Notes under the pieces: model-generated
What the model was told of the DNA's origin: nothing
The model's database searches: none
Seen by the model: the letters and a program-made list of their open reading frames with translations, nothing else
Translations under genes and position numbers: made by a program
Part shown: piece by piece, positions 1 through 64,000 of the stretch
Layout of the letters: the number at the start of each line of letters is the position of its first letter
How positions within the stretch are numbered: position 1 is the first letter of the stretch
Origin: Penicillus capitatus
Lineage: Eukaryota; Plantae; Chlorophyta
Assembly: GCA_965649825.1 (NCBI GenBank)
Contig: OZ287707.1
Location: 302,292-366,291 of the forward strand
Direction of reading: 5' to 3'
Length of the DNA stretch: 64,000 nucleotides

Positions 1-53
1 GGGCTAGAGATGTACGAGAAACTACTAGTATAGCAAGGTGCAATGAATCTTTC

Positions 54-3000
54 TTAATGATTCTGAACTGTTTCAGTTGCGTAAACGTTTTCTTCCAGTG
101 TGTTTTGTTCATTCTCTTGTCTGAGGTAGTACAACAATCCAGGGAACTTCTCTTCGAATTCTCTTCGCAAGAGCTTGACATATTGTTTAAGGACAATTCT
201 GTCCCATTTTCCAATTTCTTGAGAAAAGGTTGCATGCACGCAAAAGGTTGCTCTTTCACTTTTTTTGAGAGGGTCTATCGTGAAGGCTTTCAGTGCAAAG
301 AGAAGTAAAAGGCCGCCCTTGTATGCAGGTAAGGATTCAACCGTTGGAGGAATTACCTTCTCTGGTTCTATGTCGTTTATTGTCCTTTTGGCTGCCTCGC
401 ATACACCGGAGACTTCGTCAGAGCACCCGATTTCCAGCATCGGCAACAAGTAGCTTGCGATTTGCGGCGTCGCCTCTATGATGCTACCAATGGTCTTCAT
501 CGCTTTTTGGCGCACGTAGACATCTTTGTAGGCGCATAGACTCCACATCATCACCGATATGTCGTAGAATGTGTATGACTGCAACTCGAAGGATTTCCCG
601 GTGGCTTCCGGATTCTGGTGGGCATTGGAGCCTTCATTGCTCCACTCTTCCTCTAGCGTCGACAGCAAATCTTGCAATTGATACGACGCTTCACTTGCGT
701 TAGTCACTTTCCTCTTCATGCCCTCCACTACAGAGCTCCGTTCTATGTCGGTGTTTGTCAGTTTCAAACGCCACTCATTAATTCCATCATTGTGTTCTGG
801 ACAGCGCTCCGCAAGCTTCAGCACATCAAGGATTTTGACCTTTTCTCCTTTCTTTAGATTTCTCTCGCTTGCTAGGCTTTCCTTTACTCCTTCGACTAAA
901 GTATCACTGACTACTTTGGGAAATATTTCCAGGACATTAGAACACTGTTCAAACTTCTCAACCACGATTTGACGAAGTGGAGCGTCGTCAATAGTTCTCA
1001 TCGAAAGCTCGCGAGCTCTTTCAATCAGTTTTTTCGCTCCTTCGTCTTTCAATACTACTTCCAACTCGTCTTGAGTTCCCGCCTCTTCTATTCTTGCTTC
1101 GAGAACTCGCATTTTCACAAAAAGATGTTGTACCCCAAGAAGCTCGATAGGTTGTTCATCAAGTGTCGAAAACATACAGTTCAAGGCATCTTCTTTACAC
1201 GCTTTTGTTAATGCATGCATAGCGAAAGATATTGTCAACATATGCTTCTCTGTGTACTTTCCTCTTTGAATAAACTCTTCCACTTCTCTTTTTTTAGTCG
1301 CCGATTCTCCCAACATGCATTTCGCAATGTGTCTTCCAGCAAAGAATTCCTGAAATGTCTTGTGCCAGAATCGACACTCGCCACTTTCCAAGGTACGCAA
1401 AAGAAATCCACTTTGGCTTATAGCTTTAGAGTTCCATTGTGTGCATTCTTCAACGAGTTCTTCATCGATTTCTACTTGTCCGCTCATCAGGGCTTTAAAG
1501 GCGACCTCTTCTAAATCTTCAAAGAAGATTTTCTTGTGGACGTTTTTTGTTTGAGGGTTATTTTGGTATCCTTCCCAAACATAAGTTGCCATGTGGCCGA
1601 AAATCCGAAAGATACTCGCCTTTCTCCGCAAGCCGTCGATAACAGTCCCTCTTCGCTTTGATAGGGAACAAAGAACGTGCGCAGCAAGTGGAATGTGCAC
1701 TATCTTCCATAATTCCCGATTCTTAAGGAAGGATTGCGTCAGCTTCGAAGCGTCAACTTCATCCAGTTCTTTGCTTATGAAATTCTCCAATTGTCCGTCG
1801 TCAAACCCGAGACACTCGAATTGGATGTCTACTCTTTTTTTCATATGTTGTAAATTGTACGGTCGTGTCAATATCAGTAGTTTACATTCACTCTTCTCAA
1901 CCTCAGAAAGACGTTCTCTGGCGTCGTCATCGGCCTCTTCCAATCCGTCGAAGATAAACAATGTACTTGGTACGTTGAGATCATCTTTTACTTGAGTCCT
2001 TAACTCTTCAAATTCGGCATCGCTTCCCTTTTGTTCGAAACACGTGTTCGCGACCAATTCTTCAAGTGACTCTCCCCGTACTCCTTTTGCTTTAGCGATA
2101 TTTAACCGTCTAATCGGAATCACGTAGATGGCTTTAAACTCTTGCATCATTTCTCCCCGCGCCCATTTGTGTGCGATGACTTTGCCGATACACGTCTTTC
2201 CAGAACCAGGATTCCCGTAAAGAAGCACCTTTCGGATTTCGCTCTCGCCGGTGCCAGCTTCCAATGATCTTGGCCTAAACAAGTCTTTAATGCAAACGGG
2301 TGTTGGGATATTCTTCTTCTGTTCATGGTGTTCTTCCGGATTTTCGTCTCTTTCTTCGGTTCGTCTCTTTTCACTGAATTCCTTGTACATGACGACATGA
2401 TGTTCCATATTCTTTACGTGCTTACCAACTTCCCTTTCGAACAAGGGAGGCACCTTTAAAGCGAACACGTTCCGCATTCGATTGAATAAATAGAGTACTT
2501 ACTACTGCGAATTTGTCGTGCAGGTATTTCTCCTTGAGGTTTTCTACGTTATAACGAATTGTTGCAAGAGGAATATACCCAACATCTTTGCCAATACTAA
2601 CGAACATTTCTCTGCACTGTGGATTTGTCTCTTCTTGGCGTTGCATTTGAAGCTTAGCTTCCATGGTGTCATGACCCAACCACGTTGCCAGTGTTTCTCT
2701 GTCATGCTCTCGACAACAACGTTCCATTTCTCGAAGCGTTTCTGCCGTTTTTGGTTTGCATTCCCCTAGCACGTGGATCTCGTGCACAGCATCGAGGAGA
2801 GCAAGGAGGAGATCCGAATCGTCGCTCCAGCTGTCGAGAACAGCTGTGTTCGTCGCCAGCTCTAGTAGCTTCGTTGTTGCCACTTCACGGACTTCTGCAC
2901 AAGACGCTTGATTTGCTAGCATCGTTATTTCTTGGATTATCCCATATCTCAACGCTTTTTGCTCCTCTCCACGTTTTATTTTTCTTTGCCTTTCCATCAC

Positions 3001-4008
3001 TATCTCATACACCTTAAAGAAAAGCTCGATCTTTTCTGCTGATTTGAGAGCACGAAGCCTTGCTGCGATCAAACTTTGGAGTAAGTCATACCATTGCTTC
3101 TCTGACACTCCGCGTCTGGCAATGACATTTCGGATTTTCGTACATGCATCTTCAAATGCCTCGGGATTGATATCTAGGCGTACCAGGTCTTTGAGAAGAT
3201 GCAAGATGTGCGCTCCGCCGTAAAGTGCAGACAGGGCGTATCTTGCTGCCTGTGTGATGCGTGACGGAGCATTTTTAGTTTCCAGGCGTTCGACAGCTTG
3301 CTGGATGAGCCCGAAGTTAAATTGGACGGGGTAATGCTGCATGGATGACTTCATTTCTGTTTTCTTTTTAGCTATAACTTGGCGAAGTTTTTTCTTTTCA
3401 TCCTCAAGCAATCCAGAGCGGCCAATTTCATGCAAAACGTGCAAGACGTGGTGGATTGCGAGAAAGGCTGCTTCGTACTGGGAAAAGTTCTGTCTAGTGA
3501 GTCTGGACCTAAACGATAGAGTGGACACAAGGTCCGTGGCTAAATCCAGCAATTGGACAGGGTCTTCATGAACGGAAGATTCAACCCATGTGAGTGAACG
3601 GAATAGAGCCTTGGCAATGTTCTCGTGGAGTAACTCTCCTCTGCATTCGCGCAAACGGCAGTGAAAGGTGCCAATAAACTCTCTAAGGAGATGGTCGTCG
3701 TGACCACCACAAGGAACTATTTTTGCCAACTCTGAGTACTCGAAAACCGTCTCAGGTCTCGAGCATTCTTCACTTCGCGTGTTATATTGACGCAGCCACG
3801 GGAGGAGAACACCTCGTTCAGATTGGTCCGTCGTGGCGTTGTATGCTGCGACCAGCGACTTGGTACTGTCAATGTTGCGTTCCTTAGAAACGGCATGCAG
3901 AAGCCTTATGTCATTCAGGTCTTTGACATCCGAGTTGGGTGGACAAGGGCGGCTGCAAGATGGTTCTGCGACGGACGGTTCGTTGTTTGAAACTTGAGCC
4001 TGCATCAT
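54..4008 (-). CDS. NLR-like STAND NTPase: N-terminal Arm-like helical domain + NACHT + C-terminal HEAT-like repeats (~1,300 aa)
   Basis: ORFs 2422-4008 and 54-2477 join in frame through a 49-nt GT-AG intron (2502..2454; KFAV|VPPLF). Walker A LYGNPGSGKT (~2195-2220), Walker B LFIFDGLEE, LILTRP sensor, IVHIPLAAHVLC and FWHKTFQEFFAG NACHT-associated motifs, HEAT-like VYVRQKAMKTIGSI. A further intron just upstream (~4070-4020) means the true start may be farther 5'. Confidence 0.88.
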
Positions 4009-6050
4009 CGTTCGTGACCTACGTAACGTGAAATCATCGTTTGCAGTTACACCAAACGAGCAGATTTACTCACCGGTTCACAAAACTCGAGGAAGGGAAA
4101 ACGAGTCGCGCACCTCGTTAATATTAAATGCAAATTCAGCCGGTTGATGTGACGCATCCTGCCAGGAACAATCTCATTATAGACACAGTCTTTTCGCTGA
4201 CAACAGAGGTTGCCATTGTCGCATTTGAGCACTGCACCCGCTACAGAACCCCTCAGAAAAATTTTTGTCAATATCGCAGCCAAAAACGAACATCTACTAC
4301 ATGGATGAGGTTACTGGTTTCAGCTTGTAAACTCAGATGACCGCAAGCCGTATTCTCTGGGAATTGTCATTATGGACTTGACTGAACTAATACGGAAGAA
4401 AGTCGTCCATGCAGCATGTTCGAAAACCATTAAACTTGAAGCTTGACTTCAACGAAAACAGACAACCTCGAAGGATGGATGAGCGATGATAAGGGATCAG
4501 CTCATCATCAGGAATTATTCAGTATGTCGTCACACGCATCCATAAAATCGTTCAAGTCCTGGTGTCGTTGCAGAACGCACGCAGAACAGCTTCGCCTTTG
4601 CATGTCTTGATCTTGTTCAGACATGACATATACTCTGTGGTTTCGAGGCTTGGTGGCATTGGACTGTCAACAAGCAAGACGTTGCAGAACCCGCTTAAGA
4701 AGCGTCGCACCTGGCCGAACAATCACCACTCTATCAGCATGTCAAGAAAATCGCACGTTCTTTTAAAACTCAAAAGAGAAACACCATGTCGACACCTTAT
4801 CGTGTTCCGTCTGCTTTTTTGTTCGAATGATTGTCTCATCGTTCCGACACGTTTCCCTGTGCATTACCGATTTTTGTCAGATCATCTCCATGCAAAACAA
4901 CTCTTCTGGCTTTACTTCTAACTGAAGCTCGAGAGACCCGGTGTAAACGGGGTGAGAAACCTCTAAAATGTCGAAGGTTCGTAACCACCGAGGCTCAAAG
5001 TTCCCTCCACGAAATCATTTCTGAACACCCTGTCGTCGAAGTGCAGTAACTATGCCACCATCTTCTTCGCTAAGAGTGCCGCCGACCAGATGGGCTTGTC
5101 ACGACGTGAGATATACCATAGCAGAATGTCTTTGATGCTGTCCACCTTGCTCATCTAAACAACATCTTCCGTTAAATTCGGCGTTCATCGATCCGCTTGT
5201 CGCGGGGAGAGTCGAATGACAAGACAGCTTCTTTGTTCGTGGTAGGTTTGGTCGTCAGCGTCGCCGTCGTACAACGTGTCCATCGCTTCGCTCCTTGCAC
5301 GTGCATTTCCTCTTTCATCCACGTGCATCGTTTCCATCGTTCTCTTTCGCCGCTTTCCACAAATGCATTCTCCTGTTCGCGTACCATTTGGCCTACGCAG
5401 CTACGCCACAGACTCGGAGAGTGGTTCATGGCCAGGTTCCGACCTCTCCAGCTTGCCCTCCGTCAGCGACGATGACTCACTCTGCGGAGAGTTTCACTGC
5501 GAGTCCGACTTGACGGGCTTCGACGGAGGATCTATCGATTCAGCCACAACACCCAAAACAACGACCGTCGTTCCTCAGCGCCACATAAAGACGGAGGTGC
5601 CCATTCAACCCTCCAAAGAAAGCTGGAGCGAAATAGACGAGCGCGCTCGTCGCCAAGAACAGGCGAGACCCCATGCGAAGGTGGCGGGCGAACCGCCAGC
5701 ACGACATCAAATACGTCACAGCAAAAATACCAACCATCACCGCAGCAGAAGAAATGACCCCAGGTAAGGGCATTGTCTTCACCAATCGACAACTCCATGA
5801 AGCGTGCCATCGAAAAGGACGCCCAGTAACTCCGACAAGAGTGAGAACTGGAGATCGAAGCCTTCTCCCAAACGACGCCAGGACAGAAGACGCTCTGATA
5901 AGAGGTTGGAGCTAACTCATATTCCGTGAAGATGATGAGAAGTGTGATGTAGACGGCCAAGAATGGATCCGCCTCTCAAAGGAGCAGTGGTGCGTCCTTA
6001 TACCTTACCATCGGGTCCCATCACTGTGTTGCGCCGCCCAACGAGCGATG
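2760..6050. repeat. Segmental duplication copy A (NACHT 5' part + spacer + NB-ARC-TPR 5' part); paralogous to ~21470-24752
   Basis: Colinear same-orientation match, e.g. 5340-5910 nearly identical to 24050-24630; 4000-4090 matches 22705-22800, including the intron; homology stops at ...CCCAACG(A/G)GCGAT (~6050 / ~24752). Confidence 0.92.
5200..6050 (+). pseudogene. Truncated, frameshifted 5' copy of the NB-ARC-TPR gene
   Basis: Same sequence as 23900-24750 (RSYATDSESGSWPGSDLSS...) but lacks single bases at ~5559 and ~5750 relative to the open copy, and ends before the P-loop. Confidence 0.75.
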
Positions 6051-6688
6051 CACAGTGCACGGCAGATTCGGCCAATACTAAGCTACCCGGGACATCGGAA
6101 TTGGAGCATCTGGGATTTGTGGAGGATTTGACGGGGCATCTTCCTTCTCAAGAGGCCAAAGAAAACGATCGATCCACAACAACGCCATCTGGCAGCAACG
6201 CTCGAGTGGTGACGACACGTTTCGGTGAAGGCTTTCTGGTGGAGAATCCATCGACCACTAAATCTGACATCTCCGGCGGCACACAGACATTCAGAGGAAC
6301 GGAGATGAAGGTATGTTTGTGCGCATCGCTGTCAAGAGGAAAGAGAAGGGATGGGACTGATTGATTGACTGTGTAGGTTGCCCGTAATGCAGCAATGATG
6401 GCGATGGCGGGATTGAGTATGGGCAGCCGTGACGCTAAAGACAACGAATTGCGTCCCTGCGAATCTGCTGTCAGTGCAGAAACGTACGATCGTTCTCTGG
6501 GAGGATTCTACAAACGTCCTCAGCCAAAACGTCCTTCCAAGCGATCGAAGGAATCGCCGCCTATCAAGACTGGAATGTACAGCGATCGCCGTGGCTCTCG
6601 TGCACGGCCCAATGTCTTCATCGGAAGAAGACCGAAGTTGGAAACGCGTCACGTTCGCGAAGATGACTTCCTGGTTGGAGAGTAGGTG
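6050..6688 (+). CDS. Orphan 3' portion of an unidentified two-exon gene fused out of frame behind the truncated NLR copy
   Basis: Open frame ...TFRGTEMK, gtatgt...gtgtag intron (~6311-6376), then VARNAAMMAMAG...DDFLVGE*; no own start codon outside the duplicated segment. Confidence 0.4.
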
Positions 6689-7444
6689 ACGACGCAATGG
6701 GTTCATCTCAGGTCTCTGTCTTATTCTCATTTAACGGTTCATTCAATGCATGAGCTTGTTATTGGCTCTCTTTTTACCACTTTCAATCGATTCTGCTGGG
6801 ATAGAGATTGATTTTGGTTATTGCTTTATGAGGACGATATCAGCAGATAAGCAGACGGGTAAAAGAGAGTCCACTGCGAGATATCTGTTATCTTGATAAT
6901 CATGATAATGATGATGAAGCCCCAGCATTACACACGGACCGTAATCCTTGTCACCTCTCTGTCGGGAACAGGTCTCCCACGAGCACCTACCTTCCCATTT
7001 CCAATTACCTACCTACTCAACAAAACTTTAAGTTTAGACGGAAGCGAACCCTCTGTTCAAAGATAAGGGGCACGAATTCTGAGAGTCCTGTGAAGAGATG
7101 ATGCGTTCATTAGGATGTGTGACTGTCTGATTTCCTGTTAGCTGCAATCGTGAATATCAAGATCTCTGGAAAGCGCTCCAGAGACTGGGGCATGTCTGTG
7201 GGTGGCTTTTGTGGAGACATGTCATTTCTCTCACTCTCTGACAACACCAGAAAAAATCTGCAATGTTCATTCTGTGCCTTTGTGGCTGGAATCTGGATTC
7301 CCCCTCGAAACCTTGTCCTTGTTGTTGTTGTTGTCGCTGTGGAGCTCACCAGGGAAACCATTTCATTTGTCTGTATCCGAGATTTTAATGACGTGTCATT
7401 TAGCCGATTGCTGGTTTTGCAACGACGGATTGTCCGTTGTCGAA

Positions 7445-8483
7445 ATGCCTCGCAGCAGGAGAAGCAAACTAGGTACGTCGACACTGCGCCGCTCTCCACT
7501 AAGCACCTTTTCCCAGTGAGTCTCACCAAAACAAAGAAAAAAGGCCGCGAATGGAAGGACGACCTCATCGAACGCATCCGCCACGCCATATCCAGGTAGA
7601 ACCGTCTCTCCCTTTGCCCTGTCCGTTGACACTGTCGTAGCTACGAACGGATCCTCGTCTTTCGCATTCACAACATGCGCACGGCAAAGTTCCAGGAACT
7701 GCGCGATCAGCTACGTGCTACGACACGGTATCATCTCTAACACGCTAATGGGCTGGACGAACAGTGTGACAGATTCTTGGTCTCGGCCAAAAGAGTGACC
7801 CAAGTCGCCATGGGAAAGGACGAAACGAATGAATACACGCGTAATCTGCACCGTTTATCGCACATCCTCGAAGGAAACGTCGGTTTGATGTGCACCAACC
7901 TCTCCACTCCCGAAGTACATCTCAATGTGTGACATCGTGGATCGTGGCCAAATGCTTTGTTTTGTCAGGCAGTGGAGATTTTGGAGAATTTCACAACTGC
8001 CGATTTCGCCCGTGTGGGGGAAGAGGCTTCTGAAAATTTCTTCCTGAAACAGGGGCCTCTTGAGGGACCTTATGGACCGTTCCAACACACACTGGAACCC
8101 ACGTTTCGCAACTATGGATTACCGACGCGGCTGAACCGTGGAGCCATCGAGCTACTTCGAGACTGCGAAGTGCCTTCCTTCATCGCACTCGATGCAATTT
8201 CATCACATATGTGTCCTCAGGTGTGTCGTAAAGGACAAAAACTCGATGCCAATCAGGCCAATCTCCTGCGGCTGTTTGATAAGAAGATGTCACATTTCAG
8301 ATTGCATCCCATTGCGTGCTTCGATAAAGGTGGTGATCGAATGCGCAGCCGCTTATGGTTTTGTGTCACATTTCGAATGAGTGCGTTCGTTTGTGTGTTT
8401 GTGCAGAGACTTTGACGCTGTTGCCCAACTATAGACGCTGTGATTCTCCAGAGCATCGCGAAATGGAAGCGGAAGCGGCTTAG
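7445..8483 (+). CDS. MRT4: Ribosome assembly factor Mrt4 (uL10/P0-like)
   Basis: Spliced translation MPRSRRSKLVSLTKTKKKGRE...HNMRTAKFQELR...QVAMGK...GNVGLMCTNL...FARVG...LEPTFRNYGLPTRLNRGAIEL...CRKGQKLDANQANLLRLF, with canonical short introns. Confidence 0.95.
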
Positions 8484-8622
8484 AATCGATGAAGAGCAGA
8501 AGACGAAGGAAGCGAACTCGATCAATGTACTAATTGTTCGGTACGGCATCATTAATGCCATCGTATCTGCTTCTTAAACTGGCGAGAACATTTCCCGTTC
8601 GCTGTAATAAGCTTTGCGCTAA

Positions 8623-9254
8623 ATGGAAGGTCAAGATTGGAACACCGTCGTCATTCGAAAGAAAAAACCGACCGGGCAACAGGCCAAGTCGAGCAGCACC
8701 GTCAACCAAGTCTCTCACTCGCCCTTGCGCAAAACGCATCGCGACGCCGATTTGTTTAGGCTTTTCGAACGGGTCAGGCACAGACCGTAAAGAAACGTAA
8801 GCTCGCCTTAGCGAAACGGAGTACTATCAACGGTAAGCGTGTGTACGTACAGACAATGCCGGGTCGAATCGCATGTCGACGAGCGGGGCCGGGAAAAGTG
8901 CCGTGAAGCTCGAGAACGAAACCGATGAGCTGAGCCGTAATCGCACATGCCTTGTCGCTTTCTGTCCTATCATTCTTTTCCAGACGAAACGGTGAGCTCC
9001 GATTTGAAGAAGACCATTCAACAGGCACGCATCGCCAAGAAGCTGACACAATCGCAGTTGGCTCAGGTGAGCGCAGCAACTCCCTGAGATAAATGCGTCA
9101 AGGACATGTCGTTTAGGCTATTAACGAGAAGCTCCAGGTGGTGCAGGATTACGAGAGCGGTAGGGCGATACCGAACGGCCAGATCCTGAACAAGCTGTCG
9201 CGGGTGTTGGGCGTCTCTCTGTCGAACAGAGGGAAGCCGAAACCAAAGAAATGA
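8623..9254 (+). CDS. MBF1: Multiprotein bridging factor 1
   Basis: Spliced [14 protein letters not shown]...TVKKHNAGSN...[70 protein letters not shown]. Confidence 0.96.
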
Positions 9255-9287
9255 CATGGTGGATAACTGGCAATCGCATTGTGTGTT

Positions 9288-10026
9288 TCACATACTAGCC
9301 ATGTATACAGGCATGTCGACGATCATATTCAACTCCGCGTTCGCAAACACGCGTTCAAAGACTTCGTAACGGAGACCATCCTTGACATCTGCTTCCGTCA
9401 AGATCTTGTGAACGAGTGTGTCCATGTCTTCATCTGAGAGACAAGTGCCGCAGAGCTGCCGCAGGACGATCTGCAAATCGTCCCCCGATACGATTCCTAG
9501 AGAAGGTAAGTGAACATCGGTTGAGCATAAGAGTGAGCGATTGGACCGTCGCCGTCCACATCGAACAGCCGAAAGATGGACAAGGTTTTGACTTCGTGCG
9601 ATGCTTTGGAGGAGAAAGGCGTCAGCAATCGACAGAACTCCATGAAATTCACACCATCAAACACCCGAACCTGCACGTCTGTTCCTCTCCTGTCCGAGGA
9701 GAGCGGTCCTCACACGATACGTTGTGCCAAAGGGTTGATGGAAAGCTCAGGGATGTTCATGAATTCGTCTGCCGTGATGTATCCCTTTCTGCCTCGATCC
9801 AAAGTGCGAAAGCGACGGTAGAGGGCACTGATTTCGTCGTGTGAATCTGCACACAGTCATCGACGGTAGTTGCCGTCGCTGTCGAAGCTAGGCAGATTAC
9901 AGACGCCGCCACAATAGGCGCGGACTTCTTCGACGTCGTTTTGCGTCAGTCCATAGCTCATGACCTGATATACGTGATCCGCCGTGGCCGCGTTCGAGCG
10001 GTGGTGGAGAGACGCACTTGGCCCAT
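9288..10026 (-). CDS. Calcineurin B-like EF-hand protein
   Basis: MGQ|VMSYGLTQNDVEEVRAYC...ALYRRFRTLDRGRK...ITADEFMNIPELSINPLAQR...IFRLFDVDGD...LRQLCGTCLSDEDMDTLVHKIL; EF-hand motifs and an N-terminal MG. Confidence 0.88.
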
Positions 10027-10151
10027 ATGATAGCTTCGGAAGGTGATGTGACCCGTCATGTGAAAACGGTGATTTTATCAAAGGGACTGCTGAGCCAATT
10101 CCTAACGAATTCATCTTCGGCAACTGCATCCGCTTATCCGAGACAACAGCG

Positions 10152-11102
10152 ATGAGTCTCTTCGGGTAAGTCGTTCTCTCCGTCGCAACCGTCAGCGAGC
10201 TTCGCTTCTCTATCTGCACGAAAGACTGGTCGGTTATTGACGCGTGGACTGACTCCTTTTTCTTTCAGAAACGGAAAGACGTTTCGTCCGAAGCGCAGTA
10301 CTCCAGTCGGCAGCAAAGTGACATCCGCCGTTACGTGTTGTTTCCAACGCATGTTTTTCATTGGTGTAGGGTGTTCAACTAAAGCGCCACATAGATGCGA
10401 CATTAGGCAGTGGAAACCTGAAGGAAGCTGTCCGACTTCCTGTTGGCGAAAAAGTATGATGTGACAGGCAAGGTTTTGGTGTGATATGAGTGAGATGTGC
10501 AGGAGGATGAGTGGCTGGCTGTCAACACTGTTGATTTTTACAATGCCATTAGCGTGTTGTATGGCGCCTTAGAAGAATTTTGTACAGAAAAGACGTGTCC
10601 AGTGATGAAAGCTGGCCGAAAAGTGCGTCCATCTCGTACTCGTGCATCTGTCACGTCATACTCTCGATTGTCCAGTATGAATATTTGTGGGCCGACGGCG
10701 TTAAGTACAATAAACCGGTTCGACTGTCCGCTCCTCAGTACATGGAAAAACTCTTCGATTGGGTCGAAGCACAGGTCCTGTCCAACCTCTTCTCTCTGCC
10801 AAACCCCAAACCCACTCCTCTGTTTGTTTGTGCAGATGGACGATCCTCGCCTGTTCCCAACAGAACTGGGCCAAACATTTCCTCCAGGATTCAGAGAGGT
10901 CATCAGACGTATCTTCAAACGGCTCTTCCGAGTCTATGCCCACATCTACCACTCGCACTTCAGAAGCATCGTGGCGTTGAATGTGGAGGCACATCTGAAC
11001 ACCTGTTTCAAACACTTCATTTACTTCACCAAACAGTTTGGACTGATCGACGAGAAGGAATTGGCTCCACTGAAAGAACTGATTGCACAATTTATCCACT
11101 AG
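10152..11102 (+). CDS. MOB1: MOB kinase activator 1
   Basis: KTFRPKRSTPVGSK...ATLGSGNLKEAVRLP...EWLAVNTVDFYN...YEYLWADG...SAPQYM...IFKRLFRVYAHIYHSHF...EAHLNTCFKHF. Confidence 0.97.
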
Positions 11103-11439
11103 ATGACCGCGACTGGATGGGTGGTGATGTAGAAGTCTGTCAGACCATGTGCGGCTGTCGTCTCGTTATCAAAGGCCCCACAGAGGACATAACTATGAGT
11201 AAAAAATAAGGGCCTTGAAAATTCTCTTGCATGCAGGCACAACATGTGTGCCGAGAGATTCATTTTCTAGACCAATGCATCACTTCTCCCTTTCCGTAGC
11301 AATCGGAACTGTCTGATTGTCGAACCATCCCTCTTTAATCTTCCCATTCACAACATTGTGTGACGCCCTGCTCTATATGTTGTCTCATGAGGTGTTGTTG
11401 TTCAAGGCACGTTTGATGTGAGATCTCTGTTAACAAAAT

Positions 11440-12093
11440 GGGACCATTCTGTTTCAAACGCCATCGTCGAATGCTGCATCTCAGTCGATGCCCTCCACCA
11501 AACATACCACCACACTTCTCGCGCCGCCTCTTCGCCATTCTCGTCAACTTTAACGTGGATCCCAATGCGCTCTACGAAGAGACTGTCTTTGTACGGCGTA
11601 AGCTTCAGAAAGCTGTGGAAGAGACCAAGTTCATAGGACAGCGAGCGCGTCTGGACGCTGCACACGAAGCTCAGGAAGACATGCCGTTTCAACTCTTTCG
11701 TCTAAAATACGAGGTGCTGAGCAAACGCAAACTCGATCGAGCGTTCTTGGCCTACGAGCAACTCGAACAACGTCTCATGCTGCCCAAACATGTTCCAAGG
11801 GTGGACACCGATGCTCACCACATCTCCCATCTCATCTAAAGTCCTTCTGATCGCAGGACCTCAGAGAGTTCTATTTAGAGAAGGGCCGGTTTGATAACGC
11901 GCACGTGCGTCAAGTCATGAACATGTTGACGAGCTGCTGCTCGGATTTCCAAGAGGTGGTGATGCAGACGTGGATGTGGCGGGAGCGGCTGCATCGAGAT
12001 ATCTCTATGAACAGACGTTTCTTGGAGAAGCATGGAATCGATGTAATGGATATCGAATGGAATGAGGTGTTGCATTGGGGATACACAGAATGA
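11440..12093 (+). CDS. Hypothetical protein (start uncertain)
   Basis: Two protein-like exons (LFAILVNFNVDPNALYEE...; DLREFYLEKGRFDNAHVRQ...WGYTE*) separated by a short GT-AG intron; family not recognised. Confidence 0.55.
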
Positions 12094-12388
12094 GAGCAAT
12101 CTCAAACGTCACCCATCCAGTCGGATCTAACAGAACGGAGGGAAACGCGCAAAGAAGGATGACACTGGGATCGTCCGTCGACACAGCCAAGCCGTACAAA
12201 ACCATCTCCTATCGCAGTTTCGCGGCAGCTTCGCCTTTTGGACGGACGCGATGCCAAGCGTTGGATTTTCAGACATGTTCACAGAGTGACGTTGAATGGT
12301 GACTGTAGTAAACATTTGAATGCGTCGGTGGGCGGGAGGGAGGACACAACAGAACGTTGAGATGCAGCAGTCCCATCATTTAGCAATG

Positions 12389-14755
12389 TTAGAGGATGTT
12401 CTGTTCTGTAATGAAACGTCGCACAGCTGTGGTGACGTCTTCTTTCTTCGTGAGCAAGGCAGCATCCAAAAACTGATGTGCTCTCAACGATGTTACGCGA
12501 TGTCTCTGAGCCACACGCAGCGCTGCAGACACACGCTGAGAAGGGAACCCGAGTGCGCACAGAGATGACCTTTGATCACTTTGCCATGTCGCAGAAGAGT
12601 GGTGCAGTACTGATCCATGGCATTCGATTCGTTCCATTTTGCATCGCGCACGGCACAACGGCCGAAAGCATCGAGTCCAAGTTCAAGATATATCCCGTGA
12701 GGGCTCACTCTCTCCAAGTGCTGAGCCACCTCGACGGTCTGTGCATCTTTGCATCCATTCAACAGCTGCTGTAACTGAACAGCCATACGGTCCGTCTGTC
12801 ATCCATGCCGTTCGACAGAATGCCCTGACCTGAAAGAACTTCTTCTGTCGGATGAGAACGTCTGTCCACACAACGTAGGCAGAAGGATCGAGGGAGAGCT
12901 TCTTGCGATCGACGCTTCGCATAAACTCCATGAGACACATCTCCAGATGATCCGGCTCGACGACGTCTTCGCTGAGGAGGAACTTAAAAACGTCTGCAAT
13001 GACTTCTTTGGATTTGAGCATGGGCGTCTGCAGCTTCAGTGCGGCTGGAGTGATCTTGTCAGCGTTGGGTGGATAGACGGTCTCAGAGCCGTCGTAGTGT
13101 AACATACTGAACACTTCACGCATCACATGGACGCTGTGGTGTTGACGGATGACAGAACGGAGAGTAGAGACCAGTAGATGACGTGGATGGGCTGTGGGTA
13201 TCCATGCCACACGACGACGGTTGAGGAATCCAATCAACGGAGCCGGTTCGGAATATGATGTGACCACTCCTTCCAGATCCAACTGAAGGGTCACATCAAA
13301 AGAGTGAGAGATGTACTGGAAGATGGACAGACTTGGAAGCGATAGATGTTGCCGTTGTCGTCGATAACGACATCCGGTTGAAAGAATCGCCAATCGCCGT
13401 TGAAAGATTTAATGTTTTGGAGTTTGGCTGGTGACGAAGGTGTGGCCTCGGATGGCACAGAAGATTCGCCTGAAGTACTGGGTCCATCTGTCACACGAAA
13501 CATCTCACCTGTTCACACACATCCTGGATCGGATAGACAGTGACTTGGAAGAAGGTACCGGAGACAGGAAGGGGACTGCCGATGGGCAGAGAACTCGGCG
13601 ATGCGAGATCGTATATGGCAACAACGGAGGAATTCGTGTGTTGCACCAACAGGACGTTGTCAACGGTGTTGAAATACAAAACATCGTTGCACATATCGTA
13701 CTCCCTCGCCAACATCATCGTATCCCTGCAACAGCCGTTCCACGAAGATCTGCACGGATTGGATGTCTTCTCACATAAAAATGAGATAGAATCTGAGACG
13801 ACTGTTTCTTCGATCGATGTGACAGAAGAACACGCGATTGTATAACCTGGAGCGCGACATCTCAGTTGATGCAGATGGATGGCTGATGACCTGAGGAGGA
13901 CAATGTCTCGGGAGCTGACGAAAACGGGTGGCGGTCGAGGACTCGCGTTCATGCTCATCACTGCATCGAGATCTTGACTCGCAGAAGATGGAAATGGGGC
14001 CAGTTCTGTGACTGGGAGTTTGATCATCTGTTTAATGGTGAACTGATATCCCGTCACTCTACTGCCGCTTTGGCCCGTTCCCATGAGTAAGACCCGTGTT
14101 GCATATGTATAGATATACCACCTACAACAATACATATTCAACGATCTACATGATGTGACAGGTCACACTTGATGGTATGCCGAATGCGTTCTGTCATCTT
14201 TAGACCCTCTCGTTTTTCGGACGTGAAATTGTAGAACTCAATGGCGGAATCCGTCACCATGATCAAATCATAATCCACAGATTCCACAAAGAAACATCCC
14301 AAGATGTCTCTCTTGCGATTTGAGCATCCCTAAACAGACATCACTCTTTCACAACTATCCTTTTGAAGACACAATAGAGTGACCTGGACAAAGAGATTCC
14401 CTGTGGCTCTGTCAACAAACTGAATGAGTTTGTTGGAACGGTGGATGGCTAGTGTCTTGCAATCGAGAGAGATCTGCACCGAGATGTACTGGTCGACACT
14501 GTCCACATGGACCTCCCAAGTCTTGCGATTGAGATGCGGATCAAATCCATCTTCTATATCACAAGAGTGACCCCCGACAGAAAAGAGTGACATAGAAAGC
14601 TGACCGGTTGGAAGGTCATAAGCTTCGATTCGGTCACGTCGAGGGACAAGAATGAGACGTGTCGCGTCGTCGAAGAAAAGTCGCTGCTCGGAATGGAAGC
14701 CGTCGATGTGTCCTTGACTGCACATACGCACACAGGCGACGGACGAGCTCGTCAT
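12389..14755 (-). CDS. RMC1: Regulator of MON1-CCZ1 complex (C18orf8/Mic1-like)
   Basis: N-terminal LFFDDATRLILVPR, beta-propeller-like middle, C-terminal Mic1 domain CLMEFMRSV...ALRVAQRH...AHQFLDAA...RRFITEQN*. Confidence 0.8.
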
Positions 14756-14820
14756 CTTGGCAAGCCTCTTGACAATCTCTCAGCGTCGAGACGTTGACAA
14801 CGGTACGACAGTGAAGAAGG

Positions 14821-16877
<2,057 letters not shown>

Positions 16878-16895
16878 CAATTGTGCTCAATGCCA

Positions 16896-17773
16896 TCATG
16901 AATGCGATTGGAGATATTGAACGAGGGCATCAATAGTGATGATTTTTAGACCGTATTGACGGGCAAATTTAAAGAGCTGCGGTGTGCGAGCCATCGACCC
17001 GTCTAATCGATTGACGATCTCACACAGTACTCCTGCAGGACGACATCCGGCCAGCCGCGCCAAATCCACACTCGCTTCTGTATGGCCACGTCTTGTCAAC
17101 ACACCTCCATCCGAATACCTGTCGCATCATCATCGCATGACGGATAGCACAGCGAGGGCGTTGCCTGAGAGGGAAGATGTGACCGGGGCGTCTAAAATCG
17201 GATGCTTGACTGGTGGCATCTGCCAAGGCATTGAGCGTTTTGGCCCGATCCCCTGCCGATATCCCCGTCGTCGTGCCCTTTCGCAGATCGACCGTGACTG
17301 TAAAGGCCGTGCATTTGGCGTCGGTATTCTGCGAAGGCGGCACCATGAGTGGCAACTGTAGTCGATCCAGATCTTCTCCCTTCATTCCGACGCACACGAC
17401 GCCGCTCGTATTCTCCACCATGAACGCAATGCTCTCCGTTGTCACCAAATCTGCTGCGGCAACGAGATCTCCTTCGTTCTCTCGACTTTCGTCATCCAAC
17501 ACCACGACAAAGCGTCCGGCGGCGATTTCTTCGATGGCGGATTCGATGGTGTCAAAACGCAATTCGCTTGACCGTGGGCTCTCCAGTATGGACCCATGAC
17601 TTAATGCCTTATCGGAAATGAGCATAGGGGAGGCATGATCCAAACCGACCTCTGCTGTAAGAGAACCCAAAGGAGACCTCCCGTTTGGCGACACCGATGC
17701 CGTTTCCCGATCACACGTCAGCTCACTGGCATTCGGTGATGTGACGTGTGCCTTGGCTACTCTTGTTGCCCAT
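16896..17773 (-). CDS. ribB: 3,4-dihydroxy-2-butanone-4-phosphate synthase (stand-alone RibB domain)
   Basis: [70 protein letters not shown]; stop follows directly after the domain. Start codon approximate. Confidence 0.92.
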
Positions 17774-18323
17774 GCTTTCCTGACCTTCAGTTAAGATCTT
17801 GCGAGTTAAGGCACTGCAAAGCATGTGTACGTACAGAGCTTCGTGTTGAGGGTCGTGGACACGAGACATGCACACGTCCCACAAAGATGCCGTTTGTGCT
17901 CGTCATGACTGATACGCCGTGTGTTGGTATGTGCGTCTACAACAAAGCCTCGCTCGACGACAACCACACGGTCAACACTCAAACCAAGAATTCGCTTCGG
18001 AAATAAAGAATGAAGATTTCAAACGTCGAACGGCGATGCGCACCGAATATCGTATGGCGTCCGTCACAAAGAAATGATGAGAGTGTACGGCATCGCCATC
18101 GACGGACGGGTTCGATCACTCACCGCTCGACATCGATTGTCTGCGGGGCAGAACCCGTTCGATGCTGCGTTTGAGTAATAGAACAACAAAGAGTAACGAA
18201 AAGAGTGAGAAAAGAAAGCCGAAGCAACAGACGAGTAGGCCGATGTTGAGGACGGACGGTAAATGCTCGCTGTCTTCGCTTCGATAGCGCATCCAGCTCT
18301 CGTGCGGAACCTGTCGTAGTGAT

Positions 18324-18745
18324 CGCTTCCGTCTGAAAAGGCCACGTCGTTTCATATTCCTTCGTCGTTTCGCGATACCTACCGGCTGAAACACAGCGGA
18401 CAGGGACGTGCGCAGCGCATGGGCGTCTGGGGTGGGGATATGGCGTCGAGCATGGATGACGTCGTAGGCGCCGCTTCGAAGAGAGAGTTATGACGTATGC
18501 GATAGGTCAGATGCATTGGCAACGGTCCGAAAAGCCGCATTCAAAGTCTGTCGTACAAGGCATATGCGTCGCTCTTTGTTGTGCCGTCGGGGGGTTTCTC
18601 GCGGACCTCTACTTCTGCGAAGGAGACGACGCATTGTGTGTCGTCATGTGGTGATGCACCGAAGAGAGGGACTGTCATCGCGGTCTTATCGTTCGGGAGA
18701 CGGTCGACCGAAGACGACTGTCGAAAAGGTGTTCAGCAGCACATC
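18324..18745 (+). repeat. Duplicated fragment of the upstream region and 5' CDS of the gene at 33286 (matches ~33066-33468)
   Basis: Direct sequence match from CGCTTCCGTCTGAAAAGGCCACGTCG to CAGCAC(A/G)TCGACTGTGA. Confidence 0.9.
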
Positions 18746-19385
18746 GACTGTGAAAACTGCGAGTGTTGTTGCATACCCAAACGTTAGTAAACGAGCTCAT
18801 TATTAGAAGCTACGGCTTAACACGACACCGATATTTGGACGCACGCACGTTGAGAAAGAAGCTATGCGAAACATAGCAACCTCCATTACTGTCTCGTTGT
18901 CGATGAACGAACACACACATCAACGAAAAACCTTAAAACAGAATGGTGACCTAAACAACGCAATTATTCCCCTTTCATAGTGTTAGAGGCTCTGATGTGA
19001 CATGTAGTAGGTTTTGATGTGGCTGTTTGTTCCCTTATACAGTCGGGCATGCCTTCATTACGTTCATTTTGTCTGACGCTTACTCACTATCGATTTGGTT
19101 TATACAGGATCGCCACCGTCTTGACAGAGAACATGCCAGGTACACTCGACAAAGCCCAATCTGCGCGCAAGACTGCTTCAATGGTCACCTATCTTCTTGA
19201 CCTCTTCCGAGAAGCCTTTGATCAACTCCCCGTATCGCGGTCGACCTTCTGCTTCGCATCGTCTGGTTTCTTGAAACTCACCATCTGTTCTTCTCGAGCC
19301 CGCGTGCTCCGAAGATTATATCGGCGATTAACCTCTCGCACTCTTGTTAGTTCATCTTCGTAAGACCAGCTCGGCCTACAGCGGC

Positions 19386-19608
19386 GGCGTCGCTCAACCA
19401 CAGACTGGGAAACACGGCGAGGCAGAGGAGCTCTACACCAAGAGCCTCACTCTTCGGGAGAAGTACCTGGGCCATCGCAACACCGAAGTCGCTTCCAGTC
19501 TGATCAGTCTGGCGGCCGTCAAGGTCCTGCTGAGTCACTACGAGGATGCGCGAGGCCTCTACAGTCGAGCCCTGACGATGTTAAAAGACATCATCGGCGA
19601 AGATCACC
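19386..19608 (+). pseudogene. Isolated TPR-exon fragment copied from the NB-ARC-TPR gene (26741-26964)
   Basis: Near-identical DNA encoding HGEAEELYTKSLTLREKYLGHRNTEVASSLISLAAVKVLLSHYEDARGLY; a 1-nt deletion near its start. Confidence 0.9.
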
Positions 19609-19799
19609 GATCTGCGAGTCCTTTTAAACCCTGTTGTATAGAGAGACTGATTATAACAAACGTCCACATGGACGATTAATCTCACTCTTCTTGCCTGTAA
19701 TGCATCGACGCGGGGCGTCTCACAGACCACGACATTTCTAAATAAATGTATTACATTACGTTACATTAAGATGTGCAGAACAAGCATGACATGACAACA

Positions 19800-20329
19800 A
19801 ACAAACGGTTGTAATGCGTGACAGATTACAACCGTTTTTTGTCGTCAGTACATCGACGGTTGTCGGAAACGTACAACCGCAACACATGTACACCACGCGC
19901 TGTACATCGGCGCAATACTGTCGCGGAAGTGCGACGGATAAGTGGAGCGCCGCGACATGACAGTATTGCGCGTCGCGTACATCGGCACAATACCATCGTG
20001 GCATCGCGCCAGAACGCGCAGATACCATTATGGCTAGTATTTTGGGTTTTGTTTGTTTGTTTTCTTTGTTAAAAAGAAAACAAACCAAAAAGATCCTTTA
20101 TACACTGATACCATGCAACCAGTAACAATGACACAAGCAAGAGCACAGCTGGGGGCGGCCAACTTCGACTGGGGGATGATCGGGCCGGTGCTGGCCAGGA
20201 TGGTGGAACACGTGGGGAGGATTAACGGGGATGTTCGCAGGCATGGTTTGGGGATTCCGCCGGTGAATGGAAGGGGTCAATTAAGACTCGGGGTTTACAT
20301 GTCAGTTTGCGATTTTTATGCGATCGGCA
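19800..20329 (+). other. Hairpin-palindrome-ORF cassette copy 1 (ORF 20113-20328, truncated)
   Basis: Hairpin units (GTACATCGGCGCAATACTGTCGCG), palindrome CAT(20026)...ATG(20113), ORF MQPVTMTQARAQLGAANFDWGMIGPV...DFYAIG, then an abrupt switch to a copy of the NB-ARC-TPR 3' flank. Confidence 0.85.
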
Positions 20330-20762
20330 CCCCACCCTGCGCTTTGTCAGCCAGCTCGCTGTGTGATCTAGGTCCTACGTCACACATTCACACTGGATGA
20401 TGATCTGTTTTAAACGACACACTTGCTGCCCGAGCAGTACGATGCTGTCCAAAAGATGATCATTAAAAACTAATAATTGTCAAAATTTTGTGTGACAAAA
20501 TTATATCCATTTGTAAAATAATTCATCAATTGTAAAAATAGATTTCGGTCGAGAGCAGTACACTTCCGTCACGACGCGTCCGACGCGACAGTACTGCACC
20601 GTCACGTACATCGGCGCAATACTGTCGCAGCACAGCGCGTCGTGACGGAATATGCGCGTCGCGTCGCACTGCTGCGACAATACTGCATCTAGCCAATACA
20701 CAACTACAGTGGTATTGGCGCGTTCTGATACGCTGCTGCGGTGACAGTACCACCGCGGCAGC
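20329..20762 (+). repeat. Copy of the NB-ARC-TPR 3' flank plus hairpin array (matches ~27793-28280)
   Basis: Shared CTAGGTCCTACGTCACACATTCACACTGGA and AGCAGTACGATGCTGTCCA, and the same hairpin units through CCGCGGCAGCGCG. Confidence 0.9.
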
Positions 20763-20798
20763 GCGCGTTTTCGCAACTTAATCAACCAAACCACGACG

Positions 20799-21415
20799 TT
20801 ACACATTTGGATCGAATAAGTCATACAACGAATCCACAAAGTGTATTGCCGAGGATCGTCCGAAGGCCCGAATGTCCCCTCGCCTTCTCACTGTCGTACA
20901 CAAGAGGTGAAATTCCCGCACATATTTATCCCTCTGGACCGCATTTCCTTGCCGCATAACCCCATGGTGAATTAACCGCCTACGTGTACGGTTCATTATG
21001 ACACGCCACGTAACCACCCCCGCGCGGTTGCCGACCGACAAAAAAATCCCGAACCGAAAGATACACCCAATTCCTCAATTCATCCCTTCCACGCACCGGC
21101 GCGATCGCCGATCCACGTCTGCGAACCGCCCCGTTAAGCCATCCCGTGTACACCACCATCTTCTCTACCACCGGCTTGATCAGCCCCCAGTCGAAGTGTG
21201 TCGCCCCAAGGTGTGCTCTTGCTTGTGCAAGTGTTACTGGCTCCATTGCAACGGTCTATAACAGATCTTTTTTGTTTGCTTGCTTTTTTACAAAGAAAAC
21301 AAACATAAAGAAGCTTTAATATACCGTCACGATGGTATTTGCACGTTCTGGCGCGCTTTCACGATGGTATTGCGACGCAGTACGTTACGGCGCAATACTG
21401 TCGTCGTCGCGAGCG
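20799..21415 (-). other. Hairpin-palindrome-ORF cassette copy 2 (ORF 21246-20799, one-base frameshift in a T7 run at ~21040-21046)
   Basis: MEPVTLAQARAHLGATHFDWGLIKPVV...; removing one T restores DFLSVGNRAGVVTWRVIMNR...FVDSLYDL; palindrome 21244-21334; hairpin unit 21365-21402. Confidence 0.85.
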
Positions 21416-21429
21416 GTTCGACTCTGAGT

Positions 21430-22713
21430 GTTATTAACGTTGTTATACGATTCGCGACAATTCCCCATCATGCGGATCTCGTGTGCAACATCGAGGAGAG
21501 CAATGAGAAGATCCGAATCGTAGTTCCAGCTTTCAAGGAGAGTAGTGTTCGTCGCCGGATCTACCAGCTTCATTGTCGCCACTTCATGGACATCTTTACA
21601 TGACCCTTGTATTCCTAGCATCTTTATTTCTTGGATGGTGCTGCATCTCAAAGCCTTTTGCTCCTCTCAATGCTTTTTTCTCTTTGCACTTCCATTACTA
21701 TCTCTTATGTATCAATGAAAGTTTTTATTTTTGTTGCTAATTTGAGAACAAGAAGCTTTGCTGCGATCAAGGTTCGGAGCACTTCGTACCATTGCTTCTC
21801 TAATACTCCAAAATCAGCGATGGCATCTCGGCATTTCGTATATGCGTTTTCTAACGCCATGGGATTGATATCAACGCGTTCCGCGTCTCTATGAAGATGC
21901 AAGATATGTACTCCGCCGTAAAGTGTGGACAGGACGTGTCTTCCTGAACGTGCGATGCTTGACGGAGCATCTTTAGTTTCCAGGCGTTCAGCAGCCTGCT
22001 GTATGAGCTCGAAATAAAACCGGACTGGGTAATGCTGTACAGGTGACTTCATTTCTGCTTTCTCCTGCACTACGCCCCACCGAAGTTGTTCCTTTTTATC
22101 CTCGAACAATCTGTACCGGCCAATGACATGCAAAAGAAAGAAGAGCTGGTGGATTGCGAGGAAGCCTGCTTCATACTGGGAAAAGTTCTGTTTAGTGAGT
22201 CAGCGCTTGGAAGATAGAGCTGACCTAAGGTTCGTGGCTAGATCTATTAATCGGACAGGGTCTTCATAAACGGAAGATTCATCCCCTGTGAGTGAACTGA
22301 AAAGAACCTTCGCAATGTTCTCGTGGAGTAACTCTCCTCTGCATTCGCGCAAACGGCAATGAATGGCACCAACAAAATCCGTAAGTAGAGCTTACCTTGG
22401 TCACGGCAAGGAACTATTTTTGCCAGCTCTGCATACCCGAGAACCGTTTCCGATATCGAACATTCCTTATTTCGCGTGTCATACTGACGCAGCCGTGGGA
22501 GGAGAACATCTCGTTCAGACTCGTCCGTCGTGGCGTTGTAGCATCGACCAGCGACTTGGCACACTATTCCGTTCCTTAGAAACGACACTCAGGAGCTTCG
22601 GGTCATTCAGTTCTTTGTCGTCCGAGTTGGGCGGGGGAATGGCGACTGAGAACTTCACATTCGGACGGTTCTCCTATGGACGATTCTTCGTCCACAACAT
22701 GAACCTGCATCAT
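21430..22713 (-). pseudogene. Pseudogene of the Arm-NACHT gene (N-terminal exon only)
   Basis: Three ORF pieces in different frames match the 528-aa exon (YNATTDESERDVLLPRLRQY; QHYPVRFYFELIQQAAERLETKDAPS; ESWNYDSDLLIALLDVAHEI); no NACHT domain follows. Confidence 0.9.
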
Positions 22714-23814
22714 CGTGCGTGACCTGCGTAACGTGGAATCGTCTCTTGTCGTTACAACGAACGAGAGATTCACTCACCGGTTCACAAAGCTCACGGAAGA
22801 GAAGACGAGTCGATCAACTCGTTAGCATTAAATGTAAGTGTCGGTCGTTGATGTGATGCATCCTGCCAGGAGAATGCTCATTCAGGTTAATGCTTTCTCG
22901 ATAACGAAAGAGACTGTCTCGCGCTGAGCACCCTGCTCTCTGGAGTGACTCTTAGACCAGATTTGTGCCGACATCGCAGACACAAACGAACATCTAGTAC
23001 ACGGATGAGGTCACTGGGTTGAGATTATGAACGCAAATGACCACAGACCGTATTCCCTGATATCTTCCATTACAGACTTGACTGGACCGATACGAGAGAA
23101 AGCCGTAAATGTAGCGTGTTCGAAAACCAATTGGACTTGGAGATGTGCTTCGGCGAGAAGAGAAACCCCTTAAGGACGGGTGAGAGATGATCAAGGATCA
23201 GCTCATCAGGAGTCATCTAGCATGTCGTCATACACACATCGGTAAAACCATTGGAGGAAGTGCTAGTATCGCCGTCGAACGCACGTCAAGTTCATCTTGG
23301 CAATGCCTTATTGTATTCAGAACATGAAGGATCTCCGCGTTTCCGAGGCTTGGCGGCATCGGACTGACAAAGCATAAGACGTTGCAGCATCCGCGGAAGA
23401 AGCGTCTCACTTGGCGGAACAAACATCATTCGATCTTTGTGCCAAGAAAACCGCACGTTCTTTATCAAGAGTCAAAGAGAAAGATTCTGTCAACACCTTA
23501 TCGCGTTCCGTCAGCTTTTGTTCTAATGATTGTCCCATAGCTCTGACACGTTTCCCTGGGCATTATCGATGGCTATCAGATCATCTCGATACGCAACAAC
23601 TCTTCTTGCTTTACTTCCAACTGAAGCTCGAGAGACACGACAGTGACGGGATAAGAAACCTCTAAACAGTTAAAGGTCCGTGACCATCGAGGTTCAAGAT
23701 TTCCCTCACCGAGATCATACATCTTAGAACACTGGCGCCGAGGTTTAGTAACTGTGCCATCATCTTCTTTGCCGCTGCCTAGAAGGCGTTTCACGACGGT
23801 CCTTTAAAAACTGC

Positions 23815-26800
23815 ATGGGGGATATATACCGCAGCAGAATGCCTTCGACGAAATCACCTTCCCCATCTGAGTACCATATGTTAATTTCGGCGTTCACCGT
23901 TCCGCTTGTCGCGGGGAGTCGAATGCGAAGGCACCTTCGTCGTTCGTGGCAGGTTTGGTCGTCGGCGTCGGCGTCGTACAACGCGTCCATCGCTTCGCTC
24001 ACTGCACGTGCATTTCCTCCTGCATCCACGTGCATCGTTTCCATCGTTCTCTTTCGCCGCTTTCCACAAATGCATTCTCCTGTTCGCGTATCCTTTGGCC
24101 TACGCAGCTACGCCACAGACTCGGAGAGTGGTTCATGGCCAGGTTCCGACCTCTCCAGCTTGCCCTCCGTCAGCGACGATGACTCACTCTGCGGAGAGTT
24201 TCACTGCGAGTCCGACTTGACGGGCTTCGACGGAGGATCTATCGATTCAGCCACAACACCCAAAACAAACGACCGTCGTTCCTCAGCGCCACATAAAGAC
24301 GGAGGTGCCCATTCAACCCTCCAAAGAAAGCTGGAGCGAAATAGACGAGCGCGCTCGTCGCCAAGAACAGGCGAGACCCCATGCGAAGGTGGCGGGCGAA
24401 CCGACAGCACGACATCAAATACGTCACAGCAAAAATACCAACCATCACCGCAGCAGAATGAAATGACCCCAGGTAAGGGCATTGCCTTGACCAACCGACA
24501 GCTCCATGAAGCGTGCCATCCAAAAGGACGCCCAGCAACGCCGACAAGAGTGAGAACTGGAGATCAAAGCCTTCTCCTGAACGACGCCAGGACAGAAGAC
24601 GCTCTGATAAGAGGTTGGAGCTAACTCATGTTCCGTGAAGGTGACGAGAAGTGTGATGTAGACGCCCGAGAATGGATCCGCCCCTCAAAGGAGCAGTGGT
24701 ACATCCCTTACCATCGTGTCCCATCACCATATTGCACCGCCCAACGGGCGATCCGTGACGAATCCGGCGTTCCGACAGACGGTGCAGAAATGGTGGGACG
24801 AGAAGAGGAAGTGGGCACGATCTCTTCCTTGATCGAATCCGGTCGACATGTTGTCATGATCACCGGCCTTCCTGGTATTGGAAAGACAACGGTCGCTGCA
24901 ACCGTCGCAGATGAGTTGCTCAGGAGCCAGATTCTGCAGAACATTCGCTATCTCAATCTCTCCAACGTGACCGAGCTCTCCGACGCTGTCTTCAGAATCG
25001 GAGCAGCTCTGAAACATCCGATCTACCAGAGTGCCCTGAGCAGCGGTAAATCTGTCCTTCTCCGTCTCATCCCTTACTCATTTCTGCAGGCGGATGGCAG
25101 AGGATCGATTGAAAAACTGGTTAAAACGACACGGAAATACCCATGCGCCGACGGGTTGGGTTCTGGATGGACTGGATCATCTGTTCTTGGATTCCCATGA
25201 ACGGCAAGGGCTGTTCGATATTCTGATGGAGATTTTGGAATTCTTTCCCCGGTTGCACATCATCATGGTCTGTTCGGAGGCTCCGAATCCTTCAGAAATG
25301 CCCTTCGTCGACGAAGTGATTCGGATCGGCCCTTTGCCGGAACAGGCTGCCTATCAATTCGCAGAGAGCCTTCTGGGCGGCGCGCTTTCGAAAGGGGAAG
25401 CTCGCCACTTAGTATCCGCCACGGCAGGATTCCCACTCGGCATCAAGATCGGCGGAAGCAGTATCTTGGCCGGCGGCTGCTCCGCCTCTCACTTGGAACA
25501 GCGTCTGGATCAGGTGAGGGACGGGGATAGCGTCGAAATGCGAGCTCCTTGGAATCGGGCACACGATATGATTCGAGAAGGCATCTCAGCTTTGTCGCCA
25601 GAAGATCGACGTGGACTCATTCTCCTCTGTCAATGTCCTGATGCCTTTACTGTGGAACATGCAGCAGCTGTACTGGGTCAGTTACGCAAACCGACACAGA
25701 CCTGGTCATTGCTGAGACGGCTAATGATGAGAGGCTTCGTTCGATACATGCTCACCGAAGGCAACCTCCCTGCGTCCACTGCACTGTCTTCTGACGCGTG
25801 TCTTTCTCTGCAGGGACCTATCGGTTAGAGGAGGCCGTTCTGGATGTGCTGACACATTGCACGGCCATTCGAGATCGTGTCTCGAGAGAAGGCGAGTACG
25901 AGGCCGTGTCGAGAAATCTGGAGATCGATGAAGATCAGAGGGATGGAGCACGGGCGGGATTGGTGGTCTACTATCTTCGATTGCTGGATCGAGCGCTGAT
26001 GGTCTTCCGTTCGGGTTCCCGTCTCTCAACATACCGTCTGCTCGAACAGGAGCGCGACGGTCTCGAACGGTTCGTTCGGTACATAACGGAACCATCTGTC
26101 CGGCGAAAACTGCTGTCGACGGGATCCAAAGGAAAACTGCTGAAGCTGCTCAAGATCCTGAGCGATTTCGTCGTGGATGTGGGAAAGCACTACTTCACCT
26201 GGAACCAGGTACGCAACATCTGTGCTTCCATCGGATGGCTGTGGGAAGAAGACATGACGCCGATCTACGACGAGGTGTCCTACAAGGTCCGCTTGGCGCT
26301 GGCCAATGCCTTGGCCTGCATCGGAGAGCGACGAGACGCCGAGATCATTCTGACCCAACTGGAGACGTACATCGACGGCCTGAACACGTGTACGGAGCGA
26401 GATCTCAAGGCGAAGGCGGATGTCCTGGTCCTCAAAGCCAAGATTCAGCATCTCGCTGGTCGCTACCCCGAAGCCGAGCGCTACTTTAATCAGGCGCTGA
26501 ATGCCCAGGAGAGTGCTTACGGGCGCGATCACTTCACCGTTAGTCGTACGTACTCACTTCTGGCCACGGTCCAGCAGGTAGATACTGCTGACTCGTGGGC
26601 GAGATCGATGCGTTGTGTTTGTCTGTGCAGATTCTGCAGAAATTCGGCGACGCAGAGCATTCGTATAAATGCAGTTTGAAGATCCGAATGAAACACACCG
26701 GCAAGAACGTCGTCGAAGTGCCAACGGTCATGCATAACTGGGCGTCGCTCAACCACAGACTAGGAAAACACAGCGAGGCAGAGGAGCTCTACAACAAGAG

Positions 26801-27787
26801 TCTCATTCTTCGGGAGAGATACCTGGGCCATCGCAACACCGAAGTCGCATCCAGTCTGATCAGTCTGGCCGCTGTCAAGGTCCTGCTGAGTCACTACGAG
26901 GATGCACGAGGCCTTTACAGTCGAGCCCTGACGATGTTAAAAGACATCATCGGCGAAGATCACCAGGCCGTGGCCTACACATCGACAAGACTGGGGGTGT
27001 TGCTAGAGACGCAGAAATGCTATGACGAAGCGATCCAGCACTTCGCAGAGGCACTGGTCATCGACGATCGAGTGTACGGAGAGAGACACGAACAGGTTCA
27101 GAGGTCTATCGGCAGAATCCAGAGGGCGGCGCTGAAGCACGCGCAGACACTGCACACGTCTAAGCAACTCGTTCGATGGAAGGCGTACATCGAAGAGCTT
27201 CTGAAGAAGTACCGTTTCAAGTGGCCGGAACGGACGGGTCCGGACAGCAGGACCGGATTTGCTGTCGATACGTCTGCAGATCTGTTGGCGGCTCAGCAGT
27301 CCATCCAGTGGCCATTGATCCGGAGGCTTCTGGTCCGTCTGAAATCAAGACGGAGACAACGACGTCGTTCCAGGGATTCGCACCGGCAGTCAAGGACCAC
27401 ACAGGCGTCGATTTGGACAGCACGCTCCATCTGAATAGCTCGGCCTTGCAACTGAATGTGGACTCGGCTAGCAGAGGTCCACCTGGATTGCCCAGAACGG
27501 CAGGTGCGTATTCTGCCGATCCCCCGTCCCAAGAAGCTTCGGGTATGAAGAGATACTCTTCGACCGACATCCCCAAGGCGTCGTCTTCGATCATGGGATC
27601 ATCTCAGAACAGCGAGCTGAATTTCGGTCAGTACTCGAGTCAGCCGGAGGGGAATCAGACCATCGCTCACGCCTATTCACTCGTGCACGATAACTCTCAG
27701 TTCGGCGTGGCCAACACTAGCTCTCTGGAGACGACCATCTCTCCCAGAGCCAATCAAGACATCACCTATCCGATCCCTGCCTCGTAA
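23815..27787 (+). CDS. NLR-like NB-ARC (AP-ATPase)-TPR protein with disordered N- and C-termini (start uncertain)
   Basis: Walker A ITGLPGIGKTT (24865-24888), Walker B WVLDGLD, GxP motif AGFPLGIK, winged-helix region, kinesin-light-chain-type TPRs (AERYFNQAL...YGRDHFTVSRTY; AEELYNKSL...HRNTEVASSL). Inferred introns 24473-24640, 25046-25100, 25761-25813 (GC-AG), 26578-26630, 27221-27279. Confidence 0.85.
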
Positions 27788-27989
27788 GACGTCCCACCCC
27801 GCGCCCTGTCTGCCAGCTCATTGTCTGGTCTAGGTCCTACGTCACATTCACACTGGAGGACGATCTGTTAGAAACGACACACTTGATGCCAGAGCAGTAC
27901 GATGCTGTCCAGAGCATGCATAATTCAAAATTAATAATTGTCAGACAATTGTGTGACAACAAACCATTTGTAACATTTTCTGCTAAAAA

Positions 27990-28299
27990 TAGATTTCCAG
28001 TACACTTCCGTCACGACGCGACCGACGCGACAGTACTGCGCCGTCACGTACATCGGCGCAATACTGTCGCGTCGGACGAGCTGCGGATCCGTCGCGCTGC
28101 CGCGACAGTATTGCGCCGTCACGTACATCGGCGCAATACCGGCGCGGCAGCGCATCGTGACGGAATAGGCGCGTCGCGTCGCACTGCTGCGACAGTACTG
28201 CCACTAGCCAATACACAACTACAGTGGTATTGGCGCGTTCTGATACGCTGCTGCGGTGACAGTACTACCGCGGCAGCGCGGCAGAACGCGCCAATACCA
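27990..28299. repeat. Array of GC-rich inverted repeats (hairpins)
   Basis: 28022-28075: 22-bp stem, one mismatch, loop TCACGTACAT. 28094-28153: same unit nested in GCGCTGCCGCG/CGCGGCAGCGC. 28225-28299: perfect 18-bp stem TGGTATTGGCGCGTTCTG/CAGAACGCGCCAATACCA with an inner stem. Confidence 0.93.
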
Positions 28300-28388
28300 T
28301 CGTACCAGTGTATAAAAGATCTTTTTTGTTTGTTTTCCTCGTTAAAAAGAAAACAAACGAAGAAGATACTTTCTACACCAATACAATG
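28298..28388. promoter_or_regulatory. 91-bp AT-rich imperfect palindrome bounded by outward-facing ATGs, containing TATAAAA (putative bidirectional promoter)
   Basis: Left arm CATCGTACCAGTGTATAAAAGATCTTTTTTGTTTGTTTTC mirrors right arm GAAAACAAACGAAGAAGATACTTTCTACACCAATACAATG; length conserved at 90-91 bp in all three copies. Promoter role is inference. Confidence 0.6.
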
Positions 28389-28820
28389 CAGCCAGTAACT
28401 CTGACAGAAGCAAGAGCACAGCTGGGGGCGGCCAACTTCGACTGGGGGCTGATCGGGCCGGTAGTGAACAAGATGGTGGAATACACTGTGCAGCTGAACA
28501 CGTGGGCTGAACATTGTGGTCCGCAAATTCCGCCGATTCTGGGGAGGGAGCAGCTGAGGGAAGCAGTGGGTTTCGTGATTGGCGACTTTGTTGCGATCGG
28601 CAACCACGCTGGGTTTGTTACGTGGCGTGCTGTAATGAACCGTGTACGTGGGCGGTTAATTTTTCATGGAGTTATGCAGCAAGGGAATGCGGGCCAGAGG
28701 AATAGACTTCTGTGGGCATTTTACCTTTTATTTAGGACGGTGAGAACGCAAGGGGACATTGGGACCTTAGGAGTAACCGCGGCAGTAACGTTTGTGGATG
28801 CGTTGTATGGATTGGATTAG
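28386..28820 (+). CDS. Uncharacterised intronless 144-aa protein (cassette copy 3, intact)
   Basis: MQPVTLTEARAQLGAANFDWGLIGPVV...FVDALYGLD*; two diverged paralogs in the window keep the amino-acid pattern, which supports coding status. Confidence 0.8.
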   Translation: MQPVTLTEARAQLGAANFDWGLIGPVVNKMVEYTVQLNTWAEHCGPQIPPILGREQLREAVGFVIGDFVAIGNHAGFVTWRAVMNRVRGRLIFHGVMQQGNAGQRNRLLWAFYLLFRTVRTQGDIGTLGVTAAVTFVDALYGLD

Positions 28821-29149
28821 CTCCAATTGTGTAAGGTCGCGGTTTGGTTGTTCAAGTTGCGAGAAACGCGCGCTATCGCGTCAACAAGAAAACGCCCACC
28901 GCGCCGACGCTGAACGCGCACGGACTGCTTCCTCGGAGTTAAATAACGTAACGCTTGGTGTGACGTGCTGTCATAGAGAGAGCCGCTCGCAGTGAGAAGC
29001 AGGTTTTCGTGTGGACAAGATACACAAATGCTTTCGACGAGAACCTGCACGTCCAGCGCCGTGATGTTGAACTAAAGAATATGCGTCCCGCATACCCACT
29101 TATCAAGCAATCGGAGAAACGAGATGGGAAACCTGGTCATAAATTCTTC

Positions 29150-30500
29150 TGCAAAGCTCACCAATCCATCCGGCAGAGTGGCTTCTGTTGAATGTCCATG
29201 ACGAACAGGAACTTCTTTCGGCCATCCAACTCACAAAGTCCACCAGTCAGAGCCAGGATGATAAAACGGATGCAAATCTGAATATGGCGTACTTCCCTTA
29301 TGAACGAGACGGGCGAAAGGCAAATTCACTTTCTCATCGATTCGTGGCAACCGTTGTTCTGATATTCCACATTTGCAGAAGGGAGCTTTGGATGACATCA
29401 TTGTAATTGTGGTCCGTAGCTGTCGCGGCTTAGCAGCTCCGCCGTGTAGAGGCGCCGAAACGCGCAAGACGACAAACGCGTATCGTTACAGAGACTGTTT
29501 TTGACATCCACGGAAAGGAGTTTGTGCGGCGGAGAACGGACACACACGTCACGTCTTCGCCTCTCATGGTGTCACGCTCTCGCGTGAACGTTGCACCATC
29601 TGCTTCGTTCTGTCTTTCAAGAGGCGCTTGGACAAGCTTTGTGTCTTCTCAAGGGCGTCTTTCTCTGGTTCTGAGTGCCGAATGGCTCACTTGGCCTGTG
29701 AAGTCGTGTCACATCAGCACTGTAGAAGGGGGAATGTTTGCTTTATCTGCGATCTCGGTTTTAGGGTCTTTCTGCGTATGCGTTCGTTTGTTCACCGACA
29801 GCGCGACAATACCGGAGTCGTTAACCGGCCAGGTTGAGGGGCAAACGTAAGCAGACGACCTAGCGATTTGGAAGGAGTAAAATGCAGGGGGCAAAGACAC
29901 AGTGGACGTCCAAGTGACCCTCGAGAAAGTGCGAAGCCTTGGCCGTCAGCTTGGAGATGCCATTCGGCTCAGTCAAGACGAAAACGATCTTCATCTCCCG
30001 CCTTCTATAGCAAACCGGCCCGCAGCTCCGACTCCGCAACACGAGGCTGATGGCAGCGCGGTCGACTACTCCATTTCGGCATCCAAATCGATCGACGTCT
30101 CCTCCGGCGCGAACACGTGCACTTGATTCGGGCGCCGACACTCCACCGACTCGTGCAGATGAAGATGATTGCGTCCACATACAAAAGCCGGTGCTAAGAC
30201 GGCTGGTCAGGGCGGCTGTTCTCCCAATCCTAACGTATGCGATTGAAGCACGGGGCTTTCGACTCTGAGAGTCAAGTCTGTCCACTTGACGCTCGACCGG
30301 ATCAGCCGACTGTGCTCTCAGTTGCAGATTAGACGCACGAACCGCCATGGGCAACCACCGCGACTGTTGCGCGACTCGATTACCATCCAGGCGCCTCCGA
30401 ACCATGGAGAGCGACGGACGAAGGAAGGCCCTCGTCGCAACTGCCTCGTAACAGCAGGGATACGATTGCCAAGTGCATAGACAAGTGCGCAGCTGTTGGA
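29150..30500 (+). mobile_element. Decayed non-LTR retrotransposon (LINE) reverse transcriptase
   Basis: RT-like motifs in the expected order: ELLSAIQLTK (~29210), IRGNRCSD (~29340), VFDIHGKEF (~29497), ISVLGSF (~29750), *ADDLAIW (YADD with TAC>TAA at 29848), LVRAAVLPILTYAIE (~30205-30250). Confidence 0.62.
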
Positions 30501-30943
30501 GGCTAAGGTTAGGAATCCTTGACCATCAGGGGTATTTAGAGAGGACCTCCACCCTTTGATCAATCTCGTATCCCTGGTGCCGACATTCGAGTGCGTTTTA
30601 GCGTCGTCGTTCGCGCGTCTTTCGACTCCGAGTTCTTCAAAGTGATCACACGATCCCGGCACAGACACTCTCTGAATACTAGGCACGCTCCCATCCTCCC
30701 TGTTCACAGAAGTGCTGCATCTTGCAAACTTAGGAACATCCGAACAAGACGAAGAACTTTTTCTAAGGTCGGCACTCTTCCTCCTGGTTGGTAGATAGAC
30801 AAAGCGTCTCGGCACCGGATAGCAACAACGCTTCGAATCCGGCCGGCGTCAGCCATCGCTCATCAACTGCTTGCAGATTCGGTAGCGACGCCATCGGGCG
30901 TGACGGTGACAGGCGGACAGCATTACAAACTGTCATCCACGGT

Positions 30944-31943
30944 ATGGCCTTCTGGGTCGTGCGCCGTCTACAAACCCGGCTACTGAGTCGTAACAAGAAA
31001 CCCATTCTCTGTCTTGTCCTCCTTTATCCGATCCTCTACCGATACAGTTGCCGGACACTTCGTTAGGATGCAGTGTTAGAGTGTTTCGTTTCAAGATCTG
31101 TGGATCAATAATGAATCTGTTTGACTGCAGGCCACGAGAACAGCGACTTTGTTCTCCGTGTCAGGAAAAAGAACGATGTTAGGTTGTCAGGCTATGCGAT
31201 GTTTGTTGCAATCTTTATGCTCATAGATTGTGATGGTGGCGGATGGTCAAGTGACAGTGGACAATCAAATTCAGAGGCCGAATGTGCACAAACTCAGCCG
31301 TGTTAGCACCGAAGTCATTGCTGGATGCATCTCGGATCCAGCCGGGAGATGCGGGATTCGCTATTCTCTTCTTAGGTTCAACGGCAGATGCTTTCTCCCT
31401 CCTTGAAATCAGAAGACATAAAGATAGACGGGTATCCAGGTAAGGATCGTCGAAGCCCTTAAAGCATCCAAGGAATGCAGATCGGATTGTAAGGGCGGCA
31501 GTTGAATTGGCCAAACTCTGGAGAACAGACAAGATCTTGCGAAGGCTTGATGTACGAATGGGTGTGGTGTCTTCCTTTGTCATCGAAACTATGTTCTAGG
31601 CTGCCATGATTGTTGCTGGTGCAGATACCGCGCCGGAGATCACCGGCCGAGGCGACGTCTTAGAACCGCACGATCGAATTCTAGGTGCGTTTTGTGTGCG
31701 ACTGTCGATGTTATCTCTTGACAAATATATCCTTCTCTAGCAATCGGTTCTGGGAGTGGCTTTGCCGTCGGTGCTGCACGTGCCCTCATCGACCTCCCTA
31801 ACTCGGCATCATAACAAATAGGTGCATTCGATGGTAGACGATATGCTTTCTTTAGCTTTGTGCCTGTGTTGCTGCATTCAGCGGAGAAAGCAATGAAGAT
31901 CGCAGCGGATGCTGACATCTACACGAATCACAATTTCATGTGA
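30944..31943 (+). pseudogene. hslV: HslV (ClpQ) protease pseudogene with mitochondrial-type presequence
   Basis: VMVADGQVT, GSTADAF, RAAVELAKLWRTDKILRRLD, ITGRGDVLEPHD, AIGSG, AEKAMKIAAD-IYTNHNF. Defects: N-terminal TT replaced (HENSDFVLRVRK), lost splice donor, +1 frameshift (~31410), in-frame TAA at 31812. Confidence 0.85.
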
Positions 31944-32099
31944 GGAACATTGGACATTGGGCAAATCAAGAAAGACGAAGAGAAGAAAGAGAGGCAACTC
32001 GAAGAGGAATTCAAATCATCGCTTCTCAAATCGACCTCATGGTTGACAGATTACATGCCCAATCGAGGACATGTCTGTTACTCTTAATCCAACAGGAGT

Positions 32100-33000
32100 C
32101 CGTTCATGGTGTTATGCTCTTACGTCCTAATAACGTCCGAATAACCTTGAATGAACAAAACGCTCGCGAAATTCTAACAGCGGAAGACAAGATCTTTAAA
32201 GCAGAATCTCAGATGCGGTTCGATTGTTCTCATCTTTTTAATCGAGATGATGTCCGAAATGTTTCAAATCTCAAATACATGTATGTGTCCCGTAGACTGA
32301 ATGGGACACTCTCCTATCTAACGACACATGGATCAATGAATCAGCCTACAACTCTCCGATGAAGGTTTCGTGGCGATGTTAACTAATCGTTCCGAGTCTT
32401 TCTTTCATCTCTTCAGCGTCGAGAAATCCGTCGCCTTCCTTCCTGGCAGTTCTTCCTGGCCATTTATAGTTCCTCGGCGTCTGCAATGCGTTGTCGTGCA
32501 GTTTCTGTCGTCTTCAACAGCTGCAACGGCAATCGGAGAGGCACGATTTGAAGCAGTTGTCCTGAAATGCCACGAGAAAGAGCGACAGCCTGTGAGGACG
32601 GATCTCCGTTGTCGTTGCGTTCAACCCCAGCCTCGGTACAGATTTCATGTGCAGATCACTCAAATGCCACGACACCTCCACACCACCATCACACGAATGA
32701 GAAACCTCCTCATCCTTTACAGCAGGACCATACCAAGACACCTTCCTCTCCAATAGAAAACAGAAAATGGCCATCGCCGGAGAATCGAAGAGAGGATGCT
32801 GCAGAGGCATGCCAGTGAAGGTTGATCGGAATGCGTTCTGTGATGATCGACCCCTCGGAGTGCATCATGTTTGGATCTGCAGGATTTTCCCTGAAGTGCA
32901 TCCCACAGCCAGTTGCTCATCCATTGGATCCACACAGACACACTTCACAATGCATCTCATTCTTTGCCCTGCCACGGTAGCATGGTACGTGCACATGTTC
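32100..33000 (-). pseudogene. WDR75/Utp17-like WD40 pseudogene fragment
   Basis: CVCVDPMDEQLAVGCTSGKIL, LHWHASAASSLRFSGDGHFLFSIGEEGVLVW, VPRLG...FQDN, interrupted by stops and frame changes. Confidence 0.6.
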
Positions 33001-33285
33001 TAGGAAGGTCAGATGCCGACAGCCGCTTTGATCGGGAACGGATATTAGCGTGGCGTCATCCGTTCGCTTCCGTCTGAAAAGGCCACGTCGTGTCGCAACA
33101 TCAACCGGCTGGAACACAGCGGACAGGGACGTGCGCAGCACATTGGCGTCTGGGGTGGGGATATGGCGTCGAGCATGGATGACGTCGTAGGCGCCGCTTC
33201 GAAGAGAGAGTTATGACGTATGCGATAGGTCAGATGCATTGGCAACGGTCCGAAAAGCCGCGTCAAATTCTGTCGTACAACGTAT

Positions 33286-34107
33286 ATGCGTCGCTCTTTG
33301 TTGTGCCGTCGGGGCATTTCTCGAGGACCTCTGCGATGGAGACGACGCATTGTGTGTCGTCCTGTGGTGATGCACGGAGGAGAGGGACTGTCATCGCGGT
33401 CTTATCGTTCGGGAGACGGTCGACCGAAGACGACTGTCGAAGAGGTGTTCAGCAGCACGTCGACTGTGACGCCGCGTTCCGTCTCGGCGCCGTGGGAATT
33501 CGGTTGGCAGATGAATGAGCGTCATATTCAGTGGGTCGATACATTGAAGATCAAATTGATCAAGCGATTTGCGGCGGAAGAGCTTGGCATTGGAGATACC
33601 GAATGTGAGGAGCGATTGCAAATGCTCAGCGATGTGGTACCAGGAATTGACGCCAGAATGCAGAAAATGCCGCCGACGCTCATTGCGGAGTTGTTACGTC
33701 ACACACACTCATTGGCCAATACCCTTGTCGAACTCAAAGGCATCTTTCCGCAGGTCCATATCGCTATCTTACTCAGCATAGGAGATCGATGTGTATCTCA
33801 GACGGATGTCGGTTCCTTGTTGATGTCGTGCCCTTCGCTGGCAGGCAAGGACACTCTGGACGACGTTTCTGCAGCGGCTGCGGAATTGCGCCGCCTGTTG
33901 CCGCATTCCAATGTCGATTTCTTAGTAGAAAGATATCCGATGCTCTTAGACGTCGATCAGCTGAAAGAATCGATGAAGCTTCTGGAGAATCTCATGCCGG
34001 GCAGCAACTTCGAAGAGGTTCTGCAGAAGAACCCGCAGATGGTTTTCAGTCTACAGAAGGGACGCAACATGATCCCCTACGACGAAGTACCAACATCTGC
34101 CCCATGA
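33286..34107 (+). CDS. Conserved hypothetical, probably plastid-targeted helical-repeat protein
   Basis: R/S-rich N-terminus; PWEFGWQMNER; repeated mTERF-like helices (LMSCPSL, VERYPMLL, LQKNPQMV); one probable short in-frame intron. Confidence 0.7.
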   Translation: MRRSLLCRRGISRGPLRWRRRIVCRPVVMHGGEGLSSRSYRSGDGRPKTTVEEVFSSTSTVTPRSVSAPWEFGWQMNERHIQWVDTLKIKLIKRFAAEELGIGDTECEERLQMLSDVVPGIDARMQKMPPTLIAELLRHTHSLANTLVELKGIFPQVHIAILLSIGDRCVSQTDVGSLLMSCPSLAGKDTLDDVSAAAAELRRLLPHSNVDFLVERYPMLLDVDQLKESMKLLENLMPGSNFEEVLQKNPQMVFSLQKGRNMIPYDEVPTSAP

Positions 34108-34215
34108 CATCCCAGATCTAGAGATTCTTCATTCTTATTCGAGGACCCTATTCTAAAACCAACGAATCATACACTTGTATGGACACTGCGTCAAGGAAAA
34201 GATATCTGCTGTCTG

Positions 34216-36420
<2,205 letters not shown>

Positions 36421-36879
36421 CACTCATTTGACAGAATGTCGGATCGCGTGACAGAGAGCGGGGCAAAAGGACCAGACATTGGCTCTTCTTCGGCGCTTGG
36501 CACAGGGACAGCAGCCTCCAAGAGACGGCGTCGTGGGCCTTCACACGGAAACCCCGAAAAGACACCCTGTGTCAACTGCGGTCGGGTGCCGCATCGAAAG
36601 TGAGCCGTCTCTGCGCTTTGACGCACGTCAAAACGAAAAGTCAATTGCCCGTGACGCGGTTTTAAAACAAGACGTCGTGCACGTTTCTGCCTGTAGATGC
36701 GAGCATCATTTATGTCCACGATGTTGCAACGTCGTCGTCAAGAACTGCCCCGTACACATACGTAAGGCAAAGGGTAATCGAGTGCGTGTCTCAGTGGTGT
36801 CATGTCTCTTTAGGCAGGAGCGATACAAAACGAGGTCAATCGTTTCCATTGGCCGTTCGCCATTGAGGCATGACATCTG

Positions 36880-37584
36880 TTTTAGGCATCCATGTTGCAT
36901 CTGTCGCCGATACGCCTCGCAATCTTACCGAAGCGATCGATGTCTATCACAATGTAAATAAACAGATCCATCCGAAGCGAAAGAGGGTATGGAGTGGAGA
37001 CCACGATGTCCTGTCTTGTAGGAGATGGAATCGATTCGACATCAATACCGATGGATGTATGAACGGAAGCGAATGGCAGACGCTGCCGAACTTCAGCAGA
37101 GCATCAAAAGATACAAAGAAACGAATCGTTGGCTGTCCGAGCTTTTATCATCGGACACCTCATCCAACATGACTCAACGTTGTTTCTGGCATCGCCGCCT
37201 CTGGCTTCGATTGCTGTGCGCTTAGGGAATCAAGAGATGGCAAAAGAGACAGAGAAACAGCGTCAGAAAGTGCTCAAACGATACGGAGATCTTCTGACAG
37301 GAAAGAGCCGATCGTTGCCGAATCTGGAATTGAAGAAGGTACGGTTAGGTGTCGATGTGATGCGGGACGAATGTGTGAGACAATGTGTGATGCAGAATTC
37401 TTCCCCTCGTGTTGAAAATGGGAAATGCCATGCCGAAACGGACAGAGATGACGGTAACAGTGTTGTTCTGTCCTCTCGATCTCCATCCCTTTCAATCACA
37501 CCTGTGTCGCTGCCAGAGTCCGAATGGCTCTATATTCTGCAGCACACGGCCGAGAAGCCTGCGATTCAATTAAGACCAAGCTAA
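36880..37584 (+). CDS. Hypothetical protein
   Basis: Several protein-like exons (MESIRHQYRWMYERKRMADAAELQ...; EMAKETEKQRQKVLKRYG...) linked by plausible short introns; family not recognised. Confidence 0.45.
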
Positions 37585-37626
37585 ATAGATGGATCATGTA
37601 ACGCATGCAGGAGACTCGCTCGTCAT

Positions 37627-38129
37627 CTATTTCTTAACTTGTTTTAATGGACATTCGGGTTTAGAACAAGAGGCTGCATCGTACAATCCGCCACACTCTT
37701 CGCACAATCCAAGCTCCGCTCGCTGAATTCGGGCAACATACTTGTCCACCACATTGGCAGAGAAATAGATCGCCACGAGCAGACACTAGGGATAGACACT
37801 CAGTGATGGGAGCATATGGGAAAGGAAAACGCACGCCGAAGGCGAGGCCGGCGATCTGATCCGGGGTCCATTCCGGCATGGTATCCATAAAATCTGAAAA
37901 ACTTGCCTTGAACAACAGGTCATACATGCAATCTCTATGAGGGAACACTTTTGCGTTTTGTGCCTACCTTTGCTGTCGGATGGCGATGACGTGGATAAGG
38001 TGAGGGTTGGACGGATCGTCGACTCGCCGGATTTGCACACGGTGCCCGTCGCCGGGAGAGTAACCCATCGCGCTTCGGTAGGCTCTTTGACGAGGCGTTG
38101 AACAGAATAGAGCGCACCGTCGATGACAT
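37627..38129 (-). CDS. Small plastid-targeted membrane protein with C-terminal Cys cluster
   Basis: Transit-peptide-like start MSSTVRSILFN...; EWTPDQIAGLAFG|LLVAIYFSANVVDKYVARIQRAELGLCEECGG...CSKPECP. Confidence 0.65.
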
Positions 38130-38141
38130 GACCCCAGATTC

Positions 38142-39987
38142 TTACAGAAAACACGTCTGGAAGGAGATGACGTCTCTAAAAGCCTGTTCAAGAAGGATCT
38201 CGTTCCCACGATCGATGGCTTCCAAAATCTGCAAGCAGGTCATGGGAGATGCCCTGGATGAATTCTCACACTTTCTGTCGGTCATCAGCGACGCCGAAAA
38301 GAGTGTCATAGAAGTTTTCGCTTTCTGTGGATGTGACATGTGTGCTGACGGTTTCAAAATGCCGACTAAGAAGATGACAGGCAGTCGGGCACAATCCCAT
38401 ATCCCAGAAGCGCCGCATCTTTTCTGGATCATCCCTGGCGAGAGCGTAGAGAACACGACACACATAAATCGCATCAAAGGAGCGCAGCCACCGAGCGAGT
38501 AGCTCCCCAATGACGAGGTCCTCTGTCGATGAATTGGATGTCGGTGACGAACTCGCGTCTTCCTCTTCTAACAGCAGCTTGAGCGCAGACAGACCTCTTT
38601 CTTCCTCCTCGGAAAGCACGACTGAGCCAGAAACTGCCCATTCTCCCTTTTGCCGCTTTGATGGATGCTCTTCGCCTGGTTCTCACGCCAAAGACAGCAT
38701 CCTCTTGATGAACACCGTTGCAAAGGCAACGCACTTGGATGAACGGTTGCAGGAGTTGCGACAGGCGACATATCGGAATGTGGATGTAAGTGGGTGTGCC
38801 TTTCCAGTGGCTCGATGTCTTGAATACGTGCTTCCACACGATCGTTTACCATCTTCTTGATGATCTGTCGCAGATAGTACTGCTGCATCTTGCCTTCTGC
38901 AATGTTCTTGGAAACTTCGGATCTCCACCAGATGTTCAAGGCAATGCTATTCTCTGCATCGACGCAACGCTGCTGCAAGACACTGGAGTAAAAGGTCCAT
39001 TACCTACGCTGTCGACCTGATGCCACCAACCTTCTGGAATGTAAAGCGCATCTCCGCTCTACAGGACCGATTCTGTTTTTGTTGGAGACGTCGGATAACC
39101 GACTGCTTTACTTCTAGCTGCACAGCCATCTCCTCTGACAATGCCTCCCTGGATCACATCACGTGGTGAGTATTGGACAGAATTGTCGGTACGGAACGAA
39201 TCCTACGGGTATCTTGGGTGCTTGTCGAGATCTGGCTTCGCAAAGTGAACGGTACTGTGATTGTGTGACTCGCTCCATAGGGGATAAGGATAGAAACATG
39301 CTGTCAGATGTGGAGGATAGAGTTTCACTGTTTTGCTGCCTTCCACCACGCAAAGCAGATTCTCATAAGGGTCGTAATGTGGACTCGAGCGACAACTGGA
39401 CCTGCCACCACACAACCGCTCCACTCCATTCACATATCCCCGCACTCTCACCATGAGCTCATCCACAGGTGCAGCTGAAGATCGAGTGGCTGGAAGGTCT
39501 TGGGCAAAGGAATGTCGACCAGCATCTCTCCCAACGGACCGTCATCTATTCGAGCCTGAGCAAGATAAGCATTGAGCTGCATGTCTCTCCATTGCTGTCG
39601 TTTTTCGTCGTTCAAGAATTCTGTCATCCTGCATCCGTCACATCAGGTCTCCCTTGAGGATCATGGATAGAATAGGAGACGTGCATCGCATGATGGTGCG
39701 TTTGCCAATGGCTCCGAGAAAGACATCGTCTGCAGAACACATCACCTGGAAAAACATGCCACTTAGATGAAGAGACATCCGGCAGGAGAAGAGACTTCGA
39801 TGGGAACATCCTTCAAAAGATTAGTGATGTACTGCCGACCCGCTTTCCCTTTCCACTTCTCGCAGGCTGGCCAATGCACCAAAGACTTCGGCAGAAAGAT
39901 CGGCACTTGTTCTTTCTGCCATTGCTCGAGACCGTCTGCATTTCCTAAGACCCCTTCGGCTGTCTTGCCAGCAACCGTTTTGACCAT
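38142..39987 (-). CDS. JmjC/cupin-8 2OG-Fe(II) dioxygenase
   Basis: LVHWPACEKW, SSPHYDPYENLLCVVEGSKTVKLYPP, GDALYIPEGWWHQV, SIALNIWW; HxD...H metal triad. Confidence 0.88.
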
Positions 39988-40061
39988 TTTCGAAATGCCG
40001 ATCGCTTGGAAAAGTGCGTGAATCATTACCACATCATGCTGTCGGTTAGGACAAGCCCTTC

Positions 40062-41084
40062 GTGCAAATTGCCTCCCCGCGGCCAACAAGCGCCACGGTT
40101 CGACCCCCTTTCCGGTACGGGAGACAATGTCAGCGTTGTTTTGAAGGCAGAAGGCCATGGCGTCCGAGATCCTCGCCAATGCTGTCGCGAGCAACGGCAT
40201 CCTACGAGGCACTTCGTGGCGTAGACGTGCTGTCCGTGGAGGACGGCCGCTCGCGGGATGTTCTGTCCCTTTGGTCTGGCCAAAGTGGCGACAAATGTTT
40301 GTTGGTCTTTCTGACACACTGGGCGGATTTGGGATCGTGGGAGTATGCACAGTCTCTCAACCATGTCCTCAAAGACATCGCCTCCTGGGGTGTCTTCTTA
40401 GAGATTCGACTACCCCCTTTCCAACTTCTAAGTTTCAGGCATCGATGTACGTTGCATCGGCCTCGGAGATGTGACAGCCGGGAAAGAGTTCTCCAAGTTT
40501 ACGAAGCTCCCTGTCGATATGCTCTATGCAGATACCTCAGGTGCCTGTTGCGATGCCCTCGGATTTGCAAAGGGTTTCGGACCGGATCTCGAAATCAGTC
40601 CCTATCTTAAGCTCCTGCCCATGCTCTTGGGCATTTCTTCGGAGGGTACGATCCCAGAGGTATACACAACGAAGGGCGGTGTAAAATGATCATCGCTGAC
40701 GAGACGTCGTGCAGGTGCTCAGGGGATACGTAGGTGATCGCCAAAGCGGTCAGATTTTCAAAGGTGCGTCTCCTTTCGACATTCTCGGGCGCAACTACCA
40801 ACGGCCATTCGAACTGGCCACCCGGCGGCTCGACAACATGATTAAGATCCTCCCGAACTGTAGCACTTTATCTGTACCCTCCCCTTCTTCGACAGCTGCT
40901 CATCCTAGGGCAATCCCTGTGTCCCCTCGACACCACACTGTTGACACAGCAGGGCGGGACTTTGCTCTTTGTTGGACAAGAGGTGGTCTATGAGCACAGG
41001 GACAGTGGCATTCTCATGACGCCCAAAATCGAAGACCTCATCACCAAATTAAGGTCCTTTCACGAGAATGCACCGTTGGATTGA
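40062..41084 (+). CDS. AhpC/TSA antioxidant-enzyme-like (PRXL2-type) plastid protein
   Basis: Transit peptide; LLVFLTHWADLGSWEYAQ, LYADTSGAC, QRPFELATRRL, LTQQGGTLLF, YEHRDSGIL. Confidence 0.8.
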
Positions 41085-41250
41085 AGCCGTCGATTCCCTA
41101 AGCTTTTATTGGCGACATTCATGTGGTGAATCACCTTCTCGTCAGCAGTTTTGCCGAAGCCTTTTATCCACGGGTTTCCAGAATTGATATCAAACGTTTG
41201 TCTTTCAAAACTATCGCCGTCTGTTTTTCCGAAACGGTCACGTACGCAAT

Positions 41251-41904
41251 ATGAACGCGAAAAAGGGTCTCTTTGCATCGTGTTTCGGCTGCATGTCCGG
41301 TGTTAAATATGCCGATGAACCCGCTACCGTCGAAGACTGCGTTAAGGTCCCGAAGCGCGGAAAGTCTCGAGTCAAGAAGAATCAGGAGACGAAGGATCAG
41401 GTGTTGGATAGGGATACGTCGTCTAGGCCGCACATCGAGCCGCCGGTGCATGACACACTGTCTTCGTCGCTGGGCGCCGATGGAGCAGAAAAGGGGAACG
41501 AATCTCCCAGCAGCATATTCCGAAACACGCCTTCGGTTTCCTCTGTAAGCGAAGCGGGAAATATGCCTGAAGAAAAAGAACAGGAAGAAGACAACGAAGC
41601 AAATCAGCAGTCGCCTCCACCACCACCACTCGTGCTCGGCCCCGTTATCACCCCTGGGGAAGTGACAAAGGGTAGTGCTCGTGCTGCGTATCTGGGGGGC
41701 CGACAGAACAGGTCGGATGTCACGTACGATCTTCCGGCGGACCTCCTCAGAGAGCCGTCTGCTAGACGCCGCATGCAGACGGGGCGCGAGGACCGACTCT
41801 CATGCCATCCTATTATGATGCGGGTCGAGAGTTTTGTGTCGTCAAGCTCTTCAGACGAGGGAGAAATTGTGGGTGGCGAAGAATGCGCATCGGACTTTGA
41901 ATGA
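41251..41904 (+). CDS. Hypothetical low-complexity protein (217 aa)
   Basis: Uninterrupted ORF with a Cys-rich N-terminus (FASCFGC) and disordered S/E/P-rich composition. Confidence 0.55.
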   Translation: MNAKKGLFASCFGCMSGVKYADEPATVEDCVKVPKRGKSRVKKNQETKDQVLDRDTSSRPHIEPPVHDTLSSSLGADGAEKGNESPSSIFRNTPSVSSVSEAGNMPEEKEQEEDNEANQQSPPPPPLVLGPVITPGEVTKGSARAAYLGGRQNRSDVTYDLPADLLREPSARRRMQTGREDRLSCHPIMMRVESFVSSSSSDEGEIVGGEECASDFE

Positions 41905-42498
41905 TCGCATGCCGAACACTTTTTGTACAAAAACTGCCAAAATCGACAACATCTCTTTTCTTTGGTTGAAAACATCTCGTAGACGTGGAGCAATTGATCG
42001 TACTGTTGCTGTTGTTTCTGTGTATCCGACCTTCGCTGTGACGGGACCAGTGGAGTGTGTATAGACGGGGATCGTGTTCCGCGTCAATTCTTAACTCCCA
42101 AACGTGCAACGGCCCGCTCTCTGATCTTTTTTTCCTTTCTTGTTTATAAAGGGGTTGAAAGGAGCAGCGTGAATGGTTATGAATGGGCTGGTGTGAAGTC
42201 ACAGGACTGTCTAGCTTTAGTTTTTATTAATAGTGCACACGAGCCCATCGATAAATCGATGGATCGCCCCTATCTTAGGCCACAGCAAAAAGATGAAAGG
42301 CTTATTTCATTATAACCGACGAATCGATCTCGAAGTTCTTCTCATCAAATATGCTTATCTGTCTAGCGCGAAGGTCTGTTGGAAGGCACATGAATTTCGG
42401 AACTGTTTTCTGGGAGATGCTCAATCCCAAATGCCCTACATGCAAGATCGAATTAATTGCTTCGAAATTTGCTTCTCACAGAACAACGCTTTAAGCAA

Positions 42499-42567
42499 TG
42501 CGTGTGTGCGTGTGTGCTTAGAAATGGATGCGTGTGTACGTGCGTGCGTGCGTGTGTGCGTGTGTCT
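42499..42567. repeat. Imperfect (TG/CG)n microsatellite
   Basis: tgcgtgtgtgcgtgtgtgc...gtgcgtgcgtgcgtgtgtgcgtgtgt. Confidence 0.8.
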
Positions 42568-43052
42568 TAAAAACAGGGATTAATGAATAAATGGAGGCGC
42601 TGTCACATGGAACATGCACAGAGAGTTGTGAGAATGGGCTACGTATAATCGTCTCTTCAGAAGTGCCCTTGGTTCTTGAAAATGGATCCTAGATCCGTTG
42701 ACCACGAACGTGACATCAAAGGGCCGTTCCGAAACAGACGAACAGAATCGAGAAGAATTTTTGGTCAATCTCCAGAAGAACATTCATTAAGCACTACCAC
42801 CTCGTACCAAACCATCTTCTCAGCAAACTTCTTGGGATCGGAGCGCGAAAAGTGATCAGACCATTCGTCCTTCCAGTTGTTGAAACACAGAAATTGAAAA
42901 TCGTAACAGAGAGTAGAGAAAGAACCGCATAAAATCAAGAAAGAACCAGAGATTGAGGTGCAAGCTCTAGGCATGTCATCTTTGTGCCCTTGTTGCAATA
43001 CAAATCGGCTAATCTTCCTCTCATTCGTTTGGTCTCGAGGACGACGCCCGTT

Positions 43053-44062
43053 TCAGTCTTTGAACTGATGATGCATGTTGATATCGAGTCCGAATTTCCC
43101 AATACTTGCAAAGAAGGTTTGCTGGGAATGTCGATTCAGTACGACCATTTCGTAGTAGCCTTCCATTGTCCCCACTGGTGTCTCTAATGGACATATGGAC
43201 ATGTACTGAAAATAGCGACCTGGACCTAGAATTGGCTGCTGGCCAATCACCCCAGCACCACTAGAAAAGAGTGAGAAGTGTCAGACGATATGCATCATCT
43301 CACACATTTACGTACCCTGTATGTTCAATGTTCCCACGGCCATCCATGATGGTCCAGCTTCTGTTCTTGAGTTGGACTGTCTCTTCTCCTTCGTTGGTAA
43401 TTTCGACTTGATAGGCAAAAACATACTTCCCTTGTGTTGCGGCACTCAAGTGCTCCACATAGAAACTACAGATCACACTTTTCTCACTCTTAGCATCGAT
43501 CACACGATCGTCGCACCTTCGCACTCGAACACGGATGTCGCGTGTGAGCACATCACTGTGACAGGCAACGGCATCCATATTCCAATGAATGACGCCGCCA
43601 ATCTGATGCATCTCTTCTTCGTTCGCACGTTGCAGCTCATCTCTCAACTCTGCTGCAATCTGCAAACAGGCCAACCAACATCTCATGTCGGGTCGAGATC
43701 GCGATGCATCATGCTTTGTAGTCTTCGACTTCAACAGCGTGGGCGAGTTGTTTGCGGATGCTCAAGACAGGGTCTTTGTCTTCGAGGTCAAGAATTTCGT
43801 CCCTGAGTGTGGCTGCTCGAAAGTAGTCTTCCTCGTCGACAGCGTTGCTCAGTTCTCTCCGCAGAATGCGAATGTCATGTTGCACGGAGCTACTTAAACA
43901 GTAGCAGGAAGGCCAGGGCCGACGGCGCATCATCTCTCGGCGGAAATAGGGACAAGCAATGGAGCGGCGTAGGGCGCGCTGTCGAAAGACGCAGCTATGC
44001 TGAGAAGGCATGGAGATGAGGTGCAACGATCCCAGACGCATGGAAGAACTGCGCGCATCCAT
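43053..44062 (-). CDS. UVR (UvrB/C coiled-coil) + ApaG domain protein
   Basis: Repeats of LSNAVDEEDYFRAATLRDEI; ApaG motifs YVFAYQVEITNEG, VQLKNRSWTI, GVIGQQPILGPG, FQYMSICPLETPVGTMEGYY. Confidence 0.88.
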
Positions 44063-44182
44063 TACAGCTAAAGAGGCGTGTCTACAAACACAGTGAAGGG
44101 TTCAACGACAGTCGAGCAGAAAACGATGCTCATCAAGGGCCTAACGATTCAATCGAGACAGCGACATCTCACAGATGCGAAG

Positions 44183-45496
44183 CTATAGATTTTTTGATCT
44201 TGCTTGACAGGTAGATGGAGGACTTGAGCAGACCACTACCCAGAAATCCAGCCACCGCCTGTCGCCTGGACAGGGATGTCTCGGCAAAGCATAGAGGAAG
44301 GACGGAGTGTTTTGGTGTGACCTGCTGGAAAGAGCGACGCGTTTGGAGAGAATGGATGTCAGTAATGGACCGTAGCTCTCAGTAGTGCTGCCAGTCTCTC
44401 TCTTTTGGTTCAACTCCTCGCGAATGGACTGCTTGGCAAGAGAGGATGGATGGATGTTTGGTTTTTTGAGGTCGCGTGTCTAACCTGTGGAAGCAAGGAA
44501 AACAGAGGATCGATTGCTGAAGGGCTGCGTCTCAGCAGTTGCGCATCGTCTTCATCCATTCCGCCGATCAGTGCTCGCATATCCCTCTAACGCACAACGA
44601 GATAAGATGTATGGCGATCCGATGGCGTCATCTGCTTGGAGTGCATCCAGATAGAGTGCACGGAAGCCGTCGAAACTCCCTTCCACAATTTTCTGAATCT
44701 TGTGTCGGTCTTCAGCCATGTGCATGCGAATGTCGCCGATGTAGGACAAGCTGCAGATGCGCTCGAACAGATCCTGAAATCAGTGAGGACGAAACGACAC
44801 AACACAGATGCGACATGGGGGACCTTTTGGCTAAACTGAGAAGGCGAAAGAAGCAAAGCGGCTGCCAAGGCCGCTTGTCTGTTAACTGTGAGATGCTGCT
44901 CCAAGAAGTCTGCCTCCTTGATCCACATGACGGGTTTCTGAAGCCGGCCACTTAAGTACAGATGTCGCCACGACGTTAAGTCATCCTGAAGTGACGTGAC
45001 ACTCACGACCCCATACTTCACACGCTACATCCGCACATTATCAAACTCAGCCGTTTCAATAGAGCCTTTCAACTGACCCTCTCTTCAAAAGGCACAAGTG
45101 TGTTGAAATGCACACCGACGCCGATAGTGGAGGCCACGAACTCAATCTATTGCCATGCGCAATGCATCGAGTCACACTCGAGTCCTTATTCGCACCACTG
45201 TGGCACCCAGCATCGAGATTCCTGCATAGTGATGTCGATTTGCCGTCAGATTCTGAACACCGTGAGCATTATCTATATCAGAGATATTAAGGGAGATGCA
45301 CCTCTTTGTGCCAATCGACGGGATCGTCGACGGCAAATATGAAATCGAGCTGCGGTGCCGCGCTCACGTCCCATCGCGCAGAACGACGTCCAGGTTGTCG
45401 GAACACGCCGCTTCCGTATCCAAAGGCAGCTCGGACACTCGGCAGCGTCTCCAGAAACCTCTTGGCCAATTGCTCGGTCATCCATAATGACGTCAT
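44183..45496 (-). CDS. TAM41: Mitochondrial phosphatidate cytidylyltransferase Tam41/Mmp37
   Basis: AAFGYGSGVFRQ, LDFIFAVDDPVDWH, MKYGVVS, DLTSWRHLYLSGRLQKPV, NRQAALAAALL, LSYIGDIRM, KIQKIVEGS. Confidence 0.93.
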
Positions 45497-45565
45497 TTCA
45501 TTACAGAAAGCCATATCTCATGTTCTCCACTTCGACTTCGGCATTCTGTATCATCATCGGTTCTC

Positions 45566-48229
45566 ATGAACGGACTTCACACGCTAGGTCATTTCCTCAA
45601 TGAAGCTGTGCGCATCGCGCCCTCGTCGGTCCCTACGGAACCCAAGTCCGGCCACGAGACGTTTGCTGATATGTTCTGGGAATCGTTATCTGTCCGCAAC
45701 GGACGGCATGACGTCGTCGATGAGCTCAATCGTATTATGAACTACATGTTGACGCAGTCCAGGCGAGATGCCAGGACGGAACGCGGTTTATGGTTTGTGA
45801 GCTTTGCCTTCGGACGTATGCTTGACGCTACGGATGTCGCAAAACGATCAGCGGCAAATGCTTTTCTCCATACGCTCTGCGATCGCAGCAACTGCGAGAA
45901 CAAAACGATCCGCTTTCGCTGTGTCCATTGCATCCGCATGGCATTGGAGTCGCTGGCAGCGCAGCCAGAAATTGACGAAGCGGTCGCGGAGATGATTTTC
46001 GCGACGCTCTTGGCTCGCACACGCGATCGAAGCCACGATGTCCGAACGCAGGCACTGTTGGCTCTCGATCGATTCAAAGTGCCCGGAGACAATGGGCAGT
46101 ATGAAAATGACCAGGTCATGGCCGCCTACTTCATTTCGCTGCAAAGAGATCCACATCCCAACCCACGAGCCGCCATTCTGGACTGTCTCCCCATTATCCC
46201 AGCATCAATTGAGGCCATCTGTGCGAAAACGGCAGATGTGAGTGATGTCGTGCGGATTCATGCACTCAAAGTGATTCTGACAAAGCTGACGCCGGAGATC
46301 ATGGGAGCAAAATGGTGTGGGGAAGTTATGCGGAATGGATTGCGTGATCGATCTGATTTGGTGCGTTGCCTGGCGGAACAGACACTGCTGTCGTGGTTTG
46401 ACGATGCAGCGACGGGCAATCCAGTCGCCCTCTTTGCGTTTCTGGATGAAGAGTTGCACAGAGATCTCTTTGCGGATATCATGGATATTCTTCTAGGACA
46501 AAGAGTGGATGCACTGTTGTCATGGAGCGAAACGGCTCGTGTCGATACAACCATAGGATGTCTATATTCGAACGCGTATTTCTGGAGAATATTGTTCTGT
46601 GGATGCAAACAGCGAGGGGAGATTCTGGGAAGAGATGTAGCCTCCAGTACGAACAAAGCTGCCGAAGCGCAAAAACTTTTTGATCTGCTGGAACGGTTGC
46701 TGCCGCCTTCGCTGGTGGATGTTATCCAGCCACTAGGAGATCTGATGGATCAGCACCGCTGGATGCCATGTCATCATCTCCTGCAGATCCTGACACACTG
46801 CTTCAATTTTACAGATGAAGGAGATCAACGCATTGCTGCGACGCTTTACCGGAAGTTTTGCCAATGGTGGACCGGGGAGATGATGACGGAATGGTATGCC
46901 ACATTGACGGCATTCGGACGCAGCGTGTGGCCAGATCCATCCGATTTTGTACAGAATACAATGGCGGTATTGGAAGACCTATCGACATCCTTTGCGGCAG
47001 ACGGTCTCTTTCGCCACTGGCTCTCTCTTGCAGTGGAGATGCTACGATCCCTTCCATACAAGACACGAAATGCATTTTCCCTTGGCACGTCCACATTTAC
47101 TGTAGCAGACATCTTGAAAGTTTTCAAAGAGAGGCTTACAGCATCGCCAGATACCTTAGGACTGGAGAAAGAACTCATTGAAGGTATCGGAATCTGTCTG
47201 ACCTTCAAGCTGACACACGAAGAGCACGAATCCTGCATTCCATTGATCTGGAAAGCATTCGAAAGCTCTGAGAATGCAAAAGGGTCTGCCGCGGCCTTTG
47301 CTCTCGCCACTCTTGCTATGGTGTACGGTGTGCGAAGGTTGGATCTCAAACCGTTATCCACTGTCCCAAGTGAACCGTTTCCGTCTTTGTGGACTTGTCA
47401 GATTTTGGATCGGACCTCCGAGACGGCATCCCTTCCGATCCGTTTCATGAGCGCACTGCACTGGGAGCAAACGTTGCCGCCTGAGATGCAGCGTGCCCTG
47501 GTTCAATGCCTCTGCAAGTTGCTGATGATTAACAATGCCTATGGCAAACATGGTATGAGCATTGGAGAGTGCATTCAGTGCCTCTGCCCATTGGTTGTCA
47601 TCTTTGTCTACGAAGAAGACGACGAAGAGCAGAACGCACAGTTTCAGCAGCTTCTGAAGGTTTTCTTTGATCGTTATGCTCAAGCTGGATTGCAGCATCA
47701 GTATCTCTTCAGAGTTGGCTTCGTTCCTATCCTGCGTTACTGCCTGGAAGTAACACAGGCACTGCACCTCTCCATTACCTCCACCACCAAATTCTTGGCA
47801 AATCTTCTATTGGCTCCCATTCGATCGAACCACGCAAGCACCGTCGACAGAGAAGAGGCGAAGAAACAGTTGGCACGGATGAACTGTGAGTTGATGTGCG
47901 TGTTGCTCTGGGAGATGCGTCAGTGCCCAACCGACTTATCATCGAGCAAAGTTTACATGACAGCACTCTTTAAGACCATCAGCGATCTCGACATCGAAGC
48001 GAGCGAAGAGATGGATCGATTAAACGTTCTGAGTCTTCTGACAGATTCCGCCATCAAAAAGGCGTTGACGTCGAAGCAACGCGAGACACTGAAGGCGAAA
48101 CTGGACATCCCAGAGAGATTGAATCCGCTTCAGGGAGAGGAATGGGAGCGCTTTAAGCAAGAGATAGCCTCATTCATTGAACAACTCGGTGCCTATCCTT
48201 TTAGTGAGGAAGAGGATGACGACGAATAG
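45566..48229 (+). CDS. NCAPG: Condensin I subunit CAP-G (Ycg1), intronless 887 aa
   Basis: NKTIRFRCVHCI, ARTRDRSHDVRTQALLALDR, LQRDPHPNPRAAIL, KTADVSDVVR, GLRDRSDLVR; C-terminal Cnd3-like region (LCKLL...QQLLKVFFDRYA). Confidence 0.8.
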   Translation: MNGLHTLGHFLNEAVRIAPSSVPTEPKSGHETFADMFWESLSVRNGRHDVVDELNRIMNYMLTQSRRDARTERGLWFVSFAFGRMLDATDVAKRSAANAFLHTLCDRSNCENKTIRFRCVHCIRMALESLAAQPEIDEAVAEMIFATLLARTRDRSHDVRTQALLALDRFKVPGDNGQYENDQVMAAYFISLQRDPHPNPRAAILDCLPIIPASIEAICAKTADVSDVVRIHALKVILTKLTPEIMGAKWCGEVMRNGLRDRSDLVRCLAEQTLLSWFDDAATGNPVALFAFLDEELHRDLFADIMDILLGQRVDALLSWSETARVDTTIGCLYSNAYFWRILFCGCKQRGEILGRDVASSTNKAAEAQKLFDLLERLLPPSLVDVIQPLGDLMDQHRWMPCHHLLQILTHCFNFTDEGDQRIAATLYRKFCQWWTGEMMTEWYATLTAFGRSVWPDPSDFVQNTMAVLEDLSTSFAADGLFRHWLSLAVEMLRSLPYKTRNAFSLGTSTFTVADILKVFKERLTASPDTLGLEKELIEGIGICLTFKLTHEEHESCIPLIWKAFESSENAKGSAAAFALATLAMVYGVRRLDLKPLSTVPSEPFPSLWTCQILDRTSETASLPIRFMSALHWEQTLPPEMQRALVQCLCKLLMINNAYGKHGMSIGECIQCLCPLVVIFVYEEDDEEQNAQFQQLLKVFFDRYAQAGLQHQYLFRVGFVPILRYCLEVTQALHLSITSTTKFLANLLLAPIRSNHASTVDREEAKKQLARMNCELMCVLLWEMRQCPTDLSSSKVYMTALFKTISDLDIEASEEMDRLNVLSLLTDSAIKKALTSKQRETLKAKLDIPERLNPLQGEEWERFKQEIASFIEQLGAYPFSEEEDDDE

Positions 48230-48253
48230 TCATCGATCGTTGTTATTTCGTGT

Positions 48254-51103
48254 TCAACGGCGCCGACCGCGACGACGGCGATGCATCGTCTGTCTCCCGT
48301 GCCTTCCTCGATGATGTCCCATGGTAAAGGCATGTCTTCTTGGCACAGTGTCTTCTGGTAGATTCAGCTTCAAAGACGTCAAATCATCACTCGTTGCCGT
48401 CTGCAATCTCTCCAGTGCCTCTGCATCTTCGTGGGTCGATTCCACTGGCCCTCTTTCGCGTTTGACAAGTGATGTGACGTATGCTCCAAAGGGTTGCGTC
48501 ACACCATACAGGCACCTAGCAGAGATGACGGCTGCAGAGCGAACAGACAATGGTGCTACCCGTTTGTCTTGGCGGTGACAATGAGCCGAGCCCATCGGAC
48601 ATCTCGTGTCAATGAATGGGCATTTCCCACGATCATGAGCGAACACCGTGCTCGTGTGAGTCCCACATTCAGTCGATGCTCATCGGCCACGAATCCAATC
48701 CTTCGCCTCTCGGTGGAACGGACCGTTGAATAGAACGTAATGTCTTTCTGTCTGCCCTGAAAGCCATCGATCGTATTGACATCGACCATCGTGGCGACGT
48801 GTTGCCCAAAGGCATCTGCAAACATCTGTCGAATCAGGCGGACTTGTGCACTGTAAGGTGTGATGATAGCGACTCGAGGTTGACGCTCCAGTTCAGGATA
48901 GTGAGCAATCAGCTCTCGATAGAGATGCACAATGATCTCAGCTTCGGCTTCGTTGATGATTGAGGTTGTCTTTTCGGGGATGGCTTCTGCGCCGATAACG
49001 TGGTAGAAAGCAAAGGGACCGAAGCAGGGATGACGGTGCCACGAGCACTGTGTCTCTTGCAGGACACTCTAGAAAACAGATGTGGCTAAGGAAAGAGGAA
49101 TACAGAGAGGGGAACCGGGGCATCCGTCAGTCTGCCGCTATAGAATTCTTTGGACGGAAAGGCACTGATCGCTGGATGCATTCGGTACTGAATGTTCATC
49201 ATGTGAATCGGATGTCCAGCTGTCATGAGCCGTTTGAACATAGACTTGCTGTAGTCATATTCCGAAGCTCTGGAGGACAGGACAGTAGCCGGAAGCTGAT
49301 TAGGATCTCCAACCAAATACACCTGGAATGCACCCCCGCTGTCAAACAGGTGCGTATGGTGTAGAGAACACGCAGAACCCGTTTAGCTCCATTCATGAGG
49401 GGAACCAGCGTCGAAGGCTCTACTGCCTGAGCAGCTTCGTCGATGACGACAACATCAAACTTGCAGTTGAGTCGCTGAAAGGTGGTGGATCCACTGTATC
49501 CCAGTGTTGTCCCAACGATTTCAGCCTCCTCAAGCAAGCTCACTTCCACCTTGACGCGCTCAGAAACGCTGCTTGCCTGTGATGCTTTTCATTTCTGACG
49601 CAGATGACGATGTGTCAGATGTCCTTACCGTCATTCCTGAATGGGACAGTTTTTGATCGATGAGAGCATCCAGAGAGACGCTCTGCACAGAATGATGAAT
49701 ATGAACGCCGACCCTCACGACCGTCGGATGGTAGAGCGTTCCATTTTTGGACATCAGTCCTCTGAACACCACCAGTGTCATGCATCTCATGCCAAGACAT
49801 TCACTTACGTTGTCATAATCCGATAGATAATCTCGTCGAGTGCAGAATTCGAGGGTGCACAAACCAACACACGTGCTGTCTTTGTCTCCTGGTGGCCGAT
49901 GACAATGGGCTTGTCAAAATCCATCAGTCCATAACAATCATCATGTGCACCCATCATATCATTCTCCCAACACGGCACGACAGCATCTCTATGAACAGGA
50001 GAGTAGACAGTGCATGAGACAACCATTGGTGCCATGGTCATACCGTTTGCATTTCTGACCGGCAATCCACGGAGCGAGTTTCATCCAGAGATCTGTTCGC
50101 ATCTCCGGTGTCCTGTTCGCAGTGGCCATCTCCTGTTCTGCTGTCTCTTCCATCAGCTCCAGCGTTTCTCGTCTGGTGGAGTGCAGGATGATGCTGAGCA
50201 GTCCCAAGATGGCATGCGTTTTTCCTGTTCCAGGAGGTCCTTGGATCAGAACCACTGGTGTTCCATCGAGTCCTGCTCGCAGCGCATCCACCTGAGATTC
50301 GTTGTATGCCTGTTTCATTCTTTTCTCCATCGCTTGGGTGAGTTCCATCCGCCTGTCTGCCTTTTTGGCCCTCGGTTTGCCTTGCAGCAGGACATCACGA
50401 AACGGCAGACAGTGGACGTGCTGCAGCGCCACCCATTCTCGAATAATGGTCGAAAGGGATCCCAAACTGCACAGCCACCAAAGACTGTCTTGCACTAACG
50501 ATGCATCCATCTGCCGAATGCGCTTCTCCTGAGCCTCAATGCCAGCCTGTGCTTCCAGATTCAGGTAAAACCGCACGCCGATGCTCTGTCCCCCTTCCTT
50601 GGAATCGACAATGCCCAAAGCGTGGTAAGAGCTTCGCGCAGCCGGGTCATCCGGATGATCCCGTGATAGGATGATGAGATCGGCTTTTTTGAATTCGGCA
50701 CTGATGCCGGCACGAAGAGTGACCCGTATGTTCAGCCATTCGCCTTCCTGTCAACCTTAATCACTCTTTTGGAAAAGTGTGATGTGGATCTACGGAACGG
50801 CGTGCTGAGATGACGGATTCGTGACATTCGGGTGTCTCTCCTTCCACGCTTCCACGTACGATTCCGCTGCAGCACTCTTCCAAGACGAGTGGTTCAAAGA
50901 TCGAGCGGTAATGCTATACACCACAACAAATATTGTCCCTTGAGTTTCGTCTTATCCAGGTCACGCACTTCGACGGACTCGAAGATATCGGGGACAGGAC
51001 TCAGTTTGCGTGCCTCGCCTGTTTTGATCACCTTTGAAAGTTCAAAGTAATCCCATGACAGCACGATGCGAAGCAGACGTTGTGTTGCCCCTTGGACGTC
51101 CAT
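48254..51103 (-). CDS. Senataxin/UPF1-like SF1 helicase (MAA3-like)
   Basis: IVLSWDY, YNESQ, VLIQGPPGTGKT, VLVCAPSNSALDEI, FDVVVIDEAAQAVEPSTLVPL, LVGDPNQLPATV, QYRMHPAIS, AIITPYSAQV, NTIDGFQGRQKD, RLNVGLTRAR. Confidence 0.93.
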
Positions 51104-52712
51104 AACTGTAGCGATTTAGCCCAGTGATGGAAGACGATATGATGAACATATCTGTCGTGGCCTAGAGTTGACGTATGACAATCGTGATACTATGATGGGC
51201 GTTCAATGAGCATCGAAGACAGATTTGGATCCTGAGTTACTTCATTCGAGCTACCGACTTTGTCCATTGATTTTATGGTAGTATGAGCTCTAACCCTCAA
51301 GTGCTCGTACATCAAGCAGATTCATTTTCTAGGCGAAATCGCGACCGACGAGGCTATGCTCAGGTGCGACTATTGCTAATCAAAACTATATCCAATGCTC
51401 CGACACGTTCTTCGGAACGCAGTGTGTTTCTGAGAAAGTGTAACATTAGTTTCACATCAGTGTCACATCAGATGAGTCATCCTGTCTCGGACAGCGGTCC
51501 GAAAGCAAAGTGGAAGTTCACGTCGTCGTGATAAACCTTCCACCATGGAGCGTGTCTTGCGGCCGGCGGCAACGGTCCTCTCCTGCGGCTGGCGACGTCA
51601 GAAATTCGGCTAGCTGTGAACAAACAGATTAGCCGCCAGGAAAGTGAGGTTTGTGGATGCTGTGCTTCGATATTTGTCTTCCCCTTTTTCCAAAATACGT
51701 TTGACAATGATCTTCACATTCGAAATCAAATTGCAAAAATCGTGTCATGTCCGCGTCACGTGGACGCCAAGCACGCGCGGCGACGGACGGAGGAAACGGA
51801 CGAGGAGTTAACCCAAGACTGCATGTGAGCACTTGCAATAGTCTATTACCCGATGGGACCCGCGGCCTCACGTCACGTCGCAAAACTGTGACGTGTCCGA
51901 TCCGCGGTCCGAAAACCGTCTCGACCCTCCCATCACCAATAAAAGATGTACGTGTGGATATCAAATTCTGTAGAGGATAAAAAAGGCAACGAAGAAGAGT
52001 GGCTAAGGCGGTACCTTCAAGAGTGTTGTGTCCCAATGACACAATGTTTGTGCAGTTTCGGAGGCATGCACGGAGAAAAGTTTCGCCTCGAATGGCACGC
52101 TGTCTCTCGGCTTTCGTCATCGCTTTCTCAAAGCATCGTTTTCCCGAACACACAACCCATGATGCATTTTCGGACTTACCGTGAGACATAAGACCTATCG
52201 CGGCCAGGTTATGGCACAAGGAGCTTGCTGTCTTCTCACCGACTTTCCGCTTTTGAAGGATGCATCCCGACAAGTCTGTGACCACGGGCACAATGTGGCC
52301 GAAGAGGCGTCTTTGCTCGTCCGAAGGTAGACAACGCAGCCATTGTCAGTGAACAGCTGTCCACCTTCGTGCAGCTGCCACGGATGCGCGTTGATGTGAC
52401 ATACGTTTACGTCTGACGCGTATAAATTCTAAACTCGTGAATGTTACAACAGTCTTTGTTAAACGATACGCCTTCGTCGTTAGCGCGTGTCAGCGATAAC
52501 ACGACACCATCTAGAAACAAATGGACCCTATGTAGATTGACGAGCATCAAAGAAAGAATGAAAGAAGGCTTACGTCGGATATAGCCACAGCATCTCTGCC
52601 GCACCAATATGAACTCCAGGATCGGAGCAATGCACTCGAGCTCCAGATCCGAACACGACAATGACACCACGATGCAATAGACCGATTCTGCAAACTCCAT
52701 GACAACGTTCTT

Positions 52713-52784
52713 GCCCTCGTGGTGTAATGGTTGGCACACTTGAGGTTTTCTCAAGAGGCTTGGGTTCGAGTCCCGCCGAGGCGC
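52713..52784 (+). tRNA. Pseudo-tRNA forming the SINE head (nominal anticodon TTT; not a functional tRNA-Lys)
   Basis: 72-nt cloverleaf with D-stem GTGT/GCAC and anticodon stem CTTGA/TCAAG; loop GGTTTTC lacks U33 and purine-37; acceptor and T stems mismatched. Confidence 0.6.
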
Positions 52785-53076
52785 CCCGTGAGTCACTCGG
52801 GTGATAGTGACTGGCCGGAGGGTGAAGCGGCGACTCATCATGATCAAGAAAATCGGAAGATTGTGCAATTAAAAGACGTGGGTCAAGTCCAGACCGGAGC
52901 ATGCGGTTGGACGTGAGGTGGACGACGAATCGTCGCAGACGCTGTGAGACATGTGAAGCGACGGATGGAAGCACGAGTCATCTAACTGAACGATTGAACG
53001 ATGAATTGACAATGGGCGTCGGGTTGCTAATATGCTAATTAAGCGTATGCAGCTGTAAAAATCCAAATCGAATCGA
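52713..53076 (+). mobile_element. tRNA-derived SINE (~365 bp) with target-site duplication
   Basis: tRNA-like head with intact A box (TGGTGTAATGG) and B box (GGTTCGAGTCC); 3' tail AATCC-AAATCG-AATCG; flanking direct repeat ATGACAACGTTCTTGC at 52699-52714 and 53077-53092. Confidence 0.82.
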
Positions 53077-54958
53077 ATGACAACGTTCTTGCACAAATCT
53101 TCAAAAACGAAATGCTCGAGTGTACCTTTTAGTTTATCTTTTTGAACTCGACTGCTTTGTGGTCTTCGATTCTCTGAATCAATTGCTTGACGATTTCACG
53201 GATCTGCAGAAAAGTAGAAAGAATCCGGTTGGCTTTTAGGACATGCTCAACCTGTGGTACGATGTTGGCGGTGTCCTGATATACGACACGCATCTCCTTC
53301 GCGTCTTTTAAGCAGATCTGAGAGAGTTTTTCTAGAACCGTCTGCTCGTCCATATAGTATTGGAAGTGCGTCAACGTTTTCTTTAGCCATTTCTTATAAT
53401 GCACAAAAACGCTGCTCGTTGTCGACGCAGCGGAAAGGGATTTACCGTCATGATCTTGACGACGTCTAGCAGATGTTGCGTTTTGCCGTCCGTGGAAGAC
53501 TGGCCAAAAAGACCGAGGATGGCCGCATCGAACGCGTTCTAAAAAGGGGATTTTTTTCGACAGTCGGCAGGAAAGTGTCCGACGGTGTGGTAGAACGGCG
53601 CAAAGGTTGAGGGAGGATCGGATGGTCGCACCCTTTTCCATATTCCCAAATGAATGTCGCTTTGTGTTGCGTAGTCGGCGGACGACGCGATTACGACGAA
53701 GGCTTATCGGTTACTTTTGCGCTTTCGTCGTTCGTTACGCGCTGAAACGCGCTAACGGCGAAGGTATATCATTTACAGAAGACTGTTTGAACGATAATGT
53801 TTCGAATTTATGCAATTCCGTGCACAACTGCGCAAAGTGGACACGTGTCCAGCGACATGTGCCACCCCTTTCCGCATGCGCAGACTCCGAACGACGGGAC
53901 TCAATCTCCACACAAGAGGATGAAAAGACAGCTGCCGTGCATCCAGAAATCCGATGTCTCTCTTACTTACAAGTCTGCGTGTTCGCGAAAGGTGTCGGAG
54001 GAACTCATTCATTTGTAGACTGGCACTGGTCAAATTCCTGAACAGATGTGAAAACAGCAAATGATCGGGCGGTCATGCGGACGACTTTTCAATTTCGCTG
54101 GCCACTGTATTGACCTTGTCCTAACGTCATGGCTGATTTTGCTCCTTTTCCTTCCTGTAAGCACATTCTTCAACACATCTTTGACATCACGATACCCATC
54201 CCACTCGAACCTCAAATTTACTGAGTATTCACCAAATTAACTGACTACAGATCGATCTGAAAACAGTCCCAAGGCAACAACACGAAGCTTCTAGAAATGG
54301 GAAGTGAAGATTGAGCAACAGATCTTTCCACCACTTGGTTCATGATCTCCGCGTCTTTTTCGGGATGCTAAGCAAAAAGAGAAAAGCAATACAAGTGCAC
54401 AAGCCGATCGAATATCTGTATCTCACACTCTTACAACATACAAACATCTGCTGCGCATCTCCACTAGTTCTGTCACCATTGTAGAAACCAATCAATGGCA
54501 ACTTCCCCCTTGGATGACAGAACGCATCAAATCGTCGTCTGCAAAGTTGTGCAGATGCTGAATAATGGCACAGACATGTGAGTCTACAGCACGCTTGGAT
54601 TCCCGAGATGCGTCGGAGGTTGACACGGTTTTCTGGGATGGCATATCTGGATCTCCACGGAAGATCTGGCCAGCACGGGACGAGCGAAGAATAGAGACTC
54701 AAAACAAACAGATCTCATTCATTCTTTCACACCTTCTGCAAGCCCTTTTCCCTTTAGTCTTCATAGACTGCGGTCAGCCTGAACCATTCTTCACTCCATA
54801 ATGCGGCCGATGATGGTGATCACTCGATCTTGTCTTGCGCTGTCTGTCGTCGCAGCTTTCGCACAATGAACGACATTATCGACGAATCCCGATGGGGCGC
54901 TCAAGCCAGAAGAGGGGAGACTATGACGCGATATGCATTGTTCTATCATCCACTCTTC

Positions 54959-55643
54959 ATGCCAAACAACACTTGGGTGTGGCGATTCATTCCTGGTGTC
55001 CTGGTTGGCTTCGTCGGCAGTTTGCTTCTGCTTGGCAGCCGTGCAAGACGCAAACCTACCAACCAGGTGCGCTTGGATGCTGCGATGATGCCTTCTTGGA
55101 GAAATCATCGAGTAGCGAAGAAGGCAGGTACAAGACATACAAGACAACGGCGTTTCCTCTTCTGATCCAACCTTGACCGTGGATGCCCCAGACGTTAAAC
55201 TTGTATCTCACTCTTTTTTAACAAGAAAGGTAAAATGGAGTGTGATGACAGATGCTCGTTGTCAATTCAGGCTTGAAAGGAATGAAACCAGGCAAGATGG
55301 GTGAGGCCTTGTCAAGGAATGCGAGAATGAGTGAGATGATCATATAGGAGCCCAGTGCGGTCATGCAGCAGGCATGGTCATGAAGAAACTCATGAAAGCA
55401 CATCGCGGTCTGCTCTCGCGTTGGGAGCAATGCGGCACCAAGAAGATCTGTGTCAGTGGTCACTCTACCGAACACCTCGAGTCGCTCAGTGAAGAAGCCA
55501 CTCAGGCAGGCGTCTTGGTCACACCTGTTTTCGATGCTGGCAAAACCCAGATCGAAGAAGGTTCACTTACTGTCGTGGCCATCGGCCCAGCTGCGGCATC
55601 TGTGCTGCAACCCATCACGGGTTCTCTAAAATTAATGCCTTAA
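54959..55643 (+). CDS. PTH2: Peptidyl-tRNA hydrolase 2 with N-terminal membrane anchor
   Basis: Hydrophobic N-terminus FIPGVLVGFVGSLLLLG; MLVVNSGLKGMKPGKM|GAQCGHAA; WEQCGTKKI; DAGKTQIEEGSLTVVAIGP; ITGSLKL. Confidence 0.93.
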
Positions 55644-55798
55644 AATGAAGGGTCGTGTGTTTGGAATGACATGTGTACGTACGACATCCGTGCGTATGTT
55701 CGTTTGTTCGTTATCGTGTGTGTACGTTCACTTCGCGTTCGTTGTTGTACGTCTCTTGCGAGAGTCGCCGAAGCGTTGTGGGTTTCGCAGGTATTGTT

Positions 55799-57323
55799 AT
55801 GGAAGACACCGTTGACCGAAAAGACAACATAAAACGCGGGCGTCACGAAAGTTCCGCGTCCGACGCCGACCGGTCGACCAAGAACCCACGCCTCGGTTCG
55901 CGCACTTTCGCGTGGCGAAATTTCCGAAAAAAACGCCGCGGTGTTACGTAGATAGTTTCGAAGCGCTCGACACCGCGGTCCGCGAAAAAGTGCGCGCTTT
56001 GTTCGATCAAGGATTGGTGAGCGGAGCGCCGCGTCGCACGACATTCGCATTGTGCCATCCGCGTGACATCGATGTCCCGTAGGTCCGAGAAGATGAACTT
56101 GACGACAGTATTCTGCGCCGATTGGCCGAAGTCGACCCCAAAGAGGCATTGGAGTGTTTGGAGCAGTTCAGCCATTGCGACCTTAGCCGTGTTCGCAACA
56201 AGAGTGCCTACATTGTCGGTGTCATGCGCCGCATGAGAGCACCTGAAGGGACAGGAGGTTCCGCCGCCCTTCCACGAGCGCCTCAGCTCGATGAAAACAT
56301 TAAACTCAAACTTAATGCCTTGTACACGGACAATATCTGCAAGCCGACAGATATTGACGAGAAATGCCTCGATAAACTGGCGCAGTTGTCTGTTCCCTGT
56401 GCCCTGGAGGCATTGACGCAATTGGCCAGCCGAGATTTGACAGAGATTCGATCCATTGCGCGTTTCTTAATGTCTATTATCAATCGACTGGAGCATCGTT
56501 ACTCCATGGAAGAGCAGAGAAATATCCAGACGCAGCATCAGATTCCTCCACTGACGGGGATTGGGATGGTCGTGCCGCCGGCAGTGGATTACTCAGCTGC
56601 CATACAACCTGCCGTGATTCCTGGACTCTACCCTCCCCTCTATCCGCAATTCTTAAACGGGAAACGAAACTACGCTGTGGAGCAACTGAAGATGGGCGTA
56701 AGGGTGGACGAGTTTCATGCGCTCTCTCCACATGCTCCAAATATTCATCCAGCCATTGCGCTGAAACTCCAGGAGCTGTGGGATTCGGGCGTGAAGCTGG
56801 TGGCCATACTGGACGATCGCGTGTGGAGTACATTGGCCAGTATGAAAGCGCCTGAGGCTTTGATTTGTCTGGAGGAAATGGCAAATCAACTGAACCGTAT
56901 CAAGAATCCCAATGCTTACTTCATGGTCACACATTCTTCAGAGTGATATGATGTGACGTGACACCTGTGTTTCTGTAGTCAATGGTGCGTCAGTACGAAG
57001 GGCACGGGCTGAACACAGGCAGAGATCAAGCTGATGTTCGCTTTGGCCGCACGGTGCACCGTGAGGGTTTGCGTTCGACGGAGGTCTGTGAAGAGCTGAG
57101 CAGTTTGGCGCCTGAAGTAAGGCAGAAGATCGAAGAGGTCGTTCAGTCTCAAAGTCGTTTCCTGAGAACAGCCGACTTCGATCGAGGCGTCTGTTACGCA
57201 CTGATCAAACTGGATGTACCATTGGCTTTGAATCTGCTGGAGCAGTTTGCCGAGCAGCCCTTGGAGAACGTCAAGAACATGTCTGCATTTATTATGAGTT
57301 TTATTCGTCGTCGTCAGCCGTGA
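55799..57323 (+). CDS. Protein of four tandem hnRNP-Q acidic (NURR-like) domains
   Basis: Four repeats of the pattern LDxRxxxxL...ALxxLxQF...VRNKSAYIxGVMRR (LDDSILRRL, IDEKCLDKL, LDDRVWSTL, FDRGVCYAL); no RNP1/RNP2 motifs seen. Confidence 0.8.
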
Positions 57324-57418
57324 AGCAAGCAAGAATTTTATGATGCGCCTATACATTGCAAGAATTGATGAAAAAACAAGGGTTTTCTGCAAGAAGTGTC
57401 GGGCAAGGATTCCATTTG

Positions 57419-59022
57419 TTATGCATTCTTTGACGACTGTCCAAACTGTCGAAGCTGCAGGATGTCTCTAGATGAATAGATCAGCAGTCCAGCCACTAGT
57501 GTAATGGCACCAATGATAAATCTTGCTGTGAGACGGGGTCCCACTCCCTCGAACAAACAAACACGTTATCTCGATGTCGATTTCGAGTACAGGGGAACGG
57601 ACCAGGTAAGGCAGAGGCAAAGTAAAGACGGCAACGGTCGTGGGAACGTGGAGCGAAGCAACCAGTGAGGTGACCAACGCACCTGCGCTACGAATGAGGT
57701 ACAGACCCGAGATATTGAGTGCCAAATTCGCCGCGATATAGCTCAGTGGCAACAAAGGAGCACCTGCAGAACACATGTATCTCCTCTGAAAGTAAGTGTT
57801 TTTTGTGACCTGCACAATTTGCGGTGGACGAGATGCTTGTCCCACAGAAACAGCTGATGCTCTCTTCTAAGTAACCCGGCAAATCCTGAAACGTCATTTC
57901 TCTCACACTGAGAAAAAATGGCAGGAGAAGAAAGGTCGACAAAAACTAGAACAGCATCATGAGCGGAGAAAAGTGTGATCGAAGAGTGATGACTTGTGAG
58001 AGAGATCCAAATGTATTGACGACGAAGATGTCGAGATTCTGTCCACCGAGTCTCTCCTTACTCTCGGTAAAGACGATCTCCTTTGTCACGAAGGCAAGAG
58101 CATAGAAGATGTAGACCACATTCATCAGCAACATGTATGGGATGCTCGCTTGTCCAGCAGAGCTGGTAGCGGATACAGCTGTCGAGCACATAATTGATCC
58201 CAACATCACACACATGACACCCACGATTTGTAACGACATATACCTGAAACATCCATCTAATGTCACATCATGGCGTTCTCTGTCACACGTCTACGCACTT
58301 TCTTCTGAGCAGAATGGAAGAGAGTATGAGCTGCCAGATCAGAATGAGCTGTGACAGTATTGGCAGCACGATGCCAGGGAGACGTGAGGCGCAGACGAGC
58401 AACAACAGACTTGCGAGGGATTCACAGGCTCCTGCTAAATAGATGCGTTTTTTCGGAACGCCCAGCATCTCTCGCGTCACTTTTCCCGTTCTGTACATTA
58501 GACATACCATCAACCACACCCCAGATGGAGGAACAGACAGACCTGCAACGCATGCATAGGATGGCAAGATAGAAAAACATGTAGACCAATGAGAGCAACT
58601 GTGCCATGAAAAAGATGTATGGCCTCATGGGTACAAGTGTCATCTTATAGGCGACGCGATTTATCACTCCAGAGGAGAAGAATATTCCAACCCCCACCTG
58701 TCCATGCATCGATCCTCTCTTGGTACGAAGAGTCCATGATTATTTCCAAGCACTGTACTGCTGTCTTGAGCACCGTCGGAGTGACGGGTGGCTCTATTTG
58801 GTCTGTACGGATCTCTTCGTCTGCCATCGACGTGCAGCGTAACCTACATGTCTTCAGTGGATGCCACGAAGAGGAGCGCCATCGACTGGGACGCGAATGA
58901 AAAAGGCGAAGAGAGATCGGAGAGGGACAACACACATTATCGCCGCAGGACCGCATGGTTAACAGTGGATCGCTGTGTTGTCGACGTCGGATGGCGACAG
59001 GGCAGTCCCTTCGATCGATCAA
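57419..59022 (-). CDS. CLT: CRT-like plastid thiol transporter (CLT family)
   Basis: Transit peptide; VINRVAYKMTLVPM, LPGIVLPILSQ, KEIVFTESKERLGGQNLDIFVVNTFGS, GAPLLPLSYIAANLALNIS, FTLPLPYL. Confidence 0.9.
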
Positions 59023-59458
59023 CGTTGAACCGCGTTTGATTTGCGATGATCATTTTGATCCACTGGATCCAATTTTTTGGAAAGTCCTAGACGGACGCGG
59101 CTAAGGCCATTTGGCCACAAAGAAGGCAACATCTTTGGATCCTAACGTCCGATTTGGGCGGAGGGTGATCACGAGGTAACACTGTTCCACTCTCTATCAA
59201 TTCTCTAGACAGACAGAGTGTAACTGCGTGCCGGAAGTGTGAGAATGTCTTTGCGCGTGGTGGCCGCGCGTTGACGCTGTTGATGTGACAGATCCGTCAT
59301 GGAACGCGCAAATGCCCTGTTTCATCATCCATCGATCATCGCGCCCACAGATTTGAACACTGGTCCAAGAAACGACAGCTACTTTGCCCACACCTATCAG
59401 GTTCGTCTGTTCGCGAACACAGATGCGCGAGGGTGATGCTCGATGCCTAGGTTGTGAG

Positions 59459-61748
59459 ATGAGCTGGCAGCAGTCTCCAAACGGTAACTGGAACCCGAAT
59501 GGGTCGTCGGAAGACTCCCTTCGCGCCGCTCGTCTAAACGCACAACGCAACGGCGCACTTGGACAACAGCTGACACTCAATGAACAATTTGCTCTGCAAA
59601 ACCTCGGACTAGCGGGTGGCCCAGCGGCGGGAAATCCTGGATTTCAAAACCTCGCTGCACAAGGCGCTACGCAACAGAGCCTCTTTTCGCACCCACAGTT
59701 CGCTCAGGTGGAAGCGCGATGTGTTGGTACGTTCGGCGTAGCGGGATGCTTGTAGCAGGCGGCTCTCGGTGGTGGACTGCAAGGGCAGGGACTGCACTTC
59801 GGTGGAAGTGCGGCGGGAAACTATCCGAAACCCAACGCCTTGCAAAGTCAGTATGGAATGGGGCTCAACAACTTTGCTGGAAATCCACAGAACTCTGCCA
59901 TGCTGGCTTTGTTTCAGCAGCAATTGCTGAATCTCCAGCAAAACGGTGCGTAAATGATGGGACTTTTGGTTGTAGTAGTAGTATCGGTGAATTTTCTGTC
60001 AATAGGTAGTTTTCAAAACACTGGACAGGCGAGTCACATCAACAATAACTTAGCTCAGGCTTTGGCCTTGGCTCAACAACAGGCTCCTGCAGCCAACATG
60101 AAACTAGCTGCATCTCTTGCGGGTACGATGCTGATGTGACGTGACTTGTGTGTGATTTTTGTTTCTAGGCAACCAACCGAATTTGAATGCCTATCTCTAT
60201 CGTTTGCAACAGCAAGCATTGGCTCAAAACATGCGCCAGTTGAACATGAACCAATTGAATGCGACGCAACTTCTTCAACAGCAAGCACTGCAGCAACAAG
60301 CCAATCAGCTGCAGGCAGCCCAACAACGACAGATGTCTGCCAACATGGCAACACTTCTGAAGACGGGCAACTCCGGGGGACTTGGAGAGGGCCAAATGTT
60401 GGGCAGTGGCTTAGGTGGTGGCAATGCCCTTGCCAATCAGGGGGTGAATTTAGCAGGCTTTAGCTCTACCGGTCTGGCAAACTCGCCGTTGGCTTCAGCG
60501 CCATTGCTTCCTATTCTCGGCACAGATTTGGCCAAGCCCTCTCAGAAACCCATTGGTGGAGACTCACTGGTCAATCAGTGTGCCGTGTCAGGCGTGGATA
60601 CAGATGTGATGAAGCAAATGGAAGCTCTTTCTTTGGGAAGCTCTGTGACGCGACCCGGATCTGGCATCAACCTCAATGACGTGACAGGCAGAACCCAAGC
60701 GATGTCCCCGACAGGTTCTCAACAGAGAGACAGCGGAAGAGGAGGACTCTCGAGCCCCCCTCCCCCGACTGGCGTTCAAGCAAACATGGGACAAAATCAA
60801 GTGACGGCAACCGTGACCAGCCCCTCTGCTGGATCCAAAGATCGCGATTTGACAACTCTGAAGACTCTGGGTCAGATGTTGGCAAAGACGGGCAACACTG
60901 TTGAAAATGCAGTGCAGAATGGACTGCTGGGTGGATGCAATGCTGAGGATGTGAAGATTGTGTGGGAAGCATATGTCATGGAAGTGGCAAGCTTGAAGCA
61001 GTATGACACAGCAAACAAAGCCTTCCAAAAGCAGGGAGCAGAACTGGTGGCCAAAAGAGCCAAGTCTGACGATCCAGAAGCTACAAAACTGCTCTTGGAA
61101 GCTGCCAAAGCTCCTCCTGCTTCTGTGCCGGCAAATCTACGAGAAGCCCTGCAATGCTTAGGCATGGATGCCTATTCAACGCCGCCTAATCCAGCAATGC
61201 ACTCATCCAATACGACAGAGCATGCCAGAACGGCAACAGAAAAGATGGAAGAGGCGATCGAGAATGACAGTGGTTGGGATGGTGTCATCGAGAACGAACA
61301 CGACTACGTTCCTCACCACATCATCGACGAAGTGAACACACCAAAGGACCAACCGACGAATGTCGAAATACCCAAAGAAGACGCATTCAATGCAATTAAT
61401 TATGGTTTCTTTGCTGCTGGCGGAACAGAAGACGCGCTGGCCGACTGTGTTTTGGAAGAAGACGATGAAGAAGAAGCTGCAAATGCACATGTCGCGGAAG
61501 AGACTGCTCGTGACGTTTCAGAAAACGCCAATCACAGCGATATCAACCGTGAGAGGACAAAGAGCGAGGAGAACAACAATACGGCAGAAGATGATCTGCC
61601 CGAGGTAGGCGCTGCTGTGCCGATGGGACTCGTAACGAAGACAGAAATGGACAAGCCTGAGCACTGTGATGAAAGGGGAGCCAAGCAGGAAGAAGGAGTG
61701 ACAGAACAGGGACCCCCTACAGAGCCGGCATCGGCTTCTCTGGCCTAA
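59459..61748 (+). CDS. Q/N/G/A-rich low-complexity protein with acidic C-terminus
   Basis: MSWQQSPNGNWNPNG..., several short introns, and a 529-aa terminal ORF with a Q-rich segment and a helical core (LKTLGQMLAKTGNTVENAV...). Confidence 0.75.
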
Positions 61749-62879
61749 ACACACATCACAGTGTTGTCAACTTCAGGATCCCAGACATCCTGAAGCGTTC
61801 GAGGGATATCTTTATACCCCGCACAACGTGTGTGTGGTATTTTGCCTTTCTGCCGTATTTGATTGTGTCTTGGGGTGGGAAGCGGCTGTTCATCTACTAG
61901 TGTAAGATGCGTGTTCCCTGTTCCCTCTTTCCGCATTCCATTAGTCGTCCATGTCTGACCTGTTCCTTACTCTGGACTTTCAGTTCTCAGGCGGGTTTGC
62001 TCTTCTTGCTCGCTTGGAGAACGTTTTCACTGTATTTATGACTTTACTGTTCATTGTTTGTTTGTTCTGTTGAAGATTACATCTAAACAGGGATAATTTT
62101 TCCGCCTAAGCAAACACATGTCTTTGCAACATTTGTGAATTAGTTCTTGGATTTTTCACAAACAGAACCAGCAGCTACAACAACTGTGTGACCCGTTGTT
62201 CATGGTGTCTTCATTTCCCTTCTGCTGTTTGTGAAGTCCTCTCTCAATTTTTTAACCATTTAATTGATTTTGTCTGGTGGCGAGGCTGGTTGGTCTATGA
62301 CATATTTTAGCGTTGTGTGTGGGTCCGGTGCGTCATTGGCATGTTTGTGCACTAAAGGGAGAGAAAAACTATTGATGACATCATCATCTATCTCACTCTG
62401 TTAACCACACGTATCTGTCACATGACTGGAGTGAAAGAAATAAGAAAGACACAAACACAGTGCACTTGTGTATGATGCGGAAGAAACAAAAGAATCAACA
62501 CGTGATGTGACTGTCCGGTTTGCTGTGGATCTGTTCCAAGAAGCAGTTAGAGTATGAGTGACATGGATCTTATGCATTGATCGTCTGCAGTGCATTCTCA
62601 ATCTTTTCTACAAACAAAAAAAATCATTAGAAACGGCTTTCTGGTCCGTTCCTGCTCGCGGGTTCTTCAACGAACGTTTGTTGTTGTTGTGCTTTCTCTG
62701 GCGATGCAAGAACTCATGCAATGCCATTTATCAGCTGTTTTTTGCATGTCACTAGTATAATAAGCTGCTATTTTTTTCCTTCGTGGGTCCGAATCCCTAT
62801 CATTAGTGTCCAACGAACGAATGTTTCCTCGATAAAAAAGCAAGCAGTTAAAGTTTTCTGCATCAAGTTTCACGTATTA

Positions 62880-62995
62880 TCGTTGTTGTTGTTGTTGTGG
62901 CAAATGGTGGCGATGGCGTTGATGGTGATCTTTGTCGTTGTCGATGTTGTCGTTGTTGTCTTTGTCAATGTTGTCGTTGTTGTTGATGATGAGGA
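62880..62995. repeat. Imperfect (GTT/GTC/GAT)n trinucleotide low-complexity tract
   Basis: cgttgttgttgttgttg...tttgtcgttgtcgatgttgtcgttgttgtctttgtcaatgttgtcgttgttgttgatgatg. Confidence 0.8.
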
Positions 62996-63419
62996 AAGAG
63001 GACTGTCGTCTAGGTTTCATGCACATTTTTTGCATAGCCGAAGAAGTTTTTACATTGGTTGGCACACGCGGTCTGTTGCCTTTTTGAACACACATTGCTC
63101 TCGGTGGCTATTTCTTTCCATTGTTTCTTTCGTTTTTCTAAGCTTCACTCTCTGCTGTTAGCTCGCACACACAGGCAACCACAGAGGACACGACTGTTTC
63201 TTCCGGCCATGCTCAAGTGGTCATCTGGTGAAAAGACTCCGAATTGACCATTCATCTCTGCTGTCGCATCACGCAACTCTCGTCGCTCTTACCTAACGTC
63301 TCTCTCTCCGTACTCTAAATCTCTGTTAATAGTAAACAACAAAACACGCGGCACGCGGCTCTGCTCGACAGTCTATATCGCTTAGCTCGCTTGCTGCATT
63401 CGAGACTGCTCCATACGCC

Positions 63420-64000
63420 ATGCCTTCTAGTCCCAAAGACCAGGGAACGCTGCCCGAGCTCAAGCGAAAATTTCCACCGGAAAATGACATGGACGATTGG
63501 GGTTTAACCACGGCTCAACAGGTCGCGCCCCATTTCCCTCTCTTCGTTGTGACAGTCAATCTCTTATGGTGGCTAACAGGACGCGAAGGTGGAGGAATTC
63601 CGCGATATTCTGGTGGCAAGGGGTGCCTGGAAGCCATCTTTCGATTTTCATACGCTGCTTCGGTTTCTCAGGGCACGCGAATACGAGGTGGATAAAGCCC
63701 TATCTATGTTTCTCGATCATCTCCAATGGCGTCAAGAGAATCGTGTCGATCACATTCTGGAGGAGTTTGAATTCAAAGAACGGGAAGAATTTCTTTCCAT
63801 CTATCCCCAGGGATACCATAAAACGGATAAAAAAGTGCGTCCACCAGACGCGCACCGATGCCTTCTGCCATAACGCGATGCTGTTACAGGGACATCCTAT
63901 CTATATCCAGCATTTGGGCAGAGTAGATATGTCCCGCATTCGACAGATTTCCACGGATGAAAGGATGGTGAAGTATCACATCCAAGAATACGAGCGATGT
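63420..64000 (+). CDS. SEC14/CRAL-TRIO lipid-transfer protein (runs off the window end)
   Basis: TLLRFLRAREYEVDKALSMF, QWRQENRVD, YPQGYHKTDKK|GHPIYIQHLG, KYHIQEYE. Confidence 0.92.

Follow-up and report, generated by a model that had tools for sequence, protein, structure and literature searches.

A lineage-specific multigene family with palindrome-rich upstream regions, probably reshuffled by local rearrangement, on one contig of Penicillus capitatus

A small protein-coding gene of the green alga Penicillus capitatus, preceded by hairpins and palindromes, probably represents a lineage-specific multigene family in which segmental duplication, inversion and gene conversion, driven by palindromes, have spread and reshuffled the copies. 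Ten copies were identified on one 894-kb contig, three of them in the 64,000-nt stretch of DNA analysed here (the window) and seven outside it, and all ten lie between 682 and 890 kb, a span of about 210 kb. Approximately 155 kb of the contig was read as DNA and the remainder was covered through called proteins, a search that degenerate copies could escape. In keeping with an algal source, the profilin encoded on the contig is far closer to plant profilins than to those of amoebae or fungi. Variable flank homology, duplicated neighbour modules, mosaic paralogues, intact genes side by side with pseudogenes, and past constraint were all observed, as in a locally duplicated family. Under this explanation, the gene would possess its own compact upstream region, in which a conserved box of 18-22 nt lies at about -95 and an AT-rich palindrome spans -55 to -25, and would encode a basic, soluble protein of about six helices. 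The family of ten would grow, shrink and reshuffle locally through segmental duplication, inversion and inter-copy gene conversion, without transposition and without NLR genes as obligate partners. The candidate agents of this instability are the hairpin array, a long cruciform, the AT-rich palindrome and an intragenic quasi-palindrome.

Copies of the family and their coding capacity

An initial annotation of the window had described three diverged copies that share one architecture, in which a hairpin array leads into an AT-rich palindrome ending at the ATG of an ORF. Both the architecture and the positions (ORFs starting at 20113 on the plus strand, 21246 on the minus strand and 28386 on the plus strand) were borne out. 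Among the window copies only the third, C7 (28386-28820, plus strand; 144 codons, protein P0001), is intact, and the other two, A9 and B8, show 54-58% identity to it (tblastn). A9 (20113-20331, plus strand) retains codons 1-73 only; its match to the family ends at codon 73 (20331), at a quasi-palindromic hot spot, where the cut end is fused to the orphan leader and hairpin segment of a second cassette (A', 20331-20765, plus strand), which matches 27793-28280 at 82-93%. B8 with its 3' tail occupies 20754-21246 on the minus strand (ORF 21246-20817) and is frameshifted (+1) at the hot spot, where seven T occur in a row (seven A on the plus strand, 21040-21046), its halves being in different frames. 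The whole family comprises three intact copies, five frameshifted ones, of which one is also missing its 5' half, and two truncated ones.

Comparison of the copies shows that the core cassette has a conserved 3' tail, located at 28821-28885 (plus strand) in C7. Some copies are followed by an extended 3' repeat (28831-29808, plus strand), which has 92.5% identity to positions 10598-11584 of locus L001 and is also found in locus L002 (92%, to 29317) and at copy c3 (lower identity, to 29426). A further repeated module (30473-30999, plus strand) adjoins copy c1 (92%), and a piece of it lies beside P0004.

Judging by the alignment of the copies, the ORF is or was a true protein-coding gene, because its reading frame has been protected: the copies contain one in-frame stop, whereas 22 ± 4.4 would be expected if the observed substitutions were placed at random (P<2e-4), and dN/dS is 0.3-0.9, not the value of 1 that the initial annotation had named as contrary evidence. 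The second codon position is the least variable, and the other reading frames contain 2-15 stops per copy. These patterns disfavour an explanation in which the ORF would have no coding role and the repeat would be satellite-like non-coding DNA or a locus for a structured RNA. Most family ORF pieces were called as fragments only, many copies are broken and the upstream secondary structure is strong, as such an explanation would have it; however, the search of the window and loci gave no Rfam family match, none of the 16 predicted hairpin pairs showed a compensatory change, and together with the stop count and the codon-position pattern this makes the non-coding explanation extremely unlikely. 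In the frameshifted copies both halves are still free of stops, which requires either very recent frameshifts or some means of expression.

The N-terminal motif PVT..ARA.LGA..FDWG.I.PV is indeed present in the protein family, and the earlier description of an unrecognised, helical product of an intronless ORF agrees with our results. The protein would be soluble, with about six helices, and its basic character (pI 9-10.8) suggests that it may bind nucleic acid; neither a transmembrane segment nor a signal peptide was predicted. No homologue outside the contig was found among 5.8 billion clustered and 1.84 billion representative proteins, nor in Pfam, PHROGs, PADLOC, NCBIfam, PDB, Foldseek, IMG/VR or JGI contigs. 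No family member gave a Pfam match even at E <= 10, and the best Foldseek match reached E 0.47 with a TM of about 0.3.

The orphan status of the family, the rapid mosaic divergence through gene conversion, the inactivation of about half of the copies and their clustering, partly as inverted pairs, would suit a selfish or conflict family of the killer/antidote or drive-like type, the turnover of which is driven by its own fitness effects, reminiscent of the fungal wtf and Spok genes. In the relative ERZ26696514, 84-88% identical in nearby syntenic DNA, no family member was found, although this is an absence from the called proteins. As no second overlapping product is evident and the protein has no transmembrane segments, we regard a selfish family as very unlikely.

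Palindromes, mosaic copies and rearrangement breakpoints

The leader of C7 (27771-28005, plus strand), which begins within the end of the STAND NTPase-TPR gene discussed below (its final ~17 nt and stop codon), also occurs in L001 (13007-12866, 91.6%) and at 20331-20628 of the window (82%). It is followed by a T-shaped double hairpin (28006-28165, plus strand), in which an outer stem (28006-28020/28151-28165) encloses two hairpins (28019-28078 and 28094-28153) with 25-nt arms that are 92% complementary, and by a long cruciform (28211-28313, plus strand) with 47-nt arms that are 81% complementary. The right arm of the cruciform comprises the conserved box CAGAACGCGCcaATACCA (28282-28299), mirrored at 28225-28242; this box is the best-conserved non-coding element and was found in cassettes only. 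An AT-rich imperfect palindrome (28298-28388, plus strand) then extends from a CAT to the ATG of the ORF, its 40-nt arms (28298-28337 and 28349-28388) being 78% complementary, and the "ATG-to-ATG" palindrome noted earlier is thus real. The palindrome core, TTGTTTTC-N11-GAAAACAA, is kept in eight of the nine copies that have an ATG and is present in the window at the three copies only; a search for compensatory changes in the core across copies found none. The ATG mirrored on the minus strand starts a frame of 11 codons only and is therefore a by-product of the palindrome symmetry. The box and the AT-rich palindrome may act as a promoter.

Comparable elements precede the other window copies. 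The upstream region of A9 (19790-20112, plus strand) contains hairpins, the box (20010-20027) and the AT-rich palindrome (20049-20115), and that of B8 (21243-21411, minus strand) contains the palindrome, the box (21333-21350) and one hairpin. The hairpin arrays could be confirmed by folding: positions 27990-28390 upstream of C7 fold at -140.5 kcal/mol, compared to -71.1 ± 4.6 for shuffled sequences (z = -15), with z-scores of -6.1 for A9 and -2.8 for B8. An 18-nt hairpin arm occurs eight times in the window against 0.06 expected, each time beside a copy. The T-shaped topology, with an outer stem and two small hairpins over about 160 nt, recalls a parvovirus ITR in this respect only, as the cassette structure is internal rather than terminal and does not flank a unit-length genome; Rep or capsid genes and viral matches were not found for the cassette.

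Codons 69-73 of the ORF contain the quasi-palindrome TTGC-GATC-GGCAA (28591-28603, plus strand), a hot spot for +/-1 indels and breakpoints. Five of the eight copies that span the site are frameshifted there, and the cut in A9 and the start of copy L2 fall there too; these 13 nt hold at least three independent +/-1 indels, against one frame-breaking indel in the rest of the ORF. Work by Ripley in 1982 and later studies in E. coli and yeast reportedly described quasi-palindromes as mutation hot spots through template switching. The clustering of +/-1 frameshifts in an imperfect 13-nt palindrome, which is perfect in one copy (TTCCAATTGGAA), resembles these cases, although here the likeness is one of sequence only. 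Other breakpoints coincide with the upstream palindromes: the arm ends of the inverted repeat in L001 fall inside the AT-rich palindrome, the A'/B8 junction corresponds to 28275-28280 in the cruciform, and the junction adjoining copy c1 corresponds to 28203. With the ends of conversion tracts lying in palindromes as well, this co-location suggests that the palindromes may have caused the rearrangements.

The limits of shared homology differ in every copy pair, from -160 to -615 at the 5' end and from +495 to +1423 at the 3' end, and neighbouring sequences have been co-duplicated, namely an ASL/DHBP-synthase block (97.5%), a NACHT/STAND-TPR head-to-head block (80%) and the module at 30473-30999. 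Sliding-window comparison revealed mosaic ORFs: that of P0004 is 94-100% like A9 over nt 1-96 and then up to 98% like B8, while that of L2 resembles c3 and then becomes 98-100% like C7. The flanks are apparently younger than the cassettes, because their identity exceeds that of the cassette or ORF in each of three cases. For the NLR block, identity is 95.8% over 3.6 kb, compared to 76.7% for the cassette behind it, with the switch at 27852; the 3' flank is 92.5% identical compared to 76% for the ORF; and the inverted-repeat arms of L001 are 96% identical over 550 nt, while the two convergent ORFs between them share 37% of residues.

The initial annotation had also suggested a small mobile unit, of which the repeated unit was recovered. 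A non-autonomous element of the foldback, MITE or some undescribed hairpin-dependent kind, with a transposase supplied elsewhere, the hairpin arrays as recognition sites and the ORF as cargo, would be consistent with many copies in both orientations, some of them truncated, with the 550-nt inverted arms around two convergent ORFs in L001, and with A', which resembles an insertion into the A9 ORF. Foldback, CACTA and hAT ends typically consist of arrays of direct and inverted subterminal repeats. The cassette is similar in its arrays of short direct and inverted repeats and in the long inverted arms at one locus, but differs in that its ends are not constant and that neither a pair of TIRs nor a target-site duplication was found; the copies identified all lie within the 210-kb span. 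Every copy lacks a transposase in it or next to it, scans of the cassette ORF and of ORFs of 70-180 aa in the 3' repeat and downstream DNA (28817-32756) detected neither a transposase nor any other Pfam domain, and the protein did not match any transposon protein. Moreover, the L001 arms contain a tRNA-Thr gene and a spacer missing from the other copies, the flanks are shared to a varying extent, as in segmental duplications, and a genuine MITE of ~157 bp in the same DNA has sharp ends and a clean empty site. A mobile element is decidedly unlikely on this evidence.

Linkage to STAND genes

The NLR gene upstream of C7 (24628-27787, plus strand) shows frame changes that fit short GT-AG introns. 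It had been labelled NB-ARC, but its best Pfam score is for AAA_16/nSTAND3; STAND NTPase-TPR is the safe name, because NB-ARC itself falls under Pfam's cut-off, and the label "Arm" given to the NACHT gene has no support in Pfam. A9 lies behind a TPR fragment (19386-19608, plus strand) that is a 94% copy of 26741-26964, and the upstream region of B8 abuts a copy of the NACHT gene's N-terminal ORF that is truncated to residues 1-436 (21400-22713, minus strand). Co-orientation with NLR-derived sequence was thus confirmed at all three window copies, but B8 sits at the point where that ORF is cut (residue ~436) and is not preceded by a complete pseudogene, as had been stated.

Four of the ten copies, including these three, have co-oriented NLR-derived sequence about 150-620 bp upstream. 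Random placement would give about 0.3, a rough estimate for events that are not independent, and two of the four owe the arrangement to common descent. The remaining six copies are not behind an NLR and neighbour WDR75, methyltransferase, UFL1, PPR and ASL genes. A copy predicted just outside position 1, behind the one intact NACHT gene, was not found: the 10 kb downstream contained neither an ORF copy nor hairpins. Overall, the NLR linkage is weak.

The initial annotation had proposed an NLR-effector module. In such a module the 144-aa protein would be the effector, guardee or decoy of the STAND-TPR or NACHT proteins, as in NWD2/HET-S, and besides the four adjacent copies several observations point in this direction. 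A head-to-head NLR pair in the window is bracketed by B8 and C7, both facing outward; each STAND-TPR paralogue is followed by a cassette, with 77% identity between cassettes compared to 96% between NLRs; and the family shows fast mosaic evolution, frequent in conflict-related genes. In addition, the leader of one non-NLR copy retains the final ~17 nt of the STAND-TPR gene together with its stop codon, which indicates an NLR-adjacent ancestor. On the other hand, the cassette of the second paralogue is broken, with a frameshift, a stop codon and one more indel. When four family members were compared with every NLR ORF segment by BLASTP (word size 2), no common motif emerged, the best match covering 13 residues (E = 0.25) at no consistent position, and HeLo, HeLo-like, Goodbye, SesA, TIR and other Pfam domains were absent from the protein at E <= 10. 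Only half of the contrary evidence named in advance was found, as dN/dS is 0.3-0.9, no transposon protein was matched and the copies identified are local rather than scattered genome-wide, and the idea is therefore weakened. We consider an NLR partner module unlikely.

The retention of very different cassettes by 96%-identical NLR paralogues could mean that pairing is maintained. There is little chance that the cassette encodes an exchangeable, fast-diversifying partner in an NLR pair, with its palindromic flanks as recombination signals by which cassette "alleles" are swapped between loci through gene conversion or inversion. If this were true, nearly identical receptors would be coupled to partners only 77% identical, and palindrome-guided cassette shuffling in a eukaryote would be tied to STAND immunity in a green alga. 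Under the favoured explanation of a locally reshuffled family, the NLR neighbourhood would instead reflect an ancestral site just 3' of the STAND-TPR gene, followed by co-duplication in an NLR-rich, rearrangement-prone island.

Known systems and significance

Multigene families evolving by birth and death occur in plant and fungal NLR clusters. The present family is similar in its local tandem and inverted duplicates, pseudogenes, mosaic conversion, variably shared flanks and NLR-rich island, but here it is not the NLR that diversifies but an unrelated orphan ORF, the upstream region of which is unusually rich in palindromes. The diversity of fungal NLRs is treated in PMC4986451 and PMC13449251. 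In the fungal NWD2/HET-S pairs, a short amyloid motif is common to the NLR N-terminus and its partner, and the gene pair is maintained in different species (Daskalov et al. 2012, PMC3321046). At some copies the cassette resembles them as a small gene directly beside a STAND NTPase with C-terminal repeats; it differs in sharing no motif with the NLR, in having neither a cell-death domain nor a transmembrane segment, in the position of most copies away from NLRs and in the intact NACHT gene without a copy.

Should an NLR-coupled, shuffled partner be true after all, it would provide a first lead to STAND receptor signalling in green algae, about which, to our knowledge, nothing is known. The case also calls for caution, as it is unsafe to deduce function from NLR adjacency where the neighbourhood itself has been duplicated. 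The results add a protein family without relatives, possibly with a new small helical fold, and, if the favoured explanation is right, the family would be a clear natural example of short palindromes, both within a gene and around it, steering the places of duplications, inversions, conversion tracts and frameshifts.

Cassette architecture and the encoded protein

The initial annotation described three copies of a cassette consisting of a hairpin array, an AT-rich palindrome running into the start codon and an ORF of 144 codons, with ORFs at 20113 (+), 21246 (-) and 28386 (+). Both the architecture and the ORF sites were recovered in all three window copies; the observation stands and has solid statistical support. 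Copy C7, the sole intact ORF copy of the window, comprises on the + strand a leader (27771-28005), a T-shaped double hairpin (28006-28165), a cruciform with 47-nt arms (28211-28313), an AT-rich palindrome ending in ATG (28298-28388), the intact ORF (28386-28820) and a conserved tail extending to about 28885. In copy A9 (20113-20331, +) the ORF breaks off at codon 73, and in copy B8 (21246-20817, -) it carries a +1 frameshift. The 400 nt upstream of C7 fold far better than shuffled sequence (z = -15), and z was -6 and -2.8 for the corresponding stretches of A9 and B8. No hairpin arm, box CAGAACGCGCAGATACCA or AT-rich palindrome was found away from an ORF copy. A structured RNA or small-RNA precursor was considered and rejected, as there was no Rfam match, no covariation and no target of the hairpin arm elsewhere in the window.

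The ORF is a gene, or was one until recently. In a frame-corrected alignment of seven full-length copies, in which 61-144 of 432 sites differ from the consensus, one stop codon was observed, compared to 22 ± 4.4 when the same substitutions were placed at random (one stop or fewer in 0 of 5000 simulation runs). The other frames contain 2-15 stops per copy, and second codon positions change least. The dN/dS check among copies, suggested by the initial annotation, gave pairwise values of 0.3-0.9 rather than 1, lower in deep comparisons and ~1 where the C-terminal halves of recently separated copies are compared. Codons 33-64 form a hypervariable block (ORF nt 97-192; window 28482-28577), which comes in two strongly differing versions ("..NTW..CGP.." and "..NGDVRRHG..") and shows 40-56% nucleotide identity between copies that are ~80-90% identical on both sides of it.

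The protein has a pI of 9-10.8 and contains neither a membrane-spanning hydrophobic segment nor a signal peptide. Its charge by itself weakly suggests that it might bind nucleic acid, possibly its own palindromic upstream repeats. Confidence was low in a first AlphaFold run (pLDDT 49), while the best model of a second run with 11 alignment rows contained six helices (pLDDT 83.5, pTM 0.80), in agreement with the helical protein anticipated from the sequence; the six-helix fold is provisional because the other four models were poor (42-65). In the best model a small beta-bridge joins the two best-conserved aromatic motifs, FDWG and VTW, suggesting that the two ORF halves form a single domain. 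Searching the predicted structure with Foldseek, as had been proposed, revealed no convincing relative: nothing in PDB or BFVD was better than E = 0.47, and the top-ranked globin-like matches were rejected (TM ~0.3, rmsd above 10 Å). An HUH/Y1 (IS200-like) identity, considered for a 144-aa protein encoded beside hairpins, was likewise rejected, given the lack of a conserved His-hydrophobic-His motif and the predicted all-helical structure.

The ten-copy family and its genomic setting

Sequence and profile searches, followed by tblastn, placed ten copies at contig positions 682-890 kb: three intact (C7, copy Lp6 encoding P0002, and P0004), five frameshifted, among which L2 also lacks its 5' half, and two truncated. 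On this contig, of which about 155 kb was read as DNA and the remainder as called proteins, the copies are local; genome-wide scatter had been named in the initial annotation as evidence against its proposal. The 144-aa protein is encoded on one public contig only, ENA ERZ25074695 ctg340467 (894,450 bp, 45x coverage), of which the window represents positions 765546-829545, reversed. Homologues off this contig were identified neither by single-sequence and profile queries against 5.8 billion protein clusters nor by exhaustively scanning 1.84 billion representatives with HMMER. The family protein had no match in Pfam, PHROGs, PADLOC, NCBIfam or by PDB sequence profile, and IMG/VR and JGI metagenomes, scanned with the protein as guide, returned no related loci. 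The description of the protein as unrecognised was thus borne out, with no relatives in sequence or structure libraries. DNA scans also yielded 127 loci with the conserved box, which were dismissed as chance matches as they showed no tblastn or blastn similarity.

The contig is eukaryotic, with condensin, CLC, UFL1, PPR and profilin genes and short GT-AG introns. Its profilin matched plant profilins at E ~1e-33, compared to 1e-16 to 1e-18 for Acanthamoeba and ~1e-10 for yeast, which makes an alga of the green lineage a plausible source. Green algae are reported to have NACHT genes (PMC4773052).

A search with condensin Cnd3 identified one close relative only, ENA ERZ26696514, in which Cnd3 is 90% identical. 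Window 35691-59916 is syntenic with a contig of this genome (L007, ERZ26696514 ctg303781) at 84-88% nucleotide identity, apart from a non-aligning gap at 51123-54403, which holds a tRNA-Lys(UUU) gene (52712-52786) and, near it, a MITE-like copy (52344-52507, -). This copy is 94% identical to a MITE-like insertion of ~157 bp in the 3' tail of Lp6 (positions 10441-10597 of L001, another locus of the same contig; ends TGTCGTG...CACTGACA), the site of which is empty in C7 (28831-28839). Among the called proteins of the relative's assembly no family members were found. Nucleotide divergence between cassettes reaches ~35-40%, more than the 12-16% by which the two genomes differ where the DNA nearby is syntenic. 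Very fast evolution, loss in the relative, or a region that was not assembled there are all possible reasons for the family being missing from those called proteins.

NLR neighbours and relationships among copies

Four copies (A9, B8, C7 and c3) are located 150-620 bp downstream of NLR-derived sequence and in the same orientation, an arrangement that favours the proposed pairing of the cassette protein, as an effector, with NLRs. The co-orientation noticed in the three window copies therefore stands, and extends to c3, but it fails for the six copies with other neighbours, and C7 and c3 share their NLR arrangement by descent. A9 comes after a 223-nt internal TPR fragment. B8 had been described as following a NACHT pseudogene; it abuts the truncation point of the N-terminal ORF of a NACHT gene copy. 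Moreover, no cassette copy lies at the predicted place downstream of the intact NACHT gene, the NLR in front of c3 appears intact although c3 itself is dead, the cassette protein and the NLR proteins have no motif in common, and no execution domain is detectable. The NLR-effector pairing, which lacks its defining features, is weakened and unlikely.

The STAND NTPase-TPR gene upstream of C7 (24628-27787, +) is probably intact. A frameshifted pseudogene was rejected, as short GT-AG introns of 55 nt (25046-25100, donor GTAAAT) and 53 nt (26578-26630, donor GTAGAT) restore the frame, and the paralogue at contig 689-693 kb changes frame in the same way. Copy Lm5 lies 20 kb from the nearest NLR seen, yet its leader opens with the 3'-terminal ~17 nt and stop codon of the STAND-TPR gene; since it keeps this stop region, the ancestral cassette position was probably just 3' of that gene.

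Other duplications were observed in the region. A 3.3-kb block, consisting of the head-to-head NACHT (-) and STAND-TPR (+) genes with a 269-aa ORF between them (23815-24624, no Pfam match), is present twice at 80% identity (2760-6049 and 21460-24752); at locus 1 the NACHT gene is intact and the STAND gene is a 42-residue stub, and at locus 2 the reverse holds. A block with an ASL fragment and DHBP synthase (16174-18591) is 97.5% identical to positions 10805-14405 of L002, at the contig's end, where it comes directly after a cassette copy, and its tail is repeated in the window (18323-18753 and 33064-33469, 89%).

The initial annotation had also suggested a small mobile unit. Common ends, terminal inverted repeats, target-site duplications and, in the ORFs scanned in and next to the repeat, a transposase were sought and none was found, so that a transposon, too, lacks its defining features and is unlikely. 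The limits of similarity are different in every pair of copies and neighbouring modules were duplicated along with the cassettes; the copies do not behave as insertions of a discrete element. Flanks are often far more alike than the cassette itself. Across the STAND-TPR gene, and for 65 nt past its stop, identity to the paralogue at 689-693 kb is 95.8%; beyond that, similarity is gone for ~160 nt and then continues at 76.7% through the cassette; the stretch of ~160-200 nt without detectable similarity, between the 96% NLR block and the 77% cassette, corresponds to window 27853-28013 and positions 16923-17130 of locus L004. C7 and Lp6 are 92.5% identical in their 3' flank and 76% in their ORFs. 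L001 contains two 550-nt inverted arms, 96% identical, each of which carries a hairpin array as well as a tRNA-Thr(UGU) gene and terminates in the AT-rich palindrome; the arms enclose two convergent ORFs that have 37% of residues in common. ARAGORN placed the tRNA genes at 9432-9503 (+) and 12532-12603 (-) of L001, sites at which the Rfam tRNA model stayed below its gathering score. The ORFs are mosaics, the closest relative changing along their length. Together, the variable limits, alike flanks and mosaic ORFs bear the signature of segmental duplication with repeated gene conversion between paralogues.

Palindromes as breakpoints and frameshift hot spot

Junctions were located in the cruciform (beside copy c1, and between B8 and A', an orphan leader and hairpin segment at 20331-20765), in the AT-rich palindrome (ends of the L001 arms) and, within the ORF, at TTGC-GATC-GGCAA (28591-28603). 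A9 is cut at this last site, and L2, in which the hot spot is a perfect palindrome (TTCCAATTGGAA), begins there, adjoining a hairpin array. Of eight copies spanning the site, five have a net shift of +1 or -1 there, representing at least three independent events, and the whole alignment contains one frame-breaking indel elsewhere. Finding three of four independent indels in one 24-nt window has a rough estimate of P ~0.01, post hoc window choice allowed for.

Imperfect palindromes are frameshift hot spots through template switching, and this mechanism may have produced the frameshifts at the site. Programmed ribosomal frameshifting was rejected as the main explanation, as shifts go both ways and the hot spot lacks a slippery site in most copies. 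Assembly error is unlikely overall because nearby ORFs of 800-890 codons are intact, although it may account for the shifts at the T7 and T5 runs of B8 and c2. The best-supported reading is that of a lineage-specific gene family in palindrome-rich DNA within an NLR-rich island, where local duplication, inversion and gene conversion would have spread and scrambled the cassettes.

Follow-up and report, generated by a model that had tools for sequence, protein, structure and literature searches.

Template switching creates and perfects hairpins, and it mimics compensatory change without selection (PMC8794818; PMC10710096). In such template-switch quasi-palindromes, imperfect repeats are perfected or lengthened in single arm-copying events. 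The locus described here, one G+C-rich hairpin array and one AT-rich quasi-palindrome in front of a small open reading frame (ORF), is similar; changes of this kind appear in palindromes D, F and L1b and in the hairpin stems C1 and C2 (the letters denote the copies of the locus, which are introduced below). Different from the described cases, the events are inferred from paralogues on one contig with no dated phylogeny, and the element is putatively promoter-proximal, with even the first codons of the gene overwritten. A second related system is ODIRA (PMC10766183; PMC11790251), in which short inverted repeats are the junctions of inverted duplications. The convergent pairs A/B, L1a/L1b and D-E/F of our locus have similar junctions; these are located in or at palindromes and show microhomology. 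Unlike in ODIRA, the amplification is old and decayed (dS ∼0.4), many simple fusions are present instead of the triplication pattern, and no origin was identified. The likeness to inverted-repeat-mediated amplification is a resemblance and not a demonstration.

Compact bidirectional or TATA core promoters are also similar to the locus; like them, it has a short A+T-rich element at the ATG, TATA-like boxes in both directions, and arms made of T- and A-tracts. Different from these promoters, no gene is located on the other side of the element, and the other genes of the host that we compared do not have it. Foldback elements carry sub-repeats that are arranged in inverted orientation. Like foldback elements and MITEs, the locus contains a small A+T-rich element, terminal inverted repeats and arrays of inverted sub-repeats; unlike them, it is undispersed in the 131 kb of contig analysed, it is always linked to the same ORF, and it has neither a consistent target-site duplication nor an autonomous partner. 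With hairpin-RNA and miRNA-precursor loci, it shares stems of 18–25 bp, loops of 10–13 nt and the presence of several hairpins in succession, whereas strand consistency, covariation, targets and Rfam matches at threshold were all missing here. An earlier note on this DNA also suggested an RNA antitoxin-like partner for the small protein. Type I toxin–antitoxin systems consist of one bacterial small toxic peptide and one overlapping antisense RNA; in our case the host is a eukaryote, the protein is 144 residues in length and predicted to be all-helical, and the putative RNA would not overlap the ORF; the comparison fails. The hairpin plasmids of Cladophorales are single-stranded DNA molecules of the plastid (bioRxiv 10.1101/145037); we set them aside as an analogue, since the present locus is nuclear and chromosomal.

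The small gene family and the layout of its copies

The 64,000-nt stretch of DNA analysed here (the window) is eukaryotic nuclear DNA with few long ORFs; it contains NACHT and TPR genes, one condensin Cnd3 gene and one tRNA-Lys. The tRNA-Lys(TTT) gene, located at about 52712–52786, is the sole feature of the window to pass an Rfam gathering score. For two long ORFs (2425–4008 on the minus strand, 528 aa; 60159–61745 on the plus strand, 529 aa), no Pfam domain scored meaningfully. Paralogous loci were taken from 131 kb of one 894,450-bp contig of the ENA metagenome assembly ERZ25074695, in which the window corresponds to ∼765.5–829.5 kb. The best named match of a CLC channel encoded on the same contig is from Bryopsis sp. 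KO-2023 (61%), followed by chlorophyte and land-plant CLC-d proteins; the host is therefore a green alga close to the siphonous Bryopsidales.

In the 131 kb of this single nuclear contig, we found 10 copies of the ORF family and 11 arrays. All 11 arrays and all eight palindromes are located within 0.5 kb of an ORF-family copy, and the family as a whole spans ∼220 kb with its ∼10 copies. Copies C (in the window), G (P0005) and L1a (P0002) are intact; the other seven (A, B, D, E, F, L1b and L2) are broken by truncation, frameshift or fusion. As the earlier note described, the order of the elements is array, AT-rich palindrome and small ORF, which is evident on reading 27400–29200 and 19300–22200. 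The features of the C locus, followed by those of copies A, X and B, are:

27793–27997, plus strand: 3′ tail and UTR of the upstream NACHT-TPR gene; stop codon at 27785–27787, UGUAA at 27969, duplicate at 20331–20555
27998–28297, unstranded: array C, G+C-rich nested inverted repeats, 37% A+T, defined by folding and stem mapping
28298–28388, plus strand: AT-rich quasi-palindrome C, putative core promoter; TATAAAAG at 28311–28318 (−75), core GTTTGTTTTC...GAAAACAAAC, ATG at 28386
28386–28820, plus strand: intact 144-aa orphan ORF, copy C; UGUAA at 28830, 10 nt past the stop codon
19880–20025, unstranded: array A, one half-unit, one hairpin unit and the proximal module
20026–20115, plus strand: palindrome A with hybrid arms, the left of F type and the right of C/D type; TATAAAGG on the bottom strand
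20113–20330, plus strand: ORF copy A, truncated 5′ fragment fused to the duplicated NACHT-TPR 3′ tail
20556–20765, unstranded: array X, 93–97% copy of array C minus one 75-nt unit, without palindrome
20766–21246, minus strand: ORF copy B and its 3′ flank; pseudogene with in-frame stops and a frameshift
21244–21334, minus strand: palindrome B
21335–21410, unstranded: array B, one hairpin unit and the proximal module

One perfect 13-bp hairpin (19803–19837, AAACGGTTGTAAT..ATTACAACCGTTT and then T5), which contains UGUAA in the stem, is located ahead of array A, after the fragment of the upstream TPR gene. A near-identical counterpart precedes array F, at ∼689.2 kb of the contig (ERZ25074695 numbering).

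The 144-aa ORF has no Pfam domain and no PDB relative. Among 5.8 billion proteins and 1.84 billion cluster representatives, its homologues are found on the same contig only. The AlphaFold model of the ORF product is all-helical and of low confidence (pLDDT 54). Between the intact copies dS is ∼0.4 and dN/dS is 0.6–0.7; judged from this ratio, the ORF is under weak constraint. Copies C, F and A are each located just downstream of a NACHT-TPR gene or its 3′ tail, and remnants of this arrangement are present at X and L1b. The surrounding NLR-like cluster includes NACHT/AAA_16 plus TPR genes at 54–6049, 21460–24752 and 23815–27787 of the window and at 13691–16979 of L040; the segments 2760–6049 and 21460–24752 are duplicates with ∼80% identity. 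The orphan ORF repeatedly lies just 3′ of a NACHT/AAA_16 plus TPR gene and in the same orientation. We also considered that the small ORF might be akin to the N-terminus of the adjacent NACHT-TPR protein, in the style of fungal NLR/effector pairs; this was rejected, as BLASTP detected no similarity (E = 3.9). The small gene is lineage-specific, and it is locally amplified within one NACHT-TPR (NLR-like) cluster of a green alga.

Duplications of different ages are present around the family. Downstream of the ORF, one apparently non-coding segment of ∼1 kb (28831–29808) is 92.5% identical to L001 10598–11584 and 92% identical to L002 10072–10810, whereas the ORF itself is just 76% identical to the L001 copy. 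The mosaic suggests either recent gene conversion or separate duplication histories. Elsewhere in the window, 17000–18591 shares 98% identity with L002 12818–14405, which is the last 1.6 kb of the 894-kb contig and carries a DHBP-synthase gene. This segment is a recent segmental duplication, and it is probably the reason why the assembly stopped at the contig end.

The AT-rich quasi-palindrome as a putative core promoter

The three palindromes of the window were confirmed at the positions first given for them: 20026–20115 (90 nt, 71% A+T), 21244–21334 (91 nt, 68%) and 28298–28388 (91 nt, 69%). Their A+T content of 68–71% is to be compared to 50% for the window. Imperfect palindromy is well beyond chance, with 64–68 matched positions among 89–98 aligned; the self-alignment scores are 25–45, whereas shuffled sequences average −4 to −6 and reach at most 12–18. 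Conservation of length, which the earlier note had emphasized, holds for the three window copies (90–91 nt) and relaxes to 83–93 nt once five further copies of the same contig are added. The outward-facing ATGs are real; every palindrome of the window (n = 3) starts with CAT and finishes with ATG. The small ORF starts at the right-hand ATG or, in copy B, at the left-hand one. No conserved frame follows from the mirror ATG, where the reading frames of C, B and A have 11, 31 and 90 codons, respectively; this ATG is therefore just the mirror image of the start codon within the palindrome. The core pair GTTTGTTTTCTTT / AAAGAAAACAAAC of the palindrome occurs only at ORF copies in the 131 kb of the contig.

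In chlorophyte mRNAs, ulvophyte ones included, UGUAA is located ∼17 nt ahead of the cleavage site (PMC1868727). On the plus strand of the C locus, UGUAA is present at 27969, downstream of the NACHT-TPR stop codon and 29 nt before the array, and again at 28830; owing to these two signals, the small ORF looks like a transcription unit of its own. Since nothing else lies between the upstream 3′ end and the ATG, the promoter of the ORF must be located in the array and palindrome. From its position and motifs, we infer that the AT-rich palindrome is the core promoter. It abuts the ATG in all eight copies that retain the start codon, and these copies are all on one contig and related by duplication, hence non-independent. 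TATAAAAG is located at −75 on the left outer arm in two of the three intact copies (C and G) and also in D, and TATA-like boxes are likewise present in B and L1b. Mirror TATA-like boxes on the bottom strand of the right arm are found in A (TATAAAGG), D (TATAAGAG), L1b (TATTTAAAG) and B. As expected of a bidirectional core promoter, promoter-type motifs occur in both orientations and at suitable distance from the gene.

In the proposed arrangement, TATA-like boxes ∼60 bp apart on the outer arms would flank the T-rich and A-rich arms. Initiation would then be expected near the palindrome centre, and the ORF mRNA would carry the right arm alone, as a leader of ∼40 nt. Counter to the promoter reading, the intact copy L1a has no good upstream TATA. 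The upstream regions of eight other genes of this genome are ∼50% A+T and contain no comparable element, so a palindrome as promoter would be atypical for the host. An invertible promoter was also considered, as TATAAAAG seemed to lie distally in C but proximally, and on the other strand, in A; this idea was rejected. Aligned in forward or in reverse-complement orientation, the palindromes have nearly the same scores (43 and 40, respectively, for C versus A), which makes their orientation irresolvable; the hybrid-arm pattern described below explains the placement of TATAAAAG in C and A better than an invertible promoter.

The hairpin array and the proposed leftward RNA

The arrays are hairpin-forming inverted repeats of 60% G+C, located directly upstream of the palindrome and built from the 12-mer GGCGCAATACTG in alternating orientation. 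Array C contains the run of stems that was reported before; it has two hairpins (28019–28078 and 28094–28153), each made of a 25-bp stem that includes 2 mismatches and of the 10-nt loop TCACGTACAT, and one outer stem encloses both. These are followed by one small hairpin (28203–28238) and one 79-nt proximal hairpin (∼28222–28300). The repeated unit, stated to occur about six times in the window, is present as five complete hairpins and one half-unit, and the 11-mer CGGCGCAATAC (≤1 mismatch) has 11 matches in the window versus 0.72 expected. The 75-nt periodicity escaped Tandem Repeats Finder, because the arrays of the window have only two units each; one separate repeat search did recover it. 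An ORF that spans the array was discarded as spurious, without homologue. Both strands of the G+C-rich side form much more stable folds than their shuffled versions; the folding energies of 27990–28300 are −186.8 kcal/mol (z = −14.2) for the plus strand and −198.4 kcal/mol (z = −12.3) for the minus strand. Most likely, the array would be an upstream element or binding-site array, or a mere palindromic minisatellite.

The earlier note proposed that the palindrome points to a protein gene in one direction and to a structured RNA in the other. On such a model, one TATA-like box on the bottom strand would drive a leftward multi-hairpin transcript, which would give rise to small RNAs or a regulatory RNA. 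In agreement with this, the TATA-like boxes face inward on both arms (A, D and L1b have the bottom-strand sequences given above), the stems are 18–25 bp in length with folding z of about −12 to −14, and template switching seeds new miRNA hairpins (PMC10710096). C, X, A and B have more G·U and a lower energy on the opposite strand than on the ORF strand; for C, A and B the opposite strand is favoured by 2–16 kcal/mol, and this is the direction of the proposed RNA. G·U versus C·A asymmetry discriminates RNA-level from DNA-level pairing. However, the G·U bias is toward the opposite strand only in C, X, A and B, toward the ORF strand in F and G, and neutral in D, L1a and L2; the pooled counts, 36 versus 48, are not significantly different. 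The loops conflict as well. Judged relative to the ORF, with the inter-hairpin spacers in constant orientation, C, X, A, B, E and L2 share the loop CACGTACAT, and F and L1a/L1b have the complementary ATGTACGTG. With both loop orientations and conflicting G·U bias, the copies do not show the consistent transcribed strand of a structured RNA.

Compensatory changes among the copies, to which the earlier note had looked, did not appear; the pairs of the 13–15 bp core stem are invariant, and the extended stems are accounted for by DNA-level symmetrisation. For the eight palindromes, RNAalifold retained a consensus of only the central 10 bp with 1 covarying pair, and the symmetry of the arms is copy-specific. 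Array content and unit number vary freely among copies. In the Rfam search, the hairpins stayed below gathering, with generic miRNA-precursor matches of 20–34 bits on both strands; the gathering thresholds of the miRNA families are 36.5–110 bits, and 52–110 bits for the matches on the array hairpins and palindromes themselves. In the 131 kb, NACHT-TPR genes included, array 21-mers (≤3 mismatches) match other arrays only, and miRNA-like targeting of the neighbouring genes was dropped. The minus strand has no UGUAA in 27000–29000 and none for at least 1.3 kb leftward, so a leftward transcript would go antisense into the NACHT-TPR gene. Taken together, we found no support for a multi-hairpin RNA in these sequences, and we regard a bidirectional promoter with a structured RNA partner as unlikely. 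For the divergent palindrome as first proposed, the protein-gene direction is reasonable, given the abutted ATGs, the TATA-like boxes and the UGUAA spacing, whereas the structured-RNA direction was unsupported in every test run. Also improbable, and more so, is the larger idea of one bidirectional promoter and hairpin or small-RNA source that would be coupled to the orphan gene and co-amplified with the NACHT-TPR genes, or of palindromes that would act as built-in recombination sites to shuffle or invert the immune-type cluster.

Arm copying, rearrangement junctions and rival explanations

The pattern among paralogues shows arm-to-arm copying of DNA, by which the palindromes appear to be maintained and lengthened. 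Through intrastrand template switching or gene conversion, such copying would create palindromy, perfect it and extend it. Copy D is a near-perfect palindrome of 107 nt with 40 Watson-Crick pairs and 0–2 G·U. Its right arm GCCACGAATGGTATCTG is a mirror copy of the left one and stands in place of ATACCATGCAACCAG of A, C and G; with this arm rewriting, the first codons changed from MQPVT to MVSVT. Among the eight right arms, the best partner of the left arm in D, F and L1b is its own right arm, and the three arm sequences differ from each other. A and L1a are hybrids, with the left arm of F type and the right arm of C/D type. In the array, the stems of hairpins C1 and C2 were lengthened to 25 bp by mirror copies of spacers that are non-complementary in F and L2. 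The mark of a template switch, one arm that is an exact reverse-complement copy of the other and replaces the ancestral sequence kept by paralogues, is present.

Homology breakpoints also lie in the palindromes and arrays, and their symmetry would make them the places at which the cluster was remodelled by inversion, fusion and deletion. At 20765, array X meets the inverted 3′ flank of copy B, with GCGCGC microhomology. Copy E has a hairpin fused directly to codon 2, and in L002 the fusion is between an array and the middle of the ORF. L001 contains two inverted arms of 550 nt (9403–9952 and 12083–12632), which are 96% complementary and bracket two convergent ORF copies. Each arm holds one tRNA-Thr(TGT) (9432–9503 and 12532–12603, respectively), one array and one palindrome. 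The arms are near-identical from the tRNA to the left edge of the palindrome; within the palindrome they part in divergence, and the inverted repeat ends inside it. The ORFs between the arms are only ∼65% identical.

Besides RNA, the earlier note had offered DNA-level signals such as an origin or transposon ends. DNA-level signals do fit better than RNA, although not in these two specific forms. If the locus were the relic of a mobile element, the palindrome would be a miniature inverted-repeat insertion before the ATG, and/or the arrays would be foldback terminal repeats, and the copies would have spread by transposition. The A+T-rich palindrome of ∼90 nt with its terminal inverted repeats, and the foldback-like arrays of inverted sub-repeats, are what such an origin would leave; direct repeats of 8–9 nt also flank the palindrome in A (GATACCAT; 20018–20033 / 20105–20115) and in C (CAATAC(C/A)AT, CAATACNAT; 28291–28300 / 28377–28386). 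However, the flanking repeat is the recurrent array motif ATACCAT, and direct repeats were seen in A and C only. Of the other copies, D, F, L1b, G and L1a have the repeat in inverted form or not at all, with inverted flanks in D, F and L1b. MITE and foldback families have many dispersed, gene-independent copies, whereas no palindrome or array was found away from an ORF copy in the 131 kb; a MITE family independent of the ORF, which the earlier note had named as a way for its proposal to fail, is not what the ORF-linked arrays of this region represent. No transposase is present, and the copies sit inside larger segmental duplications with variable ends. The ORF family is absent from the rest of 5.8 billion proteins and, together with the array, from JGI and IMG/VR DNA, chance 17-mers aside; the 35 JGI metagenome hits and the 1 IMG/VR hit of the 17-mer GTACATCGGCGCAATAC were discarded as further copies, being single chance matches without hairpin. 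A mobile-element relic is quite unlikely.

The symmetry might alternatively act in the 5′ UTR. Transcription would start upstream of the palindrome, and the mRNA fold would sequester the AUG and throttle a possibly harmful small protein. The AUG does lie within the right arm in every copy, the folding energies of the ORF strand are −22 to −47 kcal/mol, and the ORF strand has the more stable fold of the two in A and B; in C, D, F and G this order is reversed. Moreover, the TATA box is inside the left arm, therefore initiation is expected within the palindrome, and no structure is conserved in register past the central 10 bp; a UTR hairpin is very unlikely. A replication signal, either an origin or the relic of a hairpin-ended or rolling-hairpin replicon with T-shaped double hairpins and flip and flop loops, would agree with the outer stem around two hairpins in C, with the two loop orientations and with the 3.2-kb structure of L001 with its 550-nt inverted ends. 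However, the T shape is confined to C and X, and the tRNA-Thr gene within those inverted ends is an ordinary one. Genes for a replication initiator, a capsid or other viral or plasmid functions are absent from the neighbourhood, and the copies are located within one nuclear chromosome segment of uniform composition; this explanation is extremely improbable.

We therefore prefer a joint reading, to which we give a probability of about 0.5. The palindrome would be the core promoter of the small gene, the array would be an element that acts as double-stranded DNA, the symmetry of both would come from arm-to-arm copying, and no structured RNA would be needed. For structure-based RNA prediction, the locus is a caution; strong folding z-scores and apparent compensation are present here without sign of RNA-level selection. 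Hairpin small RNAs, if found, would make the locus considerably more interesting; if one bidirectional promoter and small-RNA source were true, it would be an algal counterpart of the land-plant small-RNA loci that police NLR clusters. The orphan small gene, which recurs 3′ of NACHT-TPR genes in this siphonous-alga-like genome, may merit more attention than the hairpins. Under the joint reading, the locus is a natural example of gene-adjacent palindromes that appear to be made, perfected and extended by arm copying, in copy D to the point of overwriting the first codons, and it shows palindromic sites turning into breakpoints that remodel a duplicated gene cluster.
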